Source: Candidatus Portnoybacteria bacterium
GTDB lineage: Bacteria > Patescibacteriota > Minisyncoccia > Portnoybacterales > GWB1-42-6
Reading direction: 5' to 3'
NCBI GenBank assembly: GCA_028688325.1
Contig: JAQTYI010000001.1
Coordinates: 302,620-366,619, forward strand
DNA length: 64,000 nt
How positions within the stretch are numbered: position 1 is the first letter of the stretch; every line of letters starts with the position of its first letter. Shown here one piece after another: positions 1 to 64,000 of this stretch. The notes below the pieces were generated by a model, which worked only from the letters and a program-made list of their open reading frames with translations, was not told where the DNA came from and searched no databases. The position numbers and the translations under genes were made by a program.

Positions 1-768
1 CAAGCTTTCCAAAATCTTATACGGCAGCCGATACGCGCCGACATCCGCGGCGGGCTTTAAGATGGATAAAAATAATGAGTCGGAAGAAAAATAAATCATC
101 ACCAAAACACTGGCGACGGCCAAGGGATAGCTTTGTTTTAAAATGTTTTTCCAAAGCGGCCAGTTAAAAGACAATTTCAACGGACAATACTTGTTAGCCC
201 ACCAAAAAATTAAAATAAAATTGACCAGGCCGCTGATGCTTAGGGCCGCCACAATGGCTAAAAAGCCGCACCCCGTATATATGAACCAAGCGACCAGCCC
301 CAATTGAACTAAGCGCCCAAGAACTTCCGCCGCCGCCACTTTATACATTTGCAGATATTTTTGGAATAAACCCATCAACACCTGAGTGTTGGCTAAAAAC
401 CAGAAGCCGGCCATACCTATTAAGATGCCCCAGCGCGCCTCATTGGAATATGGAAAAAACAGCGCCGCCAAAGGGGCCAGCGCGAAAATAAAAAGACCAC
501 TAAGTAGTCGTATGGTAAAAATATTGCTGGTGATGGTTTTTTCGTCGGCTCCCTGCTTTGATATCTCGCGCACCATCAGTTGATAAAGCCCCATATCCGC
601 CAACACCGCGAATATTCCGCCGAAAGTTAGCACGATTGAGTAGTCGCCCCAGGCGCTTTTGCTAAAATAACGAGTGATAAGGCCGATGGTGAATAGCGCC
701 AGCAAGGTGCCTGCAATTCTGGCCAATGCGGAAATTATTGTATTGGCGGCAATTTTTTTTACTAACAT
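1..768 (-). CDS. MOP-superfamily polysaccharide/lipid-II flippase-like membrane protein (Wzx/MurJ-like); 5' part only, runs off the window
   Basis: Minus-strand reading frame open from the ATG at 768 to the window edge. Translation is multi-transmembrane and flippase-like (MLVKKIAANTIISALARIAGTLLALF...). Absent from the ORF track because no stop falls inside the window. Confidence 0.55.
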   Translation of the reverse strand, partial: MLVKKIAANTIISALARIAGTLLALFTIGLITRYFSKSAWGDYSIVLTFGGIFAVLADMGLYQLMVREISKQGADEKTITSNIFTIRLLSGLFIFALAPLAALFFPYSNEARWGILIGMAGFWFLANTQVLMGLFQKYLQMYKVAAAEVLGRLVQLGLVAWFIYTGCGFLAIVAALSISGLVNFILIFWWANKYCPLKLSFNWPLWKNILKQSYPLAVASVLVMIYFSSDSLFLSILKPAADVGAYRLPYKILESL

Positions 769-784
769 AAAGCCGCTGTTTTTG

Positions 785-1240
785 TTATTTGGGAATTATT
801 TTAATGCGCCGCTCTTCACCAACCCCCTCCGACTCTGTTTTAACTCCCGGAATATCCATCAGGGTTGTATGAATTATCCGCCTCTCATATGCATTCATGG
901 GCGGTAAATAACAGAAAGCTCCATGCTCGGCCACTTGGCGCGCTAAATTTTTTGCTGAATCCTTCAGTGTATCCAAGCGTTCCTGTTGATAATTATTCAC
1001 ATCCACCGTTAGGCGAACGCCCTCAATAATCTTCTTGCCGGCTAAAAGCCGGGCTAATTGCTGCAGAGCCCTAAGATTATCACCATTGCGGCCGATTAAA
1101 TATCCGGCTTCTTGGCTTTCTATATTAGCCAAAATGCCGCCACCGAGCTCTTCCGACAGCGACACGCGGCCGTCGACACCCACAACGCCGATCAGTCCCT
1201 CGATGACTTCTTTAATTGCCGTCAGTTTTTCTTGTTCCAT
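785..1240 (-). CDS. jag: Jag/KhpB R3H-domain RNA-binding protein (SpoIIIJ-associated)
   Basis: KH/R3H-like translation (GYLIGRNGDNLRALQQLARL...ERRIIHTTL). Sits downstream of yidC in the conserved rpmH-rnpA-yidD-yidC-jag origin cluster. Confidence 0.8.
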   Translation of the reverse strand: MEQEKLTAIKEVIEGLIGVVGVDGRVSLSEELGGGILANIESQEAGYLIGRNGDNLRALQQLARLLAGKKIIEGVRLTVDVNNYQQERLDTLKDSAKNLARQVAEHGAFCYLPPMNAYERRIIHTTLMDIPGVKTESEGVGEERRIKIIPK

Positions 1241-1370
1241 GCCAGGAAGTAGAAATTCAACTATATTTAATTTATCAAGATAAGTTAAATATAGTTAATT
1301 CACTTGTTTTTATAATTTTTGCCAGACAGTTCAAATAAAAATAAACTGTTGAATTTTCACTTCCTGGCGT
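1238..1370. mobile_element. MITE copy a. Terminal inverted repeats CATGCCAGGAAGTAGAAATTC / GAATTTTCACTTCCTGGCG flank about 90 bp of AT-rich core
   Basis: 22-bp terminal inverted repeats read directly. The jag ATG abuts the left repeat. The right repeat encodes the last codons ARK and the TGA stop of yidC. Confidence 0.8.
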
Positions 1371-2073
1371 GTTTTTTAATTACAAAATATTGTTGTATCA
1401 CTCCGGCCAAGGTCGTCACCACCCAATAAAGAGTGAGCCCGGCCGGCAAGCGCCAGGCGATAAAAACGGTGAAAAGCGGCATAAAATAAAGCATTTGCTT
1501 GTTAAGGGCGGCGCTGAAATCCGAGCCCTGGCCGGCCGCTGGCGGCTGGAAGCGGACCATCATTTTTGATTGCCAGAAAGTGAAAGCGCCGGCTAAAATA
1601 GCCAGCGCCACATTGGCATTAGCCAAACTTATCAACCCCAAAAACATCGGGTCCACCTGGCCTGGACTTGCGACAAAAGAATAAAGGGCATTTAAACTTT
1701 CGGGTTTTAATCCATTCAAAAAAACTTGATACAGCGCGATAAGAATGGGCAACTGTATCAAAAGCGGCAAACAACCGGAGGCCGGGTTGATGTTGTTTTT
1801 TTTATACAACTCCATCAGGGCTTGGGATTGCTTCACTTTGTCGGTTGAATATTTATTCTGGAGTTCTTTTATTTGGGGGGCGAGCGCCCCCAGGGATTTT
1901 TGTGAAGTAATGGCTTTTTGGTTCAATGGATACAGTATCAAGCGGATGATGACGGTAAGTAAAATTATTGCCACACCAAAATCGTGCGGCGGTATCGCGT
2001 TATATAAAAAAATAAGTCCGTTGAACAACGGCCGGTAAAGCACCTCATTAAACGCTATAGTGATGATATTCAT
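1357..2073 (-). CDS. yidC: Membrane protein insertase YidC (short Oxa1-type). The start was moved to the internal ATG so yidD is not overlapped
   Basis: Translation MNIITIAFNEVLYRPLF...AWRLPAGLTLYWVVTT... with a conserved YidC C-terminal region. Operon context. Confidence 0.85.
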   Translation of the reverse strand: MNIITIAFNEVLYRPLFNGLIFLYNAIPPHDFGVAIILLTVIIRLILYPLNQKAITSQKSLGALAPQIKELQNKYSTDKVKQSQALMELYKKNNINPASGCLPLLIQLPILIALYQVFLNGLKPESLNALYSFVASPGQVDPMFLGLISLANANVALAILAGAFTFWQSKMMVRFQPPAAGQGSDFSAALNKQMLYFMPLFTVFIAWRLPAGLTLYWVVTTLAGVIQQYFVIKKHARK

Positions 2074-2078
2074 AGGTG

Positions 2079-2309
2079 TTAAAGTAGGGGATCGTAGCCG
2101 CCGGGATTGAACGGGTGGCAATGCTTGATTCTAAACAACCCCTTAAGAATGCCCTTTATAACGCCATACTTCCCGACCGCCTGTTTAGTATATTCGGAGC
2201 ATGAGGGATAAAAACGGCAAGTCGGCGTAGATTTTCTGAAAATTCCTTTGTCGGGAGAAAGGGTCCGCTGATATGCTTCTATTAAAGATATGATTGTTTT
2301 TTTAAACAT
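2079..2309 (-). CDS. yidD: Membrane protein insertion efficiency factor YidD
   Basis: 76 aa with [11 protein letters not shown]...[11 protein letters not shown], a YidD signature. Lies between rnpA and yidC. Confidence 0.85.
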
Positions 2310-2643
2310 AAAGATTGCCGCTTCTTAATAATCCCGTCAAAGATTCTTTCAGCCGGCCGTATTCAACCCCCAAGCTCTTCGTTTTAGCCACTAACACCAC
2401 ATCAAAACCCGGTTTGATGTTTTTTTGGTTGAGCCGGAGTATCTCGCTCATTTGCCGGCGCAAACGGTTCCTATCAACCGCTCTTTTGGCCACCTTAGCG
2501 CTCACCACTATGCCGAAACGCGAATACTTAAAAGAGTTGGGAATATATCTTAAAACTAAAAAACCGTCCTGCTTGTTTTTGCCACACCCGAACACACCAT
2601 CAAAATCCTTCTGCTTATTCAAACGATTAACTCGCGACAACAT
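2302..2643 (-). CDS. rnpA: RNase P protein component
   Basis: 113-aa basic protein (…[21 protein letters not shown]…) immediately downstream of rpmH. Confidence 0.85.
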
Positions 2644-2648
2644 AAAAA

Positions 2649-2783
2649 TTAGACGGTCAGTTTTTTTCTTTGTTTGCGGCGCCTCTTAGTTAAAACCCGG
2701 CGGCCATAAGAAGTCCTTTGGCGAACCAAAAAACCATGCGTCCTTTTTCTTTTTCTTTTTTTGGGCTGATAAGTAACACTCAT
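2649..2783 (-). CDS. rpmH: 50S ribosomal protein L34. Shorter than 60 aa, so missing from the ORF track
   Basis: Translated by hand: [44 protein letters not shown], a canonical L34. Canonical position upstream of rnpA. Confidence 0.9.
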
Positions 2784-2983
2784 AGAGAATTCTTTAGTGG
2801 TTAATTGTTTTTCAGTATACTATTTAAAAGCAGGGAAGTCAATTTAATTTTTCTTTGTTTTTATTATCCACAACCAATCCACAATTTATCAACAAAAACG
2901 CTCTTTTTTGTATTTTTTTAAATTTAGGGGTATGCTATAATCGTTAACAGAGGGAGGGAAAAAGCCGTTTTTAGCTATTTATT
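2784..2983. promoter_or_regulatory. rpmH-dnaA intergenic region holding DnaA boxes and a dnaA promoter (extended -10 TGCTATAAT at 2933-2941). Candidate oriC or dnaA control region
   Basis: Perfect DnaA box TTATCCACA at 2864-2872. Variants AATCCACAA at about 2877 and TTATCAACA at about 2886. AT-rich stretch upstream of the dnaA ATG. Confidence 0.6.
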
Positions 2984-4360
2984 ATGACTAATGAGCAACT
3001 TTGGCAAACCGCCCTCGGCGAAATTGAGCTTAATATTTCACGGGCCAATTTTATAACTTGGTTCCGCGATACTTTTATCTTTAAAAACAAAGAGGGCGTC
3101 GCCACGATCGGCGTCCCCAACGGCTTCAGTAAAGAATGGCTGGAAAATAAATATAACAAGCTTATTTTGCGGGCGATAAGAAATGTCTCCAGTGATATAA
3201 AAGAACTGAGGTTTATAATTGTCGCCGCATCCTCATCTGTTTCTTCGCCAACTGAACGAATAATAAAAACACCCGGGATAAAAGGAACCCCTGTCGGACA
3301 GGCGCAATCCTTCCAAGAATTAGAGATTGACAAGGACACAAATCTCAACCCCAAATATACTTTTAGTAATTTCATCGTCGGCTCATTCAATGAGCTGGCC
3401 CAGGCCGCGGCTAAGGCCGTGGTTAACAATCCCGGCGAGGCCTATAACCCTCTTTTCATCTATGGCGGCACGGGGCTGGGCAAGACACACCTATTGCAAG
3501 CGATAGGTAACGAAGTCATTGAAAAATACAAAAAGAAAAAAAGGGTCAAATATATCAGCTCGGAAAAATTCACCTCAGAGCTCGTCAGCTCCCTGCATAA
3601 CGGCAAAATCGAGGAATTCAAAGAAAACTACCGCCAAGTCGATATCCTGATTATCGACGACATCCAGTTCTTGTCCGGTAAAGAAAAAACCCAAGAAGAA
3701 TTTTTTCATACTTTCAATTTTTTATACCAAAAAAACAAACAAGTCATCTTAAGCTCCGACCGCTCACCCAAGGCCATCGCCACACTGGAGGAACGCCTGC
3801 GTTCGCGTTTTGAGGGTGGGATGATAACCGACATCTCCCAACCCGACATGGAAACCCGTTTGGCGATCCTGAAGTGCAAGACCATTGAGAAAAAAATAGT
3901 GATTCCCGACGAAATACTCGCTTATATCGCCGCCCATGTCCAAAAGAACATCCGAGAGCTTGAAGGCGCGCTAAATCGCATCATCGCCGCCAACCACACC
4001 ATCACCAGCAATCCCGACATGGCTGTGGTGGCAAAAATACTAAACGACATCATCAACGCGCCAAAAAAATTAACCAACCATAAAAACATAATCCAAGCTG
4101 TAGCGGAATTTTATGATATCAGCGCCGCCGACCTCATCCATCGCTGCCGCCGGAAAGAAGTGGTGGGCCCCCGTCAAGTGGCAATGTATTTGATGAGGGA
4201 AGAGCTGAAAAAATCATTTCCTTTTATTGGGGAAAAATTAGGCGGGCGCGATCACACCACGGTGATGTATGCCTGCGATAAATTAACCAAAGAAGTTGAG
4301 AAAAATGAAATGCTGCAGCAGGAATTAAACCTGATAAAGGAAAAAATTTACAGTAAATAG
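2984..4360 (+). CDS. dnaA: Chromosomal replication initiator DnaA
   Basis: Walker A GTGLGKTHLLQAIGN. Sensor and arginine-finger region IIDDIQFL. C-terminal DnaA-box-binding helix-turn-helix. Confidence 0.95.
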   Translation: MTNEQLWQTALGEIELNISRANFITWFRDTFIFKNKEGVATIGVPNGFSKEWLENKYNKLILRAIRNVSSDIKELRFIIVAASSSVSSPTERIIKTPGIKGTPVGQAQSFQELEIDKDTNLNPKYTFSNFIVGSFNELAQAAAKAVVNNPGEAYNPLFIYGGTGLGKTHLLQAIGNEVIEKYKKKKRVKYISSEKFTSELVSSLHNGKIEEFKENYRQVDILIIDDIQFLSGKEKTQEEFFHTFNFLYQKNKQVILSSDRSPKAIATLEERLRSRFEGGMITDISQPDMETRLAILKCKTIEKKIVIPDEILAYIAAHVQKNIRELEGALNRIIAANHTITSNPDMAVVAKILNDIINAPKKLTNHKNIIQAVAEFYDISAADLIHRCRRKEVVGPRQVAMYLMREELKKSFPFIGEKLGGRDHTTVMYACDKLTKEVEKNEMLQQELNLIKEKIYSK

Positions 4361-4600
4361 TTAATAAGATGTTTATAAGTATGTTGATATATGTGTTGGT
4401 ATATTAATGAATAATTAATTAACAAAAACCTGATATCTTTTTTTAAAAAAAGAAGTTAATAATTATTAAATAAATAACAAGTGCTTATAAACATTCAAGG
4501 TTTATTGATTCCTTATAACCGTATTGATAAAAAAAGTTTTTCCACAAAATAATCAACACCTAATAATAACAATTTTTTTATTAATTAAGTATTTAAGAGT
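4361..4600. promoter_or_regulatory. Very AT-rich dnaA-dnaN spacer. Candidate DNA unwinding element or second oriC module
   Basis: 240 bp at more than 80% A+T with degenerate DnaA-box-like TTTTCCACA (about 4536-4544). Classic oriC placement between dnaA and dnaN. Confidence 0.45.
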
Positions 4601-5701
4601 ATGAAAGTGATTTGTTTGCAGGAAAATTTAAAATTCATTTTGAATATCACCCAAAACATCATCGGGAGGAATTTGACATTGCCAATATTGAATAATGTTT
4701 TACTCCAAACGGAAAACGGGCGGCTAAAGATTTCTTCCACCAACCTGGAAGTCGGCATTAATACCTGGGTTTCAGGAAAAGTTGAAAAAAACGGGGTAAT
4801 AACTTGTCCGGCGAAAGTTCTAGCCAACTTTGTGAATAATCTGCCCAATAAAAAAGTGGAGTTGGAAGTAAAAAATAACACCTTAACCATAAAATGCGAG
4901 AATTATAAGGCCAATCTAAATGGTTTGCCGGCCGATGATTTTCCTATTATTCCCAAAATAGAGGAGGATCCACTAGTTGAATTGAAGAGTGGTGTTTTAC
5001 GAGATGCCTTGCTTAAGGTGGTGGGTGCAGCTTCTTTATCTGAGTCCCGGCCGGAGATAACCGGCATCTTGTTTAAATTCGATAAAAGGGAATTGAAATT
5101 GGCCGCCACAGATAGTTTTCGTTTGGCGGAAAAGATAATTTTTGAAACAAACAAGAAATCAGAGGATGTTAAATCACTAATTATTCCCCAAAAGACCGTT
5201 CAAGAAATAATCAGGGCGTTGGGCGAAAAAGAAACAGATGTGAGGATTTGTCTTAGCGCGAGCCAGATCTTATTTGATGGTGGAGATATACAAGTGATTT
5301 CTAGGTTGATAGACGGCCAATATCCGGACTATCAACAGATAATCCCTAAAAACTTTTCCACTCAAGCGACGATAGATAGGTCTGAATTATTAAGTATTAT
5401 AAAAGTGGCGGCGGTTTTTAGTAATAAAACAAACAGTATTAATTTTTCATTAAACAACAACGAACTCGAGGTTTTATCGCAAGACCCAGAATTGGGAGAA
5501 AATAAATCAAAAATCGCCGCCAAGATCCAAGGTAAAAAAATTGAAGCCAATTTTAATTACCGGTATTTATTGGACGGATTAGCTAATATTGGAACAAAAC
5601 AAGTTTTTTTAGGGCTGAATTCCGATTCTAGCCCAGCCATAATTAAGCCAATAGGTGATGAATCGTATGTTTATTTAATAATGCCGATAAAGGCGAATTA
5701 A
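4601..5701 (+). CDS. dnaN: DNA polymerase III beta sliding clamp
   Basis: 366 aa with typical clamp N-terminus MKVICLQENLKFILNITQNIIGRN. Directly downstream of dnaA. Confidence 0.95.
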   Translation: MKVICLQENLKFILNITQNIIGRNLTLPILNNVLLQTENGRLKISSTNLEVGINTWVSGKVEKNGVITCPAKVLANFVNNLPNKKVELEVKNNTLTIKCENYKANLNGLPADDFPIIPKIEEDPLVELKSGVLRDALLKVVGAASLSESRPEITGILFKFDKRELKLAATDSFRLAEKIIFETNKKSEDVKSLIIPQKTVQEIIRALGEKETDVRICLSASQILFDGGDIQVISRLIDGQYPDYQQIIPKNFSTQATIDRSELLSIIKVAAVFSNKTNSINFSLNNNELEVLSQDPELGENKSKIAAKIQGKKIEANFNYRYLLDGLANIGTKQVFLGLNSDSSPAIIKPIGDESYVYLIMPIKAN

Positions 5702-5705
5702 AAAA

Positions 5706-6002
5706 ATGTCTTGGACCTCTATTGCTTGGGTAATGCCCAAAAAAATTAAAACCTTGGGATTGGAGAAATTTTTTCAACTCAATGGCCTAAAAAATGAATG
5801 GGATGGTGTTTTGGAAAAAATCGCCGGCGGGGGGTTTAAAAATAAATCCAAACCAATCAATTTAAAAAACAATGTTTTAATGGTTGACTGTTTGAATTCC
5901 GTCTGGGCCAATGAATTAAAAATGCGCGAAGGCCGGATACTGGAAGAGATAAAAAAAAGGAATCTGCGGATAGGGGTGGAAAAAATAAGTTTTATTTCTT
6001 AA
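5706..6002 (+). CDS. DUF721/DciA-like protein (candidate ancestral replicative-helicase operator)
   Basis: 98 aa with the DUF721 hallmark VLMVDCLNSVWANELKMREGRILEEI...ISFI. Immediately after dnaN, as DciA commonly is. Confidence 0.55.
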   Translation: MSWTSIAWVMPKKIKTLGLEKFFQLNGLKNEWDGVLEKIAGGGFKNKSKPINLKNNVLMVDCLNSVWANELKMREGRILEEIKKRNLRIGVEKISFIS

Positions 6003-6042
6003 AAAACCGTCTTTTTCGGGAAACGATAAGCGTGCTACGAAT

Positions 6043-6075
6043 AAGGGGCGCTCCGCAAAATGCGGAGCGCCCCTT
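6043..6075. terminator. Bidirectional intrinsic terminator hairpin between convergent genes
   Basis: Perfect inverted repeat AAGGGGCGCTCCGC-AAAA-TGCGGAGCGCCCCTT flanked by A and T runs. Confidence 0.75.
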
Positions 6076-6101
6076 ATAATTAGTTTTGGTTAAAATAAAA
6101 A

Positions 6102-8666
6102 TTATCGGTTTATATATACAATTGCTTTTGCCTCTTGTCGGTTAAAGGCCTGGTCATATACCCGCGCGGAGATGGTTGCTTGACCGTTGGGGATATTATC
6201 TTGAATCAAGGCGTTTATTTGGTAGGGGGCGGACATTGTTGATCCAATGAAGTTATCATTTAGAAAAAAATCCACCTGCCTGGCGCCCAGGGGCGCGGCT
6301 ACATCCGCCTGGATGAATATTTTCGATTGGGTGATGGTTTGGTAATTTACAGGAGCTATCATGTTGATCTTTGGCAGATTGACGGGCGAGCGAGAATTAT
6401 TCTGAGATGGAATGGTTTGACTCGCAATATTAAGCCCGTGCGAAACAAGCCATCTTTGCGCCGCGGCCTCCCAATTCTTGTATTGCTCATCATTGGCGGG
6501 GCTGGTCGGCGCATCGCCTTGCGGATTATCTTTTTGCACATAATAAAGGACGGAGTGGGCGCCAGTGATGGTTTTTTCTTCTACTATATCGGGCGGGGTT
6601 TGGTCCGTGGCGAGAGCCCCTGAAATTTTATCTATCTTAATGGTTTGAGCTGACAAATAAGAGCCATTAAGCATTGATTTATTAGTTTGGATCGGGTCGG
6701 GTTTGATGAATTGTTCGATATTTTTGGGCAGGCAAAAAGCATTAGCCGTTGAATTATCGCAGTTGGTTTTAAGCTTATAGGCCTTTTTTATAAAGTCGTG
6801 CCACAGCGGCCCGGCCGCGGCCAGCCCCGCCCCAGCGCGGGACATTGGGTCGTTGTTATTATTGCCAACCCAAACCCCAACCACCAATGACGGGGTGTAG
6901 CCGAGCGTCCAAGCATCGCGGTATTTTTGAGTGGTGCCGGTTTTGGCGGCTACCGGCCTGTCGGGAAAATATAAAGCGGAATTGGCGCCAAAGACCGGGG
7001 TGCGGGCATTGTTGTCGGATAATACATCCGAGATCAAGCGCGTGGTCTGCGGCTCAAGCACTTTTTCCGGTTGGGGTTTGTATTCCTCTAAAATATTGCC
7101 ATCTTTGTCTTCTATGTTCAGGATCGCCGTTTTTTCATTCTTGGTTCCATCGGCGGCAAAAACACCGTAAGCCGCCACTTCGTCCAATAGCTTCACTTCG
7201 CCGCCGCCCAGCACCAGCGACAAGCCATAATAATTGTCGTTTAAGGAAGTGATTCCCATAGCTTTGGCGGTTTTTATAGTATCTTCAATTCCAGCCAGAT
7301 ACAGTATTTCCACGGAAGGTATATTGAGTGATTGCGCCAAAGCTTCACGCGCGGTCAATGGCCCGCGGAATTTATCGTCGTAGTTTCCGGGGTGGTAGCA
7401 ATCCAGACCATATTGATCCTTCTCCTGGCTCGCGTCAGCGGGGCAATTGGGGTTGAACTCGGTTGGGACATCAAAAAGCACGGTATCGGCCGTGTAGCCC
7501 TTTTTAAAGGCCGTGGCATAGGCGAAAGGTTTAAAAGATGAACCGGGTTGGCGGTCGCGGATGGTCACATTAACATTGCCGTCATGGGCCGTATCAAAAT
7601 AATCATAAGAGCCGACCATAGTCAAAATTTGGCCGGTTTTGGGATCTATGGCTGTTAGGGCGGCGTTTCGCGCACCATATTTTTTCCAGTTGCTTTTGGC
7701 GCCGTCGCTTATTATCTGCTCGGCTGCTTGCTGCAGGTCCCAGTCCAGAGTGGTGTAAACCTTCAGGCCTTGTTTTTCAACGGCGTCCTGGCCATATTTA
7801 TTTTCTATGTATTCTTTGATATACATTACAAAATGCGGCGCCTTGATGCCGTGGGGGGCGGTGGAAAAATTCAGTGGTTCTTTTTTAGCGGCGGCGGCCT
7901 CTTCTTGGGCGATGTATCCGGTTTTAACCATGCGGTCCAGGACATATTCCTGGCGCGCTTTCAATTCTTCTGGATGAGAGCCGTAGGGCGAGAGGCGAGA
8001 GGGGGATTGAGGCAGCGCGGCCAGGAGGGCGCTTTCGACCAACGATAGGTCTTTGGCCGATTTATTGAAAAATGTCTGGCTGGCTGCTTCGATGCCGTAG
8101 GCGTTTGAGCCGTAAGGAACCTGGTTAAGATAGAGCGCCAATATCTCATCTTTGCCATAGCGCCTTTCAAGTTCCAGCGCCAGCACCGCCTCTTTTATCT
8201 TGCGCGTCAGAGAATATTCGTTGGTCAGGATGGAATTTTTTATGAATTGCTGGGTAATGGTTGAGCCACCGCCCGCGCTCCGATTTCTGGTAATGACTCC
8301 CAATGCCGCTCTGGCGATGCCTTTGAAGTCCAGTCCGAAGTGATTGTAAAAATTAGCGTCTTCGGTCGCGATCGTGGCTTTTTTCAGGTAATCGGATATT
8401 TGGTCGATGTTCACTATGGTTCGCTTTTCTTCGCCATGGATGTCATAAAGCAACACCTTGCCGGTGCGATCGTAAATTTTAGTGGATTGCGTGATTTGCC
8501 GTTCGTTTATATTATCGGGATTTGGCAGGTCTTTGGCGAAATAAAGAAAAGCCGCCAAACCAAAAACAACCCCGCAGATAAAAAGCCAAAGAACGAGCTT
8601 TAACAGGGGGCGCAAAAAACCCCAAGAACTTTTCTTATGAAAACGATAAAAAATACTTTTGCCCAT
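6102..8666 (-). CDS. Bifunctional class A penicillin-binding protein (PBP1A-type glycosyltransferase/transpeptidase)
   Basis: GT51 motifs (TITQQFIKN, RKIKEAVLALELE, LNQVPYG). Transpeptidase SSFKP (SxxK) and KTGTT. N-terminal transmembrane anchor. 854 aa. Confidence 0.9.
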   Translation of the reverse strand: MGKSIFYRFHKKSSWGFLRPLLKLVLWLFICGVVFGLAAFLYFAKDLPNPDNINERQITQSTKIYDRTGKVLLYDIHGEEKRTIVNIDQISDYLKKATIATEDANFYNHFGLDFKGIARAALGVITRNRSAGGGSTITQQFIKNSILTNEYSLTRKIKEAVLALELERRYGKDEILALYLNQVPYGSNAYGIEAASQTFFNKSAKDLSLVESALLAALPQSPSRLSPYGSHPEELKARQEYVLDRMVKTGYIAQEEAAAAKKEPLNFSTAPHGIKAPHFVMYIKEYIENKYGQDAVEKQGLKVYTTLDWDLQQAAEQIISDGAKSNWKKYGARNAALTAIDPKTGQILTMVGSYDYFDTAHDGNVNVTIRDRQPGSSFKPFAYATAFKKGYTADTVLFDVPTEFNPNCPADASQEKDQYGLDCYHPGNYDDKFRGPLTAREALAQSLNIPSVEILYLAGIEDTIKTAKAMGITSLNDNYYGLSLVLGGGEVKLLDEVAAYGVFAADGTKNEKTAILNIEDKDGNILEEYKPQPEKVLEPQTTRLISDVLSDNNARTPVFGANSALYFPDRPVAAKTGTTQKYRDAWTLGYTPSLVVGVWVGNNNNDPMSRAGAGLAAAGPLWHDFIKKAYKLKTNCDNSTANAFCLPKNIEQFIKPDPIQTNKSMLNGSYLSAQTIKIDKISGALATDQTPPDIVEEKTITGAHSVLYYVQKDNPQGDAPTSPANDEQYKNWEAAAQRWLVSHGLNIASQTIPSQNNSRSPVNLPKINMIAPVNYQTITQSKIFIQADVAAPLGARQVDFFLNDNFIGSTMSAPYQINALIQDNIPNGQATISARVYDQAFNRQEAKAIVYINR

Positions 8667-8735
8667 TGCCGCTATTATGGCAAAAAACAGCCAGTTTTAC
8701 AAGATTTTGCGGCCAAATCTGTCTTTTCGCCAAAA

Positions 8736-8770
8736 CAAAAATCCCCGATGGCGGGGATTTTTGTTTTTTA
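8736..8770. terminator. Hairpin plus T-run terminator
   Basis: AAAAATCCCCGATGGCGGGGATTTTTGTTTTTT. Confidence 0.6.
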
Positions 8771-8779
8771 TTAAAATCA

Positions 8780-8953
8780 TCATTCTATTTCCTCGCCCTC
8801 TTCGATGCCGTCATCTATCAGGTCATCGTCATCCACATCCAGATCGCTTTCCGTTTCGGTCTCTTCCGCCGAGTCGTCCATTGGGTCATCGGATGGATCG
8901 CTCTTTTTGGGATTCATATCATCTTCTTCGGGGTAAAAAAATTGATTCGTCAT
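8780..8953 (-). CDS. Putative small, highly acidic protein (57 aa)
   Basis: Hand translation MTNQFFYPEEDDMNPKKSDPSDDPMDDSAEETETESDLDVDDDDLIDDGIEEGEEIE*. Below the ORF-track size cutoff. No recognisable family. Confidence 0.3.
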   Translation of the reverse strand: MTNQFFYPEEDDMNPKKSDPSDDPMDDSAEETETESDLDVDDDDLIDDGIEEGEEIE

Positions 8954-9264
8954 TTTTAAAATATTTAAAAATTATTTAAATATACATTCGACCTTTCCTT
9001 CATTGTCTTATTAAAAAAGATTAAAATCCTTCGCGGAGTTTACCCCGATGAACATCGGGGCTCAGGATGACAGAAATGCAAATAATATTTTTTCCGTGCC
9101 GTTATTTTATTTTATAAAGAAAGGGGTGTCAACCCCGTTAGAAGTTTTTTATCCACAGTTCCGAGTATTTAAGTTGAGCCGTAGGCGAAATCGCCCGCCT
9201 GGTTGGTTGATAATAAAATACGGCCGGACTTCTATACGGGGTCAAGCGCCGCGGTTGGGGATAT

Positions 9265-9738
9265 CTATCCTTTCAAGGAATGCGCGCAACAAACGGCTAT
9301 TGCCAGGGCGTCGGCCGCGTCGTCGGGCCGGGGAATCTCCTTTAAATTCAAGATCATTTTGACCATTTGCTGGATTTGGTTCTTTTCCGCCCGGCCGTAG
9401 CCGGTGAGCGCCCGTTTTATCTGCAGCGGCGTGTATTCATAAATTTTCAAACCCTGCTGGGCCGCGGCCAGCAAGATCACACCCCTTGCCTGGCTCACCT
9501 TGATGGCGGTGGTTTGGTTCTTAAAAAAGAAAAGCTCTTCCACTGCCATGATATCCGGCTTGTGCTTTTTGATGAATCTGGTCAGTTGCTTGTGCAAGTC
9601 ATCAAGCCGCGCGGCGGTGCTATCGCCCGTACTGGTCGTAAAGCAGTCATAGCATTTTATAGCTGCTTTCTTGTTTTTGTATTCTATAAGCCCGGCGCCG
9701 ATTCGCGCGGTGCCCGGGTCAATGCCCAAAATCATCAT
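9265..9738 (-). CDS. ruvC: Holliday junction resolvase RuvC
   Basis: MMILGIDPGTARIGAGLIEY..., an RNase H-fold RuvC N-terminus. Adjacent to yebC. Confidence 0.9.
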   Translation of the reverse strand: MMILGIDPGTARIGAGLIEYKNKKAAIKCYDCFTTSTGDSTAARLDDLHKQLTRFIKKHKPDIMAVEELFFFKNQTTAIKVSQARGVILLAAAQQGLKIYEYTPLQIKRALTGYGRAEKNQIQQMVKMILNLKEIPRPDDAADALAIAVCCAHSLKG

Positions 9739-10460
9739 AGATTTACATTGGAATAAATTTCATTCACATCGTCATTGTCATCCAGCGCTTCAAATAATTT
9801 TTCCAGCCGCTCTTTATCTTTGGGGTCGGCGATGGCCGTTTCGTTCTTGGGCGTCCAGACGAGCGAAGCATCGCCGGCCTTGATATTTTTTTCTTCCAGC
9901 GCCTTTCTGGTTTTTTCCAGCTCTTCGGGCTTGGTATAAATTTCTAGGGTTTCTCCATCCGGCCAGTTGATATCCTGTGCGCCCGCGTCGATGGCTGCTA
10001 ATTCCAGCTCGTCTTTTTTGGCGGGAGATGATTTTACGGCCAGCGATCCTTGGTGTTCGAACATCCAAAGCACAGAGCCGGGATTGGCCAACTTGCTGTT
10101 GTGCTCAGAAAGCAGATATTTGATCTCTGAGACCGTGCGGTTGTGGTTGTCGGTCGCGCCTTCAATGAGCAGGGCTGAGCCGCCCGGGCCATAGGCCTCA
10201 AGCAAAAATTCCTCGATTTTGGAGCCCTCAAGTTCGCCGGCGCCCTTAGCAATGGCTCGTTCGATATTTTCTATCGGCATATTCAAAGAACGCGCCGTGT
10301 CTATCAGGGTGCGCAGCGTGGGATTGCTTTCGGGATCCTTGCCTTTGGCGCGCGCAGCAACCGCGATCAGCCGCACCATTTTGCTGAAGATCTTGCCCTT
10401 TTTGGCGTCGGTGATGGCCTTTTTATGTTTGATTTGAGACCACTTGGAATGACCGGACAT
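9735..10460 (-). CDS. yebC: YebC/PmpR-family DNA-binding regulator
   Basis: MSGHSKWSQIKHKKAITDAKKGKIFSKMVR..., a YebC signature. 4-bp overlap with ruvC. Confidence 0.9.
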   Translation of the reverse strand: MSGHSKWSQIKHKKAITDAKKGKIFSKMVRLIAVAARAKGKDPESNPTLRTLIDTARSLNMPIENIERAIAKGAGELEGSKIEEFLLEAYGPGGSALLIEGATDNHNRTVSEIKYLLSEHNSKLANPGSVLWMFEHQGSLAVKSSPAKKDELELAAIDAGAQDINWPDGETLEIYTKPEELEKTRKALEEKNIKAGDASLVWTPKNETAIADPKDKERLEKLFEALDDNDDVNEIYSNVNL

Positions 10461-10469
10461 GTAACATTA

Positions 10470-10637
10470 TTGTCATTCCGAGCCCCATTAAAGAAACTTC
10501 GTTTCTTTAATGGGGTAAACTCCGCGAGGAATCTCGCGGGAGCGTAGCGACCCGCGCAACAAATCTGGCATTCGCCCGCTTCGCCGTAGCTTCAGCGAGG
10601 TGAGCCAGAGATCCTTCACTTCGTTCAGGATGACAAT
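10470..10637. repeat. Family-1 palindromic repeat (TTGTCATTCCGAGC ... TTCAGGATGACAA), intergenic copy
   Basis: Shares GTCATYC(Y)G...GGAAT/GGATGACA termini and internal hairpins with at least 12 other copies in the window. Confidence 0.8.
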
Positions 10638-10657
10638 TTTTTTAAATCGCCTTTATC

Positions 10658-12034
10658 TTAATCGTCCGGGCTTTCGATGTCAAATTGTTTTTGCCGGCGA
10701 AAATAGATCAATCCGCCGGCGGCCAAGGAGGATAAGGCGATAACCCCAGCCAAGGCCAAAATAGATTCTAAACTGGAATTACTTTTTAGCGGTTCGCCGG
10801 TCGCGGCAGCCAGATTATTATCGGTTAATGTGTCGGTAGGAGCGCCCTCGCCAAGTTGTGAAATATTATTTTCAGTCGAAACTTCCATTGTTGGGGATTT
10901 CCGGCTGATTGCTGTTTTATCCGGCGAGGGCGCTCCTACCTGAATAGCGACCGCTTCTTCAATGGCCATAATCTTATTGCTTGGCGCGCTGGCCAATAAA
11001 ACAACCTCATTTTTCTCAACGAAAGATTTTTTGTTGGTTTGCCCCGGCGTGGGTTGGTTGGTCCACAACCAACCGGAATCAAATTTGGCTACGGCCCGGC
11101 CTTGCTGGGATTTATCGTAGGTCACCGAGTGCACCACTTGGTCGTCCGGCCAAAGCAGCCGCACTTTATCGCCATCGTTGTTTAAAGCATTTTTATTGAA
11201 AGAAATAACTAAAAAACCATTGGCATCAATGGTTGTATCGGCGGGAATCACTTGTGGCGAGGTGGAATTGTCCGCGTCGTCGATCTGCCAGCCGGATAAG
11301 TTTATGGCGCTTGAGTCGGCATTGAATAATTCCACCCATTCTTTGGCGTTGTCTTCCGGCCAAGACAGAAATTCGTTGATAAAAACTTTTTGCGAATATT
11401 CATAGCTTGGCGCGGCTGGAGTTGGCGTCGGTGTGGCACTGCTTTCGGTAGGGGATGCGCTCGGCGCGGCGCTGGGAGTTGCTCCGTTAGTTAAAACGCT
11501 ATTTGTCTGTCCCGGCGTGCCGCCGTCTACCGAGCTTTCTTTAAGCGCCGCGCCGTCCCATTCCAATGATTTGCCATTGCCCGCTGCCCCCATATTTTTT
11601 TCATAGAACATAGAAGCCAGATCAGTTGTGCTTTTAGTGTTTATGATCTTTAGGGTGTCGGAAGTATTATTTAGCGACATCACGGTGTCTATAATTGTGC
11701 CGGAGTAATTTAGAAGAGAAGTTGCCAATGATAATGCGTCATCAGCCAAGAGGGCATATTCTCCCGGAAGCAAGATCAGTGAACCGCGACCTCCATTTTT
11801 GGAAACACTTAATAAGTGATTTGTTCCGTCGTAAAATCTTATATCAGGAGAAGATAGATCGGCGTTTAAAGAGCCGTTATTAAAAAGCTCTATCCATTCA
11901 ATCCCGCCTTTTGCCGGAGAATACATTACTTCATTGATAATAATTTCCGCTGACGCAATTTTCGGCACAATAAAAAAAGCAGCGAGTAAAATTGTCGTTG
12001 CGGTAAATATCTTTTTATTCAGGCGCCCCATCAA
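10658..12034 (-). CDS. Secreted, surface-anchored protein with two lamin-tail domains
   Basis: Signal peptide. Two INEVMYSP...EWIELFN / INEFLSWPEDNAKEWVELFN lamin-tail motifs. Ser/Thr/Pro-rich linker. C-terminal transmembrane segment. Confidence 0.7.
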   Translation of the reverse strand: MMGRLNKKIFTATTILLAAFFIVPKIASAEIIINEVMYSPAKGGIEWIELFNNGSLNADLSSPDIRFYDGTNHLLSVSKNGGRGSLILLPGEYALLADDALSLATSLLNYSGTIIDTVMSLNNTSDTLKIINTKSTTDLASMFYEKNMGAAGNGKSLEWDGAALKESSVDGGTPGQTNSVLTNGATPSAAPSASPTESSATPTPTPAAPSYEYSQKVFINEFLSWPEDNAKEWVELFNADSSAINLSGWQIDDADNSTSPQVIPADTTIDANGFLVISFNKNALNNDGDKVRLLWPDDQVVHSVTYDKSQQGRAVAKFDSGWLWTNQPTPGQTNKKSFVEKNEVVLLASAPSNKIMAIEEAVAIQVGAPSPDKTAISRKSPTMEVSTENNISQLGEGAPTDTLTDNNLAAATGEPLKSNSSLESILALAGVIALSSLAAGGLIYFRRQKQFDIESPDD

Positions 12035-12039
12035 TGATT

Positions 12040-12684
12040 TTACTTCAAATTTTTTAAATAATCGGAAGTTATTTCGGACAAAGACATAATTAGATTATTG
12101 GTCGGATAAAGTCCGTTTTTATCTTTGACTAAGCCGATGCAAAACATATTGGCGCGTTTGGCTCCCTCCATGCCGTTGATGCCGTCTTCAATGACCACGC
12201 AATCTTGCGGCGCAACGCCTATCTTTGAAGCGGCCAGTAAAAAGCTTTCCGGGTCCGGCTTACCATTGGCCACCATATCGCCGCTCACGACCGCGCTAAA
12301 ATAAGGAGTTATTTTTAATGCTTCAAGAACGGAATGCACATAATCCGAAGTTGATGCCGAAGCCAAAGCCAGGGGATATTTTTCTTCGTATAATCTTTTT
12401 ATCAAGTCGACTGAGCCGGGGATCTCGTCAACTCCTAAAGAGGCGAGTTTAGCCATTTCTCCCCATTTTTCTTTCATCAATCCGTCCAAATCATAAGCCG
12501 CGCCCTGTTGTTTTAGTAAAACATCAAAAAATTCCCCGGTTCTGACCCCGGAATATTTTCGGGTGAGTTCTTCCGGCGTGATATTTACGCCGAATCGGTT
12601 CAGTATTTTAGCTTCAACCGCAGCGTGGAGTTTTTGGGTGTCGGAGATAACCCCGTCCATGTCAAAAATGATTCCTTTTACCAT
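12040..12684 (-). CDS. HAD-IA family hydrolase (beta-phosphoglucomutase-like)
   Basis: N-terminal DxD motif IIFDMDGVISDT. HAD motifs II to IV. Confidence 0.8.
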   Translation of the reverse strand: MVKGIIFDMDGVISDTQKLHAAVEAKILNRFGVNITPEELTRKYSGVRTGEFFDVLLKQQGAAYDLDGLMKEKWGEMAKLASLGVDEIPGSVDLIKRLYEEKYPLALASASTSDYVHSVLEALKITPYFSAVVSGDMVANGKPDPESFLLAASKIGVAPQDCVVIEDGINGMEGAKRANMFCIGLVKDKNGLYPTNNLIMSLSEITSDYLKNLK

Positions 12685-12688
12685 AATA

Positions 12689-13228
12689 TTATAGCTGGGC
12701 CCTAACGCCCATATTTTTCAGATAATCCTGATGCGCCTGCAAAATTTTATCTTGCACCATTTGCGGCTGGGGAATCTGCTTGAAAGCGACAGCATCGGCT
12801 TGGCCCGCTATCTTGATTTCCGCGTCGCCATATTTAAGGAGAGAGGAAAATGGCCCGCTGGTGCGCGTGGTTACGCCCTGGATATTGTCTATACCGTAGG
12901 TCATAATCAAACGTTTAAAAAGCCCCATTTGCTGGATGTCGATGATTTTTTGGTTCGTCAAAACCCAAATATCCAGATACCAGTCCAGCCAGATCAGAAC
13001 GCCCCAGCAAAAGCATAAGAGCCAAAAGAGCCAGGCAAAATACCAGAATAATGTGGCGAATGCCTGCTGATTGGCCAAAGACAGGTCAAAAAACGCCAGC
13101 GCGAAAGCGATGAGCCACGGCACCAGAGCCAGCGCCACGGCTTTCAGCAGCGACACAATCATAAAAAACCAATGCCGCCGGGCGGTTAAGATTATTTGTT
13201 CGTTTGGGGCAAGAATGAATGCAGGCAT
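12689..13228 (-). CDS. Membrane protein with a bacterial PH domain (YdbS/YdbT-like)
   Basis: Two transmembrane segments, then GIDNIQGVTTRTSGPFSSLLKYGDAEIKIAGQ. Confidence 0.6.
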   Translation of the reverse strand: MPAFILAPNEQIILTARRHWFFMIVSLLKAVALALVPWLIAFALAFFDLSLANQQAFATLFWYFAWLFWLLCFCWGVLIWLDWYLDIWVLTNQKIIDIQQMGLFKRLIMTYGIDNIQGVTTRTSGPFSSLLKYGDAEIKIAGQADAVAFKQIPQPQMVQDKILQAHQDYLKNMGVRAQL

Positions 13229-13234
13229 ATTTAG

Positions 13235-13350
13235 GAAATGGCAAATGACTAATTTCCAATGACAAATAAAACCCCAAGCTTAAATGTCAAAAATTTATGA
13301 TTTGACATTCGGTCATTGGTCATTTATTTGTCATTAGTCATTGGGATTTC
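13235..13350. repeat. Family-4 AT-rich repeat array (AATGACAAAT, TTCCAATGAC and ATTGGTCATT dyads)
   Basis: Repeated GTCATT or AATGAC half-sites at roughly 7-11 bp spacing. The same motif architecture recurs at 21395-21530, 38650-38750 and 48893-48960. Confidence 0.6.
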
Positions 13351-13355
13351 GTCAT

Positions 13356-13562
13356 TTATAAGGTTTCCCACGGCATACCCGAAAAAATCCAGTAACCGAC
13401 AAAAATAAAAATCAAAGCCAAAACCGCGATAACGGCAATCGGCGTTTTATAATTTTGTCCCGGCATCTGATATTGGAACAAATGATAAACAACCGCGCCC
13501 AGGAATATGGTGGCGGTAAGCAAAATTATTAAGCCGATGAAGAGAGAAATAACAAAGAGCAT
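13356..13562 (-). CDS. Small two-transmembrane membrane protein
   Basis: 68 aa, strongly hydrophobic. Confidence 0.4.
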   Translation of the reverse strand: MLFVISLFIGLIILLTATIFLGAVVYHLFQYQMPGQNYKTPIAVIAVLALIFIFVGYWIFSGMPWETL

Positions 13563-13564
13563 AT

Positions 13565-13825
13565 TTATTGGTAAATGTCGTGGTCGCCGACAGAGTAAAA
13601 GTAGGCGGTTTTTCTATCGTTGGTTAATTCAAAAATAATCCTGTATTTTTGACCGACAGAAAAAGACAAAAAACCAGTTAGTCGGCCCTTGAGCTTGTGG
13701 GTTTTTAACTTCGGATCAAAGGGATTTTTTCGAAAAACAATTTCTTGTTTTTCGGCTACAATTTTTATTGTCGCGGGGACTTTTTTATACTCACGGGCAA
13801 ACTTTGAGCCATAAATTATGAGCAT
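13565..13825 (-). CDS. RelE/ParE-family type II toxin
   Basis: KLKGRLTGFLSFSVGQKYRIIFEL...VGDHDIY, a RelE/ParE fold signature. Directly downstream of the antitoxin gene. Confidence 0.7.
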   Translation of the reverse strand: MLIIYGSKFAREYKKVPATIKIVAEKQEIVFRKNPFDPKLKTHKLKGRLTGFLSFSVGQKYRIIFELTNDRKTAYFYSVGDHDIYQ

Positions 13826-13870
13826 TGATTTTAGCAGCCCACCGTGCCGCACTTCTAATTATCATTTATA

Positions 13871-14086
13871 TTATCTTAATTCTTTTAATGATTTTAAAGT
13901 TTTACCCTTGCCGGCGGCAATTTCTATGCGGCTGGCACTCAATTCTTTGAGAATTTTATCTTCTTGCCAGTTCCGCAGAAGATCGCGAAAAAATTCGCTG
14001 ACAGAAGAATAGTTGCTAGATTTTACGGCACTTTTTACGACCTTGGCCATTTGAGGGGGTAGGGAAATGTTGATTATTTTGCGCAT
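13871..14086 (-). CDS. ParD/CopG-like ribbon-helix-helix antitoxin
   Basis: MRKIINISLPPQMAKVV...SEFFRDLLRNWQE, ribbon-helix-helix plus ParD-like. Upstream partner of the RelE/ParE gene. Confidence 0.6.
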   Translation of the reverse strand: MRKIINISLPPQMAKVVKSAVKSSNYSSVSEFFRDLLRNWQEDKILKELSASRIEIAAGKGKTLKSLKELR

Positions 14087-14193
14087 AGATTTGTACAATA
14101 TTATGTGTAATACAATGTATTACAATATTATCAAGCCGTAATTTGTTTGTCAAGCCCCTGTATTTTTGATTTCAATTTTAATGAATATTCATT

Positions 14194-15204
14194 TTAAAAC
14201 AATTTCTCCTGTTGTTCGTCCGGATATTTCAGCCCTAAATGTTCATAGGCAAAACGGGTGGCCATGCGCCCGCGCGGGGTGCGGCCGATAAAGCCCAATT
14301 GCATTAGATACGGCTCGTAAACATCTTCGATCGTGTCTTGCTCTTCGTGAGTCGCGGCCGCCAGGGCTTGGAGGCCCACGGGTCCGCCGTCAAATTTTTC
14401 AATGATGAGGCGCAAAATTTGCCGGTCAACCGGCTCAAGGCCCAGTTTATCGATTTCCAGCATGGCCAGCGCCTGGGTGGCCAGCTTGGGATTTATTTCG
14501 CCGTTGCCTCGGACTTGCGCAAAATCGCGCACTCGTTTTAACAGTCGGTTGGCCACGCGTGGAGTTGAGCGGGCGGACTGGGCGATGATATCTATCGCGT
14601 CGGGTTGGGCGGCAATATTTAAAATTTTGGCCGAGCGCTTGATGATCTTGGCGATATCTTCCTGCTGGTAAAAATCCAGGCGGAAGGTAATGCCAAAGCG
14701 CGAGCGCAGGGGAGAGGAGATAAGCCCGGGCCGGGTGGTCGCAAAAACCAATGTAAATTTTGGCAGGTCTAATTGAAGTGTACGCGCGCTCGGCCCTTTG
14801 CCGATAACGATATCCAGCTTGAAATCTTCCATCGCCGGATAAAGCACTTCCTCAATGAGCTTGTTTAAGCGGTGCGCTTCGTCGATGAACAAAATATCTC
14901 CGTCGCTAAGATTCGTTAAGATAGAGCCGAGGTCTCCCACACGCTCAATGGCCGGGCCAGATGTCACTTTGATGCCCACGCCCATTTCTTTGGCGATGAT
15001 ATGGGCCAGGGTTGTTTTGCCAAGGCCGGCCGCGCCGCAAAGCAAAACATGCTCAATGGGCTCGTTTCGGCCCTTGGCGGCCGCGATCAAAATGCGCAAG
15101 TTTTCCTTGATCTTTTCTTGGCCCAGATATTCATCAAAACCCTGCGGCCGCAGGGTTAAGTCGGTTTCCGGGTCTTGTTCGTTTTGTAACGGTGATGTAA
15201 GCAT
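14194..15204 (-). CDS. ruvB: Holliday junction branch-migration helicase RuvB
   Basis: AAA+ Walker [16 protein letters not shown]. RuvB N and C domains. 336 aa. Confidence 0.95.
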
Positions 15205-15252
15205 AAATTGACTATGTAATACGGATTTTTACGGATATACGGATGATTTTTC

Positions 15253-15335
15253 CCCTCTTTTGTAAAGAGGGGTTAGGGGAGATTTAAAGCAGGGGTTCTA
15301 AATCCCTCCTAACCTCCCTTTACGGAAAGGGAGGA
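15253..15335. repeat. Family-2 GC-rich hairpin repeat (CCCCTCTTTTGTAAAGAGGGGTTAGGGGAG modules)
   Basis: Perfect hairpin CCCCTC-N9-GAGGGG followed by TTAGGGGAG. At least 11 copies in the window. Confidence 0.8.
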
Positions 15336-15645
15336 GAAAGCCCTTGACAAGCATTCCGTCCCGTGATAACATATCAAATCGTGTCCGAAAGCCCTCCTTC
15401 GCCCAGCCGCACAGCGGGGCTACGGGAGGACAAGCCCTTTTTAATTTGCAGGTGATGGGACCTTTTTTTATACTTGGTCTTGGCGGGGTTTTGTTTAAAT
15501 ATGTGGATGCCTTGGCTTTGGCTGGGACACTCCTTGGCGAAACTTTTAACCTTCCCCCCAGTGGGAAGATATTACCTGCAGATTAAAGAGGGGTTGTGGG
15601 GTTGGATTTAACTAACGGGGGTGTTCTTTAAGAAAGGAAGAGGAT

Positions 15646-15852
15646 ATGTTAAAAATATTGGAGCTTCCGGAAGAGACGCGGCGCTTATTCTTTTTTATGG
15701 TAGGAAATCGTCATTCCTTGAATCACGCTGACGCACTGGTGAGCGCGGCCGTTGAAGCCACTGGGCTTTCCGTCTCTGAAACTAAAAAGGTGCTGCTGGA
15801 ACTTTATCAGATTATTTTTGATCAGTATCTTGAGGAAATCAAGAAGGCCTGA
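15646..15852 (+). CDS. Hypothetical small protein flanked by family-2 repeats
   Basis: Shine-Dalgarno sequence GGAAGAGGA 6 nt before the ATG. 68 aa. No family recognised. Confidence 0.35.
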   Translation: MLKILELPEETRRLFFFMVGNRHSLNHADALVSAAVEATGLSVSETKKVLLELYQIIFDQYLEEIKKA

Positions 15853-15932
15853 GCTGTCTCTTCTGTTGGCGCTGAGCATAATGGGTTCGGCGCTTTTTTA
15901 TTTCCCAAAAATTTCAAAAGAAGCGGTTTTGT

Positions 15933-16033
15933 TCCCCTCTTTTGTAAAGAGGGGTTAGGGGAGATTTAGTGGATACAAGCGGTTAGAGTGTGTCCGCTTA
16001 AATTCACCCCAACCCCTCCTTTACAAAAGGAGG
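15933..16033. repeat. Family-2 repeat copy
   Basis: TTCCCCTCTTTTGTAAAGAGGGGTTAGGGGAGATTTAG ... CCCCTCCTTTACAAAAGGAGGG. Confidence 0.8.
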
Positions 16034-16063
16034 GAGTTATTTTCGTACCCTCATTATTTATAG

Positions 16064-17740
16064 CTATCGCTCTCCTACAATGCTATCCAGCTCCTCAAAA
16101 GTCGTCATTTTTTGCAGGATTTTGATGACCCCGTCCTGGTACATTGAAACGAATCCCTTCTTTTTGACAAGCTCAATGATTTCCGCGTGAGAAGGGGACT
16201 TGGTGATGAGTTTTTCAATCTCCGTGTCTACCGGAATTATTTCAAACACGCCCACCCGGCCTTTGTAGCCGGTGTTGTTGCACTTGGCACAGCCCTTGCC
16301 TCGCGACAATTTGAAGTTGCCGGAAAAATCCGGGATCTCGATGGTTTTTGGAAGCTCGCCCAGGACCTTTTTTATTTTAGCTTTTTCTTCGGCGGTCGGC
16401 TCATAATCCTCGTGGCAGAATTTGCAGATGCGCCGCAACAAGCGCTGGGCCAGCATATCTATCAGCGCGGAAGAGAGAGAGGTTGGATTGGCGCCCATAT
16501 CGATGAAGCGGGGAATGGCGCCGGCCGCGTCATTGGTGTGAAGCGTTGAAAAAACAATGTGGCCGGTGAGCGCCGCCTGAATGGCGATCTCGGCGGTTTC
16601 TTTGTCGCGGATTTCACCGACTAAAATAACATCCGGATCTTGGCGCAAAATAGCGCGGAGCCCGGCCGCGAAGGTGTAGCCCTCTTCGGTTTCAACCTGG
16701 GTTTGGGTCACACCGTCCAAATGATATTCAATCGGATCTTCCAAAGTAATAATTTTAAGTTCCGGGTTGGTGACTTCTTTTAAAAAAGCATAAAGAGCCG
16801 TGGTTTTACCGGAGCCAGTGGGGCCGGTGGTAACGATCATGCCATTGGGCTTTTGAATTTCTTTGATCAAAAAATCGTAAGCGTCCTGGCGCAAGCCCAG
16901 ATCTTTGATATTGAGATTGATGCTTTTTGGGTTTAATAGACGCATCACCACATTTTCTCCGTTGGGCCCGGGAATCACTGAAACGCGCACTTCCACCTCC
17001 ATATCGCTCAACTTGATGGTGAAACGGCCGTCCTGCGCTTTGTCGCGCACATTAAGCACCATGCCCGACAACAATTTCAGGCGCGAGATTATCAGCGCGT
17101 AGGTTTTGGGAGATAAAAAAACCACATCGTGCAAAATGCCGTCGATGCGGTAGCGGAAAAGTGCGCCTTTGTCTTTTGATTCCAAGTGGATGTCGGAAGC
17201 GTCATTTTGCATGGCGCCGGCGATGGCGATTTCCAGAACGCCGGTGGCCGTGTCTTGCGGCGCGGTCTCTATTTTCTTTTTCACATCTTCCAGGGATTTG
17301 AGCTCTTCCTGGAGTTTTTGCAGCGACTCGGCGGAAATTTCCACCTGTCCTGTGATGTTTTTGCCTTTTTGTTTGGTGGTTTTGTAGCGGTCAAAGGCCT
17401 GTTCCAAGCTGTGTTTTGAAGCAATAAACAATTGGCAGGTAAAATTACGGCCAAGCTCCTCCAATATTTTTTTGGCGGCGGGATTTTGCGGGTCGGCCAG
17501 GGCGATTTTAAGTTCTTTGTCCGTCTGGCGCATAACAACGATTTGCCCGGCGCGCGCGTCTTTTTCGGGGATTAAAAAAAGAGCGTCAGAGTCAATGGGA
17601 ATGGCCGTGAGATTAACATAGGTAAGTTCGAGTTGATCGGCCAAAAGTTCAGCCCGAGTTTCCTCTTCTTGGTGCCGGACCTCGCTCAATTTTTGTTCCA
17701 GCTTTTCTTCCAAAGCCGGCTTTTTTGGCGTTTTGGGCAT
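16064..17740 (-). CDS. Type IV pilus / type II secretion assembly ATPase (PilB/GspE family)
   Basis: Walker A GPTGSGKTTALYA. Asp box, His box and C-terminal Zn tetracysteine (CKFC...CAKC). Confidence 0.9.
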   Translation of the reverse strand: MPKTPKKPALEEKLEQKLSEVRHQEEETRAELLADQLELTYVNLTAIPIDSDALFLIPEKDARAGQIVVMRQTDKELKIALADPQNPAAKKILEELGRNFTCQLFIASKHSLEQAFDRYKTTKQKGKNITGQVEISAESLQKLQEELKSLEDVKKKIETAPQDTATGVLEIAIAGAMQNDASDIHLESKDKGALFRYRIDGILHDVVFLSPKTYALIISRLKLLSGMVLNVRDKAQDGRFTIKLSDMEVEVRVSVIPGPNGENVVMRLLNPKSINLNIKDLGLRQDAYDFLIKEIQKPNGMIVTTGPTGSGKTTALYAFLKEVTNPELKIITLEDPIEYHLDGVTQTQVETEEGYTFAAGLRAILRQDPDVILVGEIRDKETAEIAIQAALTGHIVFSTLHTNDAAGAIPRFIDMGANPTSLSSALIDMLAQRLLRRICKFCHEDYEPTAEEKAKIKKVLGELPKTIEIPDFSGNFKLSRGKGCAKCNNTGYKGRVGVFEIIPVDTEIEKLITKSPSHAEIIELVKKKGFVSMYQDGVIKILQKMTTFEELDSIVGER

Positions 17741-17754
17741 AAATAATTTGCCTC

Positions 17755-17850
17755 TTCCCCTTAGTCGTGAGGGAGATGGAGAGGGGGTGATGAAATTTTA
17801 CAACATCACTTTACCCCGGCCCTCTCCTTAATTGAGGAGAGGGGAAAAAA
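17755..17850. repeat. Family-2-related GC-rich hairpin repeat
   Basis: CCCTCTCCTTAATTGAGGAGAGGG and related stems. Confidence 0.6.
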
Positions 17851-17875
17851 TCAATAATTCTGCCTCAATTTTAAA

Positions 17876-18997
17876 TCAAGAAAGTGAATTTAGCAATACG
17901 GCTATTTTTTCCTTGGCATCTTTGGCGGCCATACCGGCCATTTTTACCAACAGGCGGTCGTTTTTAACGGAACCGCCGATCTCCAGGCATAGTTTTTGCA
18001 GATGCTCGGCTCTCTTGCTTTGTGCCAAGATATAAGTAGAGCCGTTATCGTCGGGCCACAAAATTATGGCCAGGTTGATTGAAGGAAAGAGGTCGTAGAT
18101 TTCGTCCAGAACGAACGGCAGGTCTTTGGCCGAAGTGCCGGTGGCGATAAAATCTTCGCGCTGGGCGAATATCCAGGCGATCTTTTCCCGATCGTCAAAT
18201 TCCAGGCGGCCCAAGAGCCGGCCCCAAAGCTTTAAGCAATTGAGCGGTTTGGTTTTGTATAGATTTTTAACGATGGTTTCTTGTTCCGCTCCCTTGATTA
18301 TCAAAAGCGACGCCAAATTCAGCGCTTGGGGAGTGGTTCGGGAATTTTGCCAGCTGTGCGTTTTAACGATGAGCCCCGCCAGCAGGAGCGTAGCAATATT
18401 GGCATCAATCGAATTTGGCGCGAGTCCCTCGATAAGTCCGACAACAATTTCCGCGCAGGCCGCGGCCGTCGGCTCGACCAAGTTCACTTCGCCGAAATAT
18501 TCATTGCCCGCCTTGCAATCGATGTTCAGGATGGATTTGTTGAAAAAAAGTTCGGTGTTGCTGTTAAAAATATCGCCCAGCGATTCCAGGTCCGGCGCGT
18601 CGATGACGATTATCAGGTCGTAGTAGAACGGGCCCGGTTCCAGCTTGATATCGCGCTGTTCTATTTTTTGCGGCGTGGCCAAAAATATTTTCAAGACGCT
18701 GCCTTCCGCTTCGTAGCGCAAGCGAGAAATCTTATTTTGGCTGGTATCCACGGAAATAACAAAATCGCGCAAAGAGGTCAGTTTATTTCTCAAGGCATCG
18801 ATGCCAGGCAGAAAGGCCAGCTTGTCCGGCGCGGCTTCCTGAGAGGCGAGTTCAACTTTTTTGCCGAGTTTTTTGAGAGTCGCTTCCAGCGCCAGAGCCG
18901 AGCCCAAAGAGTCGGCATTCAACGACTCAGGCAGAGCAATCAGGATATTTTTACTTTTCTGGATGAGGTCGATGGCTTGTTGAAGGGGGGTGAGCAT
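17876..18997 (-). CDS. DHH-family phosphoesterase (NrnA-like)
   Basis: NrnA-like N-terminus NILIALPESLNADSLGSALAL. DHH/DHHA1 architecture. 373 aa. Confidence 0.7.
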   Translation of the reverse strand: MLTPLQQAIDLIQKSKNILIALPESLNADSLGSALALEATLKKLGKKVELASQEAAPDKLAFLPGIDALRNKLTSLRDFVISVDTSQNKISRLRYEAEGSVLKIFLATPQKIEQRDIKLEPGPFYYDLIIVIDAPDLESLGDIFNSNTELFFNKSILNIDCKAGNEYFGEVNLVEPTAAACAEIVVGLIEGLAPNSIDANIATLLLAGLIVKTHSWQNSRTTPQALNLASLLIIKGAEQETIVKNLYKTKPLNCLKLWGRLLGRLEFDDREKIAWIFAQREDFIATGTSAKDLPFVLDEIYDLFPSINLAIILWPDDNGSTYILAQSKRAEHLQKLCLEIGGSVKNDRLLVKMAGMAAKDAKEKIAVLLNSLS

Positions 18998-19132
18998 ACC
19001 GGGTAGTAGAAATTTGACTTAATAATTAATTCCTGGATGGTTTATTAATTTCTATGCATTTACCGAGGTTGTAATAATTTGGCAGAATCTACATATAAAA
19101 AATAACCAGTCAAATTTTCACTACCCGGCATG
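18995..19132. mobile_element. MITE copy b
   Basis: Terminal inverted repeats CATACCGGGTAGTAGAAATTTGAC / GTCAAATTTTCACTACCCGGCATG. The left repeat abuts the DHH start codon. Confidence 0.8.
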
Positions 19133-19187
19133 GTTTTCACTAAAGCGTTATGTCAATTTATCGCATCGGTAAAGTTAGGTCAAGGTC

Positions 19188-19215
19188 TTGACAAAATGCG
19201 TATATTTGGTATAAT
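19188..19215 (+). promoter_or_regulatory. Strong sigma-70-type promoter (TTGACA-16-TGGTATAAT) upstream of the lipoprotein pair
   Basis: Consensus -35 hexamer and an extended -10 element read directly. Confidence 0.6.
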
Positions 19216-19307
19216 ACAATATATATAATTTTGGCTTATTGTAGCTAAAAAAATCGGTTAGCAGCTTAAAAATATTTTATAACATTTCCCGAAAGGAGGG
19301 GTTGGTG

Positions 19308-19973
19308 ATGAAGCTGAAAACAAGGGAGGAACTGGCGGGAGCTTTGGTAGGTATCGGGGCCGCCGTCATAATCGTGATGGCAATCGTGCTATCGGGCTGC
19401 GGCGCTCCGCGGCATGTCGCGCAAATGGAAATTTCGCGCAATGCGGCGGTGAATAACCAACAAATGCGGGCCGGAAGTTTGTTCTTGGATGTCAATCCGC
19501 ATACCTGCACCTGGGTGGTGGATCGCATCTATCGCGGTTATCTTCCTCGCGAGCAAGCGATTGGCAATGTGAACGGGCTGACGGTGTTTTATAACGACTA
19601 TCTCTACAAGATAGAATTAACAAACGCCGTCACCTATAACCAAGAGAATGGTTCGCTTGCTCCGAATGTCGCTCGGGTTATTTTAGAACCAGACACTACT
19701 TACACGGTGGTGCGTTATGTGGGCTCGGGACAATGGATATTTCATCGGGATTATAATTTGCAAATTCTCTATTTCAGTACGGATTCCAATGCTGCTCGCC
19801 AGTATTGGACAAATAAGTTCGGGGCGTCGGAATTCGCCAATATTGTAAGTATTGCTGTTGGCAGCGAAACGCCGTCTTTCAGTTCCCTGGATTTGCATTT
19901 TCAGGTTAGCGGCACAGAAATTGGCAGAAAAATTGTCGGTTCGGCGGTGGAAATTGTCGGAAGAGGGAGGTAG
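19308..19973 (+). CDS. Lipoprotein, function unknown
   Basis: Shine-Dalgarno sequence AAAGGAGG. Signal peptide with lipobox LSGC. Higher GC than the neighbouring sequence. Confidence 0.6.
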   Translation: MKLKTREELAGALVGIGAAVIIVMAIVLSGCGAPRHVAQMEISRNAAVNNQQMRAGSLFLDVNPHTCTWVVDRIYRGYLPREQAIGNVNGLTVFYNDYLYKIELTNAVTYNQENGSLAPNVARVILEPDTTYTVVRYVGSGQWIFHRDYNLQILYFSTDSNAARQYWTNKFGASEFANIVSIAVGSETPSFSSLDLHFQVSGTEIGRKIVGSAVEIVGRGR

Positions 19974-19975
19974 CT

Positions 19976-20422
19976 ATGAAAAAAATCGTTTTTTGCCTTC
20001 TGGCCGGCCTGTTTATCGCGGGTTGCACCACAGTTCACTATGTGCGCGATTTGCGCCAGTTTCCAACCTATAGGTTGGGGCTGGTGCAAATTGACTGGAT
20101 GGATCCGAATCTCCGCGTAGACATTTGGATAAATTCCCGGCCGCCCGACAACCCGTCTTTCACTCTTTTGCCGGGATGGCAAAAGGAATGGGAGGCAAGA
20201 TCCGATGAAGAGGTCTCGGTCTACGCGAAAGCGTGGATATGGGACAAGGGTCGGAAGCTGGTTGTGGGGGAAACGAAGAACCCTATATGCGTTGCGGTCT
20301 CCAAAGCGCGCAACTGGGATGGCTATGGCTGGCAGATATGGTTGGGCGCTTCGGACTTCGGTCTGGAAAACAACCGTTTTATCGCCAATCAGACCTTCGA
20401 TTTTCGCTATTTCATTTGGTAG
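19976..20422 (+). CDS. Lipoprotein, function unknown
   Basis: Signal peptide with lipobox IAGC. Translationally coupled to the upstream lipoprotein gene. Confidence 0.6.
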   Translation: MKKIVFCLLAGLFIAGCTTVHYVRDLRQFPTYRLGLVQIDWMDPNLRVDIWINSRPPDNPSFTLLPGWQKEWEARSDEEVSVYAKAWIWDKGRKLVVGETKNPICVAVSKARNWDGYGWQIWLGASDFGLENNRFIANQTFDFRYFIW

Positions 20423-20443
20423 AAGCAGCCGTTCTTTATTTAG

Positions 20444-20481
20444 GCGCCGGGCCGGAACAATAAGTTCCTGCCCGGTTTTTT
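20444..20481 (+). terminator. Intrinsic terminator
   Basis: GCCGGGCCGGAAC-AATAA-GTTCCTGCCCGG, then TTTTTTTATTT. Confidence 0.65.
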
Positions 20482-20591
20482 TATTTGTTCACGAATAAAA
20501 ATGCTATACTATATAATAAAAGATATGTCGTTTAAATGTCAGTTAAAGCGTTGCACCCCCCTTGTAAAGGGGGGTGAGGGGGGTTAAAATC

Positions 20592-20873
20592 ATGTTTACG
20601 CAAGCTATAAAATTTATTCCTTACAATAAAAATTTAAGCGATAAAGCCGGTAAGTTAAGAAGCCATATGACAGCCGCCGAAAAGAAGTTGTGGTTCAATT
20701 TTCTGCGCGGATACAGATATCGGTTCGTCCGTCAAAAAGTCGTCGCGAACTATATTCTCGATTTTTATTGCCAAAAATTAAAATTGGGCGTTGAAATTGA
20801 CGGAGATTCGCATATTGGAGATAGCAATGAAGTTACGCAAATCATTGATGGGAAGGTAAACGAACAAATATAA
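20592..20873 (+). CDS. DUF559 endonuclease-domain protein (Vsr/restriction-endonuclease-like fold)
   Basis: AEKKLWFNFLRG...YRFVRQKVV...YILDFYCQKLKLGVEIDGDSH. Flanked on both sides by family-2 repeats. Confidence 0.6.
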   Translation: MFTQAIKFIPYNKNLSDKAGKLRSHMTAAEKKLWFNFLRGYRYRFVRQKVVANYILDFYCQKLKLGVEIDGDSHIGDSNEVTQIIDGKVNEQI

Positions 20874-20909
20874 CCCCCAGCCCCCCTTTGCGCAAGGGGG
20901 CCAAAAAAT

Positions 20910-21413
20910 ATGGATTTTATCACAAAAAACGCCGGCGAAACCCAATTGCTATCCGGTAAAATTTTAAAAGAATTAATGGCGCAACGGCGCCGCGTGGCGA
21001 GCGAAGCGAGTTTTACTCGGGGTGCGCTGGTTTTGGCGTTGCAAGGCGAGCTTGGCGCTGGTAAGACGACTTTTATCCAGGGTTTGGCGCAAGCACTGGG
21101 CATAAAAGAAAAGATATTGAGCCCGACATTCGTGATAATGAAACATTTTAAAATAGCGGCTAGCGACTGGCGCCCCTCGACTTCGCTCGGGGTAAAATTT
21201 AAGAATTTTTACCACATGGATTGTTATCGTCTGGAGGGCGGTAAGGACTTGGAAGCTTTTAATTTTAAAGAAATTTTAAAGAACAAAAATAACTTAGTGG
21301 TCATCGAATGGGCCGAACGCGTAAAAGATATCTTGCCCGAAGATACGATCTGGCTGGAATTTGAACACGGAGGAGAAGATATACGGAAAATCCTAATGAC
21401 TAATGACAAATGA
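20910..21413 (+). CDS. tsaE: tRNA threonylcarbamoyladenosine biosynthesis ATPase TsaE
   Basis: P-loop GELGAGKTTFIQG, SPTFV and HMDCYRL motifs. Carries an in-frame PSTSLG mini-repeat insertion. Confidence 0.8.
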   Translation: MDFITKNAGETQLLSGKILKELMAQRRRVASEASFTRGALVLALQGELGAGKTTFIQGLAQALGIKEKILSPTFVIMKHFKIAASDWRPSTSLGVKFKNFYHMDCYRLEGGKDLEAFNFKEILKNKNNLVVIEWAERVKDILPEDTIWLEFEHGGEDIRKILMTNDK

Positions 21414-21530
21414 CAAATCAATGTCAAAGCTCAGAATCCAAAAGAATTAATTTTTGACATTTGGATTTGGGATTTGATTGGTCATTGGAAATTGGTCATT
21501 TGAAAGTTAAGATAAGATGGGATTATAAAA
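21395..21530. repeat. Family-4 AT-rich repeat array upstream of polA
   Basis: AATGACAAATGACAAAT ... TTGGTCATTGGAAATTGGTCATTTG. Confidence 0.6.
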
Positions 21531-21546
21531 ACAGATTAATTAGTAA

Positions 21547-23883
21547 ATGCTCAAAAAACCTGAACAGAAAACCCTGGTTCTTATAGATGGCCACGCTTTG
21601 GTCCATCGCGCCTATCACGCCTTGCCGCCGTTAAATACGGGCAAAGGGGAATTGGTGAACGCGGTTTTCGGGTTTTCTTCGATTTTGTTGAGGGTGCTGA
21701 AAGATTTGTCGCCCGACTATATCGCGGCGACTTTCGATTTGCCCGGCCCGACTTTCCGGCACAAGGAATTTGAGGAATATAAGGCCACGCGTGTCAAAGC
21801 GCCCGATGAGCTCTACGCGCAGATCAAACGCGTGAAAGATGTTTTGGCGGCTTTCAATGTTCCGGTTTTTGAAAAAGCGGGCTATGAGGCCGACGATCTT
21901 TTGGGAACGATCGTACACCAACTAAGAACTAACCTCTCGACTGCGCTCGGGATAAAAAAACATCAACTAAAAACCGTTATCGTGACGGGGGACCTTGATA
22001 CTCTGCAGTTGGTTGATAAAAACACCAGCATTTACACTCTGAAAAAAGGCGTGAAAGACACGATGGTGTATGGCGAGGCGGAGGTCAAAGAGAGGTTCGG
22101 CGGTCTTTTGCCCGAACAAATGAACGACTATAAGGGGCTGAAGGGCGACCCATCCGACAATATTCCGGGCGTGCCGGGAATTGGCGACAAGACCGCGATA
22201 CAGCTGTTGAAAGAATATGGGAATTTGGAAAATTTATATAAGCAGATAGAAAAACAAATAGGCAACCCTTCGACTTCCCTCGATAAATCTCGGGATAAAC
22301 CGCTCAGGGTAAATTCCAAAAAGCTTTTGGAAAAGCTTTTGGAATTTAAAGAACAGGCGATGTTCAGCAAATATCTGGCCACCATCAAACAGGACGCGCC
22401 GATAAAATTCAAGTTGAAGGACGCGCTGACGCGGGATTTTAACAAAGATGAGGTTGTGAAAATTTTCAAGGACCTGGGTTTTTATTCGCTGGTTAACCGT
22501 TTGCCGGAATTCGACAAAAATGGGCAAATTAAAAAAGCCGAGCCGATAAAATCGGCCGAAACAAAGAAGAAAGACAACTCTCAGCTGCCGATGGATCTAG
22601 CGCCCAGCGTTGCCGAAAAAATAGAGCAGGCGCGCGAGCAAGGCGTTTTGTCGGAGAAGGTCTATCAGTTGGAAAAGGATCTGGCGCCGATCATCGCGCA
22701 AATGGAAAAAAACGGCATTAAACTCGATATCGCGTATCTGAAAAAGCTCAGCCAGCGTGTTGACGGCGAGCTGGCATCGCTGGAAAAGGAGATCGTGGAA
22801 TTGGCCGGCGAAGAATTTAATGTTAATTCGCCCCAACAATTATCCCAGATATTATTTGTTAAGCTTGGTTTGCAGGTGAAGGGCTTGAAAAAGACGCCCG
22901 GCAAAGTGATTTCCACCGCGGCCTCGGAATTGGAAAAAATGCGCGGCCAGCATAAAATTATTGATTTGATAATCAGATACCGGGAGCTGGCTAAGCTGAA
23001 AAATACCTATATTGACGCCTTGCCGCTGTTGGTGGCGCCCGATGGCCGCTTGCACACAAGCTATGATTCTTTAGGCACGACCACGGGGCGTCTGTCTTCC
23101 AAAAATCCCAATCTGCAGAATATTCCCATTCGCACTGAGCTTGGCAATGAGATACGCAAGGCGTTCGTGGCAGCCGACGGCTGTAAACTCTTGTCAGCCG
23201 ATTATTCGCAAATTGAACTGCGCGTGGTGGCGCATCTGGCCAACGACAAGGAAATGATAAGGGTTTTCAAAGAGGGCAAGGATATTCATACCGCCACGGC
23301 CGCGGAGGTTCTGGGAATCAAAGAATTGGAAGTGGATAAAGACAGCCGGCGCATGGCCAAAGTTTTAAATTTTGGCGTCATCTACGGCATGAGCATTCAT
23401 GGGTTTGCGCAAGCGGCCGGGGTTGATGTGGCGCGCGCCAAGGAATTTATCAAAAAATATTTTGCCGAGTTTGCCGGCGTGGCCAGATTCATAGAAAAGA
23501 CCAAAAAAAATGCGGCGCACGATTTGTTTGTGCAAACGCTTTTTGGCCGCAAGCGCCTCATTCCGGAAATAAATTCTTCCGCCTGGAATCTGCGCCAAGC
23601 CGCCGAGCGCATGGCGATAAATATGCCGGTTCAGGGTACGGCCGCGGATCTGTTAAAAATGGCGATGGTGAGCATAGCCAAGAGCGAATGGCTTATGGCC
23701 AATAGCAAGATGTTGCTTCAGGTGCACGATGAATTGATTTTTGAAGTGGCGGACGACAAAGTCAAAAAAACGGCGGAAGAAATTAAGAAAATAATGGAAA
23801 ACATTTATCAACTGTCCGTGCCGCTGGCGGTGGATATCGAGGCGGGGGATAATTGGGGAGAACTCGTCCGTTTAATTTTTTAA
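21547..23883 (+). CDS. polA: DNA polymerase I (5'-3' exonuclease plus polymerase domains)
   Basis: 5'-nuclease N-terminus. Polymerase motifs A (DYSQIELR), B (RRMAKVLNFGVIYG) and C (VHDELIFE). 778 aa. Two in-frame mini-repeat insertions (…LSTALGIKKH…, …STSLDKSRDK…). Confidence 0.95.
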   Translation: MLKKPEQKTLVLIDGHALVHRAYHALPPLNTGKGELVNAVFGFSSILLRVLKDLSPDYIAATFDLPGPTFRHKEFEEYKATRVKAPDELYAQIKRVKDVLAAFNVPVFEKAGYEADDLLGTIVHQLRTNLSTALGIKKHQLKTVIVTGDLDTLQLVDKNTSIYTLKKGVKDTMVYGEAEVKERFGGLLPEQMNDYKGLKGDPSDNIPGVPGIGDKTAIQLLKEYGNLENLYKQIEKQIGNPSTSLDKSRDKPLRVNSKKLLEKLLEFKEQAMFSKYLATIKQDAPIKFKLKDALTRDFNKDEVVKIFKDLGFYSLVNRLPEFDKNGQIKKAEPIKSAETKKKDNSQLPMDLAPSVAEKIEQAREQGVLSEKVYQLEKDLAPIIAQMEKNGIKLDIAYLKKLSQRVDGELASLEKEIVELAGEEFNVNSPQQLSQILFVKLGLQVKGLKKTPGKVISTAASELEKMRGQHKIIDLIIRYRELAKLKNTYIDALPLLVAPDGRLHTSYDSLGTTTGRLSSKNPNLQNIPIRTELGNEIRKAFVAADGCKLLSADYSQIELRVVAHLANDKEMIRVFKEGKDIHTATAAEVLGIKELEVDKDSRRMAKVLNFGVIYGMSIHGFAQAAGVDVARAKEFIKKYFAEFAGVARFIEKTKKNAAHDLFVQTLFGRKRLIPEINSSAWNLRQAAERMAINMPVQGTAADLLKMAMVSIAKSEWLMANSKMLLQVHDELIFEVADDKVKKTAEEIKKIMENIYQLSVPLAVDIEAGDNWGELVRLIF

Positions 23884-23897
23884 GAATAATTTTTAGT

Positions 23898-24932
23898 ATG
23901 AAACGATTCTTACCTATAATTTTACTGATAATATTGCTGGGCATTGGCGGCTATTATATTTCCCGCAGCCATGGGAATGTGATAGATATTTCTGGCAATC
24001 AATCCGGCGCCAAGACCGCTTCCTTGGAAGAAGAAGCAAAGTTGCCCGTAAGCCCCATCAGCGGCTTGCCCTGTGCCAACGCGCAAAGCCGGCCCATTGC
24101 CGTAATGCTGGCGGGCGACGCTGTGACGCGGCCGTTGTCGGGCCTGTCGGAGGCAGACCTGGTTTTTAATATGCCGGTCATCACCGACAGTATGACGCGC
24201 TTGTTGGCGGTTTTTGTTTGCAATTCGCCAAAAGAGATCGGTTCGGTGCGTTCAACTCGTCACGATTTTATTCCTCTGGCTATGGGATTGAACGCTATTT
24301 TGGCCCATTGGGGCGGCTCGCATTTTGCTTTGGATAAACTGGACAAAGGAATTATGGATAATATTGATGCGTTGAAAAATACCGATAATGCATATTTTCG
24401 CAAATCGGGGATTGCTTCGCCCCATAACGGATTTACCTCATACGGCCGCTTGCTTGATGCGGCCAGGCAGTTGGGTTACCGCCTGGATGGAAAATTCAGC
24501 GGCTATTTGCATTTACCGGAATCCGCGTTATCCGCAACCGGCGAAGCCAAAATATTGGCGATTGGCTATCCGGGCGCCTTTGAGGTTAAATATGCTTATG
24601 ACCCGGCCAGTAATTCTTATTTGCGCTGGCGGGGCGGTCTTAAAGAAGTGGACAGAAACAATAGTCAGCAGGTAGCGGCTAAAAATGTGGCGGTGATGAT
24701 TGCCGAATCGCATCAGATCGAAGGGCAATACAACGATGTGGCGGTCGAGGGCTCGGGCAAGGCGCAAATTTACCGCAACGGGGAAGAAATCTTGGGTACC
24801 TGGAAAAAAAGCGCGGCAAGCCAAGATAGCAAATTATATTTCTACGACAACGCCGGCAATGAAATAAAATTCGTTCCCGGCCAGATCTGGATCGAGGTGG
24901 TACAGACGAATCAGGCGATAACTTACAAATAA
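23898..24932 (+). CDS. DUF3048 (YerB-like) secreted or lipid-anchored protein
   Basis: N-terminal transmembrane or signal segment. RPIAVMLAGD...ADLVFNMPV resembles DUF3048. Confidence 0.55.
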   Translation: MKRFLPIILLIILLGIGGYYISRSHGNVIDISGNQSGAKTASLEEEAKLPVSPISGLPCANAQSRPIAVMLAGDAVTRPLSGLSEADLVFNMPVITDSMTRLLAVFVCNSPKEIGSVRSTRHDFIPLAMGLNAILAHWGGSHFALDKLDKGIMDNIDALKNTDNAYFRKSGIASPHNGFTSYGRLLDAARQLGYRLDGKFSGYLHLPESALSATGEAKILAIGYPGAFEVKYAYDPASNSYLRWRGGLKEVDRNNSQQVAAKNVAVMIAESHQIEGQYNDVAVEGSGKAQIYRNGEEILGTWKKSAASQDSKLYFYDNAGNEIKFVPGQIWIEVVQTNQAITYK

Positions 24933-25095
24933 ATAATCGCTCGGACTTCCTTTCTGAAAACATAAAATTTCCCCAGCCAGGAAATTTTATTCGCTCAGTT
25001 TTATTCGCTCTCCGCCCCGGGCGGAACCATGCCCGCTCACAAAACTGAGCGTTTCAGAAAGTAAATCCTCGCTCCCGGTCTAATTAAAATTTTAT

Positions 25096-26091
25096 ATGGT
25101 TTTCTTCTTTTACGGCGTGGACGGCTATCGCATCCGCCAAAAAACCAACAGCGTGATAGAGGGCTACAAAGCCAAACATAAAAGCGGCCTTAATTTCGGC
25201 CGGTTTGATTTTGGCGAGCCGGAAACACTTGATAGATTCAAAAACTTTATTGATTCCTACTCGATGTTTGCGGAAAAAAAACTGGCTATCGCCGAAAATC
25301 TGTTCACGGCGGGAAAAGATATTCGGGAGAAGTTTTTAGAGTATCTAAAAAAGAGCGATGTTTCAAAAAACGACGATAAATTCTTGGTTGTGGCGCAGGA
25401 ACTGGCGCCGGCGGAAGACAAGCGAAGCAAGCAAAAATATGTTCTGAAAAACAGCCAAGAATTGTTTAAAGCACTAGTAAATAAAAATATAAAATCAGAG
25501 GAGTTTGACTATCTGGCCGGCGCCAAGTTAGAAGCGTGGATAAAAAAAGAAGCCGAATTGGCCGGCGCCAAGATAAGCGCGGGGGCCGTCAAAAAGCTGG
25601 CCATATTTGTCGGCCCCGATCTTTGGCAAATGAAAAATGAGACAGATAAATTAGTTTCTTTTGCCAACGGGGAGACAATTAACGAAGCAATGATCGAGGA
25701 GTTGGTTAAGGCCAGAATAGAAAACGATATTTTCAAGACCATCGACGCTTTGGCCCAGCGCAACAAGCAGGCGGCTTTAACTTTTTTGCACCGCCATTTG
25801 GCCGAGGGGGAGTCGGAAATTTATCTGCTTTCTATGCTGGTTTATCAATTCCGTAATTTGCTGCTGGTTAAAAGCGAGATTGAACGCGGGATGCAATTTC
25901 AGGCCCTGGCTAAGACCATAAAAATGCATCCGTTCGTGCTGCGCAAAAGTTTTGAGCAAGGCAGAGGGTTTACTTTGCAGGCGCTTAAAAAGATCTACGA
26001 GCGGCTGTTGGAACTTGATTGTGCCATCAAATCCGGCCGCATCGAACCGCAGGTAGCGTTGGATCTGGTGGTGGGGGAGATTGCAGGATAG
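25096..26091 (+). CDS. holA: DNA polymerase III delta subunit
   Basis: HolA N-terminal pattern MVFFFYGVDGYRI. 331 aa. Confidence 0.75.
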   Translation: MVFFFYGVDGYRIRQKTNSVIEGYKAKHKSGLNFGRFDFGEPETLDRFKNFIDSYSMFAEKKLAIAENLFTAGKDIREKFLEYLKKSDVSKNDDKFLVVAQELAPAEDKRSKQKYVLKNSQELFKALVNKNIKSEEFDYLAGAKLEAWIKKEAELAGAKISAGAVKKLAIFVGPDLWQMKNETDKLVSFANGETINEAMIEELVKARIENDIFKTIDALAQRNKQAALTFLHRHLAEGESEIYLLSMLVYQFRNLLLVKSEIERGMQFQALAKTIKMHPFVLRKSFEQGRGFTLQALKKIYERLLELDCAIKSGRIEPQVALDLVVGEIAG

Positions 26092-26160
26092 TTTTTAACT
26101 AAATTTTTACTTTATTTCTATACTATTGACAAGGGTATCAAAAGCGTCAATAATTCAATT

Positions 26161-26490
26161 ATGAGTATGATAAAAATGGTTAAAGATTGGCTTATAAGGG
26201 CTCTTTGGGGTAAAAATGTAATTCCTAGGGGCCTATTTGATTTGGGCCAGTATTTTAGGGGATTTGGCCCTATTGTTTTTAGGCACGAAAAAGGAGAAGA
26301 CGGCTCTATTATTGCTATCAGCACTAATTTTAGATACGGATCCATAGTGACATCTGGTAGGGACGAAAAAGAGTTAGACAAGAATATTAAGGACGCGATA
26401 TTAACTTCTTTTAAGGTGCCGTCTTCTTATGCAAAAGAAGCTAAAATTATAAGAACGGACGAAAAGAAAAAAGAGTATGCCCTCGCGTAG
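26161..26490 (+). CDS. hicB: HicB-like antitoxin (UPF0150 / RNase H-like fold)
   Basis: PIVFRHEKGEDGSIIAISTNFRYGSIVTSGRDEKELDKNIKDAIL. Low-GC pair with the hicA-like gene. Confidence 0.5.
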   Translation: MSMIKMVKDWLIRALWGKNVIPRGLFDLGQYFRGFGPIVFRHEKGEDGSIIAISTNFRYGSIVTSGRDEKELDKNIKDAILTSFKVPSSYAKEAKIIRTDEKKKEYALA

Positions 26491-26722
26491 CGAATTACCG
26501 GGTGAGATTAAAAGAAAAAAATTTATTAGAGCGCTTATACGGCTTGGTTTCGAAATTGATAAAGGCGGTGGAGATGGTAGCCATTACTTGGCAATTTGGA
26601 GAAAAACTCAAAAATCAGTCACTATTCAATGTAAATTGAGAAAAGATGTCTTGTATTACTTGCTTAAAGAAATTGAATCGTATACTGGTTTAACCTGGGA
26701 TGATATAAAAAAGGAACTATAA
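26477..26722 (+). CDS. hicA: HicA-like mRNA interferase toxin
   Basis: KRKKFIRALIRLGFEIDKGGGDGSHYLAIWRK, the HicA GSH motif. 81 aa. Confidence 0.6.
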   Translation: MPSRSELPGEIKRKKFIRALIRLGFEIDKGGGDGSHYLAIWRKTQKSVTIQCKLRKDVLYYLLKEIESYTGLTWDDIKKEL

Positions 26723-26724
26723 AA

Positions 26725-26752
26725 CCCCCGCTTTTGGCGGGGGTTTTTCGTC
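26725..26752. terminator. Bidirectional terminator
   Basis: AAACCCCCGC-TTTTG-GCGGGGGTTTTT between hicA (+) and rpsT (-). Confidence 0.75.
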
Positions 26753-26769
26753 CGGATCTACAAAGTAAA

Positions 26770-27027
26770 TTACTTGTTCAGCGCTTTCATCAGTCGGGAT
26801 TTTTTCCGAGCAGCGGCGTTCTTTTTAATAACGCCTCGTTTGGCCGCTTTATCGATGGCCTGATAAGCAACGGAAATCATTTTTTTAGCTTCGTCTTTCT
26901 TGCCGGCCAGCATCAATTTGCTGATTTGTTTGAGTGCGTCTTTCATTGTCTTTTGCCGCTTCACATTCAAAACGCGGCGTCTCTTGGCCTTGCGCAGTTC
27001 TTTCTTGGCTGATTCTTTGATTGGCAT
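26770..27027 (-). CDS. rpsT: 30S ribosomal protein S20
   Basis: MPIKESAKKELRKAKRRRVLNVKRQ... The 5' extension in the ORF track is a translation of the MITE terminal repeat. Confidence 0.85.
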   Translation of the reverse strand: MPIKESAKKELRKAKRRRVLNVKRQKTMKDALKQISKLMLAGKKDEAKKMISVAYQAIDKAAKRGVIKKNAAARKKSRLMKALNK

Positions 27028-27161
27028 ACCAGGTAGTAGAAATTCGGCTATATTCATAAATCCAGCGGATCTAATCAATCTTACCGATTTCTATGGTTTT
27101 ATAAAATTTTGTCAGACAATGATAATTTAGCTAAACAGCCGAATTTTCACTACCTGGCATG
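27025..27161. mobile_element. MITE copy c1
   Basis: CATACCAGGTAGTAGAAATTCGGC ... GCCGAATTTTCACTACCTGGCATG. The left repeat donates or abuts the rpsT ATG. Confidence 0.8.
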
Positions 27162-27240
27162 GTTTGGTTGTTGATTTATAATTATTTGTTTTCGGTTCAG
27201 AGGTTGAATAGAATATAGCAGATAAATTACTTTTTGGCAA

Positions 27241-27310
27241 GCCAGGAAGTGAAAATTCGGCAGTGACTTAATTTGCCGCCATGGCGGCAGCCGAATTTCT
27301 ACTTCCTGGC
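27241..27310. mobile_element. Mini-MITE copy c2 (two terminal repeats around a 26-bp palindromic core)
   Basis: GCCAGGAAGTGAAAATTCGGCAG / GCCGAATTTCTACTTCCTGGC. The right repeat encodes the last codons ARK and the TAG stop of uvrB. Confidence 0.75.
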
Positions 27311-29453
27311 AAGTTTTTTTAATTTGTCTATTTCTTCTTTCAGCCGCATGGACTCATCAAATTGCAGATTGCGGTTGGCCAGGTCCATTTTAAATTGCAG
27401 TTCGCGGATATATTCTTTGAGATAGTTCGTGTCCTCCGAAGCTTTAGCGAAGGAGGATCTGCCGGTTTTCACTTCCGCCAGAACTTCCACAATGCTTGCT
27501 CGAATATCCTTAGTTATGGCTTGTGGCGAGATGCGATGTTTTTTATTGTATTCTTCCTGTGTCTGGCGGCGGCGGTTGGTTTCATTGATGGCGCGGCGCA
27601 TCGATTGGGTTACCTTATCTGCATACAAGATTGCCTGGCCATCAAGGTGGCGCGAAGCGCGACCGATGGTCTGGATAAGAGTGGTTTCATTGCGCAAAAA
27701 TCCCTCTTTGTCCGCGTCCAGAATCGCCACGAGCGAAACTTCGGGCAAGTCCAGCCCTTCGCGCAAAAGATTTATGCCGACCAACACATCAAATTCTCCT
27801 TGGCGCAATTTTTTCAAGATTTCCGGCCTCTCCAGCGTCTTGACCTCTGAGTGCAGGTAAGCCGTCTTGATCTTTTCTTCTGTCAGATATTCGGCCAGAT
27901 CCTCGGCCATTCTTTTGGTGAGAGTCGTTACCAGCACCCGCTGTTTTTTTGCCACGCGTTTTTTGATCTCTTTAATGAGATCGGGGATCTGGTTCTGGCT
28001 GGGGCGGACATCGATTTTCGGGTCCAAAAGCCCCGTCGGACGGATGAGTTGTTCAATCACATATTTATTTGTCATCCCGGGTCACCCGCCTCGCCCGACG
28101 AGCGTGCGAGTCGAGGCGGGTGACCCGGGATCCAGATTTGGAAATTTGGGCCTGGATTCCCGCTTCCAGTTTACCCCGCACTTGATGCGGGGCGGGAATG
28201 ACAGAAGAGAAAGGTTTACAATTCACGGCTTGTGTTTTGGCGGTCTCGTATTTCCCCGGCGTGGCGGAGGTATAAATAACCTGGCTTATCTTTTTTTCAA
28301 ATTCCGGGAATTTCAGCGGCCGGTTATCCAGGGCGCTGGGCAAGCGGAAGCCAAAATCAATGAGCGTTTGTTTGCGCGAACGGTCGCCTTCATACATCGC
28401 GCCGATCTGGGGCACGCTCATATGCGACTCATCAATTATCATCAAGAAATCATTCGGATAATAATCCAGCAGGGTGGAGGGGGCGGTGCCGCCTTGGCGC
28501 AGTTCCAGGTGCCGGGAATAATTTTCAATGCCGTGGCAATAGCCGACTTCTTTTAACATTTCCAAATCATAATTGGTGCGCCGGCTCAGGCGCTCGGCTT
28601 CCAAACTTTTGCCATCTTTCCCCAATCTTTTTAATTGTTCGTCCAGTTCGGCACGGATGTTGGCGATGGACGCGTCTATTTTTTTCTGCGGCGAAACCCA
28701 AAATTTCGCCGGATATATCCTGGCGGAATTTATTTGCTCATCTTGTCCGGCAAAGATGTCTTTTAAGGATCGCAGGGGCTTTGCGCTGATGCGGGTTATT
28801 TTATGGGCTTCAAATTCGGCCTTAATTGTCAACTCGCCCGTGGCCAGCCATATCTCAACGATGTTGCCGCGCACCCGGTATGTGCTGCGTTTAAAATCAA
28901 TATCGGAGCGAGTATATTGCAATGCGGCCAGCTGGCGCAAAAAAACTTGCCGGGAAATTTCTTGGCCTTGTTTTATCTCCACGCTCAATCCCTGATAGTC
29001 ACCGGGCGAGCCGATGTTGTAGATGCAGGAAACCGACGCCACCACGATAGCGTCTTCGCGCGTCAGCAAAGATTGCGTGGCGGCATGGCGCAGCCGGTCC
29101 AGCTCCTCGTTTATCTTGGCGTCTTTTTGTATGTAGGTGTCAGTGGTGGGAATATATGCTTCCGGCTGGTAGTAGTCATAATAGGAGACGAAATAGTTTA
29201 CGGAATTATTTGGAAAGAATTCTTTGAATTCCTGGTATAATTGCGCGGCCAAGGTTTTGTTGTGAGAAATTATCAGCGTGGGCTTTTGCACTTTTTCAAT
29301 GACATTGGCCATAGTGAAAGTTTTGCCGCTGCCGGTCACGCCCAAAAGCACCTGGTGCTTGGCGCCGGCGTTCAGATTTTTGACTAATTTATTTATGGCG
29401 TTCGGCTGGTCGCCTGTCGGCTTGTATGGGGCGTGGATTTTGAATTGCGGCAT
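27299..29453 (-). CDS. uvrB: Excinuclease ABC subunit B (UvrB). Reading frame broken by a roughly 140-bp family-1 repeat at about 28068-28207, leaving two overlapping ORFs (27299-28075 and 28065-29453). Possible pseudogene or sequencing frameshift
   Basis: N-terminal ORF has helicase motifs [10 protein letters not shown] and DESH plus the beta-hairpin region. C-terminal ORF resumes at [13 protein letters not shown] and ends with the UvrB C-terminal coiled coil. The N-terminal ORF reads through the repeat and stops in a different frame. Confidence 0.8.
28068..28207. repeat. Family-1 repeat inserted inside uvrB
   Basis: TTGTCATCCCGGGTCACCCGCC...CCCGCACTTGATGCGGGGCGGGAATGACAGAAG. About 140 bp, not a multiple of three. 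Confidence 0.8.
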
Positions 29454-29501
29454 AACGATTGAAAAAAGGGGGACGGTAGAGTAATATTAAATCAATGCTT
29501 T

Positions 29502-29554
29502 GATGTCCGACATCCCGAATATTAATGCATTTTAATTTTTGGATGTCGGACATC
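29502..29554. promoter_or_regulatory. Two copies of a perfect 13-bp palindrome GATGTC-N-GACATC (centres 40 bp apart) in the divergent uvrB/ruvA promoter region. Candidate operator
   Basis: GATGTCCGACATC at 29502-29514 and GATGTCGGACATC at 29542-29554. Each is the reverse complement of the other. Confidence 0.5.
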
Positions 29555-29567
29555 ACAAAATTGAATT

Positions 29568-30149
29568 ATGATCTCATCCCTTGAGGGCAAAATCACTCTG
29601 TGCGCGGAAAAACATATAATTTTGGAGGCCAACGGCATCGGCTATAAGATTTGGTGTTCTGAAAAAACACTCTCCAAATTACCACAAATCGGCGAGACAG
29701 TAAAGCTGTTCACATACCTGTCCGTCAAAGAAACCAGCTGGGACCTGTTCGGGTTTCTGGCTTTTGACGAGCTGGAATTTTTTGAACTGCTTATTTCCAT
29801 TTCCGGCATCGGTCCCAAGACCGCCGCCAATATTTTATCCGTGGCCACGGCGGAGGATTTGCAAGAGGCCATCGTTCTGGGCGACGAAACTATCTTGAGC
29901 CGGGTCTCGGGCATCGGCAAGAAGGTGGCGCAAAAAATTGTCATTGAGCTAAAATCCAAGGTCAAAAAATTATCCAAAGGTTCGGGAGATAAATTCCGCG
30001 TGGCCGATGATATCGAAATAATCGATGCTTTGGTGGCGATGGGGTATAAGGTCTACGAAGCGCGGGAAGCGTTAAAATCCGTGCCGATGGAAGTTAAAGG
30101 CGTGGAAAACAAAATAAGGGAAACGCTGAAAAGATTGGGGAAGCGATAA
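29568..30149 (+). CDS. ruvA: Holliday junction DNA helicase subunit RuvA
   Basis: MISSLEGKI...GIGYKI. Helix-hairpin-helix motifs GIGPKTAANIL / VSGIGKKVAQKIV. 193 aa. Confidence 0.9.
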   Translation: MISSLEGKITLCAEKHIILEANGIGYKIWCSEKTLSKLPQIGETVKLFTYLSVKETSWDLFGFLAFDELEFFELLISISGIGPKTAANILSVATAEDLQEAIVLGDETILSRVSGIGKKVAQKIVIELKSKVKKLSKGSGDKFRVADDIEIIDALVAMGYKVYEAREALKSVPMEVKGVENKIRETLKRLGKR

Positions 30150-30158
30150 CGCATTTTT

Positions 30159-31343
30159 ATGGATAAACAAACTTGGAATAAATTTGTTTTAGAAAATGGT
30201 GGTAGCTTTTTGCAATCCTGGGAATGGGGCGAATTTCAAGAAAACATTGGCAGGCGTGTTTTTAGGTTTTTGCATTGTCATCCCGAATTTATTTCGGGAT
30301 CTGATTCAGAGGCCCTGAAACAAGTTCAGGGCGACAAAGGGGGCTGGCGAGCTCAATTCATTGCTAACAAACTACCTGGTGTTAATAAATTTTATTGGCA
30401 TTGTCCGCGCGGGCCGGTTTTGGCCAATGGCGATGAGCAAATGGCAAATAGCCAAATACGGAAAATCATAGACGCGGTTAAAAAATCAGCGGATAAAAAA
30501 GTTATATTTTTTCGTTTTGGGCCCGAGTGGCCTCTTGATTGTCATTCCGGGCTTGACCCGGAATCCAGATCTGGATCCCGCATCGAGTGCGGGATGACAG
30601 AAAAGGATTTAAAAAATATTGGCTTCAAGCAGCTATCATACGATATCGAGCCCTCACAAACGCAAATTTTAGATATTTCAAAAACCGAAGACGAATTGTT
30701 GGCGCAGATGCACGAAAAATGGCGCTACAATATCCGCCTGGCGCAGAAGAAGGGTGTGCAGATAAAATTCACGCAGTCAGAGTGCGTGAATTTTGAGTAT
30801 TATTTTGAGGAATTTTATCGGCTGGTGAGCCAAGGCACTTCGGAGCGCAACAATATCAAGCATCATCCGAAAGAATATTATAGAAAGCAGTTGAAAATTG
30901 GCGCTAAATCTCCCCTGACCCCTCTTTACGAAAGAGGGGAAGACCCTCCTTTTGTAAAGGAGGGCGAGGGAGGATTTAGAGAAACATTATTTGTGGCCGA
31001 ATATGAAGGCAAGGTTATTGCGGCAAATATTGTCGTGATCTTTGGCAATCGCGCCACTTATCTTCACGGCGCCACAAGCAGCGAGCATCGCGAAGTTATG
31101 GCGCCGCATCTTTTGCAATGGGAGCAGATAAAATATGCCAAAGCGCAGGGCTGTTCGGAATACGATTTCTGGGGAGTTGTGAACGAACACACCTTGGACA
31201 GACGCGGCAAATCCTGGGAGGGCTTCACTCGCTTCAAAAAGGGCTTTGGCGGTAAAGAAGCGAATTACATCGGTTATTGGGATTATCCATTTGACAAGAA
31301 GTGGTATTCGTTATATAGATTAGTGCAAAAGTTTAGGAGATAA
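30159..31343 (+). CDS. FemAB-family peptidoglycan bridge aminoacyltransferase-like protein, carrying two in-frame repeat insertions
   Basis: FemAB N-terminus (WNKFVLENGGSFLQSWEWGEFQ). Family-1 insert translated as DCHSGLDPESRSGSRIECGMTEKD. Family-2 insert translated as SPLTPLYERGEDPPFVKEGEGGFRE. Confidence 0.7.
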   Translation: MDKQTWNKFVLENGGSFLQSWEWGEFQENIGRRVFRFLHCHPEFISGSDSEALKQVQGDKGGWRAQFIANKLPGVNKFYWHCPRGPVLANGDEQMANSQIRKIIDAVKKSADKKVIFFRFGPEWPLDCHSGLDPESRSGSRIECGMTEKDLKNIGFKQLSYDIEPSQTQILDISKTEDELLAQMHEKWRYNIRLAQKKGVQIKFTQSECVNFEYYFEEFYRLVSQGTSERNNIKHHPKEYYRKQLKIGAKSPLTPLYERGEDPPFVKEGEGGFRETLFVAEYEGKVIAANIVVIFGNRATYLHGATSSEHREVMAPHLLQWEQIKYAKAQGCSEYDFWGVVNEHTLDRRGKSWEGFTRFKKGFGGKEANYIGYWDYPFDKKWYSLYRLVQKFRR

Positions 31344-31353
31344 TTCGCATGGT

Positions 31354-31474
31354 TTGTCATCCCGGGCTTGACCCGGGATCCAGAGCTTGTCCCCGCGAAA
31401 GCGGGGATCCATTGGGCCTGGATTCCCGCTTCCAGCTTACCCCGCACTTGATGCGGGTCGGGAATGATAGAAGT
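31354..31474. repeat. Family-1 repeat, intergenic
   Basis: TTGTCATCCCGGGCTTGACCCGGGATCCAG ... GGATTCCCGCTTCCAG...CGGGAATGATAGAAG. Confidence 0.8.
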
Positions 31475-31510
31475 ATATAATTTTATTGCAAAGGGTTAGG
31501 GGATAAAAAA

Positions 31511-32296
31511 ATGAGTGATTTTGAAGAAAAAATTCAAGAGTTATTAAAATTAAAAGGTTTGGATTTTGTTCAGGGTCTTTTGAAGATAGAAGAAGATCGC
31601 TTTAATAAGGAATTTTTAAAGGGTTCTGTATACGAAGAAATAAATGCTGATTTTGGGCTTTTCCCTCCCTTAAAAATTTATCCAGTTTATTTTTTGGGCA
31701 ACATAGCAAGACCGGAGAATAAAAGAGTTTTTATAGGAATAAATCCTGGTTATGATAGAAGCAATTCTTTGGAACAGAAATTTTTAGAAGAAAGAGGCTG
31801 TTTTGATGGCTATTGTAATATTTTTGGAGATTTTTTAAGAAAAAAACACAAAGGGCTTTCCTCTAAATATTTTTCTAATATAGCAGGTTTTTTAAAGCGT
31901 TTTTACGAATTAGACGAAATAAATAATTGGACTTGGTTTCAGGATAATATTATAAATTTGGATTTCATTCCTTATCATTCAAAAAATGCCGCCGGTATAA
32001 GAATAAATAATATCGAGAAGTTCAGAAAAGTGTATTTTCAGATATTATTAAAATTTTTAGAACATATTAATCCGCGTGACTATATTTTTGTAAATGGATT
32101 CCCAACTTTTGAAGGATATTTCCAAAATGATATTTTTATTAAAGCTATACAATTTAAAAAGGTGGATAATTTTTGGATAGGGAATATTGGCAGATTTAAA
32201 TTTATAGGATTGCCGTTTTTAACTCAAGTATCTGGTGGCAAGGATAATTTAGTAAATAATATTCGTAGATATTTAGCAGATGAAGCAACTTCTTAA
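31511..32296 (+). CDS. Hypothetical protein with low-GC coding sequence
   Basis: 261-aa ORF, markedly more AT-rich than its neighbours. No motif recognised. Confidence 0.45.
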   Translation: MSDFEEKIQELLKLKGLDFVQGLLKIEEDRFNKEFLKGSVYEEINADFGLFPPLKIYPVYFLGNIARPENKRVFIGINPGYDRSNSLEQKFLEERGCFDGYCNIFGDFLRKKHKGLSSKYFSNIAGFLKRFYELDEINNWTWFQDNIINLDFIPYHSKNAAGIRINNIEKFRKVYFQILLKFLEHINPRDYIFVNGFPTFEGYFQNDIFIKAIQFKKVDNFWIGNIGRFKFIGLPFLTQVSGGKDNLVNNIRRYLADEATS

Positions 32297-33779
32297 AAAA
32301 CTGATTCCCGACAGGATGCTGAGCATCTATCATTTCAAATTGGCGCTTTTGGGGGCGCTGGTTTTTGGTTTCCCGAGTAGGAAATTGAGGGTTATTGGCG
32401 TGACGGGAACAAAAGGGAAGTCGACCGTGGTGATGTTGGCGGGGAAGATATTGCAGGAGAATATAACCTCACCCCAACCCTCTCCTTCAAAAGGAGAGGG
32501 GGAAGTTTTTAACCCCCCAACCCCCCTTTGCGTAAGGGGGGATGAAAACGGGGATTTTTGTGAAAGCGGGCAAGCCGAATTTGCCCCCCTTGTAAAGGGG
32601 GGCGCAGGGGGGTTAAAAAATGTCGGATGGATCTCTTCGCTCACGATAAACGACGGGAAAAATGAAACGATGAACCCCTATCATATGACGATGCCAGGCA
32701 GGTTTTTTATTCAAAAGACGCTGGCGCAGATGATAAAAAACGGCTGCGAATACGCGCTGGTTGAAGTGACCAGCGAAGGAATAAAACAGCACCGGCATCG
32801 CTTCATCAACTGGGCGGGCGCGGCGTTCACTAACCTCGCGGCTGAGCATTTGGAAGCGCACGGCGGGTTTGAAAATTACAGAAAAGCCAAAGAGAAACTA
32901 TTTGCCGCCGCGGCAAAAAATGAAGATAGTTTCGGGGTGTATAACCTGGATGATGAAAATGTCGGTGAGTTTTTGAAGTATGGGATCGCAAGAAAAATTG
33001 GATACGGAATTCTTAACCCCCCAACCCCCCTTTGCGTAAGGGGGGATGAAAACGGGGATTTTTGTGAAAGCGGGCAAGCCGAATTTATCGTAAAGGGGGG
33101 CGAAGAGGGGTTAAAGAATTTACGAATTTCCAATATTCAATTATCTGGCAGTGGCTCGGAATTTGTCATCAACGGCGTGGAATTTAAAACCAAATTCTTG
33201 GGTGAGTTCAATATTTATAACTGCGCCGCCGCCGCGGCTATCGGGCAGGTCTGCGGCGTGCCGCTAAAAGTTGCGGCGCAGGCGCTCGCAAAGATAAAAT
33301 CTATTCCGGGTCGATTGGAAATAATTGATGAGGGTCAGGATTTTACGGTCGTGGTTGATCTGGCGCACACGCCGGATTCTTTTGAACAAGTTTTCAGATT
33401 GTTCGGAGAGTTGAAGCAAAATAAAATCATCTCGGTTTTCGGCGCGGCCGGCGGCGGGCGCGATAAATGGAAGCGGCCGGAACTTGGCAGAATCGCCTCG
33501 GCTTATTCGGACCAGGTTTTTATTACCAATGAAGACCCGTATGAGGAGGACCCTCTTAAAATAGCGGATGAAATATTGGCCGGGTGCGATAAGAGTAAAA
33601 CCGACATAATCTTGGACCGCCGGCAGGCCATTGCCCGCGCCTTGTCTTTGGCGCGCAAGGGTGATATAGTTTTAATCCTCGGTAAAGGAACGGAACAAAC
33701 GATGGTTGCCAGCGATAAAAAATATGATTGGGATGACAGAAGGGTCGTTCGCGAGGAATTGAAAAAAATAGTTCATTAA
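32280..33779 (+). CDS. murE: Mur ligase family protein (MurE-like UDP-MurNAc-tripeptide synthetase) with two in-frame copies of a roughly 100-bp GC-rich repeat
   Basis: P-loop VIGVTGTKGKSTV. DLAHTPDS. C-terminal SVFGAAGGGRDKWKRPELGRIA...ITNEDPYEEDP. Both inserts translate to the identical stretch NPPTPLCVRGDENGDFCESGQAEF. Confidence 0.7.
   Translation: MKQLLKKLIPDRMLSIYHFKLALLGALVFGFPSRKLRVIGVTGTKGKSTVVMLAGKILQENITSPQPSPSKGEGEVFNPPTPLCVRGDENGDFCESGQAEFAPLVKGGAGGLKNVGWISSLTINDGKNETMNPYHMTMPGRFFIQKTLAQMIKNGCEYALVEVTSEGIKQHRHRFINWAGAAFTNLAAEHLEAHGGFENYRKAKEKLFAAAAKNEDSFGVYNLDDENVGEFLKYGIARKIGYGILNPPTPLCVRGDENGDFCESGQAEFIVKGGEEGLKNLRISNIQLSGSGSEFVINGVEFKTKFLGEFNIYNCAAAAAIGQVCGVPLKVAAQALAKIKSIPGRLEIIDEGQDFTVVVDLAHTPDSFEQVFRLFGELKQNKIISVFGAAGGGRDKWKRPELGRIASAYSDQVFITNEDPYEEDPLKIADEILAGCDKSKTDIILDRRQAIARALSLARKGDIVLILGKGTEQTMVASDKKYDWDDRRVVREELKKIVH
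32470..32630. repeat. Family-2b GC-rich repeat inside murE (copy 1)
   Basis: CCCCCCAACCCCCCTTTGCGTAAGGGGGGATGAAAACGGGGATTTTTGTGAAAGCGGGCAAGCCGAATTT... identical over about 70 nt to the copy at 33015-33115. Confidence 0.8.
33015..33115. repeat. Family-2b repeat inside murE (copy 2)
   Basis: Same sequence as copy 1. Confidence 0.8.
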
Positions 33780-33790
33780 AATAAAACCCC

Positions 33791-33941
33791 GCAGAGGGCG
33801 GAGAAACCAGGCGATGGCAGCCAAGATGGGCTCATAACCCATCTTTGACGAGGCGATGTTGGCGTTAATTCATCCGGCGCCAATTACTTTTGTATGTTAA
33901 TTCGTTTCTCGTTGCGGGTTCGATTCCCGTCCGCCCTCTGC
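33791..33941 (+). ncRNA. tRNA-like structured RNA. Canonical T-arm plus 7-bp acceptor (extendable to a 12-bp terminal helix), a CAU 'anticodon-like' hairpin, and a roughly 70-nt extra segment. Possible intron-containing or insertion-bearing tRNA(Met/Ile2-CAU), or a tRNA-like attachment site
   Basis: 5' GCAGAGGGCGGA pairs perfectly with 3' TCCGCCCTCTGC. T-arm GCGGG-TTCGATT-CCCGT. Hairpin GATGGG-CTCATAA-CCCATC. No canonical D-arm or spacing could be fitted. Confidence 0.35.
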
Positions 33942-34044
33942 TCCTAAATAACGCCTCGAGCGATTCTGCCGGGGCTTTTTATTTCCGATCTTCGCTTGGG
34001 TTTTAATTTAAATGCTTCAGTATAATAGTATACTGAAGCATTTT

Positions 34045-34083
34045 TGGGATCAATAAAAAAGCCCCGATGAGGTTCCATCGGGG
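34045..34083 (-). terminator. Intrinsic terminator downstream of the reverse transcriptase gene
   Basis: CCCCGATG-AGGTTC-CATCGGGG followed on the minus strand by a T-run. Confidence 0.6.
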
Positions 34084-34085
34084 TG

Positions 34086-35039
34086 TTAATTTTGCAGTTG
34101 TTTGTTTATTTGTTTTTTGATTTTTGGCGGGCAATCAATGTCTTGTCTTTTTTTCAAATAGCCGAGCAGAGGGGTTAAGAGCTGGTTAGATATCTTTTTC
34201 TCAATGCCCATGGCGTAGGCGATAATGCCAAAGACCTGTTTTTCGGAAACGGAATTATCCATTTTTGCCCGGCCGATCATTCCGCGAAACCGCCTTATTT
34301 TTTTAGGCGGAATTTTAGGTTTTTTATCAACGATATTTATTCCTGTAATGCGCAAGGCGCCTTTTTTTATTGAACCATAGCGGGTTTTTTCGGGATTGAT
34401 CTTGAATCCAGCTTCTTCCAGCTTCTTGGCGATAATATTCTCAAAGCTTTTTGGTATTTTGACGCTGGAACTGAAAGTCAAGTCATCCACATAACGCGAA
34501 TAGCGCAATCGATGTTCAGCCACCTTCTGGTTGCTAAAAGATAAGTCAATATTCAGCAGATTTGTGGCTCCCAGAAGAGCATTAAATATGGCCAATGAGG
34601 TTGGCGCTCCTTGCGGAAGTTGGTTGCGGAAGGTGGTTAATTTGGTTAGAATCTTGGCCAGTTGCGGCGAAGCGTTCATTATTCTGAAAAACCAGTAAAC
34701 CATTTTATCGTCAACGGTCGGATAAGCGTTCTTTATGTCGATAGTAATAAGGTATTTGCTTTGTTTGTGGACAAGGGCGTTAGTCCGAGCGGATTTTTTG
34801 GCTATTCCGCCATGCGCTTGAGACGGGATGCAAAAAGGCAATTCTTTTAACAAGATTCGCTGAATTTTTTTCAGCGGTTCTTCGGGTGCCGCAATCTCGC
34901 GCTTACTGCCGTCTGATTTTTTCTTGTACCAGACACGATAATGGCTCTTAATGTTTTGTGACAACATTAGTAATTCCGTAGTGTCGAGATCGAACATTTT
35001 AGAAAAATTCTCTAAAGAAATTTTATTTTTCTTTTTCAT
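34086..35039 (-). CDS. Reverse transcriptase, retron-type (317 aa)
   Basis: Reverse transcriptase motifs: A (ITIDIKNAYPTVD), B' (LPQGAPTSLAIFNALL), C (YSRYVDDLTFSS, the YxDD box), D (GFKINPEKT) and an ITG/VTG-like segment (LRITGINIV). Strong Shine-Dalgarno sequence AAGGAGG. Compact retron size. Confidence 0.75.
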   Translation of the reverse strand: MKKKNKISLENFSKMFDLDTTELLMLSQNIKSHYRVWYKKKSDGSKREIAAPEEPLKKIQRILLKELPFCIPSQAHGGIAKKSARTNALVHKQSKYLITIDIKNAYPTVDDKMVYWFFRIMNASPQLAKILTKLTTFRNQLPQGAPTSLAIFNALLGATNLLNIDLSFSNQKVAEHRLRYSRYVDDLTFSSSVKIPKSFENIIAKKLEEAGFKINPEKTRYGSIKKGALRITGINIVDKKPKIPPKKIRRFRGMIGRAKMDNSVSEKQVFGIIAYAMGIEKKISNQLLTPLLGYLKKRQDIDCPPKIKKQINKQLQN

Positions 35040-35045
35040 TTGTTC

Positions 35046-35294
35046 CTCCTTGATAAATGAAAAAACGCGGACGGGCTTCCATGACCCATACTGGGCATGT
35101 GAAGAGAAGCATGGTGAGGTGTCTTTTGGCCGCGATAGCGCAGGGGCTCGTCGCCGGAGCGATAGCGGGCAAAAGACATCTGGGCACGCGTATTGTTACA
35201 TACGCAGAGCTTAATGGTAAGTCAAACTTCTTTCCGCCAGATGCTGGCAGGCCGATGGCTCGCAGAGCCACCTAAGTCAAGCCCGTCCGCGTTT
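35046..35294 (-). ncRNA. Candidate retron msr/msd non-coding RNA locus bounded by perfect 16-bp inverted repeats (a1/a2)
   Basis: AAACGCGGACGGGCTT at 35063-35078 is the exact reverse complement of 35279-35294. The intervening roughly 200 nt is GC-rich with several hairpins. It ends 24 nt before the reverse transcriptase ATG. The ORFs the track places here (35023..35271, 35057..35275) look non-coding. Confidence 0.55.
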
Positions 35295-35398
35295 ATTGTT
35301 AAGGTGCTAAACAAAGATAATTGATAGTAGCTATTTTTATTAAGGAAGTCAAGAAATAAAAAACCCCGCGCTTGATGTTGATGCGCGGGGTCGAGTTT

Positions 35399-35782
35399 CT
35401 AATGCGTGTTGATTATTTCGCCGGCCATTTGCGTGGCTTCGGCGAGAAGCTTTTTGGGAATATCGTCTATCCCGAAGCCATCGCTGTTGGGCGAGGTATA
35501 GATGACTTGCGGGCCCTTGCCGTAATCGGCGAAGGTGATAACAATATCTAGCACGGAAAGGGTGGCGGATTTTTCTCGACAGGACTCCATGATAAGCCGA
35601 ATCTTTTTGTTATGGAGCCGCAGAGAAAGAATATCGCCGCCTTTTTTGTCAAATTCCCTGAACTGGCGAATGGCCTCCGGGCTTATATGGCCGGCTCCTT
35701 CGCCATCGCAATTAGGGCACCGGCCGACTCGTTGGCTGGGATACCGATAACCGCACTTGAGGCAGAACCTATCTTTGCTCAT
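35399..35782 (-). CDS. Zinc-ribbon protein with an acidic C-terminal domain, possibly TOPRIM- or NYN-like. Candidate retron-associated effector
   Basis: CLKC...CPNC zinc ribbon at the N-terminus. C-terminal IRLIMESCRE...LDIVITFADYGKG...SPNSDGFGIDDI with conserved acidic residues. Immediately upstream of the retron locus on the same strand. Confidence 0.4.
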   Translation of the reverse strand: MSKDRFCLKCGYRYPSQRVGRCPNCDGEGAGHISPEAIRQFREFDKKGGDILSLRLHNKKIRLIMESCREKSATLSVLDIVITFADYGKGPQVIYTSPNSDGFGIDDIPKKLLAEATQMAGEIINTH

Positions 35783-35909
35783 AAGACCCTCCTTGTGGGT
35801 GGTATGGGTAGCTGATAAGAACTATATCTGATAGTTATATTATATCAAAACGCTATGAATATGTCAATAGTAGCGCTAAAATACCGGAAAGTGTATAATA
35901 TATCGGTAT

Positions 35910-36221
35910 GCCAGGTAGTAGAAATTCGACAGCGATTATGTTCTATTATGTTTATATTTTAGAGAGTTTAAAGAATAAGGAATTGTATGTCGGTTACACG
36001 GGTGATTTAAACAAGAGAATAAAAGAACATAATCGCGGATTGGTTTTTTCTACAAAACCATATCTGCCTTGGCTAATTATATTTTACGAGGCCTATAGGA
36101 GCGAAAAAGACGCCAGAAGGAGAGAGGCGTATTTAAAGACCAGCCAAGGCAGCAGATTGTTAAAAAGAATGCTTAAAGAATATTTTTATAATAAAGAATA
36201 AGTCGAATTTTCACTACCTGG
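35910..36221. mobile_element. Autonomous-looking member of the MITE family: terminal inverted repeats enclosing a GIY-YIG nuclease gene
   Basis: Left repeat GCCAGGTAGTAGAAATTCGACAGCG. Right repeat GTCGAATTTTCACTACCTGG. The same repeats as the non-coding MITE copies. Confidence 0.75.
35938..36201 (+). CDS. Small GIY-YIG nuclease family protein (87 aa) carried inside the repeat-flanked element
   Basis: MFYYVYILESLKNKELYVGYTGDLNKRIKEHNRG...R...AYLKT...LLKRML. GIY...YVG and catalytic R/E/N spacing. Confidence 0.75.
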   Translation: MFYYVYILESLKNKELYVGYTGDLNKRIKEHNRGLVFSTKPYLPWLIIFYEAYRSEKDARRREAYLKTSQGSRLLKRMLKEYFYNKE

Positions 36222-36348
36222 AATGAAAAACTACGCTTCAGCCAGGGCGGGAAGGGGCAAAACGACCTATCGCACGCCGAGCGTATTTAAATATCAGAAG
36301 TGCCGGAAGGTGGAGAAAATTAAAATGGTTAATAAAAATATTAAACAA

Positions 36349-36486
36349 TTGTCATCCCGGGCCTGACCCGGGATCCAGGCCCTGAAGCCCAACCGTCGCT
36401 AAAGCTTTGGCGAGGCAAGCAAGTTCAGGGCGACAAAAAACCTGGATTCTCCCCGCACTTGATGCGGGGCGGGAATGACAAAATGA
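36349..36486. repeat. Family-1 repeat ending inside the annotated 5' end of the next gene
   Basis: TTGTCATCCCGGGCCTGACCCGGGATCCAGG ... CCCCGCACTTGATGCGGGGCGGGAATGACAAAATGACAA. Confidence 0.8.
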
Positions 36487-37871
36487 CAATCATGAAACTA
36501 CATTTTCACGGCGGGGCGGAGGCGGTAACAGGCGTCAATTATCTGCTGGAAACCGGGAAATCAAAGATTTTGGTTGATTGCGGTTTGTTCCAGGGGCCGA
36601 AGGAGTTGGAAGCCAGGAACTCAAAGCCATTCGAGTACGATGCCAAAACCATCGACGCGGTGATAATCACGCACTCGCATCTTGATCATGTTGGCCGCTT
36701 GCCCCAGCTCATCGACGCGGGATTTCGCGGCAAGATATTTGCCACGCCTCCGGCGGTTAATTTCACGCGCCTTATTTTGGAAGACAGTGTGCGGGTTTTG
36801 GCGGAAAAAGCCCAGCATGCGGGAGTCGTGCCGATGTTTTCCCAAGAAGAAGTCAACCAGGTGATGAGCCAGTTTGTGCCGGTTGATTATTATAAAAAAA
36901 CCAAAGCCGCGGAAGATATTGAATTTACATATCATAACGCGGGTCATATTCTGGGCTCGGCCATCGTTGAGCTTGACTCCGAAGGAAAGAAAATAGTTTT
37001 TTCCGGTGACTTGGGTCATCCGCCCGCGCCATTGTTGCGCGCGCCGGATTATTTAATCTGCGCCGATTATGTGCTGGTGGAGTCAACTTATGGCGACCGA
37101 AACCACGAATCGCCGGAAGAAGGCGAAGAAAGAATAGAGAATGTCATCGAGGACACCATTTCCAAGGGCGGCGTCTTGATGATTCCCAGCTTTGCCATGG
37201 AACGCACCCAACAGCTGCTTTATCATATAAATGACCTGATCGAACACAAGCGCATTCCGAGGATACCTGTTTATATTGATAGCCCCTTGGCTACGCATAT
37301 CACTGAAGTTTATAAAAAATATCCGCAATACTATAACAAAGAGGCGGCTTCCGAGATTGACTCGGGCGATGATGTTTTTAATTTTCCAGGACTGCGTTTC
37401 ACTCTTTCTTCCAAGGAATCAAAAGAAATAAATGATTCGCCGTCTCCCAAAGTTATCATCGCGGGGTCGGGCATGAGCAACGGCGGCCGCATCGTGCATC
37501 ATGAAGTGCGGTATCTGAGCGACCCGAAAAACACCTTACTGATGGTGGGCTATCAGGCCGAAGGTACGCTGGGCCGGCGCATCGCCGACGGGCAGAAAAG
37601 GGTTGTTGTTCTGGATCAGGAAGTGGAGGTGCGGGCAAAAGTGGAAAAAATTTCCGGCTACTCGGCGCACGCCGACCAGTTTTATCTGATGGACTGGATA
37701 AAGAGTTTCAAAAAAATCGCTTGCGGCGATGGCAGCGGCAAGCATAAATTGACGAAAGTTTTTGTGGTGCAAGGCGAAGCCAAACCGGCCGCGGCTCTGG
37801 CCAGTTTGATCCGCGATGAGCTTGGCATTACTACGGAGGTGCCAAAGCTCGGTGAAACGGTTGAGCTTTGA
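36483..37871 (+). CDS. Beta-CASP metallo-beta-lactamase-fold ribonuclease (RNase J / CPSF-like)
   Basis: HxHxDH motif (ITHSHLDHVGRLPQL). Beta-CASP motifs. C-terminal RMBL-like region. The start was trimmed to the ATG after the repeat. Confidence 0.75.
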   Translation: MTIMKLHFHGGAEAVTGVNYLLETGKSKILVDCGLFQGPKELEARNSKPFEYDAKTIDAVIITHSHLDHVGRLPQLIDAGFRGKIFATPPAVNFTRLILEDSVRVLAEKAQHAGVVPMFSQEEVNQVMSQFVPVDYYKKTKAAEDIEFTYHNAGHILGSAIVELDSEGKKIVFSGDLGHPPAPLLRAPDYLICADYVLVESTYGDRNHESPEEGEERIENVIEDTISKGGVLMIPSFAMERTQQLLYHINDLIEHKRIPRIPVYIDSPLATHITEVYKKYPQYYNKEAASEIDSGDDVFNFPGLRFTLSSKESKEINDSPSPKVIIAGSGMSNGGRIVHHEVRYLSDPKNTLLMVGYQAEGTLGRRIADGQKRVVVLDQEVEVRAKVEKISGYSAHADQFYLMDWIKSFKKIACGDGSGKHKLTKVFVVQGEAKPAAALASLIRDELGITTEVPKLGETVEL

Positions 37872-37911
37872 TGGACTTAACCGTGTTTTTAAATTAAAAT
37901 AACATTATTAT

Positions 37912-38042
37912 GCCAGGCAGTGAAAATTCGGCAGTTTATACGGATTATCATTGGTTGGTAAAGATAGATAAAACTATAGAGTTTGGCATCATTAATTAAG
38001 TTCGTTGAATTTAATTAATATAGCCGAATTTCTACTGCCCGG
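37912..38042. mobile_element. MITE copy e (inverted orientation)
   Basis: GCCAGGCAGTGAAAATTCGGCAG ... GCCGAATTTCTACTGCCCGG, then T and the ATG of the downstream gene. Confidence 0.8.
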
Positions 38043-38043
38043 T

Positions 38044-38649
38044 ATGGAAGAAATAGCCAAAAGCCATTTGAAATACAAGATCTGCGTTTCGGGCGCGGCG
38101 CGCACGGATTGTTGCTCCGAAGATGCAATGGATAAGACCAAGGAATTGGGGCGCGAGATAGTGCGCCAGAACGGCATTGTGGTCACCGGCGCCACCACGG
38201 GGGCTCCCTACTGGGCGGCCATTGGCGCCAAAGAAGAGGGCGGTATTTCCATCGGATTCTCGCCCGCGTCTTCCGAGGCCGCGCATGTAAAAACATACCA
38301 CCTGCCCATAGATTATTTTGATATGATTGTTTACACGGGCTTTGAATATTCCGGCCGCAATTTGATATTGACCCGGGCGGCCGATGCGGTGGTCTTTGTC
38401 TGCGGGCGGCTGGGCACGCTGAATGAATTCACCATCGCCTTTGAAGATAAAAAGCCCATTGGCGTTCTGACGGGCACCGGCGGCATGGCCGACGAGATAA
38501 AAGAAATAGTGGCCAAAGGAAACCGCGGTCCGGGAAAAATCGTTTATAACGACAATCCGAAAGTTTTGGTGGAAAAAGTTATAGAAATGATAAAAAAAGA
38601 AAAGGACATCGAGGTTGAGTTTGGAACGGGCAAAGGAGGGGGAGAATAA
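38044..38649 (+). CDS. TIGR00725/LOG-like Rossmann-fold protein
   Basis: KICVSGAAR...GIVVTGATTG...GGISIGF...VVFVCGRLGTLNEF. The start codon abuts the MITE repeat. The extension the track places upstream is a translation of that repeat. Confidence 0.6.
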   Translation: MEEIAKSHLKYKICVSGAARTDCCSEDAMDKTKELGREIVRQNGIVVTGATTGAPYWAAIGAKEEGGISIGFSPASSEAAHVKTYHLPIDYFDMIVYTGFEYSGRNLILTRAADAVVFVCGRLGTLNEFTIAFEDKKPIGVLTGTGGMADEIKEIVAKGNRGPGKIVYNDNPKVLVEKVIEMIKKEKDIEVEFGTGKGGGE

Positions 38650-38750
38650 AAATAAATATCAAATGTCAAATTTCCAATGACTAAAAAATCCCGCAGAGCG
38701 GGATAGGATTGAAAATTGGTCATTGGGATTTGGAAATTTTTGAGAGGGGG
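38650..38750. repeat. Family-4 dyad repeat (TTTCCAATGAC ... GTCATTGGGATTTGGAAA) with a central GC hairpin
   Basis: Inverted CCAATGAC / GTCATTGG arms around TCCCGCAGAGCGGGA. Confidence 0.6.
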
Positions 38751-39013
38751 TGAGCAGTATGGCAGAAGAAAAATTGATAGGAAAAATTACCCATTATTTC
38801 GGCAATATAGGAGTTGGCATCATCGGGCTGACGGATTCTTTCCGCGTGGGCGACAGGATTCGCGTTAAGGGTTCGACCACGGATTTTGAGCAGGCGGTTA
38901 ATTCTATGCAAGTTGACCGCAAGGATATCAGTGAAGCCAAATCGGGCGATGAGGTCGGCGTAAAATTGGAGCAAAAGGTCAAAGAAGGCGATAAGGTGTA
39001 TAAGATTTTGTAA
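38750..39013 (+). CDS. Hypothetical small protein (beta-barrel-like)
   Basis: 87-aa ORF (…GKITHYFGNIGVGIIGLTDSFRVGDRIRVKG…). No family recognised. Confidence 0.4.
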   Translation: MSSMAEEKLIGKITHYFGNIGVGIIGLTDSFRVGDRIRVKGSTTDFEQAVNSMQVDRKDISEAKSGDEVGVKLEQKVKEGDKVYKIL

Positions 39014-39016
39014 AAA

Positions 39017-39280
39017 ATGGAAGAGCAGAATCCAAATCAAATACGGGCCAAAGCGGAAGATAAGCTGGTCATTTCTTCCAAAAAAAAGTGGCTGTGGCTG
39101 GGAATTTTGGTGGCGGCGGTGAACCCGGTCTTTGCCGGGCTCATTATGGGCGCGGTTTATTTGAGCGAACCGGAATTGCGCAAAGAAGGCCGCATCATCG
39201 CGGCAATCGCCATCTTATGGGGCGCGGCGCTGTTTTATTTTATCAGCAAGAACTTAACGATAAATCCTTTTTCTCTGTAG
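39017..39280 (+). CDS. Small membrane protein
   Basis: Two predicted transmembrane helices. Coupled to the downstream permease. Confidence 0.4.
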   Translation: MEEQNPNQIRAKAEDKLVISSKKKWLWLGILVAAVNPVFAGLIMGAVYLSEPELRKEGRIIAAIAILWGAALFYFISKNLTINPFSL

Positions 39281-39305
39281 TTTGCTCTCGCGCCTAATTT
39301 TGAAT

Positions 39306-40463
39306 ATGTCGAAAATTTTAAAAAATTACCGATTTTTTTGCGCGGTCGCCGTTTTGACAGGAACCATTATCGGCGCGGGAACTTTCGGCCTTCCGTTCGT
39401 TATGGCGCAAGCCGGGTTCGGCCTGGGCCTTTTTTATTTGATAATTTTAACGGGTGTTGTCATTTTGATACATCTTTCTTACGGCGAAGTTGTTTTGCGC
39501 ACGCAGCATCCCCACCGGCTCGTGGGCTACGCGGAAAAATATCTGGGGCGCGGGGCCAAGATATTCGCCACTATTGTGGCGCTTTTTGAATATTACGGTT
39601 CTCTTTTGGCTTATATCATTTTGGGAGGAGAATTTTTACGGATAATCTTGAGCCGGTTCTTCGGCGGTTCGGAAACCCTTTGGGTGCTGGTATTTTTCGC
39701 CTTAGGGATGCTGGCTGTGCTTTTCGGCCTGAAATTCATTTCTGGCAGTGAGCTGATAATGACCTTGATATTTGTCGGCACGATGGGCCTGCTTGTTTTT
39801 AAGGGCTGGCCGCTTATTAACGCGAATAATTTTTCCGGCTTTAACGGGTCAAACTGGCTCTTACCCTACGGCGTGATGCTTTTTGCCCTGGCCGGCTCGG
39901 TGGCCGTGCCGGAAATGCGCCAGATCCTGCGAGGCCAGGAAAAAAATCTGAAAACGGCGATTTTTTACGGAACCGTAATTTCAGCGGTATTTTATCTTAT
40001 TTTTGTCTGGGCGGTGGTCGGAATTTCCGGCGCCGCCACCAGCGAGGAAGCAATTTCTGGGTTGGTGCCGCATCTTGGCGCCTGGGTTATTCAGATCGGC
40101 GCGATATTCGGCCTGCTGGCCGTTTACACTTCCTTCATAGTGGTTGGCCATAGCTTAAGGAATATTTATCGCGACGATTATCATTTAAGCGAGTGGCCGG
40201 CCTTTTTCTTGACTTGCGCCATACCTTTGACGGCATATTTGGCCGGGATTAAAAGCTTTATTTTTGTCATCGGCTTTGTGGGTGCGATAATGGCGGGATT
40301 GGACGGCATTTTGACGATGGCTATTTATATCAAAGCCAAAAAAAATGGCGACCGTTGGCCCGAATACAGCTTATCCGGCGCCAAGACACTGGGGCTCTTT
40401 CTGATTTTTATTTTTACCCTGGGAATTATCGTTAATCTTATTTCTTTCTTAACAAGCAGATGA
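39306..40463 (+). CDS. Amino-acid permease (aromatic or hydroxy amino acid HAAAP/APC-like transporter)
   Basis: About 11 transmembrane segments. N-terminal GTIIGAGTFGLPFVMAQAGF, typical of Trp/Tyr permease-like transporters. Confidence 0.6.
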   Translation: MSKILKNYRFFCAVAVLTGTIIGAGTFGLPFVMAQAGFGLGLFYLIILTGVVILIHLSYGEVVLRTQHPHRLVGYAEKYLGRGAKIFATIVALFEYYGSLLAYIILGGEFLRIILSRFFGGSETLWVLVFFALGMLAVLFGLKFISGSELIMTLIFVGTMGLLVFKGWPLINANNFSGFNGSNWLLPYGVMLFALAGSVAVPEMRQILRGQEKNLKTAIFYGTVISAVFYLIFVWAVVGISGAATSEEAISGLVPHLGAWVIQIGAIFGLLAVYTSFIVVGHSLRNIYRDDYHLSEWPAFFLTCAIPLTAYLAGIKSFIFVIGFVGAIMAGLDGILTMAIYIKAKKNGDRWPEYSLSGAKTLGLFLIFIFTLGIIVNLISFLTSR

Positions 40464-41842
40464 CCTGGTTGATAAAAATTGAAAAAGCGCTGTTTTATTT
40501 TTTCACTTTCGCTTTTTTTTGGCAGTTGCGCCTGGTTTGGCAACCATTCGGCGGCGCGTTCAATGAGTGGGCTTCCGTTTATCTTTACGCCACAGATATC
40601 ATCATCGTGGCGATTTTATTTTTATGGGCTGTCAGGATTTTAAAAGATGGCATCAAAATAAAATGTGGCCGGCCGGAAATATTCTTGAGCGTATTTTTAA
40701 TGATTGTCGGCGCTTCGGTTGTTTTTGCCCAGAATAAATTATTGGCCGGTTACGGGTTTTTAAAATTGCTGGAAATGTCCGCGTTGTTTCTTTATGTCAA
40801 GCATAATTTTTCCGTGCTTTACGGCTTGAAAAGTTTCTGGCGTTGGTTCATTGCCGGAGCGGCATTGAATAGCGCGGTGGCGATAAACCAGTTTTTTGCC
40901 CAAAAAAGCTTGGGCTTGAAAATTTTTGCTGAAAGCCCGTTGGCGTCAAATATCGACGGCGTGGCGAAAATTATCGTCAACGGGGCCAAAATAATGCGCG
41001 CCTATGGCTTGGTGCCGCATCCCAATATTTTGGCGGCGATCTTAATGGCGGCAATTTTTGGAATGGCGTGGCTGTGGCTGAAACAATACAATGAGTGTCA
41101 TCATGGGTCGAGCTCGGGATCCAGGTCTTGGATTCCCGTTTTCACGGGAATGACAAAGAGAGCTGATTGTTTTTTGTCCGCATCGATTTTCATTTTTTTG
41201 TTATCCGCCCTTTTTTTCACCTTTTCCCGCGGCGTAACTATTGTCGGATTTGCGGCGCTTGCGGCCTGGTTGATTTTTGTCTGGCTGAAAAATAAAGAAT
41301 ACAGGAAGCCGATTTTGGGTATTTTTTTGCTATTTGCTATTTGCTATTCGCTATTGGCTATTATCTGCCGGCCTTATGTTTCTGCGCGCTACGATGCCGG
41401 CGCGCTATCTGGAAGCCAGGCCGTCAATTTAAGATACTTTTACAACCAGGAAGCGCTGACGATGATAGAAAAAAATCCCTTCCTGGGAGTTGGGCAGGGA
41501 AATTTTGTCTGGGCGCTGACTCGTTCGGATATTGCCAATTTTGAGCCGTGGATGGCTCAGCCCGTGCACAATATTTATTTGCTTATCGCTTCAGAAACCG
41601 GCCCGTTGGGCTTGCTTGCATTTTTGCTGTTTTTATTCTTTACTATAAGGGCCGCGTGGAAATATCGACATAATTTGTCGGAAAGTCATTTGCTGTTTAT
41701 TGTCGGCGCATTGCTGCTCATTGGACTTTTCGACCATTTTTTGTGGGATTTGCAGCAAGGGCAAATTTTGTTCTGGCTGGTGCTGGGAATTTTAGCGAGC
41801 TTTAGTTTAAATGATCAAGTAGAGTCGAGCCCTCGTAGTTGA
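40460..41842 (+). CDS. O-antigen ligase (WaaL/Wzy_C) family membrane protein with an in-frame family-1 repeat insertion. The 3' end overlaps the tRNA-Arg gene
   Basis: Multi-transmembrane protein with HNIYLLIASETGPLGLLAFLLF, a Wzy_C signature. Insert translated as ECHHGSSSGSRSWIPVFTGMTKRAD. Confidence 0.7.
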   Translation: MTWLIKIEKALFYFFTFAFFWQLRLVWQPFGGAFNEWASVYLYATDIIIVAILFLWAVRILKDGIKIKCGRPEIFLSVFLMIVGASVVFAQNKLLAGYGFLKLLEMSALFLYVKHNFSVLYGLKSFWRWFIAGAALNSAVAINQFFAQKSLGLKIFAESPLASNIDGVAKIIVNGAKIMRAYGLVPHPNILAAILMAAIFGMAWLWLKQYNECHHGSSSGSRSWIPVFTGMTKRADCFLSASIFIFLLSALFFTFSRGVTIVGFAALAAWLIFVWLKNKEYRKPILGIFLLFAICYSLLAIICRPYVSARYDAGALSGSQAVNLRYFYNQEALTMIEKNPFLGVGQGNFVWALTRSDIANFEPWMAQPVHNIYLLIASETGPLGLLAFLLFLFFTIRAAWKYRHNLSESHLLFIVGALLLIGLFDHFLWDLQQGQILFWLVLGILASFSLNDQVESSPRS

Positions 41843-41903
41843 ATGGATCCAATATCTCCCTCCGAAGGAGAAGCTGCAGGTTCGATTCCTGCCGAGGGCA
41901 CCA
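41829..41903 (+). tRNA. tRNA-Arg (anticodon CCG), CCA encoded
   Basis: Manual fold: acceptor GCCCTCG/CGAGGGC. D-arm GTTG-AATGGATC-CAAT. Anticodon arm TCTCC-CTCCGAA-GGAGA. T-arm GCAGG-TTCGATT-CCTGC. Discriminator A, then CCA. Confidence 0.85.
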
Positions 41904-42004
41904 GAATAAACCCTGTCTTTACATATTTCTCGCGAGAGATACAATTATTATGCAAGAGTAACTAATTAGTTCTTCTCTAAGGGCTCTTAATAAGGAGGTG
42001 GAGA

Positions 42005-42496
42005 ATGAGGCATTTTGAGGGGCATGTCGACAAATCGGCGATTGTTCTTAAGGATGTTTTTCCGGGAAGCGATTTGGTGATTTCTTCACCGTTCGAATTC
42101 AGCGGCAAGCGGTCTGGTGTCTATATCGAGGGCGCACCCGAGCATGTGGAAATAGTTTTCGGCAAGCTAACGGAACTGCTGGGCGCCTACATCGACGAGA
42201 AAATGTTCGGTCGTTGGATCGCGGCGACGCCGCCCGAAGATGATCTGCCTCGCGCAATCCTGCACTATGAGGCCTCGGCTAATTTTGAAAAAATGCGCCT
42301 GCTGAATTTCGTTTTTCGGGAACAGCTGGCGAAGATCTGTAATTTTCATCTGTCGGAGATTTCCGTTCTGCTGGTTCGGGCTGAGGGCAGGGAAATTGAC
42401 AAGAGGTGGGTTGCCTTGCCGGCCGGTTTTCCGAATGGGAGCGTCAGGCTGCCTGAGATAAAAAAAGAAGAAACAGAGAGGAATTCTTTTCATTAA
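42005..42496 (+). CDS. Hypothetical protein
   Basis: Strong Shine-Dalgarno sequence AAGGAGGTGGAG. 163 aa. GC-rich. No family recognised. Confidence 0.5.
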   Translation: MRHFEGHVDKSAIVLKDVFPGSDLVISSPFEFSGKRSGVYIEGAPEHVEIVFGKLTELLGAYIDEKMFGRWIAATPPEDDLPRAILHYEASANFEKMRLLNFVFREQLAKICNFHLSEISVLLVRAEGREIDKRWVALPAGFPNGSVRLPEIKKEETERNSFH

Positions 42497-42497
42497 G

Positions 42498-42546
42498 AAA
42501 TCCCCAACGCGATAAGCGTTGGGGATTTATTTTTCAGAGATTTGTG
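42498..42546 (+). terminator. Intrinsic terminator
   Basis: AAATCCCCAACGC-GATAA-GCGTTGGGGATTT followed by TTTTTC. Confidence 0.75.
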
Positions 42547-42606
42547 GTAAAATCTAATCAATAAATGAGGCAAGGAGGGCTTAGGCCTTTTTTAATTTAT
42601 TCTTTT

Positions 42607-43926
42607 ATGTCTTTTATCGCTGATTTCCATATCCATTCCAAATATTCCCGCGCCACATCCAAAGATATGGATCTGGAAACTCTGGATAAGTGGGCGCGCA
42701 TCAAAGGGGTTGATATCCTGGGAACGGGGGACTTCACCCATCCGGCGTGGCTTAAAGAATTAAAGAGCAAGCTGGAACCGGTTGAGCCGGGCCTTTTTAA
42801 ATTGCGTAAAGTCAATAAAATAAAACTGAATAACGGTTGGCATCTGCCGAATGATAATGCCGAAAGTTTCGGTGTGCGATTTTTATTGACCAGCGAGATA
42901 AGCTGCATCTATAAAAAACGAGGCAAGACGCGCAAGGTGCATGTGTTGGTTTTTGCGCCGAGCTTTGCGGCGGTGGAAAAGATCAACGCGCATTTGGGCT
43001 GGATAGGCAACTTGAAAGCCGACGGCCGGCCTATTCTGGGGCTCGACGCTAAAGAGCTGGCCAAAATCGTCTTGAATATTTCGCCGGAAGCGATGATAGT
43101 GCCGGCGCATATCTGGACCCCGCATTTTTCGGTTTTTGGTTCCGAGTCGGGCTTTAATTCTTTGAAGGATTGTTTTGATGAATACGCTCGCCATATCTAC
43201 GCGCTGGAAACCGGGTTGTCCAGCGACCCGGCCATGAACTGGCGCTTGTCTGATTTAGACAATATTTCTTTGATTTCCAATTCCGATTCTCATAGCCCTC
43301 ATCGCATAGGCCGGGAAGCGAATATTTTTGAGGGTAAGATCGAGGGCTACAAACCCATTATGGAAGCGTTGCGCCTGGGCGTCAAAGCGCCTTCGTCAGT
43401 CAAAAACCGCCTGGCCAAAACTATCGAGTTTTTTCCCGAAGAAGGAAAATATCACTATGACGGCCATCGCAACTGCAAAATATCTTTTTCGCCGGAAGAA
43501 ACAAAAAAACACAAAGGCATCTGCCCTGTCTGCAAAAAGAAACTGACTATCGGCGTGTTAAGCCGCGTCTATTCTCTGGCGGATAGGCCCATCGGCGGCC
43601 AGCCCGCGCGGGTCGTGCCGTTCACCTGTTTGATACCGCTTGAAGAGATCATCGCCGACAATTTCGGCGTGGGCACAGGCACAAAAAAAGTGGACACGAC
43701 TTACCAGGAACTGATAAATAGATTCGGCAATGAATTTAAGATTTTGACCGAGTTGCCGAAAGAAGAATTGTTAAGAGCGGCCAAGCCCGAAGTGGCCGAG
43801 GCCATCATGCGCGTGCGGGAGGGGAAGGTTAAAATCCATCCGGGCTACGACGGCGAATACGGCAAGGTGGAAATTTATAACGAAGAAGAGCGGAAGCATC
43901 TTAACAAACAAAAAACGCTGTTTTAA
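42607..43926 (+). CDS. PHP-domain endonuclease Q (EndoQ / TIGR00375-like) with a C-terminal zinc finger
   Basis: N-terminal PHP motif FIADFHIHSKYSRATS. Central His/Asp metal ligands. CPVCKKK zinc ribbon. Confidence 0.55.
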   Translation: MSFIADFHIHSKYSRATSKDMDLETLDKWARIKGVDILGTGDFTHPAWLKELKSKLEPVEPGLFKLRKVNKIKLNNGWHLPNDNAESFGVRFLLTSEISCIYKKRGKTRKVHVLVFAPSFAAVEKINAHLGWIGNLKADGRPILGLDAKELAKIVLNISPEAMIVPAHIWTPHFSVFGSESGFNSLKDCFDEYARHIYALETGLSSDPAMNWRLSDLDNISLISNSDSHSPHRIGREANIFEGKIEGYKPIMEALRLGVKAPSSVKNRLAKTIEFFPEEGKYHYDGHRNCKISFSPEETKKHKGICPVCKKKLTIGVLSRVYSLADRPIGGQPARVVPFTCLIPLEEIIADNFGVGTGTKKVDTTYQELINRFGNEFKILTELPKEELLRAAKPEVAEAIMRVREGKVKIHPGYDGEYGKVEIYNEEERKHLNKQKTLF

Positions 43927-43929
43927 TGA

Positions 43930-44010
43930 CTATTTGCCCCTCCCTTTTTAAAGGGAGGTTGGGAGGGATTTAAATCCACCCCCACCCCTCCTTTAAAAAG
44001 GAGGGAGAAA
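43930..44010. repeat. Family-2 repeat
   Basis: CCCCTCCCTTTTTAAAGGGAGGTTGGGAGGGATTTAAATCCACCCCCACCCCTCCTTTAAAAAGGAGGGAG. Confidence 0.8.
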
Positions 44011-44097
44011 ATAAATAAGTTTTATTTAGTCATTGTTCTTGACTCCCCATTTTAACGGTAATATTATTAAAATAAGATAATCATTAACCATAAACCT

Positions 44098-44181
44098 ATG
44101 TCTACAACAGCGTGGGTTTGGACCATAGTGGTCGTGCTGGTGGTTGTCGGCCTCATTTGGTGGTGGGTGGCGTCCAAGTAA
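44098..44181 (+). CDS. Possible 27-aa single-transmembrane peptide
   Basis: Hand-translated MSTTAWVWTIVVVLVVVGLIWWWVASK*. A short hairpin plus T-run follows. Confidence 0.25.
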   Translation: MSTTAWVWTIVVVLVVVGLIWWWVASK

Positions 44182-44313
44182 AATAGAATAGAGCGTCTGA
44201 GTTCAATGCTCCGATCGGCAAAATATTGGTGCGATATTTTTGGTAAGTCAAAATACTCCCGCGAGGAGTTTTTTTGTTTGCAAAAATGGTAAAATGTGCC
44301 ATATTTAAACCAT

Positions 44314-44441
44314 GCCAGGTGGTGAAAATTTGACGCTTTAATTATAAATATGCGAGTATCTGGTAATATAAAAAGTAGGGAATAATACAAGGATTAATAA
44401 TTTTTTAATGAGTAATTCTTGGTCAAATTTCTACTACCTGG
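44314..44441. mobile_element. MITE copy f
   Basis: GCCAGGTGGTGAAAATTTGACGC ... GTCAAATTTCTACTACCTGG, then T and the ATG of the downstream gene. Confidence 0.8.
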
Positions 44442-44442
44442 T

Positions 44443-45558
44443 ATGAAAAAACAGGTAAAAGCGCTGGTTTTGCTCTCGGGCGGCTTGGATTCTATCCTGG
44501 CCGTCAAATTGTTATTGGAGCAGGGAATCATTGTTGAGGCGGTGAATTTTCGCACTAATTTTTGCGGGCCGAGCAAGGCGCGCCTCGCCGCAAAAATGCT
44601 CGGAGTAAACTTAAGAGAGGTGAATATCAGGAAAGATTTTTTGCCCATTTTGAAACACCCCAGGCACGGCTACGGCACGGGCTTGAATCCTTGCATCGAT
44701 TGCCACGCTTTGATGCTGAAAAAAGCCGGGGAAATTATGCGTGCGGAGGGATTTGATTTCATTGCCACGGGCGAGGTGCTGGGCGAGCGGCCAATGAGCC
44801 AACATAAAAAGGCCTTGGATATTGTGGCTAAAGACGCGGATATTGTCGGCTATCTTTTGCGGCCGCTGTCGGCTAAATTGCTTGAGCCGACCATCGCGGA
44901 GAATGAAGGGGTGGTGGATAGGGAAAGATTATTGAATATTTCCGGCCGGAGCCGCAAAATACAGATGGCACTGGCCGAGCAATACGGCATCAAAGAATAT
45001 CCGACCCCTGCCGGCGGCTGCGCGCTGACGCAAAAGGGTTTTGCGGACCGCTTGCGCGAGCTGATGGCCAACAAGTCGGATTTTAATTCAGACGATGTGG
45101 ATCTGGTGGCGATAGGGCGGCATTTTTGGGTCGCCGTTTCTTGTCATCCCGGACTTGATCCGGGATCCAGTATCTCGAATGAAGACATGGATTCCCGCTT
45201 TCCCTCCTTCGCCTGCGGCTTTGGAAGGGCGCGGCGCGGGAATGACAGAAGAGAGAGCGGTGTCCAAATTATTCTCGGCCGCAACCAGGAAGAAAATAAT
45301 ATTTTAGAAAACATAGCCGGGCAAGGTGATATTTTGGTTGCGCCGGATAATTTTGTCGGACCTCTGGCTTTGGTCCGCGGCGCTACTTTTTGTCATCCTG
45401 AACTTGGTTCAGGATCTCAAGACAAGGGATCCCGAAACGAGTTCGGGATGACAGAAAAAGATATAATTGACAAAGCCAAGGAATTAATCTTGCAATTTTC
45501 GCCCAAAGCGAAGGACTTGGGAAAAGAGGATTTAAGGTTTAAGATTAAATTAATATGA
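44443..45558 (+). CDS. PP-loop ATP pyrophosphatase (ThiI/MnmA-like tRNA sulfurtransferase family) with two in-frame family-1 repeat insertions
   Basis: SGGLDS PP-loop. NPCIDCH. ATGEVLGERPMSQ. Inserts translated as CHPGLDPGS...GNDRRE and CHPELGSGSQDKGSRNEFGMTEKD. Confidence 0.55.
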   Translation: MKKQVKALVLLSGGLDSILAVKLLLEQGIIVEAVNFRTNFCGPSKARLAAKMLGVNLREVNIRKDFLPILKHPRHGYGTGLNPCIDCHALMLKKAGEIMRAEGFDFIATGEVLGERPMSQHKKALDIVAKDADIVGYLLRPLSAKLLEPTIAENEGVVDRERLLNISGRSRKIQMALAEQYGIKEYPTPAGGCALTQKGFADRLRELMANKSDFNSDDVDLVAIGRHFWVAVSCHPGLDPGSSISNEDMDSRFPSFACGFGRARRGNDRRESGVQIILGRNQEENNILENIAGQGDILVAPDNFVGPLALVRGATFCHPELGSGSQDKGSRNEFGMTEKDIIDKAKELILQFSPKAKDLGKEDLRFKIKLI

Positions 45559-47270
45559 TAAATCAAAGTATCTCAAAAATCTTCTACCAGATCTCCGAAT
45601 ACTATGCCATGGATGATGTGGCGTTCAAACCGCAGGCCTACGAGCGGGCCGCGCGGGTTATTGAAGGCGTGGAAGACGATCTGGCGGATATCTATGAAAA
45701 AGGCGGAGTAAAATCGTTGATGGCCATTGAAGGCGTTGGCCAAGGTCTGGCGGAGAAGATCGAAGAATTTATCAAAACGGGGAAGATAAAAGAATATGAA
45801 AAACTGAAAAAGGCCTGTCCGGTGGATTTGGAACATTTAACGCTTGTTCAGGGGCTGGGGCCAAAGTCCGTAAAGGTTTTGTATGAAAAATTACGCGTAA
45901 AAACTTTGCAAGACCTGGAAAAAGTGGCCAGGGCAGGCAAGATCGCCAAATTGCCGCGTTTTGGCAAAAAGACCCAGGATAATATTTTACGGGGTTTGGA
46001 ATATGTCAAAGGCGGCCAGGGGCGCGTTTTGCTGGGAGATATTTTGCCGCTGGCGAGAAAATTTGAGGCGCGCTTAGCGGGGATTAAAGGCGTTAGCGCG
46101 GCGGTTGCGGCCGGGTCCATCAGGCGGCGCAAAGAGACCGTGGGTGACATCGATGTTTTAGCCATCACAGATGATTCCGCCAAGGCCATGGATTATTTTT
46201 GCAATATCCCCGAAGTGGAAAAGATTCTGGCCAAAGGCGAGAACAAATCATCCGTCAGATTGCACAACGGCCTGAATGCCGATTTTTTGGTCGTGCCCGA
46301 AGAATCGTTCGGCGCGGCGCTGCAATATTTTACCGGCAATAAAGACCACAATATTGAGCTGCGCAAGATTGCGGAAAGCAAAAAGTATAAGCTGAATGAG
46401 TATGGACTATTTCACGGCAAAAAGTCCGTTGCCGGAAAGACTGAGAAAGAGATTTATGAAAAATTGGGCCTGGAATATATCGAGCCGGAGATGCGCGAAA
46501 ACACGGGCGAAATAGAGGCCGCGCGAGAAGGTAATCTACCAAATTTAGTGAAATACGAAGATGTAAAAGGCGATTTGCAGATGCATTCAACTTGGTCCGA
46601 CGGCTCTTTCTCTATTCTGGAAATGGCCGAAGCGGCTAAAAAATTGGGCCGCGAATATATTGCCATAACGGACCACGCCGGCTATCTGGCCATCGCCGGC
46701 GGAATGAAAGAAAAAAAGCTGTTAAAATATATGGCCGAGATTGAGAAGGCGGACAAAAAAATATCAGGCATAAAAATTCTGAAGGGCGCGGAAGTGGATA
46801 TAAATAAAGACGGGGGATTGGAAATAAAAGATGAGGTGCTGGCAAAGTTGGATATAGTGCTCGCTTCCATCCACGACAATTTCAAGATGGATAAAGAGGC
46901 AATGACAAAAAGGGTCTGCCGCGCGATGGCCAATCCCCATATGGATATCTGGGCGCATCCTTCCGGCCGGGTGCTGGGCCGGCGCGAGGGCTACGAAGTT
47001 GATTGGAATATTGTTTTCAAGCAGGCGGTAAAAACCGGCACGGCGATTGAAATCAACGCTTATCCGGAGCGGTTGGATTTGACCTGGCAGAATGTTAAGC
47101 GGGCTATTGCTATGGGCGTTAAACTTTCCATCGGCACAGATGCTCACGATGCCGGACACCTGGGATATTTGGAATTGGGCGCATCAGTGGCGCGCCGCGG
47201 CTGGTGTGAAAAAAAAGATATTATAAATTGCTTAAGTTGGGAGGACTTGCTTAATTTTTTGAACAAATAA
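45555..47270 (+). CDS. DNA polymerase X family protein with a C-terminal PHP domain
   Basis: Helix-hairpin-helix motifs (GVGQGLAEKI, GLGPKSVKVL). Nucleotidyltransferase GSIRRRKETVGDIDVL. PHP histidines (LQMHSTWSDG, ITDHAG). Confidence 0.9.
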   Translation: MINQSISKIFYQISEYYAMDDVAFKPQAYERAARVIEGVEDDLADIYEKGGVKSLMAIEGVGQGLAEKIEEFIKTGKIKEYEKLKKACPVDLEHLTLVQGLGPKSVKVLYEKLRVKTLQDLEKVARAGKIAKLPRFGKKTQDNILRGLEYVKGGQGRVLLGDILPLARKFEARLAGIKGVSAAVAAGSIRRRKETVGDIDVLAITDDSAKAMDYFCNIPEVEKILAKGENKSSVRLHNGLNADFLVVPEESFGAALQYFTGNKDHNIELRKIAESKKYKLNEYGLFHGKKSVAGKTEKEIYEKLGLEYIEPEMRENTGEIEAAREGNLPNLVKYEDVKGDLQMHSTWSDGSFSILEMAEAAKKLGREYIAITDHAGYLAIAGGMKEKKLLKYMAEIEKADKKISGIKILKGAEVDINKDGGLEIKDEVLAKLDIVLASIHDNFKMDKEAMTKRVCRAMANPHMDIWAHPSGRVLGRREGYEVDWNIVFKQAVKTGTAIEINAYPERLDLTWQNVKRAIAMGVKLSIGTDAHDAGHLGYLELGASVARRGWCEKKDIINCLSWEDLLNFLNK

Positions 47271-47752
47271 TGAAGAGATTTTTTATTTGGCGAAAGACGA
47301 CCGGAGCGGTGATTTTTTACCGTTCTGCCGGCGGGAAAATAGAATATTTGCTTTTGAGGCACAGGCGCTATTGGGGTTTCCCTAAGGGTGGGACGGAAAA
47401 AGAGGAAACGGAATTGGCCGCGGCCAGGCGCGAGATAAAAGAAGAGACAAATCTTAGTGATATAGTTTTTATTTCCGGCTTCAAGATCAAGAAAAAACTT
47501 TTATACCGGGGCACGCAGAATTCCCGCAAAGCGGAACAGCGCGGGCGGGTGGTTTTCACGGAAATGGTTTTTTTCCTGGCGCAAAGCAGGAGCAAGAACG
47601 CCAAGATCTCCAGCGAGCATCTGGGCTTTGCTTGGCTGGATTTTGAAACGGCTAAAAAACGGCTGACAGAATCGGGCAATAATCATAAGGTTCTGATCGA
47701 GGCCGATAAATTTTTACGCGCCTATCCGGTAAAAAATAAAAAACAAGGGTGA
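47270..47752 (+). CDS. NUDIX hydrolase
   Basis: Nudix box GFPKGGTEKEETELAAARREIKEETNL. Confidence 0.85.
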   Translation: MKRFFIWRKTTGAVIFYRSAGGKIEYLLLRHRRYWGFPKGGTEKEETELAAARREIKEETNLSDIVFISGFKIKKKLLYRGTQNSRKAEQRGRVVFTEMVFFLAQSRSKNAKISSEHLGFAWLDFETAKKRLTESGNNHKVLIEADKFLRAYPVKNKKQG

Positions 47753-47831
47753 TAGCGGCGAAAATAAAATTATTGAAAAAAGAGTGAGGGAAGATTGAAA
47801 ATGGGAGAGCGGCAAATCTTCAAACATAAAT

Positions 47832-47894
47832 TTGTCATCCCGCATTTGATGCGGGATCCAGGCCCCGGATTCCCGTTTTCACGGGAATGACAGG
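47832..47894. repeat. Family-1 repeat (short form)
   Basis: TTTGTCATCCCGCATTTGATGCGGGATCCAGGCCCCGGATTCCCGTTTTCACGGGAATGACAGG. Confidence 0.8.
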
Positions 47895-47904
47895 ACGCAT
47901 CTTT

Positions 47905-48294
47905 ATGAAAAAATTCTTTAATTATTGGCTGCCGGTAATTTTCTGGGCCGGCGTTATTTTTTATTTGTCCGGTGTTTCCGGGCTGGCTTCCAATATGACG
48001 GTTTTTTGGGATGTGTTCTGGCGCAAGCTTTTCCATGCCGGAGAATTCGGCTTGTTGAATCTGTTGCTTTGGCGCGTGCTTTATTATGGCGAGAATGTCA
48101 GTTTCAAAAAAGCGCTGCTCCGGTCTTTGCTTTTGACTGTACTTTACGCCGCTTCCGATGAATTTCACCAGTATTTCGTGCCCTTGCGCGAAGCGCGCTG
48201 GAAAGATGTGATGCAGGATTGCCTGGGGGCGCTGGCGGTGAGTTTTGTTTTATTGCTGTCTAAATATAAAAATATTTTGACACCTCATAAATAG
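47905..48294 (+). CDS. VanZ-family membrane protein
   Basis: Four transmembrane segments with YAASDEFHQYFVPLREARWKDV, a VanZ signature. The start was placed at the MKKFFNYW ATG. Confidence 0.65.
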   Translation: MKKFFNYWLPVIFWAGVIFYLSGVSGLASNMTVFWDVFWRKLFHAGEFGLLNLLLWRVLYYGENVSFKKALLRSLLLTVLYAASDEFHQYFVPLREARWKDVMQDCLGALAVSFVLLLSKYKNILTPHK

Positions 48295-48298
48295 TGGT

Positions 48299-48490
48299 TG
48301 TCATCCCGCACTTGCCTTGCCCTTCTATAGCTTTTAGCGAAGGAGGGATCGGGATCCAGGTCCTAAACTAAATCCCTCCCAACCTCCCTTTACGGAAAGG
48401 GAGGGGTAAGATTAAATCCACCTCACCCCTCCTTTTATAAAGGAGGGAGTTCCTCCCTTTGAAAAAGGGAGGTTAGGAGGGAGTTTAAAT
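48299..48490. repeat. Composite family-1 plus family-2 repeat block
   Basis: TTGTCATCCCGCACTTG...GGGATCCAGG followed by three family-2 hairpins (CCTCCCTTTACGGAAAGGGAGG and others). Confidence 0.8.
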
Positions 48491-48493
48491 AAT

Positions 48494-48525
48494 AAAAAAA
48501 ACCGCGTATGAAGCGGTTTTTTTAA
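48494..48525. terminator. Terminator of the infC-rpmI-rplT operon (bidirectional hairpin)
   Basis: AAAAAAAACCGCGTATGAAGCGGTTTTTTT. Confidence 0.75.
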
Positions 48526-48531
48526 GTTCAA

Positions 48532-48879
48532 TTATTTTCTCGCCATCTCCACTATTTCCTTGAAGGCCTGCGGTTGCATTTGGGCCAGCTGCGACAGGAC
48601 CTTTCGGTCGAGCCCCACCTTCTTTTTGGTCAGTCCTTCGATGAACCGGCTGTAGGTCATGCCCAGTTCGCGCGTGGCCGCGTTTATCTGCAAGTTCCAC
48701 AAGCGGCGGGCGTTGCGTTTCTTTTTGCGCCGGTCCACATAAGCGTGAACCAAAGCGTGCTTGACCGCGTCTTTGGCTGTGCGGTAACGTTTGGAGCGGC
48801 CCCACATATATCCTTTGGCCAGCTTGAATATCTTCCTTCTTTTTTTCTTGGCGCCGACGGCGCGTTTTACTCTTGCCAT
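48532..48879 (-). CDS. rplT: 50S ribosomal protein L20
   Basis: MARVKRAVGAKKKRRKIFKLAKGY..., a canonical L20. Confidence 0.95.
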   Translation of the reverse strand: MARVKRAVGAKKKRRKIFKLAKGYMWGRSKRYRTAKDAVKHALVHAYVDRRKKKRNARRLWNLQINAATRELGMTYSRFIEGLTKKKVGLDRKVLSQLAQMQPQAFKEIVEMARK

Positions 48880-48892
48880 ATTTTTAGTTTAT

Positions 48893-48960
48893 CAATTTCG
48901 AATCTCAATTTTCAATCATTGGTCATTGGAAATTGGTAATTGGAAATTTGGGTTAAGTAT
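48893..48960. repeat. Family-4 repeat in the rpmI-rplT spacer
   Basis: ATCATTGGTCATTGGAAATTGGTAATTGGAAATTTGG. Confidence 0.6.
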
Positions 48961-48961
48961 A

Positions 48962-49153
48962 TTATCTTTCCAGTATCCTTTTGAAAACATCGGTCTGGCC
49001 TTTAGCCATGCTGCGCAGGCCTCGTTTTTGGCGCGACTGATCGCCCGTCTGTTTGGCGTTAAAATGGTTTTGGCGGCTCGGCCGGAAAAGCACTTTGCCC
49101 TTCTTGGTCAGCTTCAATCTTTTGGTCGCCATTTTTATTGTCTTGGTGCTCAT
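48962..49153 (-). CDS. rpmI: 50S ribosomal protein L35
   Basis: MATKRLKLTKKGKVLFR...., an L35 signature. Lies between infC and rplT. Confidence 0.85.
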   Translation of the reverse strand: MSTKTIKMATKRLKLTKKGKVLFRPSRQNHFNAKQTGDQSRQKRGLRSMAKGQTDVFKRILER

Positions 49154-49262
49154 AAATTTATTTTCCTTTGTCCCGTTAGAAATTACTGGATACGCCTTCT
49201 GGCTTTTAATAAATTATTTTAGCTATATAGTATATTTTTGCAATAAGTTTACGGGATAATTT

Positions 49263-49799
49263 TTAACGGGATTTGCTGATTAACATATAAAATCCTCTGG
49301 GTTCTTTGGTGATGGGCTGGTCGATGATCGTCGGAATCTGGATATAATTTTTAAAATCTTCCAATTTTTCTTTGGCGAGGTGGCCGAAGGCCTTTTCTCG
49401 TCCCCGCAAAACTATGGAGATTCTGGCGCGGTCGCCCTTTTCCAAGAATTTCTGCGTTTGGGCCGCTTTCATTTCCAGGTCGTGTTTGGCGATATTGAAG
49501 CTCAGCCGGATATTTTTAATTTCAACCTTATGGGTCTTGGTCATCTCCTTGGCTTTCTTTTCTTTCTGGTACAGGAATTTGCCGTAGTCGATTATCTTGC
49601 AGACCGGCGGAACGGCTTTGTCCGTTATCTCCACCAGGTCCAGCCCCCGATCATACGCCAGGGCCAGCGCGTCGGCGGTTTTCATCACGCCAAGCTGCAC
49701 TCCTTTTTCATCAACCACGCGAACTTCCGCCGCACGGATGAAACCGTTGATGCGATTCTGTGGCTGCCTCGGCTGGTTAAAAAATGGTTTTCTTATCAA
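49263..49799 (-). CDS. infC: Translation initiation factor IF-3
   Basis: INGFIRAAEVRVVDEKG...VCKIIDYGKF..., IF3 N and C domains. Confidence 0.9.
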   Translation of the reverse strand: MIRKPFFNQPRQPQNRINGFIRAAEVRVVDEKGVQLGVMKTADALALAYDRGLDLVEITDKAVPPVCKIIDYGKFLYQKEKKAKEMTKTHKVEIKNIRLSFNIAKHDLEMKAAQTQKFLEKGDRARISIVLRGREKAFGHLAKEKLEDFKNYIQIPTIIDQPITKEPRGFYMLISKSR

Positions 49800-50065
49800 G
49801 GTTTGGGGTTAGTGATTAAATGATTTGCCAGTTGTTTTTTCAAAAATTTTCTGCCCGATCCGCTTTTGAGGAATTTTTCTCTGCCCAGTGCATCAAATTT
49901 ATTCAAATATAATTCCGCGTATATCAATTCCCAGTTATCCTTCTTGCTCGTATACGGGGATTTTTTATATTTATGTTCTTGCAGTCGTTGCTTTAGATTC
50001 GAAGTAAAACCAATATACCAGCTTTTATCATTTTGGTTTTCAAGAATATATACAACGTAATGCAT
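49796..50065 (-). CDS. Small GIY-YIG nuclease family protein (second copy) lodged between the tmRNA 3' end and infC
   Basis: MHYVVYILENQNDKSWYIGFTSNLKQRLQEHKYKK... Start-stop overlap ATGA with infC. Confidence 0.7.
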   Translation of the reverse strand: MHYVVYILENQNDKSWYIGFTSNLKQRLQEHKYKKSPYTSKKDNWELIYAELYLNKFDALGREKFLKSGSGRKFLKKQLANHLITNPKP

Positions 50066-50222
50066 ATTTGACGAAGTTTTACGGGCCGTGGCCCGTGGCG
50101 GGCTTTACGGGCTGCGCCGCGTGATCATGAGCGAAATTAATGATGTTGCCCCGTAAAATAATTTGCTGACGCAAATTACCACGGGGCGCGTTAAATCCTT
50201 CGCTTCGCTCATGATTTTACGC

Positions 50223-50610
50223 GGTGGAGACGGGGAGATTGAACTCCCGTCCAAAAAATATTCTTAAAATACATCTACAAACTTAGCCTGATTTATTTGA
50301 TGGGATCTGAAGCTGTGAATCAGGCAAAAACGTTTCAGACCCTATCCGGTAATTTTTCAATCGCATCCCCCGGAAAGGATACTATCTATTCCGAAAAGAT
50401 TACACCCGGGCTCTGCCTATCGGAAGTCGTCAGGCCGGATGGGTTTTGGGCTATTTTATTAGGCCAGAACCGGAGCATAAGAAGGCGCGAACGCATTCTT
50501 GATGCCTGTCATAAAGTTGACATTTGTTTGTTTGCTGAAAGTTTATCGAGATTTTAGCACACTCGGTTTGCGTATTTTTAAGGACATTTGATGTCGAAAC
50601 TTGCGCCCCC
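50223..50610 (-). ncRNA. ssrA: tmRNA (ssrA), standard one-piece form
   Basis: Minus-strand 5' end GGGGGCGCAAGTTTCGACA, a tRNA-like 5' domain. 3' end GGACGGGAGTTCAATCTCCCCGTCTCCACC, a T-arm plus acceptor that pairs with the 5' end. Internal tag reading frame ...NAFAPSYAPVLA followed by TAATAA. Adjacent to smpB. Confidence 0.65.
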
Positions 50611-50735
50611 CTTCGTTCCGCTTCTTGCCTCGACTCGCCGTCAAGGTGAGGCGGGCGCTCGCTCGGGGTAAACCCCAAGAAGCAAGAAATGAAGCAAAGG
50701 CGAACGCAACTTAATTCAAATTGTAAAAAATAGCA

Positions 50736-50814
50736 TTGTCATCCTGAACCGCCAGTGGGCGGTGAAGGATCTATAGATTCTTCAGTCGCTATGCTCCCTC
50801 AGAATGACAGAAGG
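50736..50814. repeat. Family-1 repeat
   Basis: TTGTCATCCTGAACCGCCAGTGGGCGGTGAAGGATC ... CAGAATGACAGAAGG. Confidence 0.75.
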
Positions 50815-50822
50815 AGCAGATA

Positions 50823-51275
50823 TTATTCAATTTTTCCTCTCACCGCCCGCCGGATGCGCCGGTCCGATTCGCGCTTGCCGATGATATCCCGTTTGTCGAT
50901 GGTCCTTTTGCCGCGGCCCAGGGCGAACTCCAACTTGATTTTACCCGATTTATTATAAACCCGAATAGGCACCAAAGTCAACCCGGTCTGCTTCGTTGAG
51001 CCGATAAGCGAGCGGATCTCGTTCTTATGGAGCAGAAGCTTGCGCGAGCGGGTGGGGCTGTAGTCGGCCGGGACATTGCCCGCTTGGTAGGGGGCGATAG
51101 TGGCGTTTAACAGCCACGCTTCTTCGCCCTTGATGACCACAAAAACCCCTTGGAGCGAAATATGGCCCCCGCGCACGGATTTGACTTCTTGGCCGCTCAA
51201 AACCAGCCCTGCTTCGTAGGTTTCCAAAAAAGCGTAGTCATAGCTGGCTTGCCGGTTGAAAGCGTAGTCGGACAT
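50823..51275 (-). CDS. smpB: SsrA-binding protein SmpB
   Basis: ...IAPYQ...RKLLLHKNEI...TLVPIRVY...KIKLEFALGRGKR..DKR..., an SmpB signature. The ATG abuts the MITE repeat. Confidence 0.9.
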   Translation of the reverse strand: MSDYAFNRQASYDYAFLETYEAGLVLSGQEVKSVRGGHISLQGVFVVIKGEEAWLLNATIAPYQAGNVPADYSPTRSRKLLLHKNEIRSLIGSTKQTGLTLVPIRVYNKSGKIKLEFALGRGKRTIDKRDIIGKRESDRRIRRAVRGKIE

Positions 51276-51408
51276 ACCGGGTAGTGAAAATTTGATATAT
51301 TAATTATTGTTCTATGCACTTGCCAAGTAGTATAAATTTCGGAGGGTATTGAACTATAGTATGCGCTGATATAAGGGATACCCAATCGAATTTCTACTAC
51401 CCGGCATA
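51273..51408. mobile_element. MITE copy g
   Basis: CATACCGGGTAGTGAAAATTTGATAT ... ATCGAATTTCTACTACCCGGCAT. Confidence 0.8.
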
Positions 51409-51416
51409 TTAAGTTT

Positions 51417-51545
51417 ACCCCGTAGTAGAACTTCGATTCGTGTGATTTAATAAGATTTATTAACTTATTTACCTGCCATAATTTGTTTGGCTACTCTTAT
51501 TCTAACCGAAAAACATAAAATATCGAAGTTTCACTACGGGGTTTT
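51417..51545. mobile_element. MITE copy h (divergent subfamily, CCCCG instead of CCGGG termini)
   Basis: ACCCCGTAGTAGAACTTCGAT ... ATCGAAGTTTCACTACGGGGT. Both arms carry the same divergent terminus, so the two ends stay complementary. Confidence 0.7.
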
Positions 51546-51607
51546 ACTTTATCACGATTATTGGCTAAACTAAAGGCAGAGAAAGCGTTTTTAAATCTAT
51601 ATTTTTT

Positions 51608-51812
51608 TTGTCATTCCCGCCTGCTTCGCCAAAGCTCCAGCGAGGCGAGCAAAAGCGGGATCCAGGCCCTATTTGAATTGTCATCCCGCACTTGATGCGG
51701 GATCCAGGTCTTTAAAGTTGTCATCCTGAGCGAAGCGAAGGATCTCTGGCGAATGCCAGATTAGTTGCCCGCATACGCGGGAGATTCCTCGTTGCACTCG
51801 GAATGACAAAGA
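51608..51812. repeat. Three tandem family-1 repeat units upstream of argS
   Basis: TTGTCATTCCCGCC...GGGATCCAGG / TTGTCATCCCGCACTTGATGCGGGATCCAGG / TTGTCATCCTGAGCGAAGCGAAGGATC...GGAATGACAAAG. Confidence 0.8.
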
Positions 51813-51819
51813 ATGATTT

Positions 51820-53442
51820 ATGATCCGTTCCCAAATCCAAAAACTCCTCAACCTTCCCGACGCCGCGATCGACCGGCCGGAAAATCCCGGCTTTGGCGAC
51901 TATTCCACCAACGCGGTTTTGAAATTGGCAAAAAAAGAAGGCAAAAATCCGATGATTTTAGCGCAAGCGTTGGTTCAAAAAATATTGGTGTCTGACACCC
52001 ATATATTTTCCAAAATTGAAGTTGCTTCGCCCGGGTTCATCAATTTCACGCTGTCCAACGAATTTTTCCGCCAACAGGTGGCGGAAATTTTAAAAGCCAA
52101 AGAAAATTACGGCGCAATAAATATCGGCGAAAATAAAAAAGTGCAGGTGGAATTCATTTCCGCCAACCCCACGGGCCCGTTAACGCTGGGCAACGGCCGG
52201 GGCGGATTTTTCGGCGATGTGCTGGCCAATGTGCTGGCGCGCGCCGGTTTTGATGTTAAACGGGAATATTTTGTCAACGACGCGGGTTATCAGGTGGAAG
52301 TGCTGGGTCATTCCGTGCTCAAAGATGAGCAGGCGCAATACAAAGGCGAGTATATCGATAAATTGAACAAAAAATTCATTTGCTGGCTCTGTTCCAAAGA
52401 TCCAAAAAAAGTCGGCCAAAAAGCCGCCAAATATATTTTGGCAAAAATGCTCCAGCCCACCATCAAAGACAGGATGAAAATAAAATTCGATGAATGGGTT
52501 TCGGAAAACTCGTTGCGGCTGTCGGGTGAAACGGATGAAGTTTTGCAAATGCTCAAAGCCAAGAACTTAACCTACGAACAAGACGGCGCCGTGTGGTTTA
52601 AGTCCACCCAATTTGGCGACGATAAAGATCGCGTGCTGATAACTTCCGCCAAAGACGGCAAAAGCGCCGCCGCCACCTACCTTTTGCCGGACGCCGCTTA
52701 TCATTACAAAAAATTCGTCAAAGATAAATTCGATAAAGTCATCAATGTTTGGGGCGCGGATCACCACGGCTATATTTTGCGTTTGCAGGCCGTCAAAAAA
52801 GCCCTGGATATGCCGGGGGAGCTGGAAGTCGTTATCATGCAGCTGGTGCGGCTGATGGTCAAAGGCCAGGAAGTTAAAATGTCCAAGCGCTTGGGGACAT
52901 ATATAACCCTGGATGAATTGCTGGAAGAAATTCCGCTGGATGTGGCGCGATTTTTCTTTTTGATGCGCGCGCCCAACACCCATATGGACTTTGACCTGGA
53001 CCTGGCCAAGGAACAGTCGCAAAAAAATCCGGTCTATTATGTCCAATACGCCTACGCGCGGATCTGCAGTATTCTACGAAAAGCATCGGAAAGTGGTTTC
53101 CCTCCTTCAGGAGGGGTTAGGGGAGATGTTGTATCCGACTATAAGCTACAAGCTAACAGCTATCAGCTACTCTCCCATCCATCAGAATTGGCATTAATCA
53201 AACAACTCATCCGCCTGCCAGAAATCATCGCCGACACCGCCACCGACTATGGTGTCCATCGCCTGCCCCAATACTCCATGGATCTTGTTCGCAGTTTTCA
53301 TAAATTCTACGAGGACTGTAAGGTTATAGATGAGACAAATAAAGATTTAACTGTTGCCCGCTTAGCATTATGCGAGGCGACCAGAATAACCCTCAAGAAT
53401 ACTTTAGACTTGATGGGAATAAGCGCGCCAGAAAAGATGTAA
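51820..53442 (+). CDS. argS: Arginine--tRNA ligase with an in-frame family-2 repeat insertion
   Basis: N-terminal Add-1 domain. HIGH region (SANPTGPLTLGNGRG). KMSKS-like MSKRLG. Anticodon-binding DALR domain. Insert translated as SGFPPSGGVRGDVVSDYKLQANSYQLL. Confidence 0.9.
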   Translation: MIRSQIQKLLNLPDAAIDRPENPGFGDYSTNAVLKLAKKEGKNPMILAQALVQKILVSDTHIFSKIEVASPGFINFTLSNEFFRQQVAEILKAKENYGAINIGENKKVQVEFISANPTGPLTLGNGRGGFFGDVLANVLARAGFDVKREYFVNDAGYQVEVLGHSVLKDEQAQYKGEYIDKLNKKFICWLCSKDPKKVGQKAAKYILAKMLQPTIKDRMKIKFDEWVSENSLRLSGETDEVLQMLKAKNLTYEQDGAVWFKSTQFGDDKDRVLITSAKDGKSAAATYLLPDAAYHYKKFVKDKFDKVINVWGADHHGYILRLQAVKKALDMPGELEVVIMQLVRLMVKGQEVKMSKRLGTYITLDELLEEIPLDVARFFFLMRAPNTHMDFDLDLAKEQSQKNPVYYVQYAYARICSILRKASESGFPPSGGVRGDVVSDYKLQANSYQLLSHPSELALIKQLIRLPEIIADTATDYGVHRLPQYSMDLVRSFHKFYEDCKVIDETNKDLTVARLALCEATRITLKNTLDLMGISAPEKM

Positions 53443-54485
53443 TGGGTGATTATACAATACAATTTTTATTGAATATTATGTCAAAAATCAAAGAATTGTT
53501 AGCGGGTAAAAATGATCAAATCGACTACGAAAAAATAGTTAATGAATACCCCTGGATAATAAAGAAAGGGCAGAATTGTATTTTAAGCCCGGATAGCGAT
53601 GGTTTGTTATGCGGATTATTTATGTCGTCATATTTGGGATGGAAGATAAAAGGGTTTTACGACGGTAAGGTTATGCTGTTAGATAAAAAAACCTCTGTTA
53701 AAGATTGTATTTTTTTAGATATGGAAATTTTTAGAGAAGAGATAAAGAGTGTTGGGCATCATATGGTGCAATTTAATAAAAAGAAAAAGCCCAGCAATTG
53801 GGATAATTTTAAAAATTGTATTCAGGCGAATAATTTAAGAAACTACGATGGCTATAATGATTTTCGTCTAAAATATCCCTTGGCCACAATTCATTTATTA
53901 ATGGGAATAGTTGGTTCAAAAATAAAATTGACGATTCCAAAAACTGCAATTTGTCCACTGCTTTATGTCGATGGCGTGTTTAAAAATTTATTTAGCTATC
54001 CTGAGAACTGCATTGATTGGTTAAGATATCTGAAAGCAGATTTGAGCGCCAACAAATTGAACGATATATTTTTTAACGAACATTATTCTGTTTATGATTT
54101 AATGCTTGCCTTGAAGGATTTTTTCACAAGGATTGACGAAATAAGCGACGGTCGAGGGAGAAATGATAAAATAAAAATTTCTGATTCAAAAGGAAACCCA
54201 ATCAATATTATTAAAAAAGATGATGTTTATGAAATTGATAAAGAAGAAAGTAAAAAGGCGATCATCTTTTTAGAAATTTTGTCGAAGTTAACTAAGTGGG
54301 GATATGATAAAAATGATTGGCAATGGAATAATTTAAAACTTTATCGTTTCAATAAAAGCAGTATTCAGCCAAGTAATAGAAATTTTGAAGAAATGATAAA
54401 AAACAATCCGCTGTCTTGGGCTATGACCAGCGGATTGGCGATAGAATATACCTTAGAAGATAAGAAAAATGCTCTATTAAAATAA
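53442..54485 (+). CDS. Hypothetical low-GC protein (347 aa) with a DHH-like acidic motif series. Possible nuclease partner of the adjacent methyltransferase
   Basis: ATG overlaps the argS stop (TAATG). ILSPDSDGLL...IFLDMEIF...VGHHMV resembles DHH motifs I to III, but spacing is atypical and the third motif has Gly in place of the usual Asp. Clearly lower GC than the flanking genes. Confidence 0.4.
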   Translation: MGDYTIQFLLNIMSKIKELLAGKNDQIDYEKIVNEYPWIIKKGQNCILSPDSDGLLCGLFMSSYLGWKIKGFYDGKVMLLDKKTSVKDCIFLDMEIFREEIKSVGHHMVQFNKKKKPSNWDNFKNCIQANNLRNYDGYNDFRLKYPLATIHLLMGIVGSKIKLTIPKTAICPLLYVDGVFKNLFSYPENCIDWLRYLKADLSANKLNDIFFNEHYSVYDLMLALKDFFTRIDEISDGRGRNDKIKISDSKGNPINIIKKDDVYEIDKEESKKAIIFLEILSKLTKWGYDKNDWQWNNLKLYRFNKSSIQPSNRNFEEMIKNNPLSWAMTSGLAIEYTLEDKKNALLK

Positions 54486-55925
54486 TGTTTTATTGAATAC
54501 ACCTTCTTCTTTTAGGCGTTTTTTTGCCAATTCACAGTATTCAGTTGATGTATCTATTCCAATGTAATTTCTATTTAATTGAATAGCAGCCAAGGCGGTT
54601 GTGCCGCTTCCAATAAATGGGTCTAAAACAACGCCATTTTCCGGGCAGAAGCATTGGATAAAGTCGAGGGGAAGTTTATCGGGAAATGTTGCCGGATGCT
54701 GGTGTTTAAGGCGAGTGCCATCTCCCGCCGTCAGATATTCCCAAATGGTGCCGCGACATTTAGTTGGGTTAATAGTGATCGGCCGAGTGGCAATCCTCAC
54801 GCCATTAGTAAGGCGAGTGCCTCCGCCGGTCAATGTTTTACCGCCGTGTTTTGAGGGAATTTTCAGGGGTTCCTTATTAAAGTATCGCGGCCTCTCTCCT
54901 TTTAGAAAAATCGGCATATATTCATGGTCAACGCGAAATCGTTTATTCCACCAGGCGCCCTCTGCGCCGTATTTTCTGTAAATAACCGTTTCGAATAATT
55001 TAAAGCCGGCATTATCAACCCAGTCCACTATTGTTTTAAACGAGGTTAGCGATTTGCCGAAGTTTTTTGTTTGATCCTGAATAACCATGGCGGCAATGCC
55101 GCCTTCTTTTAATACGCGATATATTTCTTTACCGGTAGCATGTAAATCAAAAGTAAATCCATTATATTTTCTGATTCCGTCATAGGGCGGGGAGGTGACA
55201 ACTAAATCAATTGAGTTATCAGGGATTTTTTTTAGTTCCGCAACTGAATCGCCACAAATAATTTTATTTAGAGGCAGCGCCCCATATTTTTTTGTTTCCT
55301 TTTGCGGCAATAACTCTTCTGCTTGTAGCTCCTTTTCGTTTTTTATTATATCTATAACAATACCTTGTATAGAAATTTCTCTGCCTTTCTTAATTATTAT
55401 TGGTTCAATGGTTTTGTTTGCCGGCTGTAAACGGATATACCCTTTTTCTTTATAGTATTTTTTTAGTGTTGCTTCACAACTATCTATAAGGGCTACTACT
55501 TTTTGTCCATTTTCGGCTGTTTTTTGTTGTCGCACTAAAACAATATCCCCGTCGTTTATATTCTCATCAATCATGCTGTTGCCAATTACACGAAGAGCAT
55601 AGACCTCCGATGACGGGGGAACCTTACTTTTTGGGATAGCGATCGTTTCTCTTTCTTGAATTGCCTCAATCGGCTGACCAGCCGCGATTTGTCCTAGTAG
55701 AGGTACTCTGACTAAGTGGGACGGTTCTGATATTGAAATCCCTCTTGCGCGTCCAGGAATTTTTTCTATGTATCCTTTATTTAGGAGCATATCAAAATGT
55801 TCGTGCGCAGTCGACGGAGAGATTCTAACTCGGCGAGCTATTTCTCGTTCTGTTGGGGCTACGCCATTTTTTAGTATGGCTTTATTTATAAGGTCTTTAA
55901 TTTGTTTTTGCCTTGGGGTAAGCAT
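54477..55925 (-). CDS. Fusion protein: complete LexA (winged helix-turn-helix plus S24 autopeptidase) joined to a C-terminal DNA amino-methyltransferase (N6-adenine/N4-cytosine, SPPY type)
   Basis: LexA helix-turn-helix MLTPRQKQIKDLINKAILKNGVAPTEREIARRV. Ala-Gly cleavage site IAAGQP. Catalytic Ser (VIGNSM) and Lys (EATLKKY). Then a linker. Methyltransferase motif IV DLVVTSPPY and motif I DPFIGSGTT. Confidence 0.75.
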   Translation of the reverse strand: MLTPRQKQIKDLINKAILKNGVAPTEREIARRVRISPSTAHEHFDMLLNKGYIEKIPGRARGISISEPSHLVRVPLLGQIAAGQPIEAIQERETIAIPKSKVPPSSEVYALRVIGNSMIDENINDGDIVLVRQQKTAENGQKVVALIDSCEATLKKYYKEKGYIRLQPANKTIEPIIIKKGREISIQGIVIDIIKNEKELQAEELLPQKETKKYGALPLNKIICGDSVAELKKIPDNSIDLVVTSPPYDGIRKYNGFTFDLHATGKEIYRVLKEGGIAAMVIQDQTKNFGKSLTSFKTIVDWVDNAGFKLFETVIYRKYGAEGAWWNKRFRVDHEYMPIFLKGERPRYFNKEPLKIPSKHGGKTLTGGGTRLTNGVRIATRPITINPTKCRGTIWEYLTAGDGTRLKHQHPATFPDKLPLDFIQCFCPENGVVLDPFIGSGTTALAAIQLNRNYIGIDTSTEYCELAKKRLKEEGVFNKTLF

Positions 55926-56095
55926 ATATATATTATACTATGTATACCCGAGCAAAACCCGAGCAGTTATCCACAGGAGAAGTATTGACAGTTTTTTATA
56001 CAGGTCTATACTTGAGTTGATAGAGTAGCTTAACAGACTAACAACTTTTCCTTTAAATCAGAGATTTTAATCAATAATTTATTAAATTAACTACC

Positions 56096-56353
56096 ATGAT
56101 TGAAGAAAATAATATTATAAACAAAGACATTTCCGAGCTTAACAAGCGATTGGGAGTAGTTATATCACTTCTTCTGCGTATGACACCAAGTGATAGGCCG
56201 AGTAGAAGCTTGAAGGAGCAGGTAGGGATTTTAGATGATCTTGGTATTCGTCCTCGCGATATAGCCGAAATCTTAGGTCGAACCCAGCCGCATATTAACA
56301 AAGAGCTAGTCGGGCTTCGTAGAGAAAAGCACAAAAAACATGAGCAAAAGTAA
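56096..56353 (+). CDS. Small helix-turn-helix protein, sigma-70 region-4-like (paralog A of six)
   Basis: ...LGVVISLLLRM...GIRPRDIAEILGRTQPHINKELVGLRR. Confidence 0.5.
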   Translation: MIEENNIINKDISELNKRLGVVISLLLRMTPSDRPSRSLKEQVGILDDLGIRPRDIAEILGRTQPHINKELVGLRREKHKKHEQK

Positions 56354-56588
56354 AAAGAATAAGCTATTTATTGATAAAGACTTGTCGCTTGCGCGCCTGG
56401 ATGCATTACTGGTCCTCTTAAGTGAACTATTATGTCAGCTTTCGAAAGATAAAGCATCTGCGAAAGGCGCTAGAGAAAAATCGGCTGTAATTCTTGTGTC
56501 TGGCGGAATGACGCAGGAGCGAGCCGCCAAAGTATTAGGTATGCAGAAAAAAACAGTCGTTGAAGCAATTAAAAATATAAAAATATGA
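56340..56588 (+). CDS. Small helix-turn-helix protein, sigma-70 region-4-like (paralog B)
   Basis: LARLDALLVLLSELL...GMTQERAAKVLGMQKKTVVEAIKNIK. Overlaps paralog A by 14 nt. Confidence 0.5.
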   Translation: MSKSKKNKLFIDKDLSLARLDALLVLLSELLCQLSKDKASAKGAREKSAVILVSGGMTQERAAKVLGMQKKTVVEAIKNIKI

Positions 56589-56809
56589 AAGACAAAAATC
56601 AAGATTTATTTGAACAAGTCTCAAAAAAGTTGAGTGCCCTAATAGCACTTTCGTTTATTGAAGATGTTTCAAAGATGACAAATGAAAAGGGCGTAGAAGT
56701 GCTTAACCGCTTTGGGTTAAGCAATCAAGATATCGCGAATATTATAGGCACCACTAAAAAAACAGTCGAGGTATTAAAAAGTCGTATTAAAAATAAAAAA
56801 ATAAAATAA
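56585..56809 (+). CDS. Small helix-turn-helix protein, sigma-70 region-4-like (paralog C)
   Basis: LSALIALSFI...GLSNQDIANIIGTTKKTVEVLKSRIKNKK, the closest of the six to the sigma region 4.2 consensus. Confidence 0.55.
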   Translation: MKDKNQDLFEQVSKKLSALIALSFIEDVSKMTNEKGVEVLNRFGLSNQDIANIIGTTKKTVEVLKSRIKNKKIK

Positions 56810-56810
56810 T

Positions 56811-57014
56811 ATGGATAATAAAATTATTAACGAGCTTAAAAATTTAAATGAGGTCGTAAAAGACTTATTTATATTTCTTATGTGTAGAGAGGGATTTGGT
56901 CAAAAGGAAATCAGAACTGTCTTTGGAAAAATAGATTGTGCAAGGATAACGAAAATTGCCTCGGGTATTAAAAAGGTTGCTGCGCAGAAAATTAAAAATG
57001 ATAAGAAAAAATAA
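56811..57014 (+). CDS. Small helix-turn-helix protein, sigma-70 region-4-like (paralog D)
   Basis: LNEVVKDLFIFLMCREGFGQKEIRTVFGKIDCARITKIASGIKK. Confidence 0.5.
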   Translation: MDNKIINELKNLNEVVKDLFIFLMCREGFGQKEIRTVFGKIDCARITKIASGIKKVAAQKIKNDKKK

Positions 57015-57015
57015 T

Positions 57016-57204
57016 ATGGCAAAAACAATTGGTAGACATCCCTTGGATAGAAAATTAAATAGAATTATTTATTTGCTTGAATCTCTTCTTGCTTTAGAGT
57101 TTAACCGAACCAATCTTGATCGTAATAAAATTCGTGCTCGTTTAAGTATTGATAAAGCAAAAGTAAATAAAATACTGGATGGTATCAAAAGATCGAATAA
57201 TTAA
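57016..57204 (+). CDS. Small helix-turn-helix protein (paralog E). Start moved to the ATG just after the stop of paralog D
   Basis: MAKTIGRHPLDRKLNRIIYLLESLLALEFNRTNLDRNKIRARLSIDKAKVNKILDGIKRS. Confidence 0.45.
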   Translation: MAKTIGRHPLDRKLNRIIYLLESLLALEFNRTNLDRNKIRARLSIDKAKVNKILDGIKRSNN

Positions 57205-57216
57205 AATAATGAAAAT

Positions 57217-57378
57217 ATGGACAAAAAAATAATAAAACTGCTTGAAGACATTAAAAAACTCATGATTCTTAATCTTGTTGAGCGCGGTATACAGGCGAGC
57301 GCCGTTGCTGGCATACTAAAAGTTACCAAGGGAACACTTAGTAAGATGGTGCCAGCTAGAAAGATTAAGAAGGGTTAA
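57217..57378 (+). CDS. Small helix-turn-helix protein (paralog F, 53 aa, below the ORF-track cutoff)
   Basis: Hand-translated MDKKIIKLLEDIKKLMILNLVERGIQASAVAGILKVTKGTLSKMVPARKIKKG*. Confidence 0.4.
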   Translation: MDKKIIKLLEDIKKLMILNLVERGIQASAVAGILKVTKGTLSKMVPARKIKKG

Positions 57379-57381
57379 TTT

Positions 57382-58248
57382 ATGTTTCATTCTCCAGTTA
57401 GGGTCACAGATACGCTTTCTAATTATAATGATCAGCTTGCAACAGCTGCGAAAATTTTAGGTCGCTCTAAAGTGAGAAGGCGAATTTTCGAGGCAATTTA
57501 TAGAGGTAAGAAAGAAATAAAGACTATTAAAGAGCTTATGAGATTTACTGGATATTCTCAAACTCATATTCTAAAAGAAGGTGGCAAGATGGATGGATTC
57601 TTGATCGAAAAAATTTCCAATGGATATAGAAAAAGAAAAGAATTTTCGCCGAGATATAGAGACATTATTGAGCTAGTAAAAAATAAGAAAAAATTAGAAA
57701 AATTATCAACTAAAACGCATCCAAAAACCGCTGTTAATATAGGGCGAGTCTCTGTCTCTTTTCCTATCTCGGCTCAAAATGCTCATTATATTACCATCGA
57801 CGATATAGGATCTTTTTCAAAGGTGAGGGGGGCGTTGGCAGGTTCTCCTGTTAAGGGTCTCAGGGAGAACGAAATCAAAGATCTTTTTAAAAGGATTCTG
57901 AAAGAAAAGGGGACATTTAAAGATTGGGGTGGAGAAAAAAGCGATTTATTTTCAACTCGATTAATTTTAAAATCGAAGCGTTTAAGATGTGCCATTGCTT
58001 TTAAAGGAAGAGGAACTAAAGGAAAACTAGTTCCTGCTAAAATGGGAAAGAATGGTGATCAAATTACTAGACTTTTTGATGAGCCAGCGGATTTATATCT
58101 AATTGTTTATAATGGACAGATTGATTCTTCAATAGTATCTCAAATGCAGGCCTTCGCTGTCGTTAAGGCGATTAGTGGCCAGACGGTTTATTATGGTGTA
58201 ATTGATGGGGCAGACTTGAGCCTAATTTTTGCTGCATATAAACAATAA
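57382..58248 (+). CDS. Winged-helix DNA-binding protein with a C-terminal domain of unknown fold (possible restriction-endonuclease-like domain)
   Basis: N-terminal helix-turn-helix RRRIFEAIYRGKKEIKTIKELMRFTGYSQTHILKE. C-terminal ...GGEKSDLF...RCAIAFKGRGTKGKLVPAKMGKNGDQITRL...DLYLIVYNGQ. Last gene of the low-GC island. Confidence 0.4.
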   Translation: MFHSPVRVTDTLSNYNDQLATAAKILGRSKVRRRIFEAIYRGKKEIKTIKELMRFTGYSQTHILKEGGKMDGFLIEKISNGYRKRKEFSPRYRDIIELVKNKKKLEKLSTKTHPKTAVNIGRVSVSFPISAQNAHYITIDDIGSFSKVRGALAGSPVKGLRENEIKDLFKRILKEKGTFKDWGGEKSDLFSTRLILKSKRLRCAIAFKGRGTKGKLVPAKMGKNGDQITRLFDEPADLYLIVYNGQIDSSIVSQMQAFAVVKAISGQTVYYGVIDGADLSLIFAAYKQ

Positions 58249-58315
58249 TGAAAATTAACTAGTATGGAAATCTATCGAAGTCTGACATCGGTAAATCGCT
58301 TGATTTTATTAAACC

Positions 58316-58915
58316 ATGGACCAAACTCAAAAGGATAAATTGCTTTTGGCGATAAAGGAGGAAGTTATCGCTTGCCAAAAATGCGGGTTGTATAAGAGTC
58401 GGGTTTTGCCAGTGGTGGGGCAGGGGAATCATGATGCGCAGGTTATGTTCATCGGCGAGGCGCCGGGGGCCAATGAGGCCAAAACAGGCGTGCCGTTTTG
58501 CGGCAGCGCCGGCAAGATTTTGGATCAGCTGCTGGCCTCGGTCGGCATCAAGCGGGAAGAGGTGTATATCGCCAATATCCTGAAAGACCGGCCGCCGGGC
58601 AACCGCGAGCCGGCGCCGGATGAGATTGCTGCCTGCACGCCGTATCTTTTGCGCCAGATCGCGATAATCAATCCCAAGATCATCGCCACGCTGGGAAACT
58701 ACTCAACGCATTTCATCCTGGATAAATTCGGGGTGCCGGAAAGCCAGAAGGGCATCAGCCAGCTGCGGGGCCGGAAATTTGCGGTTCAAGATCCTCAAAA
58801 CCAGAATTCTTACACCATCATTCCATTATTTCATCCCGCCGTCGCCGTCTACGACAACAGCAAGCTGGACACCCTGAAGCAAGATTTCAAAATCATCAAA
58901 GAGCATTTAAAATAA
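58316..58915 (+). CDS. Uracil-DNA glycosylase, family 4
   Basis: CQKCGLYKSRVLPVVGQGNHDAQVMFIGEAPGANE...PFCGSAG and HPAVAVYDN motifs. Confidence 0.85.
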   Translation: MDQTQKDKLLLAIKEEVIACQKCGLYKSRVLPVVGQGNHDAQVMFIGEAPGANEAKTGVPFCGSAGKILDQLLASVGIKREEVYIANILKDRPPGNREPAPDEIAACTPYLLRQIAIINPKIIATLGNYSTHFILDKFGVPESQKGISQLRGRKFAVQDPQNQNSYTIIPLFHPAVAVYDNSKLDTLKQDFKIIKEHLK

Positions 58916-58945
58916 CATCCTTACAAACTTGAGAATGTAAGGATG
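58913..58945. repeat. 33-bp hairpin and terminator unit (AACATCCTTACAAACTTGAGAATGTAAGGATGT). First of two direct copies that bracket the arsR-like gene
   Basis: Perfect stem CATCCTTACA / TGTAAGGATG. A near-identical copy lies at 59249-59281. Confidence 0.7.
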
Positions 58946-58962
58946 TGGTATATAATGAAAGT

Positions 58963-59250
58963 ATGAGAAAATTGAAGACCGCAAAACAAATGGAGCGGCA
59001 CTTGAAGGGAATGGCGAACCATTACCGGATAGAGATATTGTTTTCGATCGCCGCTCAAGACGGGATCACTTTGGAGGAGATAGTGAGAACTCTTGGCGCG
59101 AACGAGAAAACGATAGGCGAGCACACCCGGCGGCTTTTCCAGGCGGGGCTGATAGATAAAAAATACAAGGGAAAATTCGTGGAGCATAAATTGTCGCCCT
59201 ATGGAAAAACATTCGTCCGATTCTTGGATTCATTCCGCGCCACACAATAA
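58963..59250 (+). CDS. ArsR/SmtB-family winged-helix transcriptional regulator
   Basis: HYRIEILFSIAAQDGITLEEIVRTLGANEKTIGEHTRRLFQAGLI. Confidence 0.65.
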   Translation: MRKLKTAKQMERHLKGMANHYRIEILFSIAAQDGITLEEIVRTLGANEKTIGEHTRRLFQAGLIDKKYKGKFVEHKLSPYGKTFVRFLDSFRATQ

Positions 59251-59281
59251 CATCCTTACAAACTTGAGAATGTTGGGATGT
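59249..59281. repeat. Second copy of the 33-bp hairpin unit, followed by a T-run (terminator)
   Basis: AACATCCTTACAAACTTGAGAATGTTGGGATGTTTTTTTAT. Confidence 0.7.
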
Positions 59282-59355
59282 TTTTTTATCGCAAAATATT
59301 TTGACCCGAAATTGCTTTTCGGCTAAGATATGGGGGTTAAAAGCAGATAATATAT

Positions 59356-60495
59356 ATGGAACCATTGGCGTCAAAAATCAGGCCCAAGAGCTTGGAGGAA
59401 TTCGTGGGGCAGGAGCATCTGGTGGGGGAAGGCAAACCCCTCAATGTTGCGATAAAGAGAAAGCATCTTTTTTCGTTCATCTTATGGGGCCCGCCGGGCA
59501 CCGGCAAAACGACCCTGGCGAAAATTTACGCCAGGAGTTTGAACGCCAAAATATATGAGCTCTCCGCGGTTTCGGCCGGCAAAGCGGATATCAAAAAAAT
59601 CCTGGATGAAAGAAGCTTTATGGGTATTCCCCGGGTGCTGTTTCTGGACGAGATACACCGCTTCAACAAGTCCCAGCAGGATTTTTTGCTGCCGTATGTT
59701 GAGCGGGGTGATATAACCCTGATTGGAGCAACAACCGAAAATCCGAGTTTTGAGGTCATCGCGCCCCTGCTTTCCCGATGCAGGGTTTTTGTTTTAAATG
59801 AGCTGACGAATGAGAATATGGCGACGATCATCAAGCGGACCGGTTTTAAAATGGATAAAAAAGCGCAGGACTGGTTAATTGCCATGGCCAATGGAGATGC
59901 ACGCCAGGCCATCACGATGCTGGAAAACACCGGCCAGCTTTATAAAAAGATCACCGTTGAAAATTTAAAAAACACGCTGCAGTCAAAGTTTTTAAGATAC
60001 GATAAGGTTGGCGAAGAACATTACAATACGATTTCCGCGTTCATCAAAAGCATGCGGGCGAGCCAGCTCGACGCGGCACTGTATTATCTGGCGCGTATGC
60101 AAGAATCCGGCGAAGACCCAAAATTCATCGCGCGGAGAATGGTGGTTTTTGCTTCCGAAGACATTGGCCTGGCCCAGCCCACGGCGCTGGTGGTGGCCAA
60201 TGATGTTTTTCGAGCCGTTGAAACCATCGGAGCGCCGGAATGTTTTATTAATTTGGCGCATGGCACGGCTTTTTTGTGCCTGTGTAAAAAAGACCGCAGC
60301 GCCTATGACGCTTACCAGGAAGCGAAGGCGGATGTTAAAAAATTCGGCAATTTGCCTATTCCCCTGAATGTGCGCAACGCCGTGACTAAATTGATGAAGG
60401 AGCTGAATTACGGCAAGGGCTACGAAAAATATTCCAAAGAATCTTTTTTGCCGGAAAAGTTGAAAGGGAAAAAATACCTGGAAAATCAGCCCTAA
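59356..60495 (+). CDS. rarA: Replication-associated recombination protein A (RarA/MgsA AAA+ ATPase)
   Basis: Walker A WGPPGTGKTTLAKIYA. Walker B LFLDEIHRFNKSQQD. Sensor and arginine-finger regions. C-terminal MgsA domain. Confidence 0.85.
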   Translation: MEPLASKIRPKSLEEFVGQEHLVGEGKPLNVAIKRKHLFSFILWGPPGTGKTTLAKIYARSLNAKIYELSAVSAGKADIKKILDERSFMGIPRVLFLDEIHRFNKSQQDFLLPYVERGDITLIGATTENPSFEVIAPLLSRCRVFVLNELTNENMATIIKRTGFKMDKKAQDWLIAMANGDARQAITMLENTGQLYKKITVENLKNTLQSKFLRYDKVGEEHYNTISAFIKSMRASQLDAALYYLARMQESGEDPKFIARRMVVFASEDIGLAQPTALVVANDVFRAVETIGAPECFINLAHGTAFLCLCKKDRSAYDAYQEAKADVKKFGNLPIPLNVRNAVTKLMKELNYGKGYEKYSKESFLPEKLKGKKYLENQP

Positions 60496-60560
60496 CCTTA
60501 TTCTATTGTTCTTGAGAGCATTAGAATAAGGATTTTACCTTTGGTTTTTCACTAATTAAA

Positions 60561-60600
60561 AGAGCCCGATGCGTTGTTTTGCATCGGGCTCTTGTTTTTT
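60561..60600. terminator. Bidirectional terminator
   Basis: AGAGCCCGATGC-GTTGTTTT-GCATCGGGCTCT followed by TTGTTTTTT. Confidence 0.75.
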
Positions 60601-60619
60601 ATGGAATCGCAGTGATTAT

Positions 60620-61336
60620 TTAATAGAACCGGATTCGGGGCGGAAGGCCTTTGGGTTGGCAGCCGGGGACTGTGTCAATGAACTCGATTTCGTCGGGGAT
60701 TGCATGGTGGTTCAGGGTTAATTTTTCCAAGTAGGCGCGTACTTTTTTTCTGGTCAAAAGTCGATCTATTGCTCGCAAAACTTGTTTATCGCGGATATCC
60801 TTATAATATTTGGATTGGCGGAACGGATTTCGGTCGCGGCGGTCGTAGACCGACACATACCAGAAGACCAAATGATGGCCGATTTGGATATCGGCATACG
60901 CCGGCCCGTCTTCATGACACTTAAAATTAAAAAGCCGTATAAAGTCGACCGGAATACGCAAACTGCCTGGCCAGCTTGACGGCGTGAACCAGGGTAAGTT
61001 CGGCCTTTCAACCGATTTGATAAAGGTCGACAATTCATCTTTTCGGGCAACCAGATATTCATCGGCGACAGCCAGACATAAGACATCTTCCAGTAGGGCC
61101 TTGGGTGTCGGGCGATGCTTTAGCTTGTGAATGATGGGAACATCCAGCAAGCGGATATTCGCCCCGGTTGTGTTCTGGGAAAAATCGCCATTTGGTTTTT
61201 TGGTAAAAACAAAAGAGTGCATCGTAAAGCCATCGCGCCCGACCTCCACGGATCCCCAGGCGCTCTCTTTTTCTTTTCCCAGAAACAAGTGAGATAGCCG
61301 CAAAGCGTCCACTTTTATCCAGATTCTTTTTTTCAT
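60620..61336 (-). CDS. Hypothetical protein (239 aa with the start placed at MKKRIWIKV). The longer ORF in the track probably over-extends into the ileS promoter region
   Basis: No family recognised. The upstream extension translates to low-complexity sequence and overlaps an AT-rich divergent promoter region. Confidence 0.4.
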   Translation of the reverse strand: MKKRIWIKVDALRLSHLFLGKEKESAWGSVEVGRDGFTMHSFVFTKKPNGDFSQNTTGANIRLLDVPIIHKLKHRPTPKALLEDVLCLAVADEYLVARKDELSTFIKSVERPNLPWFTPSSWPGSLRIPVDFIRLFNFKCHEDGPAYADIQIGHHLVFWYVSVYDRRDRNPFRQSKYYKDIRDKQVLRAIDRLLTRKKVRAYLEKLTLNHHAIPDEIEFIDTVPGCQPKGLPPRIRFY

Positions 61337-61472
61337 ATGCCGACCTCCTTTTTGGGCTTGTTTGTTAGGAACATTCCATTGTTTCCCATAATGAAGTATT
61401 AAAGCAGATTGCCAGTTTTTAGTCAATAGCGGGGATTTACTTTTAAGCCATTTTCGGCTAATATATGAGGGT

Positions 61473-64000
61473 ATGAATTTACCGCAAATTGAGGAAAATT
61501 TACTCAAAGTTTGGCGCAAGAAAAAGATATTTGCCAAGAGCTTAAAGAAAAACAAAGGGCGTGAGCGTTTTATCTTTTTTGAGGGTCCGCCGACCGCCAA
61601 CGGCCGGCCCGGCATCCACCATGTGGAGGCCCGCGCTTTTAAGGATGTTTTGCCCCGCTACAAAACCATGCGGGGATTTTTGGTGGACAGAAAAGCCGGC
61701 TTTGACACGCATGGTTTGCCCGTGGAAATTCAGGTGGAAAAAGAGCTGGGGCTCAAAAGCAAAAAAGACATTGAAAAATACGGCTTGGTCAAATTCAACA
61801 AGATGTGCCGCGAGAGCGTTTGGAAATATAAGGCCGAGTGGGAAAAGATCACCGAGCGCATCGCTTTCTGGGTGGACATGAAAGAAGCGTATGTCACTTA
61901 TGAAAATGATTACATCGAAAGCGTTTGGTGGATAGTGAAGCAAATCTGGGAGAAAGGACTGCTTTATAAAGATTATAAAGTGGTTCCGTATTGCCCGCGC
62001 TGCGGGACCCCGCTGTCTTCCCACGAAGTGGCGCAGGGCTATAAAGCCGTCAAAGAAAAATCCATTTATTTCAAGTTGCCGCTCAAGGCCGAGCCGGGTT
62101 CTTTCTTTTTGGTTTGGACCACGACTCCCTGGACTTTGCCGGCCAATGTCGCCATCGCGATCGGGGAAAATATCACCTATGTTAAAGTGAAAGTCGGCGA
62201 AGAAAAATATATTCTGGCCAAAGACAGACTATTTGTTCTAAATGAGGAATACGAGATCGAGGGCGAATTTCTGGGTGGCACACTGATCGGTCGGGAATAC
62301 GACGCGCTTTATGAAATGAAACTGGAAAAGCCGGGGTATCGGGTTATCAGCGCGGAATTTGTTTCGGTGCAGGACGGCACAGGCATCGTGCATATCGCGC
62401 CGGCTTTTGGCGTGGAAGATATGGAAGCGGGCCGGGCCAATGATCTGCCGGTTTTAATGACCGTGGATGAAGCGGGAAATTTCAAGGAAGAGGTGGCGCA
62501 ATGGGAGGGCCAATTCGTTAAAGACGCGGATCCGGAAATTGTCGCGGACTTGAAAAAGCGCAAACTTTTATACAAAGAAGAAATGTATGAGCACGAGTAT
62601 CCTTTTTGCTGGCGGTGCTCAACACCTTTGCTTTATTACGCCAAGACATCCTGGTTCATCAAGATGACGGCATTGAAAGATCAGCTTTTGGCCAACAATG
62701 AACTCATCAATTGGACGCCCGATTATCTAAAGCACGGGCGCTTTGGCGAATGGCTAAAAGAAGTTAAGGACTGGACGCTGTCTCGCGACCGGTTCTGGGG
62801 AACGCCTTTGCCGATCTGGGAATGCGACAAATGTCAGGAAATCAAGGTTGTGGGCAGCGTCAAAGAATTCAGCAAAAAACTGAAAGATCTGCACAAGCCC
62901 TATATTGATGAGGTGGTTTTTGAGTGTTCAAAATGCGCCGGCACGATGCACCGCACTCCGGAAGTGATGGATGTGTGGTTTGATTCGGGCACCATGCCGT
63001 TTGCGCAGTGGCACTACCCGTTTGAAAATAAAAATAAGATCGACGAAGGCGAAGCTTTTCCGGCCGAATTTATCTGCGAAGCCATCGACCAGACCCGCGG
63101 CTGGTTTTACACGCTGCTGGCCATTTCCACGCTGCTGGGCAAAGGGCCGGCGTATAAAAATGTGATTTCCCTGGGTCATGTTTTGGACGCCAAGGGGCTC
63201 AAGATGAGCAAGTCGAAAGGCAATATTGTTGAGCCGATGACCATCATCAACGAATTTGGTGCGGACACCGCAAGGTGGTATTTGTATACCGTTAATCAGG
63301 CCGGCGACCCCAAGCGTTTTGATATCAAGGATATTAAGGATAAATACAACCGGTTTTTCGGCACGCTCTATAACACCTTCATTTTCTTTAAGACCTACAC
63401 CGACAAGACATTCAAGCCGCAAAAATCGTTTACCGCCAAAAATATTTTGGATAAGTGGATTTTATCTTTATTGAATTCTCTGATAATCGAGGTTTCAGAC
63501 AGCTTGGATAAATATGATGTGGTGGCTGCCGCTCGCGCCATCGAGGGTTTTGTGGGCGAGCTTTCCAATTGGTTTGTGCGCCGCTCGCGCCGCAGGTTCC
63601 AGAAACCGGAAACCAAGAGCGAAAAGAACGAAGCGGCGCAAACCTTGTATATCGTTTTGCTGACTCTGGCGAAACTTTGCGCGCCGTTCATTCCGTTTTT
63701 GAGCGAGGAAATATATTTGGGCCTGAAAAAATCCAAGATGGCCGAATCCGTGCATCTTTGCGACTGGCCGGAAGCGGATAAAAAACTCGTGAACAAATCT
63801 CTGGAAGAAAAAATGGCACAGGCCCGTGCCATAGTGGTTTTGGCCTTGGCCCAGCGGGCCTCGGCGGGATTGAAAGTTCGCCAGCCGCTGGCATCGCTGA
63901 AAGTAAAAAGCAAGAATGATAAACTGAAAGCCGACAAGGAATTGCTGGAAATAATTAAGGACGAGGTCAATATCAAAGAAGTACTTTTTGATGAAACGAT
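61473..64000 (+). CDS. ileS: Isoleucine--tRNA ligase (5' roughly 840 codons; runs off the window)
   Basis: HIGH motif PPTANGRPGIHH. CP1 editing domain. KMSKS motif (LKMSKSKGN) at about 63200. No stop before the window end, so it is absent from the ORF track. Confidence 0.9.
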   Translation, partial: MNLPQIEENLLKVWRKKKIFAKSLKKNKGRERFIFFEGPPTANGRPGIHHVEARAFKDVLPRYKTMRGFLVDRKAGFDTHGLPVEIQVEKELGLKSKKDIEKYGLVKFNKMCRESVWKYKAEWEKITERIAFWVDMKEAYVTYENDYIESVWWIVKQIWEKGLLYKDYKVVPYCPRCGTPLSSHEVAQGYKAVKEKSIYFKLPLKAEPGSFFLVWTTTPWTLPANVAIAIGENITYVKVKVGEEKYILAKDRLFVLNEEYEIEGEFLGGTLIGREYDALYEMKLEKPGYRVISAEFVSVQDGTGIVHIAPAFGVEDMEAGRANDLPVLMTVDEAGNFKEEVAQWEGQFVKDADPEIVADLKKRKLLYKEEMYEHEYPFCWRCSTPLLYYAKTSWFIKMTALKDQLLANNELINWTPDYLKHGRFGEWLKEVKDWTLSRDRFWGTPLPIWECDKCQEIKVVGSVKEFSKKLKDLHKPYIDEVVFECSKCAGTMHRTPEVMDVWFDSGTMPFAQWHYPFENKNKIDEGEAFPAEFICEAIDQTRGWFYTLLAISTLLGKGPAYKNVISLGHVLDAKGLKMSKSKGNIVEPMTIINEFGADTARWYLYTVNQAGDPKRFDIKDIKDKYNRFFGTLYNTFIFFKTYTDKTFKPQKSFTAKNILDKWILSLLNSLIIEVSDSLDKYDVVAAARAIEGFVGELSNWFVRRSRRRFQKPETKSEKNEAAQTLYIVLLTLAKLCAPFIPFLSEEIYLGLKKSKMAESVHLCDWPEADKKLVNKSLEEKMAQARAIVVLALAQRASAGLKVRQPLASLKVKSKNDKLKADKELLEIIKDEVNIKEVLFDET

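Follow-up and report, generated by a model that had tools for sequence, protein, structure and literature searches.

We found nine elements with 20-nt inverted arms in a 64,000-nt window of Candidatus Portnoybacteria (the window is the whole stretch of DNA that was analysed), and these are copies of one small mobile DNA element, able to form a hairpin, that occurs widely in Patescibacteria. Eight of them are non-coding (68-130 bp), and one of 311 bp encodes a GIY-YIG nuclease (Table 1). The elements form one family whose arms pair, they are mobile, they duplicate their target and insert preferentially at the start codons of genes, and the GIY-YIG gene is their exclusive cargo. With somewhat more confidence than doubt, we read them as a hairpin mobile element with a (T/C)ATG start-codon target that is mobilised by its own GIY-YIG nuclease. 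There is approximately one copy per 7 kb in the window. We did not find a description of the element in the literature.

Table 1. Copies of the element and the genes tied to the coding copy. Positions are those of the window, cores run from CC to GG, and TSD is the target-site duplication.
Feature	Position	Strand	Core	TSD	Details
Miniature copy	1238..1371	+	1242-1367 (126 bp)	CATG/CGTG	A arm adjoins start codon of R3H/KH (jag-like) gene 785-1240(-) (Pfam)
Miniature copy	18995..19132	+	18999-19128	CATA/CATG	A arm adjoins start codon of DHH-family gene 17876-18997(-) (Pfam); DNA fold z = -3.35
Miniature copy	27025..27161	+	27029-27157	CATA/CATG	A arm adjoins start codon of rpsT (S20, Pfam), 26770-27027(-)
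Short copy	27238..27313	-	27242-27309 (68 bp)	CAAG/CAAG on + strand	In last codons of uvrB, 27299-28075(-); fold z = -7.9
Coding element	35907..36225	+	35911-36221	TATG/AATG	A arm 35911-35930, linker, GIY-YIG ORF, B arm 36202-36221
GIY-YIG nuclease gene	35938..36201	+			87 aa; Pfam PF01541, E 2.3e-16, residues 3-72
Host target gene of coding element	36223..36366	+			Conserved 47-aa ORF (MKNYASARAGRGKT..); no Pfam family
Miniature copy	37909..38046	-	37913-38042	TATG/TATG	A arm adjoins start codon of SLOG-family gene 38044-38649(+) (Pfam)
Miniature copy	44311..44445	-	44315-44441	CATG/TATG	A arm adjoins start codon of ThiI-like gene 44443-45558(+) (Pfam)
Miniature copy	51273..51408	-	51277-51404	CATA/CATA on + strand (TATG in gene sense)	B arm, not A, adjoins start codon of smpB, 50823-51275(-) (SmpB Pfam match)
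Diverged miniature copy	51414..51545	+	51418-51541	Flanks TTTA/TTTT	Arms CCCCG../..CGGGG, both sides changed; in tandem with copy 51277-51404

The arms are CCRGGNAGTAGAAATTYGRC and its near-complement GYCRAATTTTCACTNCCYGG, each of 20 nt. Searching the window with the arm consensus (at most 3 mismatches) gave 15 matches, compared with 0 in 100 shuffles, and a looser core pattern recovered all 18 arms, and thus nine elements, where 0 are expected by chance. A first-pass annotation of this DNA had proposed an inverted-repeat family with one coding and many miniature forms. This is a true family, and the nine coordinate pairs given for it were right to within 1-4 nt. The count of 10 occurrences of the repeat was a mistake, and what was taken for a repeat of 22-24 bp is really the 20-bp arm plus a 4-bp target duplication; the outer CAT[A/G] and [C/T]ATG belong to that duplication and lie outside the element. 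The annotation did not notice that the elements target start codons, that they capture the host ATG and promoter, or how very widely they occur in Patescibacteria.

The two arms of a copy differ systematically, as had been noted, and this asymmetry (TAGTAGAAA versus TAGTGAAAA) held without exception in the 47 distinct copies compared across the window and other genomes. All 47, from many Patescibacteria lineages, also retain one A.C and one G.T mismatch between their arms. The co-variation of the two repeats within a copy, also claimed earlier, was borne out by compensatory double changes at 10 of the 20 arm pairs (66 cells), a level reached by 0 of 500 shuffles. Folding the elements as single-stranded DNA gave z-scores between -3.4 and -7.9 and placed a 2x2 internal loop where the mismatch is. 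Within one lineage the arms are ~95% alike while the interiors of the copies are 62-75% alike, so most copies are old and the arms are under selection, which could also be selection for a host function.

The interiors had been described as about 90 bp of AT-rich sequence with a conserved TTGNCA..TAAACN core. The first part of this description does not hold for the copy at 27242-27309, a short form that consists of the arms and a GC hairpin, and the core is a property of the Portnoybacteria subfamily that does not extend outside it. The TTGNCA-17-TAAAC box is oriented away from the adjacent gene and is confined to that subfamily, so we assign no function to it. The non-coding derivatives are 68-160 bp long.

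We tried to assign the elements to something known. At the gathering threshold, Rfam found the tmRNA and one tRNA in the window and no match on the elements, and E-value scans gave only far-sub-threshold look-alikes of microRNA precursors, so we ruled out a known RNA family. The msr/msd of the neighbouring retron-type reverse transcriptase was rejected because the same arms occur nine times and are found in genomes without that neighbour. The matches to the arm pattern listed outside Patescibacteria in the genome scan were due to chance, with many in the biotin carboxylase motif NFYFLEMN. IMG/VR held no copy of the arms (its single arm match was a chance match within a coding region) and no relative of the nuclease, which led us to reject carriage by phages.

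Evidence of mobility comes from the flanks and from related genomes. The elements are flanked by direct repeats of 3-5 bp (mostly 4 bp). Among 54 non-redundant copies, the 4-nt flanks are identical in 32 and have at most one mismatch in 45, and they co-vary in direct orientation (CATA, TATG, TTTT, CAAA, CAGG, CATT, CTTG and TATA). We found exact empty and filled alleles at four sites. The start of the SLOG gene is filled in L133 and empty at the same TATG in L134, L131, L130 and L128. The start of the small ORF at 36223-36366 is filled in the window, L127 and L141, and empty in L130, L134, L136, L138 and L146. For rpsT, the start is empty in L170 and L171 and filled in the window and, independently, in L172. 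The 3' end of uvrB is uninterrupted in L170 and L171, and the copy present in the window changes its end from ..KKLAKK (stop) to ..KKLARK (stop). This presence/absence polymorphism in relatives answers the concern, raised in the first-pass annotation, that the repeats are part of a host regulatory element.

There are also insertions of elements into elements. In L121, two miniature copies are nested within the coding element, with duplications AAAA and CTGCG, and further nested insertions occur in L043 and L125. A nuclease gene in L121 that seemed to have direct rather than inverted arms is actually a normal element with these two nested copies. Between the window and L127, identity is 98% as far as the element at 37913-38042, where homology is lost; it resumes downstream at 94% and then 86%. 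From this break in identity we place a recombination breakpoint at the element.

The elements usually target (T/C)ATG. In 28 of the 54 copies, and in 26 of the 27 CATA-flanked copies, an ORF of 60 codons or more begins at the duplicated ATG, and Pfam domains in these ORFs start at residues 2-18. Where the duplicated ATG opens an ORF of this length, the B arm comes first in 28 copies and the A arm in 2. A TANNNT box peaks exactly 6 nt 5' of the upstream ATG (8 of 36 sites versus a background of ~2). Several targets, only part of all of them, are the +1 position of leaderless-type promoters. Upstream at the copy at 44315-44441 there is an extended -10-like box, TGcCATATT-N6-ATG. The target of the copy at 1242-1367 is internal to an operon (yidC-jag), and the yidC ORF (1357-2121, minus strand) now terminates within its B arm. 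We rejected a Shine-Dalgarno sequence bridged to the AUG by the hairpin (there was no consistent one 5' of the elements), a promoter at a fixed position towards the A arm (there was no positional peak) and, for the miniature copies, coupling of translation to an ORF upstream (such ORFs varied erratically in length and in where they stop).

The insertion site of the coding element is the ATG of the small host ORF that follows it. In relatives, this ORF has a TATAAT 6 nt 5' of its ATG, which is a leaderless-type promoter, and in the window the TATAAT is at 35893-35898, 5' of the element. The 87-aa ORF does lie between the arms as annotated, and its protein is a GIY-YIG domain with no extra domain; homologues are 86-105 aa. 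Between the A arm and the ORF is the linker AGCGATT, and in many bacterial classes the gene fills the inter-arm space to the nucleotide, with a 7-nt linker and a stop codon that touches the arm. In 39 homologues Y6, Y17, R27 and H31 vary little or not at all, and E51 varies little. The catalytic residues of the nuclease are intact, and the first four of these fall at the same positions as in I-TevI.

When read from the duplicated host ATG at 35908, the nuclease is part of a 97-aa in-frame ORF (35908..36201; MPGSRNSTAI plus the protein). At least 54 of 120 database homologues have a translated arm (MPGS[R/E]NS..) in frame with the duplicated host ATG, with the B arm first in 45 of the 54 gene copies and the A arm first in 9. 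Translation from the captured ATG is not obligatory, since the internal Met is invariant in the 39 homologues, and in some coding copies the linker is 8 nt long or the upstream ATG is mutated. The gene is invariably co-directional with the host gene and 5' of it, with the host promoter on its other side.

That the association of arms and nuclease might be unique to this one copy had been raised as an objection. We found it again in all arm-associated homologues whose DNA was read, in L109, L121, L122, L123 (twice) and L141; the two coding copies of L123 are diverged and at most 6 kb apart. All arm pairs that span more than 300 bp enclose a GIY-YIG gene and nothing else, and no other gene was enclosed in the 54 non-redundant copies or by any of the stray arms. 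We found no DDE, HUH, serine or tyrosine transposase between arms, and Pfam gave no HUH domain in the 87-aa protein. The arm-associated nucleases form a clade that is about 70-88% identical across classes, and arm-less paralogues are ~40-52% identical. Plasmids and phages have distant relatives only (35-38% identity), and among solved structures there are only UPF0213 and Slx1, both distant. The NCBIfam group I intron endonuclease model scored 21 bits against the nuclease, below its cut-off of 56.

Among known systems, the Ssn nucleases and their SRM hairpins come closest. In 2025, Chenal et al. (Nat Commun, PMC11893778) reported these GIY-YIG proteins of a single domain, which have on either side hairpin repeats (NTS/SRM) that are also dispersed, and this makes the earlier statement that this is "not a described transposon architecture" outdated. 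The authors remarked on the insertion-sequence-like layout, speculated that NTS-ssnA-NTS is a domesticated insertion sequence, and reported that Ssn proteins bind and cleave the repeats in single-stranded form only, and still do so with a hairpin divided between two oligonucleotides (PMC11893778). Both systems have a single-domain GIY-YIG protein (~90-100 aa there, 87 aa here) and a repeat with a folded structure and a built-in orientation, which is found on both sides of the gene and dispersed in many intergenic copies. Profile comparison (hhalign) with an SRM-flanked Azospirillum clade gave a probability of 99% with an E-value of 5e-19 over 67 core residues at 37% identity, and BLASTP gave 9e-12, but UPF0213 proteins in the PDB were about as good (E 1e-5). 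The C-terminal third differs from that of the SRM-flanked clade (YLKTSQGSRLLKRMLKEYFY here versus RLKKWNRDWKIRLIEEHNPDW). The SRM regular expression, HGTCWYN(0-2)YYVSBRHN(0-5)WNVSBRGN(0-2)RNCYNB, matched 7 canonical SRMs in other parts of the window and 4 near the Azospirillum gene. It had zero matches at any arm and zero in L109 and L121-L123, which rules out the arms as a variant of the published motif. An SRM is a self-contained hairpin of 20-50 nt, whereas the halves here are 30-270 nt apart around a gene or spacer. The elements described here duplicate their target, have empty sites and nested insertions, aim at start codons and capture the host ATG, and none of this is reported for Ssn.

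Other systems share parts of this picture. REP/REPIN-RAYT (HUH tyrosine) and IS200/IS605 also have a tiny gene between inverted hairpin-forming repeats, many dispersed non-coding doublets, and compensatory change that keeps the arms. Their imperfect palindromes are read as single-stranded DNA, which may be true of our arms as well, but the HUH fold is unrelated to GIY-YIG. In addition, IS200/IS605 insert beside a fixed tetra- or pentanucleotide with no target duplication, and REPs are mostly 3' of genes rather than on start codons. The Correia (Neisseria), ERIC and RUP miniature elements are similar in being intergenic, 70-160 bp long, with terminal inverted repeats, a short target duplication and possible effects on the transcription and mRNA processing of their neighbours. 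They have no cognate GIY-YIG gene (their autonomous partner is not known, or they depend on DDE enzymes), Correia elements duplicate TA where these mostly duplicate 4 bp, and we know of none that insert at start codons. Free-standing GIY-YIG homing endonuclease genes (phage T4 seg and I-TevI relatives) are likewise selfish nuclease genes between host genes. They encode a large DNA-binding domain, whereas ours encodes the nuclease domain only, and they spread between alleles by break repair, with no inverted arms, target duplication or miniature derivatives. Integron attC, much as is proposed for the arms, is a folded single-strand site in which conserved unpaired or mismatched bases give polarity and the stem varies by compensatory change, but it is used by a tyrosine recombinase and is located at the 3' end of cassettes in an array, and is not dispersed as here. 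Classical transposons and MITEs share the 20-nt terminal inverted repeats, target-site duplication and empty sites in relatives, and differ in having a known transposase class as partner where we find only a GIY-YIG nuclease between the arms.

We infer that the nuclease drives transposition. The arms can pair into a stem that always keeps the A.C and G.T mismatches, and, by analogy with the Ssn nucleases, the nuclease may recognise the folded arms in single-stranded DNA. Its cuts would mobilise its own element and the non-coding derivatives, and joining the ends and filling the gaps would fall to host enzymes. As hydrolytic nucleases, GIY-YIG enzymes have no strand-transfer chemistry that we know of, so one has to assume that the host joins and repairs the DNA. 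The co-directional position and the frame with the duplicated ATG suggest that a coding element between a host promoter and a host ORF borrows the host transcription start, and perhaps the translation start. The host gene would become the next cistron, 21-24 nt past the nuclease stop codon. A bolder version, which we put forward tentatively as a possibility short of an expectation, is that an autonomous transposon of 311 bp, the smallest known, encodes the nuclease as its one protein, which belongs to a transposase class new to described prokaryotic DNA transposons. The ends of the transposon would be read as a mismatched single-stranded hairpin and it would insert at the start codon or +1, perhaps via DNA melted at initiating promoters, hijacking the host promoter and ATG.

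The arms could instead belong to a domesticated host system of the Ssn/SRM type, which we consider unlikely, though it deserves real weight. The nuclease would then cut folded arms in incoming or replicating single-stranded DNA and modulate recombination or natural transformation near marked genes, or serve other genome maintenance, and the repeats would have spread slowly by other routes and been retained for a benefit to the host. Patescibacteria are generally considered naturally competent, which speaks for this explanation, as do the much better conservation of the arms than of the interiors (long-term selection), the canonical SRM hairpins in the same window and the breakpoint between the window and L127. 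In Neisseria, this is just what the nearest characterised proteins do (PMC11893778). However, clean insertions with duplications at four sites, together with nesting, amount to active insertion of a unit, and the Ssn model leaves the insertions, the start-codon targeting and the promoter capture unexplained. The identity within the nuclease clade also stays at about 73-79% regardless of host divergence, as for a horizontally moving element.

It seems to us rather improbable that the short copies are ordinary MITEs moved in trans by a conventional transposase, with the GIY-YIG gene as a passenger or selfish hitch-hiker trapped between arms. DDE transposases classically leave a target duplication, and terminal inverted repeats with a duplication of fixed length are their hallmark; we inspected ~8-12 kb around each copy, and a distant transposase gene would escape. 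This explanation has difficulty with the enclosure of only the GIY-YIG gene and its fit to the inter-arm space across classes, and compensatory change combined with an unvarying mismatch is typically seen with enzymes that recognise a single strand in its folded form, and not with those that recognise duplex ends. A conserved non-mobile regulatory module, such as a structured 5' leader or small RNA of host genes, is hardly credible. It would agree with the distal arm directly 5' of housekeeping start codons, the compensatory changes that maintain pairing and the promoter-like boxes inside some interiors, but it is contradicted by the empty sites in relatives, where the sequence of the orthologues is unbroken and has the duplicated 4 nt only once. 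Copies also lie within a coding region (uvrB) and within other copies, Rfam gave no family match, and the position of the promoter relative to the A arm is not conserved.

If the elements are indeed moved by their own nuclease, GIY-YIG would join the DDE, HUH, serine, tyrosine and Cas1-type enzymes in prokaryotic DNA transposition, and the lower size limit of an autonomous element would become 311 bp. The coding form is thus a candidate for the smallest self-contained transposon and possibly for a new kind of transposase. The family would also give evolutionary context to the 2025 Ssn discovery, as an example of a relative that still moves. Inserting at start codons and capturing leaderless promoters is an unusual way to choose targets, and it bears on gene expression in Patescibacteria, whose initiation signals are poorly known. 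At the density seen here, the elements must affect how operons are built, where genes start and how these reduced genomes are annotated automatically. As proposed for Ssn, a small nuclease specific for a defined mismatched hairpin could become a tool for single-stranded DNA. Many GIY-YIG proteins in the databases carry a spurious or captured MPGSENS.. extension.

The repeat claimed in the first-pass annotation is genuine. With up to three mismatches allowed, its 24-nt consensus has 15 matches in the window compared with none in 100 shuffles, and relaxing the core pattern brings in every one of the 18 arms, which form nine elements. The host is Candidatus Portnoybacteria, a member of the Patescibacteria (candidate phyla radiation, CPR). 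Each element has an A arm, CCRGGNAGTAGAAATTYGRC, at one end and a B arm at the other; reverse-complemented, the B arm reads CCRGGNAGTGAAAATTYGRC. The core is 124-130 bp long in seven of the window copies; the other two are a short form and a coding copy (see table), and the latter holds only a 7-nt linker and an 87-codon ORF between its arms. Pfam assigns this ORF to the GIY-YIG domain (E 2.3e-16).

Features of the elements and their surroundings; positions are in the window unless another locus is named
Feature	Position	Strand	Remarks
Short form of the element	27242-27309		68 bp
Coding copy of the element	35911-36221		core 311 bp
Nuclease ORF in frame with the duplicated ATG	35908-36201		97 aa
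Conserved basic ORF (MKNYASARAGRGKTTYRTPS..)	36223-36366	+	47 aa; upstream of beta-CASP ribonuclease gene
Retron-type reverse transcriptase	34086-35039	-	NCBIfam retron St85 family, E 1e-45
Partner ORF of the reverse transcriptase	35399-35782	-	127 aa
Second GIY-YIG gene	49796-50065	-	89 aa; between tmRNA and infC; without arms
Arm-less GIY-YIG paralogue	L085 4493-4735		52% identical; adjoins a tRNA
Canonical SRM (Neisseria NTS-like) hairpin	30571-30599	-	
Canonical SRM (Neisseria NTS-like) hairpin	31355-31383	+	
Canonical SRM (Neisseria NTS-like) hairpin	45142-45170	+	
Canonical SRM (Neisseria NTS-like) hairpin	51679-51707	+	
SRM hairpin	36350-36378	+	degenerate partner 36441-36480
SRM doublet	47833-47861 / 47865-47892	+ / -	

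The elements are mobile. The arms are flanked by 4 nt that are repeated directly rather than in inverted orientation. Among 54 non-redundant copies, taken from the window and from loci fetched elsewhere (L-numbers), these flanks are identical in 32 and show at most one difference in 45, and they co-vary (CATA, TATG, TTTT, CAAA, CAGG, CATT, CTTG, TATA). We compared empty and filled sites at orthologous loci on related metagenome and assembly contigs. At the SLOG gene, L134 is empty (..AATATA TATG GAAGAA..) and L133 is filled (..AATATA TATG [element] TATG GAAGAA..), as is the window. The site at the 47-aa ORF is empty in L130, L134, L136, L138 and L146 (TATAAT-N6-ATGAAAAA..) and filled in L141 (..GCATG [arm-linker-GIY-YIG-arm] CATG AAAAA..) and likewise in the window. 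L170 and L171 are empty at rpsT, where the window and L172 carry elements with different interiors. The last codons of uvrB are unbroken in L170 and L171; in the window the 68-bp copy interrupts them, duplicating CTTG and altering the protein end only from AKK* to ARK*. Elements also nest: the coding element of L121 holds two miniature copies, one in an arm (duplication AAAA) and one in the linker (duplication CTGCG), and more nested copies occur in L043 and L125. Given such exact sites and nested copies, the duplication is a real copy of 3-5 bp of target sequence. The presence/absence comparison had been suggested with the first-pass annotation, and its empty and filled alleles refute fixed orthologous positions.

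The two arms of a copy change together. In 47 distinct arm pairs, compensatory double changes occur at 10 of the 20 stem positions (66 cells; 0 of 500 shuffles as high), and pairing drops to 19-49% when the arm registers are slid. Two positions hold a fixed mismatch: all 47 copies have A opposite C at stem position 10 and G opposite T at position 11. This conserved mismatch is the asymmetry between the A and B arms. Single-strand folding of the copies yields z-scores between -3.4 and -7.9, and the mismatch positions form a 2x2 internal loop. Two duplex ends decaying independently would not retain such pairing with a kept mismatch. The pattern indicates selection on a folded single strand (DNA or RNA) in which the mismatch would serve as a recognition or polarity mark. 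At about 114-144 of L125, and at the same place in L123, there is a 31-bp micro-hairpin, CCAGGTAGTAGAGCTGAGCTTCACTACCTGG; it is built from the outer arm halves only and is inserted within an arm (duplication TTTGA).

Complete arm pairs occur in MAGs labelled Parcubacteria, Portnoybacteria, Saccharibacteria, Doudnabacteria, Yanofskybacteria, Nealsonbacteria and Komeilibacteria, and a diverged form occurs in one Omnitrophica-labelled MAG. Matches outside these groups are chance ones, being lone arms that lie mostly in a conserved biotin carboxylase codon run. We detected 602 nuclease homologues, the best 120 of them at 70-88% identity. At least 54 of these best 120 are annotated with an N-terminal extension, MPGS[E/R]NS.., which is the translated arm behind an ATG, and some end in KSNFHYLG, which is the other arm translated. 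Arms frame all close homologues that we read as DNA (L109, L121, L122, two copies in L123, L141/L142 and L127), and no gene other than GIY-YIG lay between the arm pairs examined. Across 39 homologues the mean column identity is 80%. No variation is seen at Y4, Y6, R27 and H31 or in the C-terminal motif YLKT.QG.RLLKR.LKEYFY, and very little at Y17, G19 and E51. Y6, Y17, R27 and H31 match the catalytic positions of I-TevI, so the nuclease is probably active. The two arm-less paralogues in the table are about 40-52% identical to it and may be non-mobile relatives; the one in the window has the same type of C-terminal motif.

In all cases examined, the nuclease gene is co-directional with the host gene behind it (for example the 47-aa ORF, the prolyl isomerase gene of L121 and the aminoacyl-tRNA synthetase gene of L123). 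The 20-nt arm and the 7-nt linker NGCGATT set the nuclease in the reading frame of the duplicated host ATG, there is no space for a promoter of its own, and its stop codon touches the distal arm, with 21-24 nt then left to the host ATG. We read this arrangement as promoter capture that would demote the host gene to second cistron, possibly with capture of the start codon as well. The nuclease also has an invariant internal Met, and in some coding copies the linker is 8 nt long or the upstream ATG is mutated, so translation may start internally.

The prevailing target is TATG or CATG. An ORF of 60 codons or more starts at the duplicated ATG by the A arm in 28 of the 54 copies; for copies with CATA flanks the count is 26 of 27. 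Window genes hit at their starts are jag-like, DHH, rpsT, SLOG, ThiI-like and smpB, whose Pfam domains begin within residues 2-18. As a rough estimate of chance, about one quarter of intergenic TATG sites are start codons; the share is above this level, so the bias is intrinsic or strongly selected. Orientation is skewed so that the B arm comes first and the A arm is beside the gene: of the copies in which the duplicated ATG starts such a long ORF (at least 60 codons), 28 have the gene on the A side and 2 on the B side, and coding copies divide similarly into 45 'E-type' and 9 'R-type'. In several targets a -10 box lies exactly 6-7 nt upstream of the ATG (e.g. TATAAT-N6-ATG, TAAACT-N7-ATG), and the TANNNT count over 36 sites is highest at a gap of 6 nt (8 versus about 2). 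Many genes here have no Shine-Dalgarno sequence and look leaderless, and the 47-aa ORF, which matched no Pfam family, has a leaderless-type promoter in all relatives. Boxes like TATAAT a few nt before an ATG without a Shine-Dalgarno sequence are found window-wide (e.g. 54477-55925(-), 12040-12684(-) and 59356-60495(+)), which suggests that leaderless or very short-leader mRNAs are widespread in this organism.

The nearest characterised relatives of the nuclease are the Ssn proteins, single-domain GIY-YIG enzymes of about 94 aa. Their target is a hairpin repeat (NTS/SRM), to which they bind; cleavage is confined to single-stranded DNA and also takes place when the hairpin is given as two separate strands; ssn genes have repeats on both flanks (PMC11893778). 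The element nuclease matches an Azospirillum plasmid gene flanked by textbook SRM doublets, and a profile comparison of the two clades aligns 67 core residues with 99% probability and 37% identity. However, their C-terminal thirds are unlike, and the arms fall outside the SRM motif, which does fit seven canonical SRMs at other places in the window (7 regex matches versus 0.5 in shuffles). We therefore call the family a sister system of Ssn/SRM, not a member. These SRMs (TGTCATCCCG..CGGGATCCAG) are a repeat family unrelated to the arms; one is inside the ThiI-like coding region and one doublet is just downstream of the GIY-YIG element. The window contains no canonical Ssn gene.

We found no description of the Patescibacteria element in the literature and no matching Rfam family. 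The claim in the first-pass annotation that the architecture is undescribed holds in part, as tiny GIY-YIG genes with dispersed hairpin repeats have been known since 2025 but the specific features here are new: a split hairpin enclosing the gene, the invariant mismatch, a distinct protein clade, duplications, empty sites and nesting that directly attest transposition, and start-codon targeting with putative promoter capture.

The element can form a hairpin, duplicates a short target on insertion, prefers start codons and carries a GIY-YIG gene as its sole cargo. For the mechanism, we lean towards a nuclease that would recognise the folded, mismatched arms on single-stranded DNA and cut to free or copy the element and to open the target, with host ligation and gap filling producing the duplication. 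The preference for gene starts might come from access to melted DNA at initiating promoters, which suits a single-strand-specific enzyme and leaderless targets. This last step is speculation and does not cover every site, as the yidC-jag site lies inside an operon and there is a short leader at the rpsT site.

It is less probable, though worth keeping in mind, that this is a domesticated Ssn-like host system; in its favour, the arms are strongly conserved compared with interiors that are 62-75% identical, and a recombination breakpoint is located at one element. We doubt still more that an unseen conventional transposase mobilises the elements in trans with the nuclease as a passenger. A fixed regulatory RNA module is contradicted by the empty sites and seems to us very improbable.

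The breakpoint comes from L127, which is 98% identical to the window over 5.2 kb until homology is lost exactly at a miniature copy (window 37846-38043, L127 5364-5489), then resumes at 94% and later 86%. In place of that copy, L127 has a different 55-bp hairpin insert. In relatives, other GC-rich hairpin repeat families share these intergenic regions (L131 1860-2260, and upstream of the beta-CASP gene in L134 and L130), and these short spaces seem prone to small insertions of several kinds. The reverse transcriptase and its partner ORF lie directly upstream of the coding element; they are missing from most relatives and present in L127 and L136. The uvrB gene of the window, 27299-29453(-), is read as two overlapping ORFs (28065-29453 and 27299-28075) and so is either frameshifted or split; a like split is called in L171, and the C-terminal UVR domain is missing from the closest homologues as well.

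Follow-up and report, generated by a model that had tools for sequence, protein, structure and literature searches.

Candidate miniature mobile elements encoding Slx1-type GIY-YIG nucleases around the tmRNA gene of a Portnoybacteria genome

Introduction

DDE-type transposition is recognised by inverted repeats together with a target duplication, and we know of no GIY-YIG transposase. The overhangs produced by the characterised GIY-YIG enzymes (I-TevI, Eco29kI and Hpy188I) are 1-2 nt long, whereas a 4-bp duplication would require 4 nt. Slx1 is a structure-specific nuclease that cuts branched and hairpin DNA (PMC8287910, PMC4407285). For the bacterial Slx1-like family, a survey of 2006 assigned no function and did not call the family mobile; it also reported one bacterial Slx1-like domain fused to a TrmH tRNA methyltransferase (PMC1564403). 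No description of elements such as those considered here was found in the open-access literature searched.

In this study, we analysed the tmRNA locus in a stretch of 64,000 nucleotides from Candidatus Portnoybacteria bacterium (hereafter the window), which a preliminary description had regarded as a hotspot for mobile elements. Our results suggest that the smpB-ssrA-infC region has probably been colonised by two unrelated miniature-element families, each encoding only a GIY-YIG nuclease of the Slx1/UPF0213 type, in addition to ordinary palindromic repeats.

Results

The tmRNA gene, smpB and infC

The one-piece tmRNA gene ssrA occupies positions 50222-50610 on the minus strand, one base different from the interval previously identified by hand (50223-50610). 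In an Rfam covariance search it matched the full RF00023 model (1-374) with 112.8 bits (gathering score 47, E 3e-43). ARAGORN called no tmRNA in the window, which we consider a false negative because of this RF00023 score; thus, of the tmRNA models suggested earlier as a check, Rfam places ssrA here and ARAGORN misses it. If translation resumes at GUC, a codon taken from the Rfam alignment and not certain, the tag frame is 50521-50462 (VNFMTGIKNAFAPSYAPVLA), closed by TAA TAA at 50461-50456, and the ending ...NAFAPSYAPVLA-TAA-TAA proposed in the preliminary description is present in the window sequence. The tag is kept as protein in relatives L001, L002, L056, L057 and L061 (...SYAPVLA, ...AYAPVLA, ...AFAPVVA), and the hydrophobic, Ala-rich C terminus with its stop codons, as looked for in a tmRNA, is common to them.

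The partner gene smpB (50823-51275, minus strand; Pfam SmpB 166.7 bits over residues 5-146) lies 212 nt upstream of ssrA, and its ATG (51275-51273) falls inside the 4-bp duplication flanking a miniature inverted-repeat element (MITE). On the other side is infC, encoding IF3 (49263-49799, minus strand), which was recognised by Pfam IF3_N and IF3_C and by synteny. Its TTG start is kept in relatives, and it is the first gene of the operon infC-rpmI-rplT (rpmI 48962-49153, rplT 48532-48879). The argS gene starts at 51820, beyond the MITEs and the family-1 termini described below.

A GIY-YIG cassette between ssrA and infC

Between ssrA and infC we found an intact gene (GIY1; 49796-50065, minus strand; Pfam PF01541) for an 89-aa stand-alone GIY-YIG nuclease of the Slx1/UPF0213 type, whose TGA overlaps the TTG of infC (TTGA), in agreement with the second small GIY-YIG gene previously noticed 3' of ssrA. 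The whole cassette spans 50224-49796, from the CC(A) of the tmRNA 3' end to the infC start codon. Repeats and DNA folding define an outer hairpin unit of 108 nt at 50117-50224 (minus strand; CCGCGTAAAAT-stem...stem-ATCACGCGG), the arms of which are the inverted repeats CGCGTGATCATGAGCGAA / TTCGCTCATGATTTTACGCG already recognised next to the ssrA 3' end. At the tmRNA 3' end, the place of CCA is taken by CCG, the first bases of this unit, and the same junction was found in L002, L056, L057, L061 and L198. An inner unit in the opposite orientation (CCCCGTAAAAT..CCACGGGG; 50149-50186, plus strand) is nested in the loop of the outer one. The 160 nt from ssrA to the ORF fold with -40.9 kcal/mol (z = -6.0), and none of 200 shuffled sequences was as stable. 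Two further CGTAAA motifs are present in the leader of the ORF (50066-50116, minus strand), one of them being the minimal unit GCCCGTAAAGCCCGCCACGGGC (about 50112-50091). The hairpin units have conserved feet (NNNCGTAAA ... CACGNNN) and variable stems, and a scan of 1.31 Mb of DNA for them gave 53 matches, all but one (52) directly upstream of GIY1-type ORFs. No right-end repeat of the cassette could be recognised in the window. The CGTAAAA motif was also considered as a dispersed repeat family in the window and rejected, as it clusters in the GIY1 cassette only. GIY1 might be expressed by read-through from ssrA and translationally coupled to infC.

The gene had previously been proposed to be mobile, with a comparison of the ssrA-infC spacer in relatives as the way to check it. 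The cassette is missing in three syntenic relatives (L003, L004 and L006), in which ssrA and infC are roughly 15-90 nt apart. Where the GIY gene is present, its identity to the window copy is 86% in L056, 78% in L057, 74% in L061, 70% in L198, 56% in L002 and 42% in L001 (none in L003), the L001 gene belonging to another lineage. Host proteins order these organisms differently: L056, L057, L002 and L001 group at 67-95% identity to the window, followed by L003 (59-71%) and L061/L198 (38-53%). Despite their divergent GIY genes, L002 and L001 have infC proteins 83% and 80% identical to that of the window. For the vertically related pairs window-L056 and window-L057, the rate of GIY was about equal to those of infC and rplT.

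Several of these features would also fit a normal host gene passed on vertically, such as a nuclease working with tmRNA, tRNA or IF3 in an ssrA-infC operon, with loss behind its patchy distribution. The closest homologues (86, 78, 74 and 69%) all show the order smpB-ssrA-GIY-infC-rpmI-rplT, the GIY1 stop and the infC start overlap, no catalytic residue is altered, and one bacterial Slx1-like domain is fused to the tRNA methyltransferase TrmH (PMC1564403). However, we consider such inheritance quite improbable, given the absence from L003, L004 and L006 and the reversed identities, with GIY at 74%/70% where ribosomal protein L20 has only 44-46% (L061 and L198) and at 56%/42% where L20 has 86-88% (L002 and L001). 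Cassettes of this type are also found behind unrelated tRNAs, arranged in tandem with different copy numbers in different samples, and in one case there is no tRNA. Conserved synteny in all relatives had been named in advance as an argument against mobility: it holds for the closest GIY relatives, but the GIY tree and the host genes disagree. Since the cassette is syntenic in all of these closest relatives, it may now be immobile at the window locus.

A hairpin-plus-ORF cassette was located after a tRNA or tmRNA 3' end in 9 of 10 contexts, a small sample in which the closest relatives are not independent. Junctions at CC(A) involve tmRNA in the window, L002, L056, L057, L061 and L198 and tRNA in L196 and L199; in L063 the junction is at a tRNA-Gln 3' fragment, and L069 is the sole exception. 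Other small GIY genes also lie behind tmRNA (L001 and L170) or tRNA-Gln (L101), and the L170 cassette, the only one with a duplicated tmRNA 3' end, is bounded by an 11-nt direct repeat of it. These data show that the ssrA-infC junction is a recurrent landing site in a streamlined genome. GIY1-type cassettes would thus settle at tRNA/tmRNA 3' ends, and their history at ssrA appears to include gain, replacement and transfer between distant members of the Patescibacteria.

Two small GIY-YIG nucleases

The window contains another small GIY-YIG gene, GIY2 (87 aa; 35938-36201, plus strand; Pfam PF01541). Both proteins match PF01541 well above the cutoff of 22.6 bits (GIY1 56.6, GIY2 60.3), and an alignment of the two, as suggested earlier, revealed 36% identity. 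More than one lineage of such genes, each with its own repeats, had been suspected, and three could be distinguished. Invariant positions are Y6, G19, R27, H31 and E63 in 60 GIY1-type sequences and Y4, R27, H31 and E63 in 44 GIY2-type sequences (Y6, Y17 and G19 nearly so), and each window protein has all residues of its type. AlphaFold models (pLDDT 90.7 for GIY1 and 87.3 for GIY2) have the order beta-beta-alpha-beta-alpha-alpha-alpha, that is, a predicted GIY-YIG fold with a three-stranded sheet plus helices. The PDB structures nearest to these models were 1ZG2 and Slx1 (Foldseek probability 1.0), and UPF0213/Slx1-like proteins were the best sequence match too (E 1e-5). The TIGR01453 homing-endonuclease model gave only 20-21 bits against a cutoff of 56, and Pfam searches of the two proteins, giving only GIY-YIG and related models, found no HUH domain. 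These 87-89-aa proteins consist of the catalytic domain only, without a DNA-binding domain.

An inverted-repeat family on start codons

The MITE at smpB (51273-51408, minus strand) is 136 bp long and consists of a core at 51277-51404 (CCGGGTAGT..ACTACCCGG) between direct TATG flanks (CATA on the plus strand) at 51273-51276 and 51405-51408. As the preliminary description had noted, smpB starts on the terminal repeat of this element, whose terminal CAT is the smpB ATG. No match to the repeat is expected by chance; the MITE is missing from L001, L002 and L003, and L001 has an empty site at smpB. A second copy lies at 51418-51541 (minus strand; arms CCCCGTAGT(GA/AG)AACTTCGAT), where a degenerate MITE had been reported. 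The copy is present but not simply degenerate, as its arms match each other: they are identical except for the AG/GA dinucleotide of the family and have three private substitutions in common. Its flanks are AAAA/TAAA, indicating insertion 8 nt upstream of the start codon and not on it. Because of these flanks and the mutually matching arms, an older insertion at a regenerated smpB TATG was rejected.

The family has an ORF-bearing member of 319 bp at 35907-36225 (plus strand), with the layout 4-nt flank, 20-nt inverted repeat, 7 nt, GIY2 ORF, 20-nt inverted repeat and 4-nt flank. The GIY2 stop abuts the second repeat, so that the ORF fills the element exactly; the ATG of the first flank (35908) is in frame with GIY2, and a 47-aa ORF begins at the ATG of the other (36223). 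Nine copies of the family were found in the window, and at least six of the eight with paired repeats hit a start codon, the Pfam-confirmed genes starting on a flank ATG being those for KhpB-like, DHH, S20, SLOG, ThiI-like and SmpB proteins. Thus, the family has the 20-nt inverted repeats, target duplication, multiple copies and empty site in a relative that characterise MITEs. A partner with a recognised transposase (DDE, DEDD, HUH, Ser or Tyr) was not seen, and the only ORF of the long form is that of the GIY-YIG nuclease.

We also analysed 107 non-redundant metagenomic copies of the family. Perfect 4-nt direct flanks were observed in 73 of them, with TATG in 50 of these 73, and nearly all (105/107) have one AG arm and one GA arm. 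The 20-nt arms covary across the 107 copies, private substitutions being common to both arms far above chance. A start-like ATG lies under 54 of the 58 copies with an xATG duplication and an internal one under none; the corresponding share is 11% for all TATG sites and 40% when coding hits alone are left out (P 3e-17). The orientation is fixed as well, the AG arm being gene-proximal in 51 of the 54 start-codon copies (P 1e-12). The target carries some sequence information (T-ATG, some CC after it, A/T-rich upstream), which does not account for the specificity of ORF-less copies for start codons. Hundreds of GIY2 homologues with 70-88% identity keep the same repeats, about 40 open with MPGS(R/E)NSTAIM, which is translated repeat, and the arrangement TATG / repeat-GIY-repeat / TATG-gene recurs in L036 and L046.

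Several other ideas on this family were tried and rejected. For MITEs as outward promoters, only the arms were conserved over 81 copies, and promoter-like hits at the locus equalled the shuffle expectation. For translational coupling through a short ORF from the upstream ATG, stops were scattered and the frame was random. Targeting of leaderless genes is weak and an idea only, with a -10-like hexamer 6-9 nt before the ATG in just 19 of 52 targets. In viral contigs the inverted repeat had one match, a GG variant with no partner arm, which was judged to be chance.

It might be argued that a conventional transposase encoded elsewhere moves these elements, with the GIY-YIG ORF as a cargo, addiction or defence gene. 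This is rather unlikely in our opinion, even though inverted repeats with target duplication are typical of DDE enzymes, no GIY-YIG transposase is known to us, the nuclease is without a DNA-binding domain, and the 64 kb looked at belong to a genome of roughly 789 kb. Against it, the ORF fits between the repeats with 7 nt to spare and in frame with the duplicated ATG, the hundreds of homologues have retained their repeats, no transposase adjoined any of the copies examined, and Slx1, the protein closest in structure, cleaves branched and hairpin DNA, in keeping with the covarying arms.

Family-1 repeats and the hotspot question

The remaining repeats of the locus belong to family 1, which is common throughout the window. 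One palindromic element with two TGTCATYCY termini (TGTCATTC...GGATGACA; 50735-50811) occupies the smpB-ssrA spacer, and the family-1 repeats previously reported upstream were found as four such termini, corresponding to three or four short palindromes, in the interval from the MITEs to argS (51607-51813). The tmRNA locus makes up 8.4% of the intergenic DNA of the window and contains 6 of 26 family-1 termini (P 0.02, uncorrected and not independent) and 2 of 9 MITEs (P 0.18). Such enrichment statistics within the window are weak. Therefore, the hotspot proposed for the tmRNA locus is supported for the ssrA 3' end with GIY1 but not for the MITE and family-1 repeats; the MITE is on the smpB ATG because its family sits on start codons everywhere.

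This weak enrichment, promoter-like matches not above chance and the occurrence of hairpins at the place expected for a signal of tmRNA 3' processing or termination could also suggest immobile host sequences under selection (terminators, processing sites or 5' leaders), clustered at tmRNA by chance. We regard this as hardly credible, considering the perfect flanks of the 73 metagenomic copies, the empty site in L001 and the unrelated genes that copies precede. In addition, no terminator-like site was found in 49700-51900, and close relatives do not have the same repeats in the argS-smpB and smpB-ssrA spacers.

Discussion

With two mobile families as the preferred reading, the smpB MITE would be an ORF-less form of the 319-bp element, and the inverted-repeat family would insert on start codons in a fixed orientation with a 4-bp duplication that is usually TATG. 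In ORF-bearing copies the nuclease frame is open from the upstream copy of the duplicated ATG (MPGSENSTAIM...), so that the element appears to take over the start signals of the host, and the host gene behind it would keep the downstream ATG. The nuclease would be structure-specific like Slx1 and might drive movement by cutting its own repeats at the foot of the hairpin or cruciform that they form. In this inferred scheme, the nuclease itself would move the elements. More tentatively, the elements mobilised by the 87-aa Slx1-like protein could represent a class of prokaryotic DNA transposons not recognised before. The protein would recognise a hairpin/cruciform of covarying 20-nt arms with an obligatory A.C/G.T mispair, insert with TATG duplication on start codons and capture the host start codon; a sister class, characterised by arrays of hairpin units, would be directed to tRNA/tmRNA CCA ends.

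If this holds, stand-alone bacterial Slx1-like GIY-YIG proteins would be selfish nucleases of miniature mobile elements, giving a role to a family whose structures have been solved since 2005 and which has no known function. At ~0.3 kb, such transposons would be among the smallest elements carrying their own enzyme. The two targeting rules are unusually precise: one family goes to the CCA end of tRNA-like genes, the other to start codons of protein genes, where its polarity is fixed and the ATG is captured in frame. The start-codon rule poses the testable question of how DNA at translation starts is recognised, and implies incorrectly annotated starts, or N-terminal extensions (MPGSENSTAI being translated repeat), for many genes of Patescibacteria.

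The closest known proteins are the bacterial Slx1-like UPF0213 proteins (PDB 1ZG2, BH0048; 1YWL, EF2693) and eukaryotic Slx1, which share the minimal domain of ~90 residues and the Tyr, Tyr, Arg, His and Glu positions; the genes described here differ in being accompanied by repeats of their own and by target duplications, and in the specificity of their insertion sites. Free-standing GIY-YIG homing genes (phage T4 seg, I-TevI type) are likewise small selfish nuclease genes wedged between host genes, patchy at one conserved site (here the ssrA 3' end) and with a gene tree in conflict with the host. However, homing enzymes have a large DNA-binding domain and neither terminal repeats nor target duplications, and I-TevI was only a weak fold match to the window proteins (rank 32). 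Islands and prophages at ssrA or tRNA 3' ends use the same landing site at the acceptor/CCA end, whereas the insert here is 0.4 kb instead of many kb, the ssrA-infC interval contains no integrase gene, and the tmRNA 3' end is not duplicated in the window.

REP/RAYT and IS200/IS605 systems resemble these elements in that a nuclease gene goes with short imperfect hairpins, in which the feet are conserved while the stems vary and which are found in either orientation, sometimes nested. Their insertion is likewise strand- and orientation-specific, beside a 4-nt target. They differ in relying on HUH Y1 transposases without target duplication, in contrast to a GIY-YIG nuclease and 4-bp direct flanks. 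Finally, IS-derived bacterial MITEs such as Correia elements are similar in size (60-150 bp), end in inverted repeats, duplicate their target and occur in many copies alongside a longer partner that has the same ends, whereas the partner described here encodes a GIY-YIG nuclease and not a known transposase, insertion takes place on start codons with fixed polarity, and the arms consistently differ by one AG/GA dinucleotide.

Organization of the tmRNA locus

A tmRNA gene (ssrA) was identified at 50222-50610 on the minus strand by a match to the full Rfam model RF00023 (112.8 bits), one base off the position assigned by hand in the preliminary description. Despite this match, ARAGORN made no tmRNA call at 50222-50610. 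It should be noted that ARAGORN missed the tmRNA across the clade (the window and two relatives, L001 and L002), where Rfam scores were 113-120 bits; the tmRNA of another compared contig, L170, was found by ARAGORN. The tag frame ends with ...NAFAPSYAPVLA followed by TAA TAA, and its translation is conserved in relatives.

The neighbouring elements previously described were all recovered. On the 3' side of ssrA lies GIY1, an 89-aa GIY-YIG ORF (49796-50065, minus strand; PF01541, 56.6 bits), whose TGA stop overlaps the TTG start of infC; rpmI and rplT come after infC. The inverted repeats between the ssrA 3' end and GIY1 are the arms of one 108-nt hairpin, and the 160-nt ssrA-GIY1 spacer has a predicted fold with z = -6.0. 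On the other side, smpB (50823-51275) takes its start codon from the CAT that terminates a 136-bp element with inverted repeats (MITE). A second copy of this family (51418-51541) is present upstream of the smpB MITE, with four termini of the small palindromic family-1 repeats further upstream.

Several additional repeats were observed. A third, internal repeat-like copy (CCGAAATTTATACTACTTGGCA) lies in the smpB MITE (51320-51345) and is paired with one of the arms when the DNA fold is predicted; this MITE may combine a short and a long form. Two other repeat families are represented in the operon region (48368-48486 and 48918-48957): one forms CCCTCC..GGGAGG hairpins on the downstream side of rplT, and the other has a ATTGGTCATTGG-type copy in the rpmI-rplT spacer and paired copies at 13236/13333, 21387/21477 and 38654/38715. 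In the AT-rich region 56340-57378, small ORFs of 53-82 aa form an array; each comes after a repeated ATTAAAAAT..AATATG motif, at a spacing of ~200-226 nt.

Distribution of GIY1 in relatives

The gene order argS <- smpB -> ssrA -> infC -> rpmI -> rplT is kept in the relatives retrieved via infC, and a 1.7-kb Logan contig (L035) is identical to the window across GIY1-infC. The gene between ssrA and infC is missing in L003, L004 and L006, in which the two are separated by roughly 15-90 nt. In a database of 5.8 billion proteins, the homologues most similar to GIY1 (86, 78, 74 and 69% identity) were all located at the same ssrA-infC site. The mobility suggested for this gene is favored by its absence from three relatives, but not by the constant position of its closest homologues.

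The relationships of the GIY genes conflict with those of the host genes. First, L001 and L002 have infC and rplT 80-88% identical to those of the window, and the GIY proteins at their ssrA-infC sites are 42% (L001, a different lineage) and 56% (L002) identical to GIY1. Second, L061 and L198 are only distantly related to the window (infC 41-45%, smpB 49-51% and rplT 44-46% identity), and their GIY identities are 74% and 70%, respectively. In the vertically related pairs formed by the window with its closest relatives, L056 and L057, GIY changed at about the rate of infC and rplT; therefore, the values for these four organisms are incompatible with simple descent. These comparisons indicate that GIY genes have been transferred from lineage to lineage and replaced at a single site.

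Signature and landing sites of the GIY1 cassette

Upstream of every GIY1-type ORF are 2-4 hairpin units with the layout NNN-CGTAAA(A)-stem-loop-stem-(Y)CACG-NNN, whose feet are conserved and whose stems are unrelated but complementary; both orientations were seen, at times with nesting. When 1.31 Mb of Patescibacteria DNA was searched with the unit signature, 52 of 53 matches were directly upstream of GIY1-type ORFs. As the search itself demanded a stem, it is the conserved feet and the position next to these ORFs that count as evidence. The infC start in L061 and L198 (ATGCGTAAAAG) contains the CGTAAAA core of the left hairpin units, which may be a recombination core or chance.

In six genomes, the first unit starts at the CC(A) position of the tmRNA; L196 and L199 have it at this position of a tRNA, and L063 at that of a duplicated 3' fragment of tRNA-Gln. 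A cassette without tRNA (L069) is the exception. The right boundary is always 0-11 nt from the start of the next gene. Two loci retrieved for unrelated reasons provided further cases: L170 has an L001-type cassette (9050-9620) immediately 3' of its tmRNA, with a boundary formed by a direct repeat of 11 nt from the end of that gene (CCGTCTCCAC; tmRNA 3' end) that resembles an attachment-site duplication, and L101 has another small GIY immediately 3' of tRNA-Gln. In contigs L063-L068, as many as three distinct small GIY genes surround one tRNA-Gln (about 1160-2800 in L063); their number varies from sample to sample, and duplicated 5' and 3' tRNA fragments are present.

GIY2 and the MITE family

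GIY2 (87 aa, 35938-36201, plus strand) sits exactly between MITE inverted repeats in a 319-bp element (35907-36225), beginning 7 nt after the left repeat, with its stop abutting the right one. Approximately 40 homologues, for which the gene caller placed the start at an upstream ATG, all open with MPGS(R/E)NSTAIM, the translation of ATG-CCAGGTAGT(AG/GA)AAATTCGAC; this N-terminus being translated repeat, conservation of the repeat as DNA extends over a protein family whose members are 70-88% identical. In L036 and L046 the layout is TATG/repeat-GIY-repeat/TATG, and the second ATG is the start of the downstream gene. In the window, the ATG that ends the GIY2 element is the start of a 47-aa ORF without Pfam match (36223-36366), a putative gene. 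About 0.9 kb from this element, a reverse-transcriptase ORF (RVT_1, 317 aa) lies beside a 127-aa zinc-ribbon-like ORF (34086-35782); a retron, a remnant of a group II intron and a defence-associated RT are its possible identities.

Scanning metagenome contigs for the repeat yielded at least 107 non-redundant paired elements. Among the matches listed, they fell into size classes of 61-90, 113-157 and 297-363 bp, and 73 of 107 had perfect 4-nt direct flanks (TATG in 50 of 73). At positions 10-11, one arm has AG and the other GA in 105 of the 107 matches listed, a rule that covers the inverted-repeat elements of the window and L075-L194; therefore, any hairpin form would contain A.C and G.T mispairs. 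Private substitutions common to both arms were far above chance among the matches listed (position 17: 25 observed versus ~7 expected), with covariation at all arm positions but 10-11, which always differ. The copy at 51418-51541, upstream of smpB, displays such arm-shared substitutions clearly.

Target sites were analyzed after in-silico excision, a start-like ATG being defined by at least 60 open codons downstream and at most 30 in frame upstream. Among the matches listed, 54 of 58 elements with xATG duplications were on start-like ATGs and none was internal, against a background of 11% of all TATG sites, or 40% with only coding sites excluded (P 3e-17). The gene-facing arm was the AG arm in 51 of these 54. 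Six flanking genes in the window were confirmed by Pfam (KhpB-like, DHH, S20, SLOG, ThiI-like and SmpB), with domains starting at residues 4-30, and the empty smpB site is preserved in L001. In ORF-bearing copies, the nuclease is read in the direction of the target gene, in the frame set by the upstream copy of the duplicated ATG; ORF-less copies are on start codons too. Target sequence beyond T-ATG(-CC) carries little information.

Probable mobility and comparison with known systems

The tmRNA locus had been proposed as a hotspot for mobile elements. Across genomes, elements have landed repeatedly at the ssrA 3' end, with three lineages and with gain, loss and replacement. Within the window, however, the repeat content of the locus is not clearly above that of other spacers. 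The smpB MITE obeys a rule that holds genome-wide, and family-1 units are frequent all over the window. The idea of more than one lineage of small GIY-YIG genes, each with its own repeats, was supported. GIY1 and GIY2 are 36% identical.

Anatomy, target sites, duplications, polarity, arm covariation, presence or absence and conflict with host genes were observed. As to mechanism, the GIY-YIG nuclease might cut its own element in hairpin or cruciform form and thereby drive movement. ORF-bearing copies would be expressed from the captured host start, and GIY1 would be carried on ssrA transcription and coupled to infC.

In a literature search of incomplete coverage, no account was found of GIY-YIG elements that combine terminal repeats with target duplications, of targeting of start codons, or of GIY-YIG cassettes at tRNA/tmRNA ends. 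Both GIY1 and GIY2 have all of the conserved Tyr, Tyr/Gly, Arg, His and Glu positions, and confident structure predictions gave a minimal GIY-YIG domain followed by basic helices at the C terminus. In a 2006 superfamily survey, bacterial Slx1-like proteins were described as minimal stand-alone domains of unknown role (PMC1564403). The nearest solved relatives of GIY1 and GIY2 are UPF0213 BH0048 and the Slx1 nuclease domain, whereas I-TevI is a distant match.

Follow-up and report, generated by a model that had tools for sequence, protein, structure and literature searches.

A complete LexA repressor fused in frame to a DNA methyltransferase in a putative restriction-modification module of Patescibacteria

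Background

Why would a LexA repressor be joined, in one reading frame, to a DNA methyltransferase, and what would such a protein control? The question is raised by a gene in a 64-kb window of Portnoybacteria DNA. The window is the whole stretch of 64,000 nucleotides analysed here, ~8% of its 788,852-bp contig, and our searches of this contig for lexA, recA, and operator copies cover the window. A first-pass annotation, made from the letters alone, saw in the gene a possible link between the SOS response and DNA methylation, or control of the adjacent genomic island. Such a design would tie genome self-protection to DNA damage. How Type II restriction-modification (R-M) systems avoid killing their own hosts is a long-standing question, with C-proteins, methylases bearing a helix-turn-helix (HTH), antisense RNA, and promoter methylation as known answers. 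The SOS field has yet to explain the hypervariability of LexA-binding motifs (PMC8565304).

A full-text literature search, with the 2017 paper on the Patescibacteria SOS response (Sanchez-Osuna et al., Environ Microbiol) outside its scope, returned no description of a LexA-methyltransferase fusion, and neither a review of R-M regulation (PMC3874152) nor the Aravind survey of SOS domains mentions one. The NCBI entry of identical sequence, from a metagenome-assembled genome of Portnoybacteria, is labelled 'transcriptional repressor LexA'. This label and 'adenine-specific methyltransferase', as currently used, mislead surveys of SOS regulons and of defence systems in the candidate phyla radiation.

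Results

A LexA joined to a beta-class methyltransferase

The gene and its parts are as follows.

54477..55925, minus strand: LexA-methyltransferase fusion gene, 482 aa plus stop codon (open reading frame list; Pfam and NCBIfam domains)
55716..55925, minus strand: LexA winged-helix DNA-binding domain, aa 1-70 (PF01726), with recognition helix ...SPSTAHEHF...
55677..55682, minus strand: Ala82-Gly83 codons, predicted self-cleavage site (IAAGQP), aligning with E. coli A84-G85
55338..55703, minus strand: S24 peptidase or LexA C-terminal domain, aa 75-196 (PF00717, 5e-31)
55575-55577, minus strand: Ser117 codon (GNSM), predicted nucleophile, aligning with E. coli S119
55461-55463, minus strand: Lys155 codon (TLKK), predicted general base, aligning with E. 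coli K156
55272..55337, minus strand: linker of ~22 aa from S24 to methyltransferase (EKELQAEELLPQKETKKYGALP), without a domain match
54480..55271, minus strand: beta-class N4/N6 DNA methyltransferase domain, aa 219-482 (PF01555, 1.5e-39)
55182-55193, minus strand: motif IV of the methyltransferase, TSPPY, aa 244-248
54603-54623, minus strand: motif I of the methyltransferase, DPFIGSG, aa 435-441

Domain searches and alignments confirm that a complete LexA with intact catalytic residues and a beta-class DNA methyltransferase share a single reading frame. Pfam places LexA_DNA_bind at residues 2-62 (1.4e-17), Peptidase_S24 at 75-191 (5e-31), and N6_N4_Mtase at 239-469 (1.5e-39; 136.7 bits against a gathering score of 26.7). 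All the motifs quoted in the first-pass annotation, those of the methyltransferase included, lie where it placed them. The lexA equivalog TIGR00498 (NCBIfam; cutoff 110.95 bits) scores 187.3 bits, with model positions 4-201 of 203 covered by the fusion. The solved LexA structures 3k2z and 1jhh align end to end with the LexA half. The in-frame linker is likewise present, at ~22 rather than the roughly 25 residues first estimated; a full-length AF2 model, with a mean pLDDT of only 65, falls below 50 at residues 198-214 of this region.

On the methyltransferase side, motif IV lies N-terminal to motif I, as in the beta class to which the domain had been assigned. The PADLOC models for Type II and orphan methyltransferases match the domain, and its best PDB matches include the N4-cytosine methyltransferases 8s9n and 1boo. 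By rule, SPPY rather than DPPY in motif IV points to N4-methylcytosine (m4C); because the motif here is SPPY, the enzyme probably forms m4C and not N6-methyladenine.

The fusion is not an artefact of assembly. Its ~483-aa architecture recurs in over 120 clusters defined at 90% identity, and two copies from independent read sets (L005 and L006) are 100% identical. Relatives occur in hundreds of independent assemblies and in 362 species-representative genomes, and the methyltransferase part is 71-91% identical across the family. In an alignment of 25 diverse full-length homologs, A82-G83, S117, K155, SPPY, and DPFxGxG are all invariant. The conservation of the S24 catalytic residues extends to 50 representatives, each from another 50%-identity cluster, in which the Ala-Gly pair, the Ser, and the Lys do not vary. 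Control of methylation by RecA and the SOS response is the most economical reading of this invariant cleavage site and Ser-Lys dyad.

A predicted operator that follows one residue of the recognition helix

The first-pass annotation offered GATGTC-N-GACATC palindromes as binding sites of the N-terminal domain. These are found at 29502, 29542, and 58277, outside the promoter, and their position rules them out as its operator. A direct repeat occupies the promoter instead.

55932..55937, minus strand: TATAAT -10 hexamer, 6 nt upstream of the ATG (sequence)
55947..55964, minus strand: predicted operator, direct repeat GCTCGGG-TTTT-GCTCGGG, 7-bp unit, 11-bp period
55966..55975, minus strand: TGTGGATAAC, DnaA-box-like element adjoining the operator

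The spacing of TATAAT and ATG is common to most homologous promoters and suggests a leaderless-type promoter for the fusion gene. The window has a single copy of GCTCGGG-N4-GCTCGGG, and an equivalent direct repeat lies upstream of nearly every family member. A regulon search of the window and of 42 related loci placed the operator at the gene's own promoter only, with one exception, an inverted second copy in L082.

Across 57 loci, the repeat unit covaries with the recognition-helix residue x in S-T-x-H-x-H. Glutamate goes with a GGG unit (6/6 loci), glutamine with GGT (nine of ten), and phenylalanine, tyrosine, or histidine with TAT- or GAT-type units (41/41); unfused lexA genes, fetched independently, follow the same rule. 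The family's units (TTTCTAT, TTTCGAT, TTTCGGT, TTTCGGG, and GCTCGGG) diverge fast, in step with this one residue. The DNA-binding domain is also the most variable stretch of the family: it is 15-45% identical to that of L007, the closest relative overall, versus 62-74% identical to those of L012 and L130, which have the same operator as this gene. These comparisons indicate that promoter, operator, and HTH are swapped as a unit, with the hinge as the exchange point.

The 9-mer TGTGGATAAC has three exact copies in the window versus 0.45 expected, one of them in the rpmH-dnaA region. It is present exactly in 43 of the 57 LexA-methyltransferase promoters, and in 54 with at most one mismatch, at a background rate of 0.009 per 150 bp; 0/40 promoters of viral genes encoding the methyltransferase only have it.

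The operator bears on whether the S24 domain does anything beyond pairing subunits. The C-terminal domain of LexA is its dimerisation domain, and variants with a winged HTH and methyltransferase but no S24 keep the same operators. Both observations would fit a methylase that, like those of the M.SsoII type, is constitutive and represses itself, with S24 as a dimerisation module and no response to DNA damage. We consider this unlikely because dimerisation alone needs neither an invariant cleavage site nor the dyad, yet Ala-Gly, Ser, and Lys are invariant in the 50 cluster representatives, whose methyltransferase parts are unrelated.

A conserved convergent partner in a low-GC island

The gene lies in a compositionally distinct segment, as the first-pass annotation had noted, next to a convergent gene.

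53443..58315, no strand: low-GC island (composition), GC 0.355 versus 0.47 in the flanks, between argS and a UDG gene
53478..54485, plus strand: partner gene in the 'R' position, 335 aa, conserved, with a putative DHH/RecJ-like fold
53586-53603, plus strand: invariant partner motif SPDSDG
53712-53726, plus strand: invariant partner motif FLDME
53754-53762, plus strand: invariant partner motif GHH
54477..54485, no strand: 9-bp overlap of the convergent 3' ends (coordinates), no terminator between

The island contains the module of LexA-methyltransferase and partner together with unrelated cargo, namely an array of small open reading frames and a 288-aa open reading frame, which are not conserved with the module in relatives. 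Control of the adjacent island by the fusion protein, as first proposed, finds no support: the only operator copy in the window is at the gene's own promoter, and the neighbouring array does not travel with the module. The module itself occurs in different contexts in different genomes. Within the 64-kb window there is neither a recA nor a second lexA, the latter in line with the earlier remark that no standalone lexA is seen.

The neighbour is indeed convergent, but alignment with homologs starts it at 53478, giving 335 aa rather than 347; this start is 35 nt after argS, and the window copy has no C gene. The 9-bp overlap of 3' ends recurs in L001-L003, and a terminator scan detected none between the two genes, its overall terminator count not being significant. 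The invariant residues of the partner are a DxD (D39 and D41), D81, and H94-H95; its third motif is GHH, not DHH, the Asp being replaced by Gly. None of 36 family members matches Pfam DHH even at E = 10, and sequence and profile searches of Pfam, NCBIfam, PADLOC, and the PDB returned no match for the partner. Foldseek gave only non-significant matches. A conventional nuclease was also considered and rejected, as no recognised fold matched (PD-(D/E)XK, HNH, GIY-YIG, PLD, or half-pipe).

The suggestion that the neighbour is a restriction or toxin partner fits its genomic position. The partner family of about 960 sequences occupies the slot of a restriction enzyme, and nearly all loci with sufficient sequence show it linked to the methyltransferase, in a range of genomic settings. 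The convergent partner always follows methyltransferases at least 69% identical to this one, whether the N-terminus is a full LexA, a winged HTH only, or absent. In 36 distinct loci, a gene for a 73-aa HTH_3 C-protein lies directly upstream of the partner; by gene order, a C-protein gene ahead of a nuclease gene is the classic R-M layout. From its putative fold and genomic context, we infer that the partner serves as nuclease or toxin to the methylase.

The linkage might have a different origin, with an orphan epigenetic methylase beside a DHH phosphoesterase that acts on nucleotides or nanoRNA. The DHH enzymes described so far act as exonucleases or phosphodiesterases, and we know of no sequence-specific endonuclease among them; the missing PADLOC and Pfam matches of the partner would also fit. 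This reading is quite improbable given the strict synteny with overlapping 3' ends and a shared C-protein, which lies upstream of the partner just as it does of genuine HNH restriction enzymes. Viral homologs, moreover, comprise the methyltransferase only, without the partner, and tblastn found no partner match in curated plasmids and phages.

The LexA module as a proposed exchangeable controller

In a second fusion class, a LexA module whose S24 part is 74-78% identical is attached to a different methyltransferase, convergent with His-Me/Endonuclease_7 (Hpy99I-like) nucleases; it is in this class that the C-protein of the partner loci recurs upstream of HNH enzymes. All 50 cluster representatives have LexA and S24, and their methylases are N6_N4 (31), Eco57I (6), D12 (5), N6_Mtase (4), C5 (3), and MmeI-type (3); at least four methyltransferase families thus carry the module. 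Unfused LexA proteins of the same clade head operons of LexA, methyltransferase, and TdeIII restriction enzyme, and of LexA, C5 methyltransferase, Vsr, and PD-(D/E)XK nuclease; an EcoRII-C nuclease lies downstream of another LexA-methyltransferase fusion. Judged from these arrangements, the LexA module can be swapped as a controller among many unrelated methyltransferases and R-M operons, and the fusion is one example of a design that is widespread in Patescibacteria and seemingly undescribed.

Because the module is swappable in this way, the fusion protein is probably not the SOS master repressor of the cell. The opposite view, close to that of the first-pass annotation, is that a genuine master repressor carries the methyltransferase, and that its cleavage derepresses a genome-wide regulon and releases an epigenetic effector. 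The protein does pass the TIGR00498 equivalog, the window has no other lexA, and direct-repeat LexA boxes are documented, with Patescibacteria among them by citation (PMC7739468). The view is nonetheless rather unlikely, since L053 has two different LexA-methyltransferase genes within 6.3 kb, the module resides in a low-GC island and in differing contexts among genomes, the HTH-operator cassette is exchanged among close relatives, the operator is restricted to the gene's own promoter in 64 kb and about 80 loci, and the LexA module is consistently tied to R-M genes.

Discussion

On balance, and with modest confidence, we favour the reading that the fusion protein is the autorepressed, RecA-cleavable methylase (M) of a mobile, Type II R-M-like two-gene module, in which DNA damage leads to more methylation. 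Binding of the LexA winged helix to GCTCGGG-N4-GCTCGGG next to the -10 box is well supported, and because the operator abuts that box of its own promoter, the enzyme would repress its own synthesis, like methylases of the M.SsoII type. RecA activated on single-stranded DNA would then trigger S24 self-cleavage at Ala82-Gly83, as the invariant residues suggest. Cleavage would free the DNA-binding domain from the dimerising S24-methyltransferase body and lift repression, and a burst of methyltransferase would follow, the S24-methyltransferase fragment presumably remaining active. The burst would shield the chromosome from the partner (53478-54485), the pair's putative nuclease or toxin, during DNA breakage and resynthesis. 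The outcome could resemble 'restriction alleviation', here in a Type II setting, or amount to a feedback loop by which self-restriction is ended. Once derepressed, the M promoter may also dampen the partner gene through convergent read-through, and the DnaA-box-like element could feed in replication status.

Cleavage might also have the reverse effect. In E. coli, ClpXP and Lon degrade the fragments of LexA, and SOS is commonly the trigger for S24 repressors in mobile elements. By analogy, cleavage could destabilise the methylase and let methylation lapse, and the partner would then destroy host and phage DNA in a damage-triggered suicide or abortive infection, in keeping with the toxin-antitoxin-like addiction behaviour of R-M modules (PMC3874152). 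This seems very improbable, as the same cleavage derepresses methylase synthesis, the sequence indicates no degron, and existing DNA methylation persists without replication.

If the favoured reading of a damage-derepressed methylase is true, a methylase-borne LexA adds DNA-damage feedback to R-M control. A more extensive reading joins the results: RecA-cleavable LexA modules, fused or upstream, would be general, exchangeable R-M controllers in Patescibacteria, with private operators set by one residue and a DnaA-box input, and restriction nucleases would gain, in the partner, their first member of DHH/RecJ fold. We put this forward tentatively, as possible but somewhat doubtful. To our knowledge, no known restriction enzyme has a DHH/RecJ-like fold; if the partner has one, it could add a new fold to the restriction nucleases and serve as a source of new enzymes. 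For LexA evolution, the family supplies helix-operator pairs by the dozen from nature, in which one residue sets the code and the swapping of cassettes can be seen.

Comparison with known systems

In Type I restriction alleviation, HsdR of EcoKI is degraded by ClpXP after DNA damage, and we know of no described Type II equivalent. The outcome proposed here is alike, with less self-restriction on a damaged chromosome or on unmodified repair tracts, but R is proteolysed in the Type I case, whereas M would be derepressed in this one. Unlike the DHH/RecJ/Cdc45/NrnA phosphoesterases (PDB 7ykv, 7bhi, and 1ir6), the partner has no Pfam DHH match, a Gly for the Asp, another C-terminal half, and, in its loci, the place of a restriction nuclease. 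The C protein-regulated R-M systems (PvuII, BamHI, AhdI, and Esp1396I) resemble the 36 related loci with an HTH_3 gene before a nuclease convergent with the methylase; in contrast to them, the window copy has no C gene, and its M gene brings along a second regulator in the form of LexA.

With canonical LexA (E. coli and Thermotoga; TIGR00498, 1jhh, and 3k2z), the fusion shares the winged helix, the Ala-Gly site, the Ser-Lys dyad, and an operator at its own promoter, the basis of autoregulation that is also proposed for the fusion. Canonical LexA is a stand-alone protein of ~200 aa, whereas the fusion, at 482 aa, adds a 264-aa C-terminal DNA methyltransferase, lies in a mobile island, has its operator at its own promoter only (in the window and related loci), and has its DNA-binding cassette exchanged among close relatives. 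The LexA box of Alphaproteobacteria, GTTC-N7-GTTC, is likewise a direct repeat of 11-bp period (PMC8565304), and L009, L044, and L066 have exactly GTTCGG-N5-GTTCGG; unlike that box, the repeat unit of this family diversifies rapidly with one helix residue.

M.SsoII, M.Ecl18kI, M.EcoRII, M.MspI, and M.ScrFIA are Type II methylases that repress their own promoters through an N-terminal HTH (PMC3874152). SsoII-type methylases share with the fusion an N-terminal DNA-binding domain and an operator, predicted here, in the promoter of their own gene. They belong, however, to the C5 methylases, carry a short Xre-like HTH, and lack a protease, whereas the fusion is an N6_N4 beta-class enzyme with LexA and S24, and its self-cleavage domain adds a potential input from DNA damage. 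In the circuits of lambda CI, SXT SetR, and coliphage 186 Tum/LexA, stand-alone repressors control genes for lysogeny or transfer. There, as proposed here, a mobile element reads host DNA damage through a RecA-sensitive S24 domain; unlike those repressors, the one in the fusion is covalently attached to the enzyme under its control.

The LexA-methyltransferase fusion and its convergent partner

The locus comprises the following features.

54477-55925, minus strand: LexA-methyltransferase (MTase) fusion gene, 482 aa, ATG at 55925
53478-54485, plus strand: convergent partner gene, 335 aa from a conserved start at 53478, its stop overlapping that of the fusion gene by 9 bp
55932-55937: TATAAT box of the fusion-gene promoter
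55947-55964: operator GCTCGGG-TTTT-GCTCGGG
55966-55975: DnaA-box-like element TGTGGATAAC, abutting the operator

The fusion protein contains LexA_DNA_bind (residues 2 to 62), Peptidase_S24 (75 to 191), and N6_N4_Mtase (239 to 469) domains, all far over the Pfam gathering scores, and matches the NCBI curated lexA equivalog model at 187 bits (cutoff 111) over 198 of 203 model positions. Its first 196 residues and solved LexA structures can be aligned with no large gap, which places the E. coli scissile bond at A82-G83, the nucleophile at S117, and the general base at K155. Motif IV (TSPPY, 244 to 248) precedes motif I (DPFIGSG, 435 to 441), the order by which the MTase sequence is assigned to the beta class. 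Motif coordinates were re-derived from the sequence, and they agree, as do the domains and models, with the first-pass annotation, which had described LexA hallmarks joined to a beta-class MTase. With a pLDDT of 65 the full-length AF2 model is of low quality, but its disordered segment (198 to 214) fits a flexible S24-MTase linker.

The fusion is genuine and widespread. NCBI lists the identical protein, from a Portnoybacteria MAG, as "transcriptional repressor LexA" on a 788,852-bp contig, and two assemblies from independent read sets contain it unchanged (100% identity). At 90% identity, >120 clusters share the three-domain architecture of ~483 aa; their members come from Portnoy-, Pace-, Giovannoni-, and Falkowbacteria and other Parcubacteria. 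When one genome per species was scanned, 362 species proved to have a relative. The residues A82-G83, S117, and K155 and the motifs SPPY and DPFxGxG are invariant in 25 of 25 diverse members. With no frameshift between the halves and the catalytic residues intact, the first-pass proposal of an intact fusion stands. A role of S24 in dimerisation only appears unlikely.

About 960 relatives of the partner were found, all unannotated, and those bearing an organism name are Patescibacteria. Its invariant residues, including S-P-D39-x-D41-G, F-L-D81-x-E, and G-H94-H95, and its AlphaFold model (36 sequences; pLDDT 86.5, pTM 0.89) indicate that it is probably a DHH-type metal-dependent phosphoesterase, though a very divergent one, an assignment of moderate confidence. 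Gene position predicts that it serves as the module's "R" or toxin; we know of no restriction endonuclease with a DHH fold.

Conservation of the module was examined by tblastn on 86 loci, with the query split into HTH, S24, MTase, and partner. At every locus with an MTase of at least 69% identity and enough contig beyond it, the convergent partner is next. The MTase N terminus is modular: the majority have a full LexA, L061, L062, L066, L067, and L072 have a winged helix without S24, and about 10 loci have no detectable N-terminal domain, while in L057-L059 and L075 a separate divergent LexA-like S24 repressor gene lies directly upstream. In 36 distinct loci a controller-type (C-protein) gene, whose product is a 73-aa HTH_3 protein, directly precedes the partner, the classical C->R <- M arrangement of C-protein restriction-modification (R-M) systems. 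That the two genes are not an R-M system is unlikely beside this layout. The window copy and its nearest relative, L007, have no C gene, and the window partner starts 35 nt past the argS stop. On viral contigs, MTase-only homologs (50 to 72% identical) occur without the partner, a pattern usual for phages that have borrowed an R-M methylase from their host.

In a Pacebacteria genome the layout is the same and the partner 73% identical, but the module is flanked by ribonucleotide-reductase and arsenic-resistance genes, unlike the window module, which is flanked by argS and UDG. In the Pacebacteria loci L001-L003 (7712-8000) a ribonucleotide-reductase operon runs divergently from the LexA-MTase promoter. 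In the low-GC island of the window, behind a strong divergent promoter (TTGACA-16-TATACT, 55985-56012), six consecutive small ORFs (85, 82, 74, 67, 62, and 53 aa) and a 288-aa ORF occupy 56096-58248 (+). Several of the small ORFs have weak HTH matches and faint similarity to each other; the 288-aa ORF has no family match, and its C terminus (GGEKSD...AIAFKG) gives only a vague impression of a nuclease. Every other locus lacks these ORFs beside the module.

Operator and promoter

Almost all family members share a promoter plan in which a 7-bp unit forms a direct repeat of 11-bp period, which overlaps or directly adjoins a TATAAT box whose spacing from the ATG (6 to 9 nt) suggests a leaderless transcript. 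The window repeat occurs once in 64 kb (8% of the genome), and in 42 loci examined the repeat is confined to the gene's own promoter, except for one inverted second copy in L082. The unit covaries with residue x of the recognition-helix motif S-T-x-H-x-H, with zero cross-class cases; four unfused lexA genes retrieved later follow the same rule, providing an independent check.

Table. Helix residue and repeat unit
Helix residue; unit end; loci
E; ...CGGG; 6/6
Q; ...CGGT; 9/10 (one GGC)
F, Y or H; ...CTAT / CGAT type; 41/41

The fusion protein is 88 to 91% identical to L007 from residue 76 on, but 15 to 45% in residues 1 to 75, and its HTH (62 to 74% identical) and operator match L012, L130, and L131 instead, which shows that promoter, operator, and HTH have been exchanged as a single cassette at the hinge. 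We have good confidence in the prediction that the LexA domain autoregulates the fusion gene. According to PMC7739468, which cites the Patescibacteria study, direct-repeat boxes arose several times in LexA evolution, and the Alphaproteobacteria box GTTC-N7-GTTC likewise has an 11-bp period (PMC8565304).

GATGTC-N-GACATC palindromes, which the first-pass annotation had named as sites to check for binding of the N-terminal domain, are unrelated to the fusion-gene promoter. Exact copies lie at 29502-29514 and 29542-29554, 40 bp apart, and a third with 1 mismatch lies at 58277-58289, between the 288-aa ORF and the UDG gene (3 in the window vs 0.02 expected); they are probably the operator of some other regulator.

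LexA modules on other methylases

When the LexA half alone was searched against 1.84 billion cluster representatives, its nearest relatives (46 to 69% identical) were mostly proteins of 393 to 841 aa, and ordinary ~200-aa LexAs predominated only from about 45% identity downward. Among 50 long representatives examined, all had LexA_DNA_bind and S24, with AG, Ser, and Lys invariant, and the C termini were N6_N4_Mtase (31), Eco57I-type (6), D12/Dam-like (5), N6_Mtase (4), C5 DNA_methylase (3), and MmeI-type (3). In a second locus set the same LexA (S24 74 to 78% identical) is joined to another MTase (~40% identical), convergent and overlapping with small His-Me/Endonuclease_7 nucleases with an Hpy99I-type beta4-alpha2 domain. 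Unfused LexAs of this clade are also first genes of R-M operons, as in L129 (LexA -> N6_N4 MTase -> TdeIII-family REase) and L132 (LexA -> C5 MTase -> ... -> Vsr -> PD-(D/E)XK nuclease). The 6.3-kb contig L053 has two different LexA-MTases (564-2429 and 4992-6299), with an EcoRII-C nuclease after the first, and L072 (1395-5420) has two HTH(wHTH)-MTase/nuclease pairs in tandem. This variety of fusions, LexA-headed operons, and duplicates argues that each LexA domain serves its own R-M module as a private regulator; that the fusion protein is instead the cell's single SOS master repressor is distinctly unlikely.

The sole viral-contig fusion (IMG/VR contig L125, 773-3128) has a third MTase type (24% identical), a convergent unannotated 305-aa protein, and a TTTCGAT repeat operator.

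A DnaA-box-like element at the promoter

The 9-mer TGTGGATAA occurs three times in the window (0.45 expected), including a copy beside the near-copy TGTGGATTG in the rpmH-dnaA intergenic region (about 2864-2885). Boxes within 150 bp of promoters were counted by promoter class, against a background of 0.009 per 150 bp.

Table. Promoters with a DnaA box
Class; exact; up to 1 mismatch
LexA-MTase (n=57); 43; 54
Cellular MTase-only (n=11); 2; 2
Viral MTase-only (n=40); 0; 2

Both cellular MTase-only loci with a box (L060, L064) have an N-terminal extension of ~98 aa that had gone undetected, and in L060 a direct repeat is present as well. Either orientation of the box is found. It is constant where the operator varies and accompanies unrelated MTases, so it is neither a LexA site nor a methylation target. 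As its reader, DnaA is the obvious candidate.

The replication-origin neighbourhood lies at 2700-4360, with rpmH (-), dnaA (2984-4357, +), and a cumulative GC-skew minimum at 3 to 4 kb. Another copy of TGTGGATAA, at 9149-9157 (-), is just upstream of the TTGACA -35 box of a class A PBP gene (6102-8666, -), in the same geometry as at LexA-MTase promoters. A "GTCATCCTGAG...CGAAGGAT"-type hairpin at ~9050-9095 (-) and ~51680-51850 may be a dispersed repeat element or structured RNA, since its spurious translation ILRFAQDDN recurs near 51.7 kb. An 89-aa GIY-YIG-like protein (YILENQNDKSWYIGFT...; 49796-50065, -) adjoins the smpB region.

Proposed mechanism and comparison with known systems

Comparative evidence shows intact domains, an R-M context, and an operator with its putative cognate helix. 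RecA-stimulated cleavage at A82-G83 would part the DNA-binding domain from the S24-MTase body, and the resulting loss of repression would raise the methyltransferase level. Partner expression may also drop through read-through, since the genes converge and a terminator scan found none between them. The proposed benefit is that the chromosome would be shielded from self-restriction during damage and repair. The physiological direction, protection vs more R, is the least secure step, because derepression of LexA->M->R operons (L129) would raise R too in some relatives. Damage-triggered suicide is the least probable of the alternatives.

Sanchez-Osuna et al. 2017, the study likeliest to have met such fusions, lay outside the full-text literature and targeted reviews covered, which held no description of LexA-methyltransferase fusions or LexA-controlled R-M. 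Databases name family proteins "LexA" or "adenine-specific methyltransferase". The proposed effect would be a Type II analogue of restriction alleviation. The fusion belongs with autoregulatory R-M methylases, to which it would add a damage sensor that cleaves itself, an operator code set by one residue, and a partner of predicted DHH fold.
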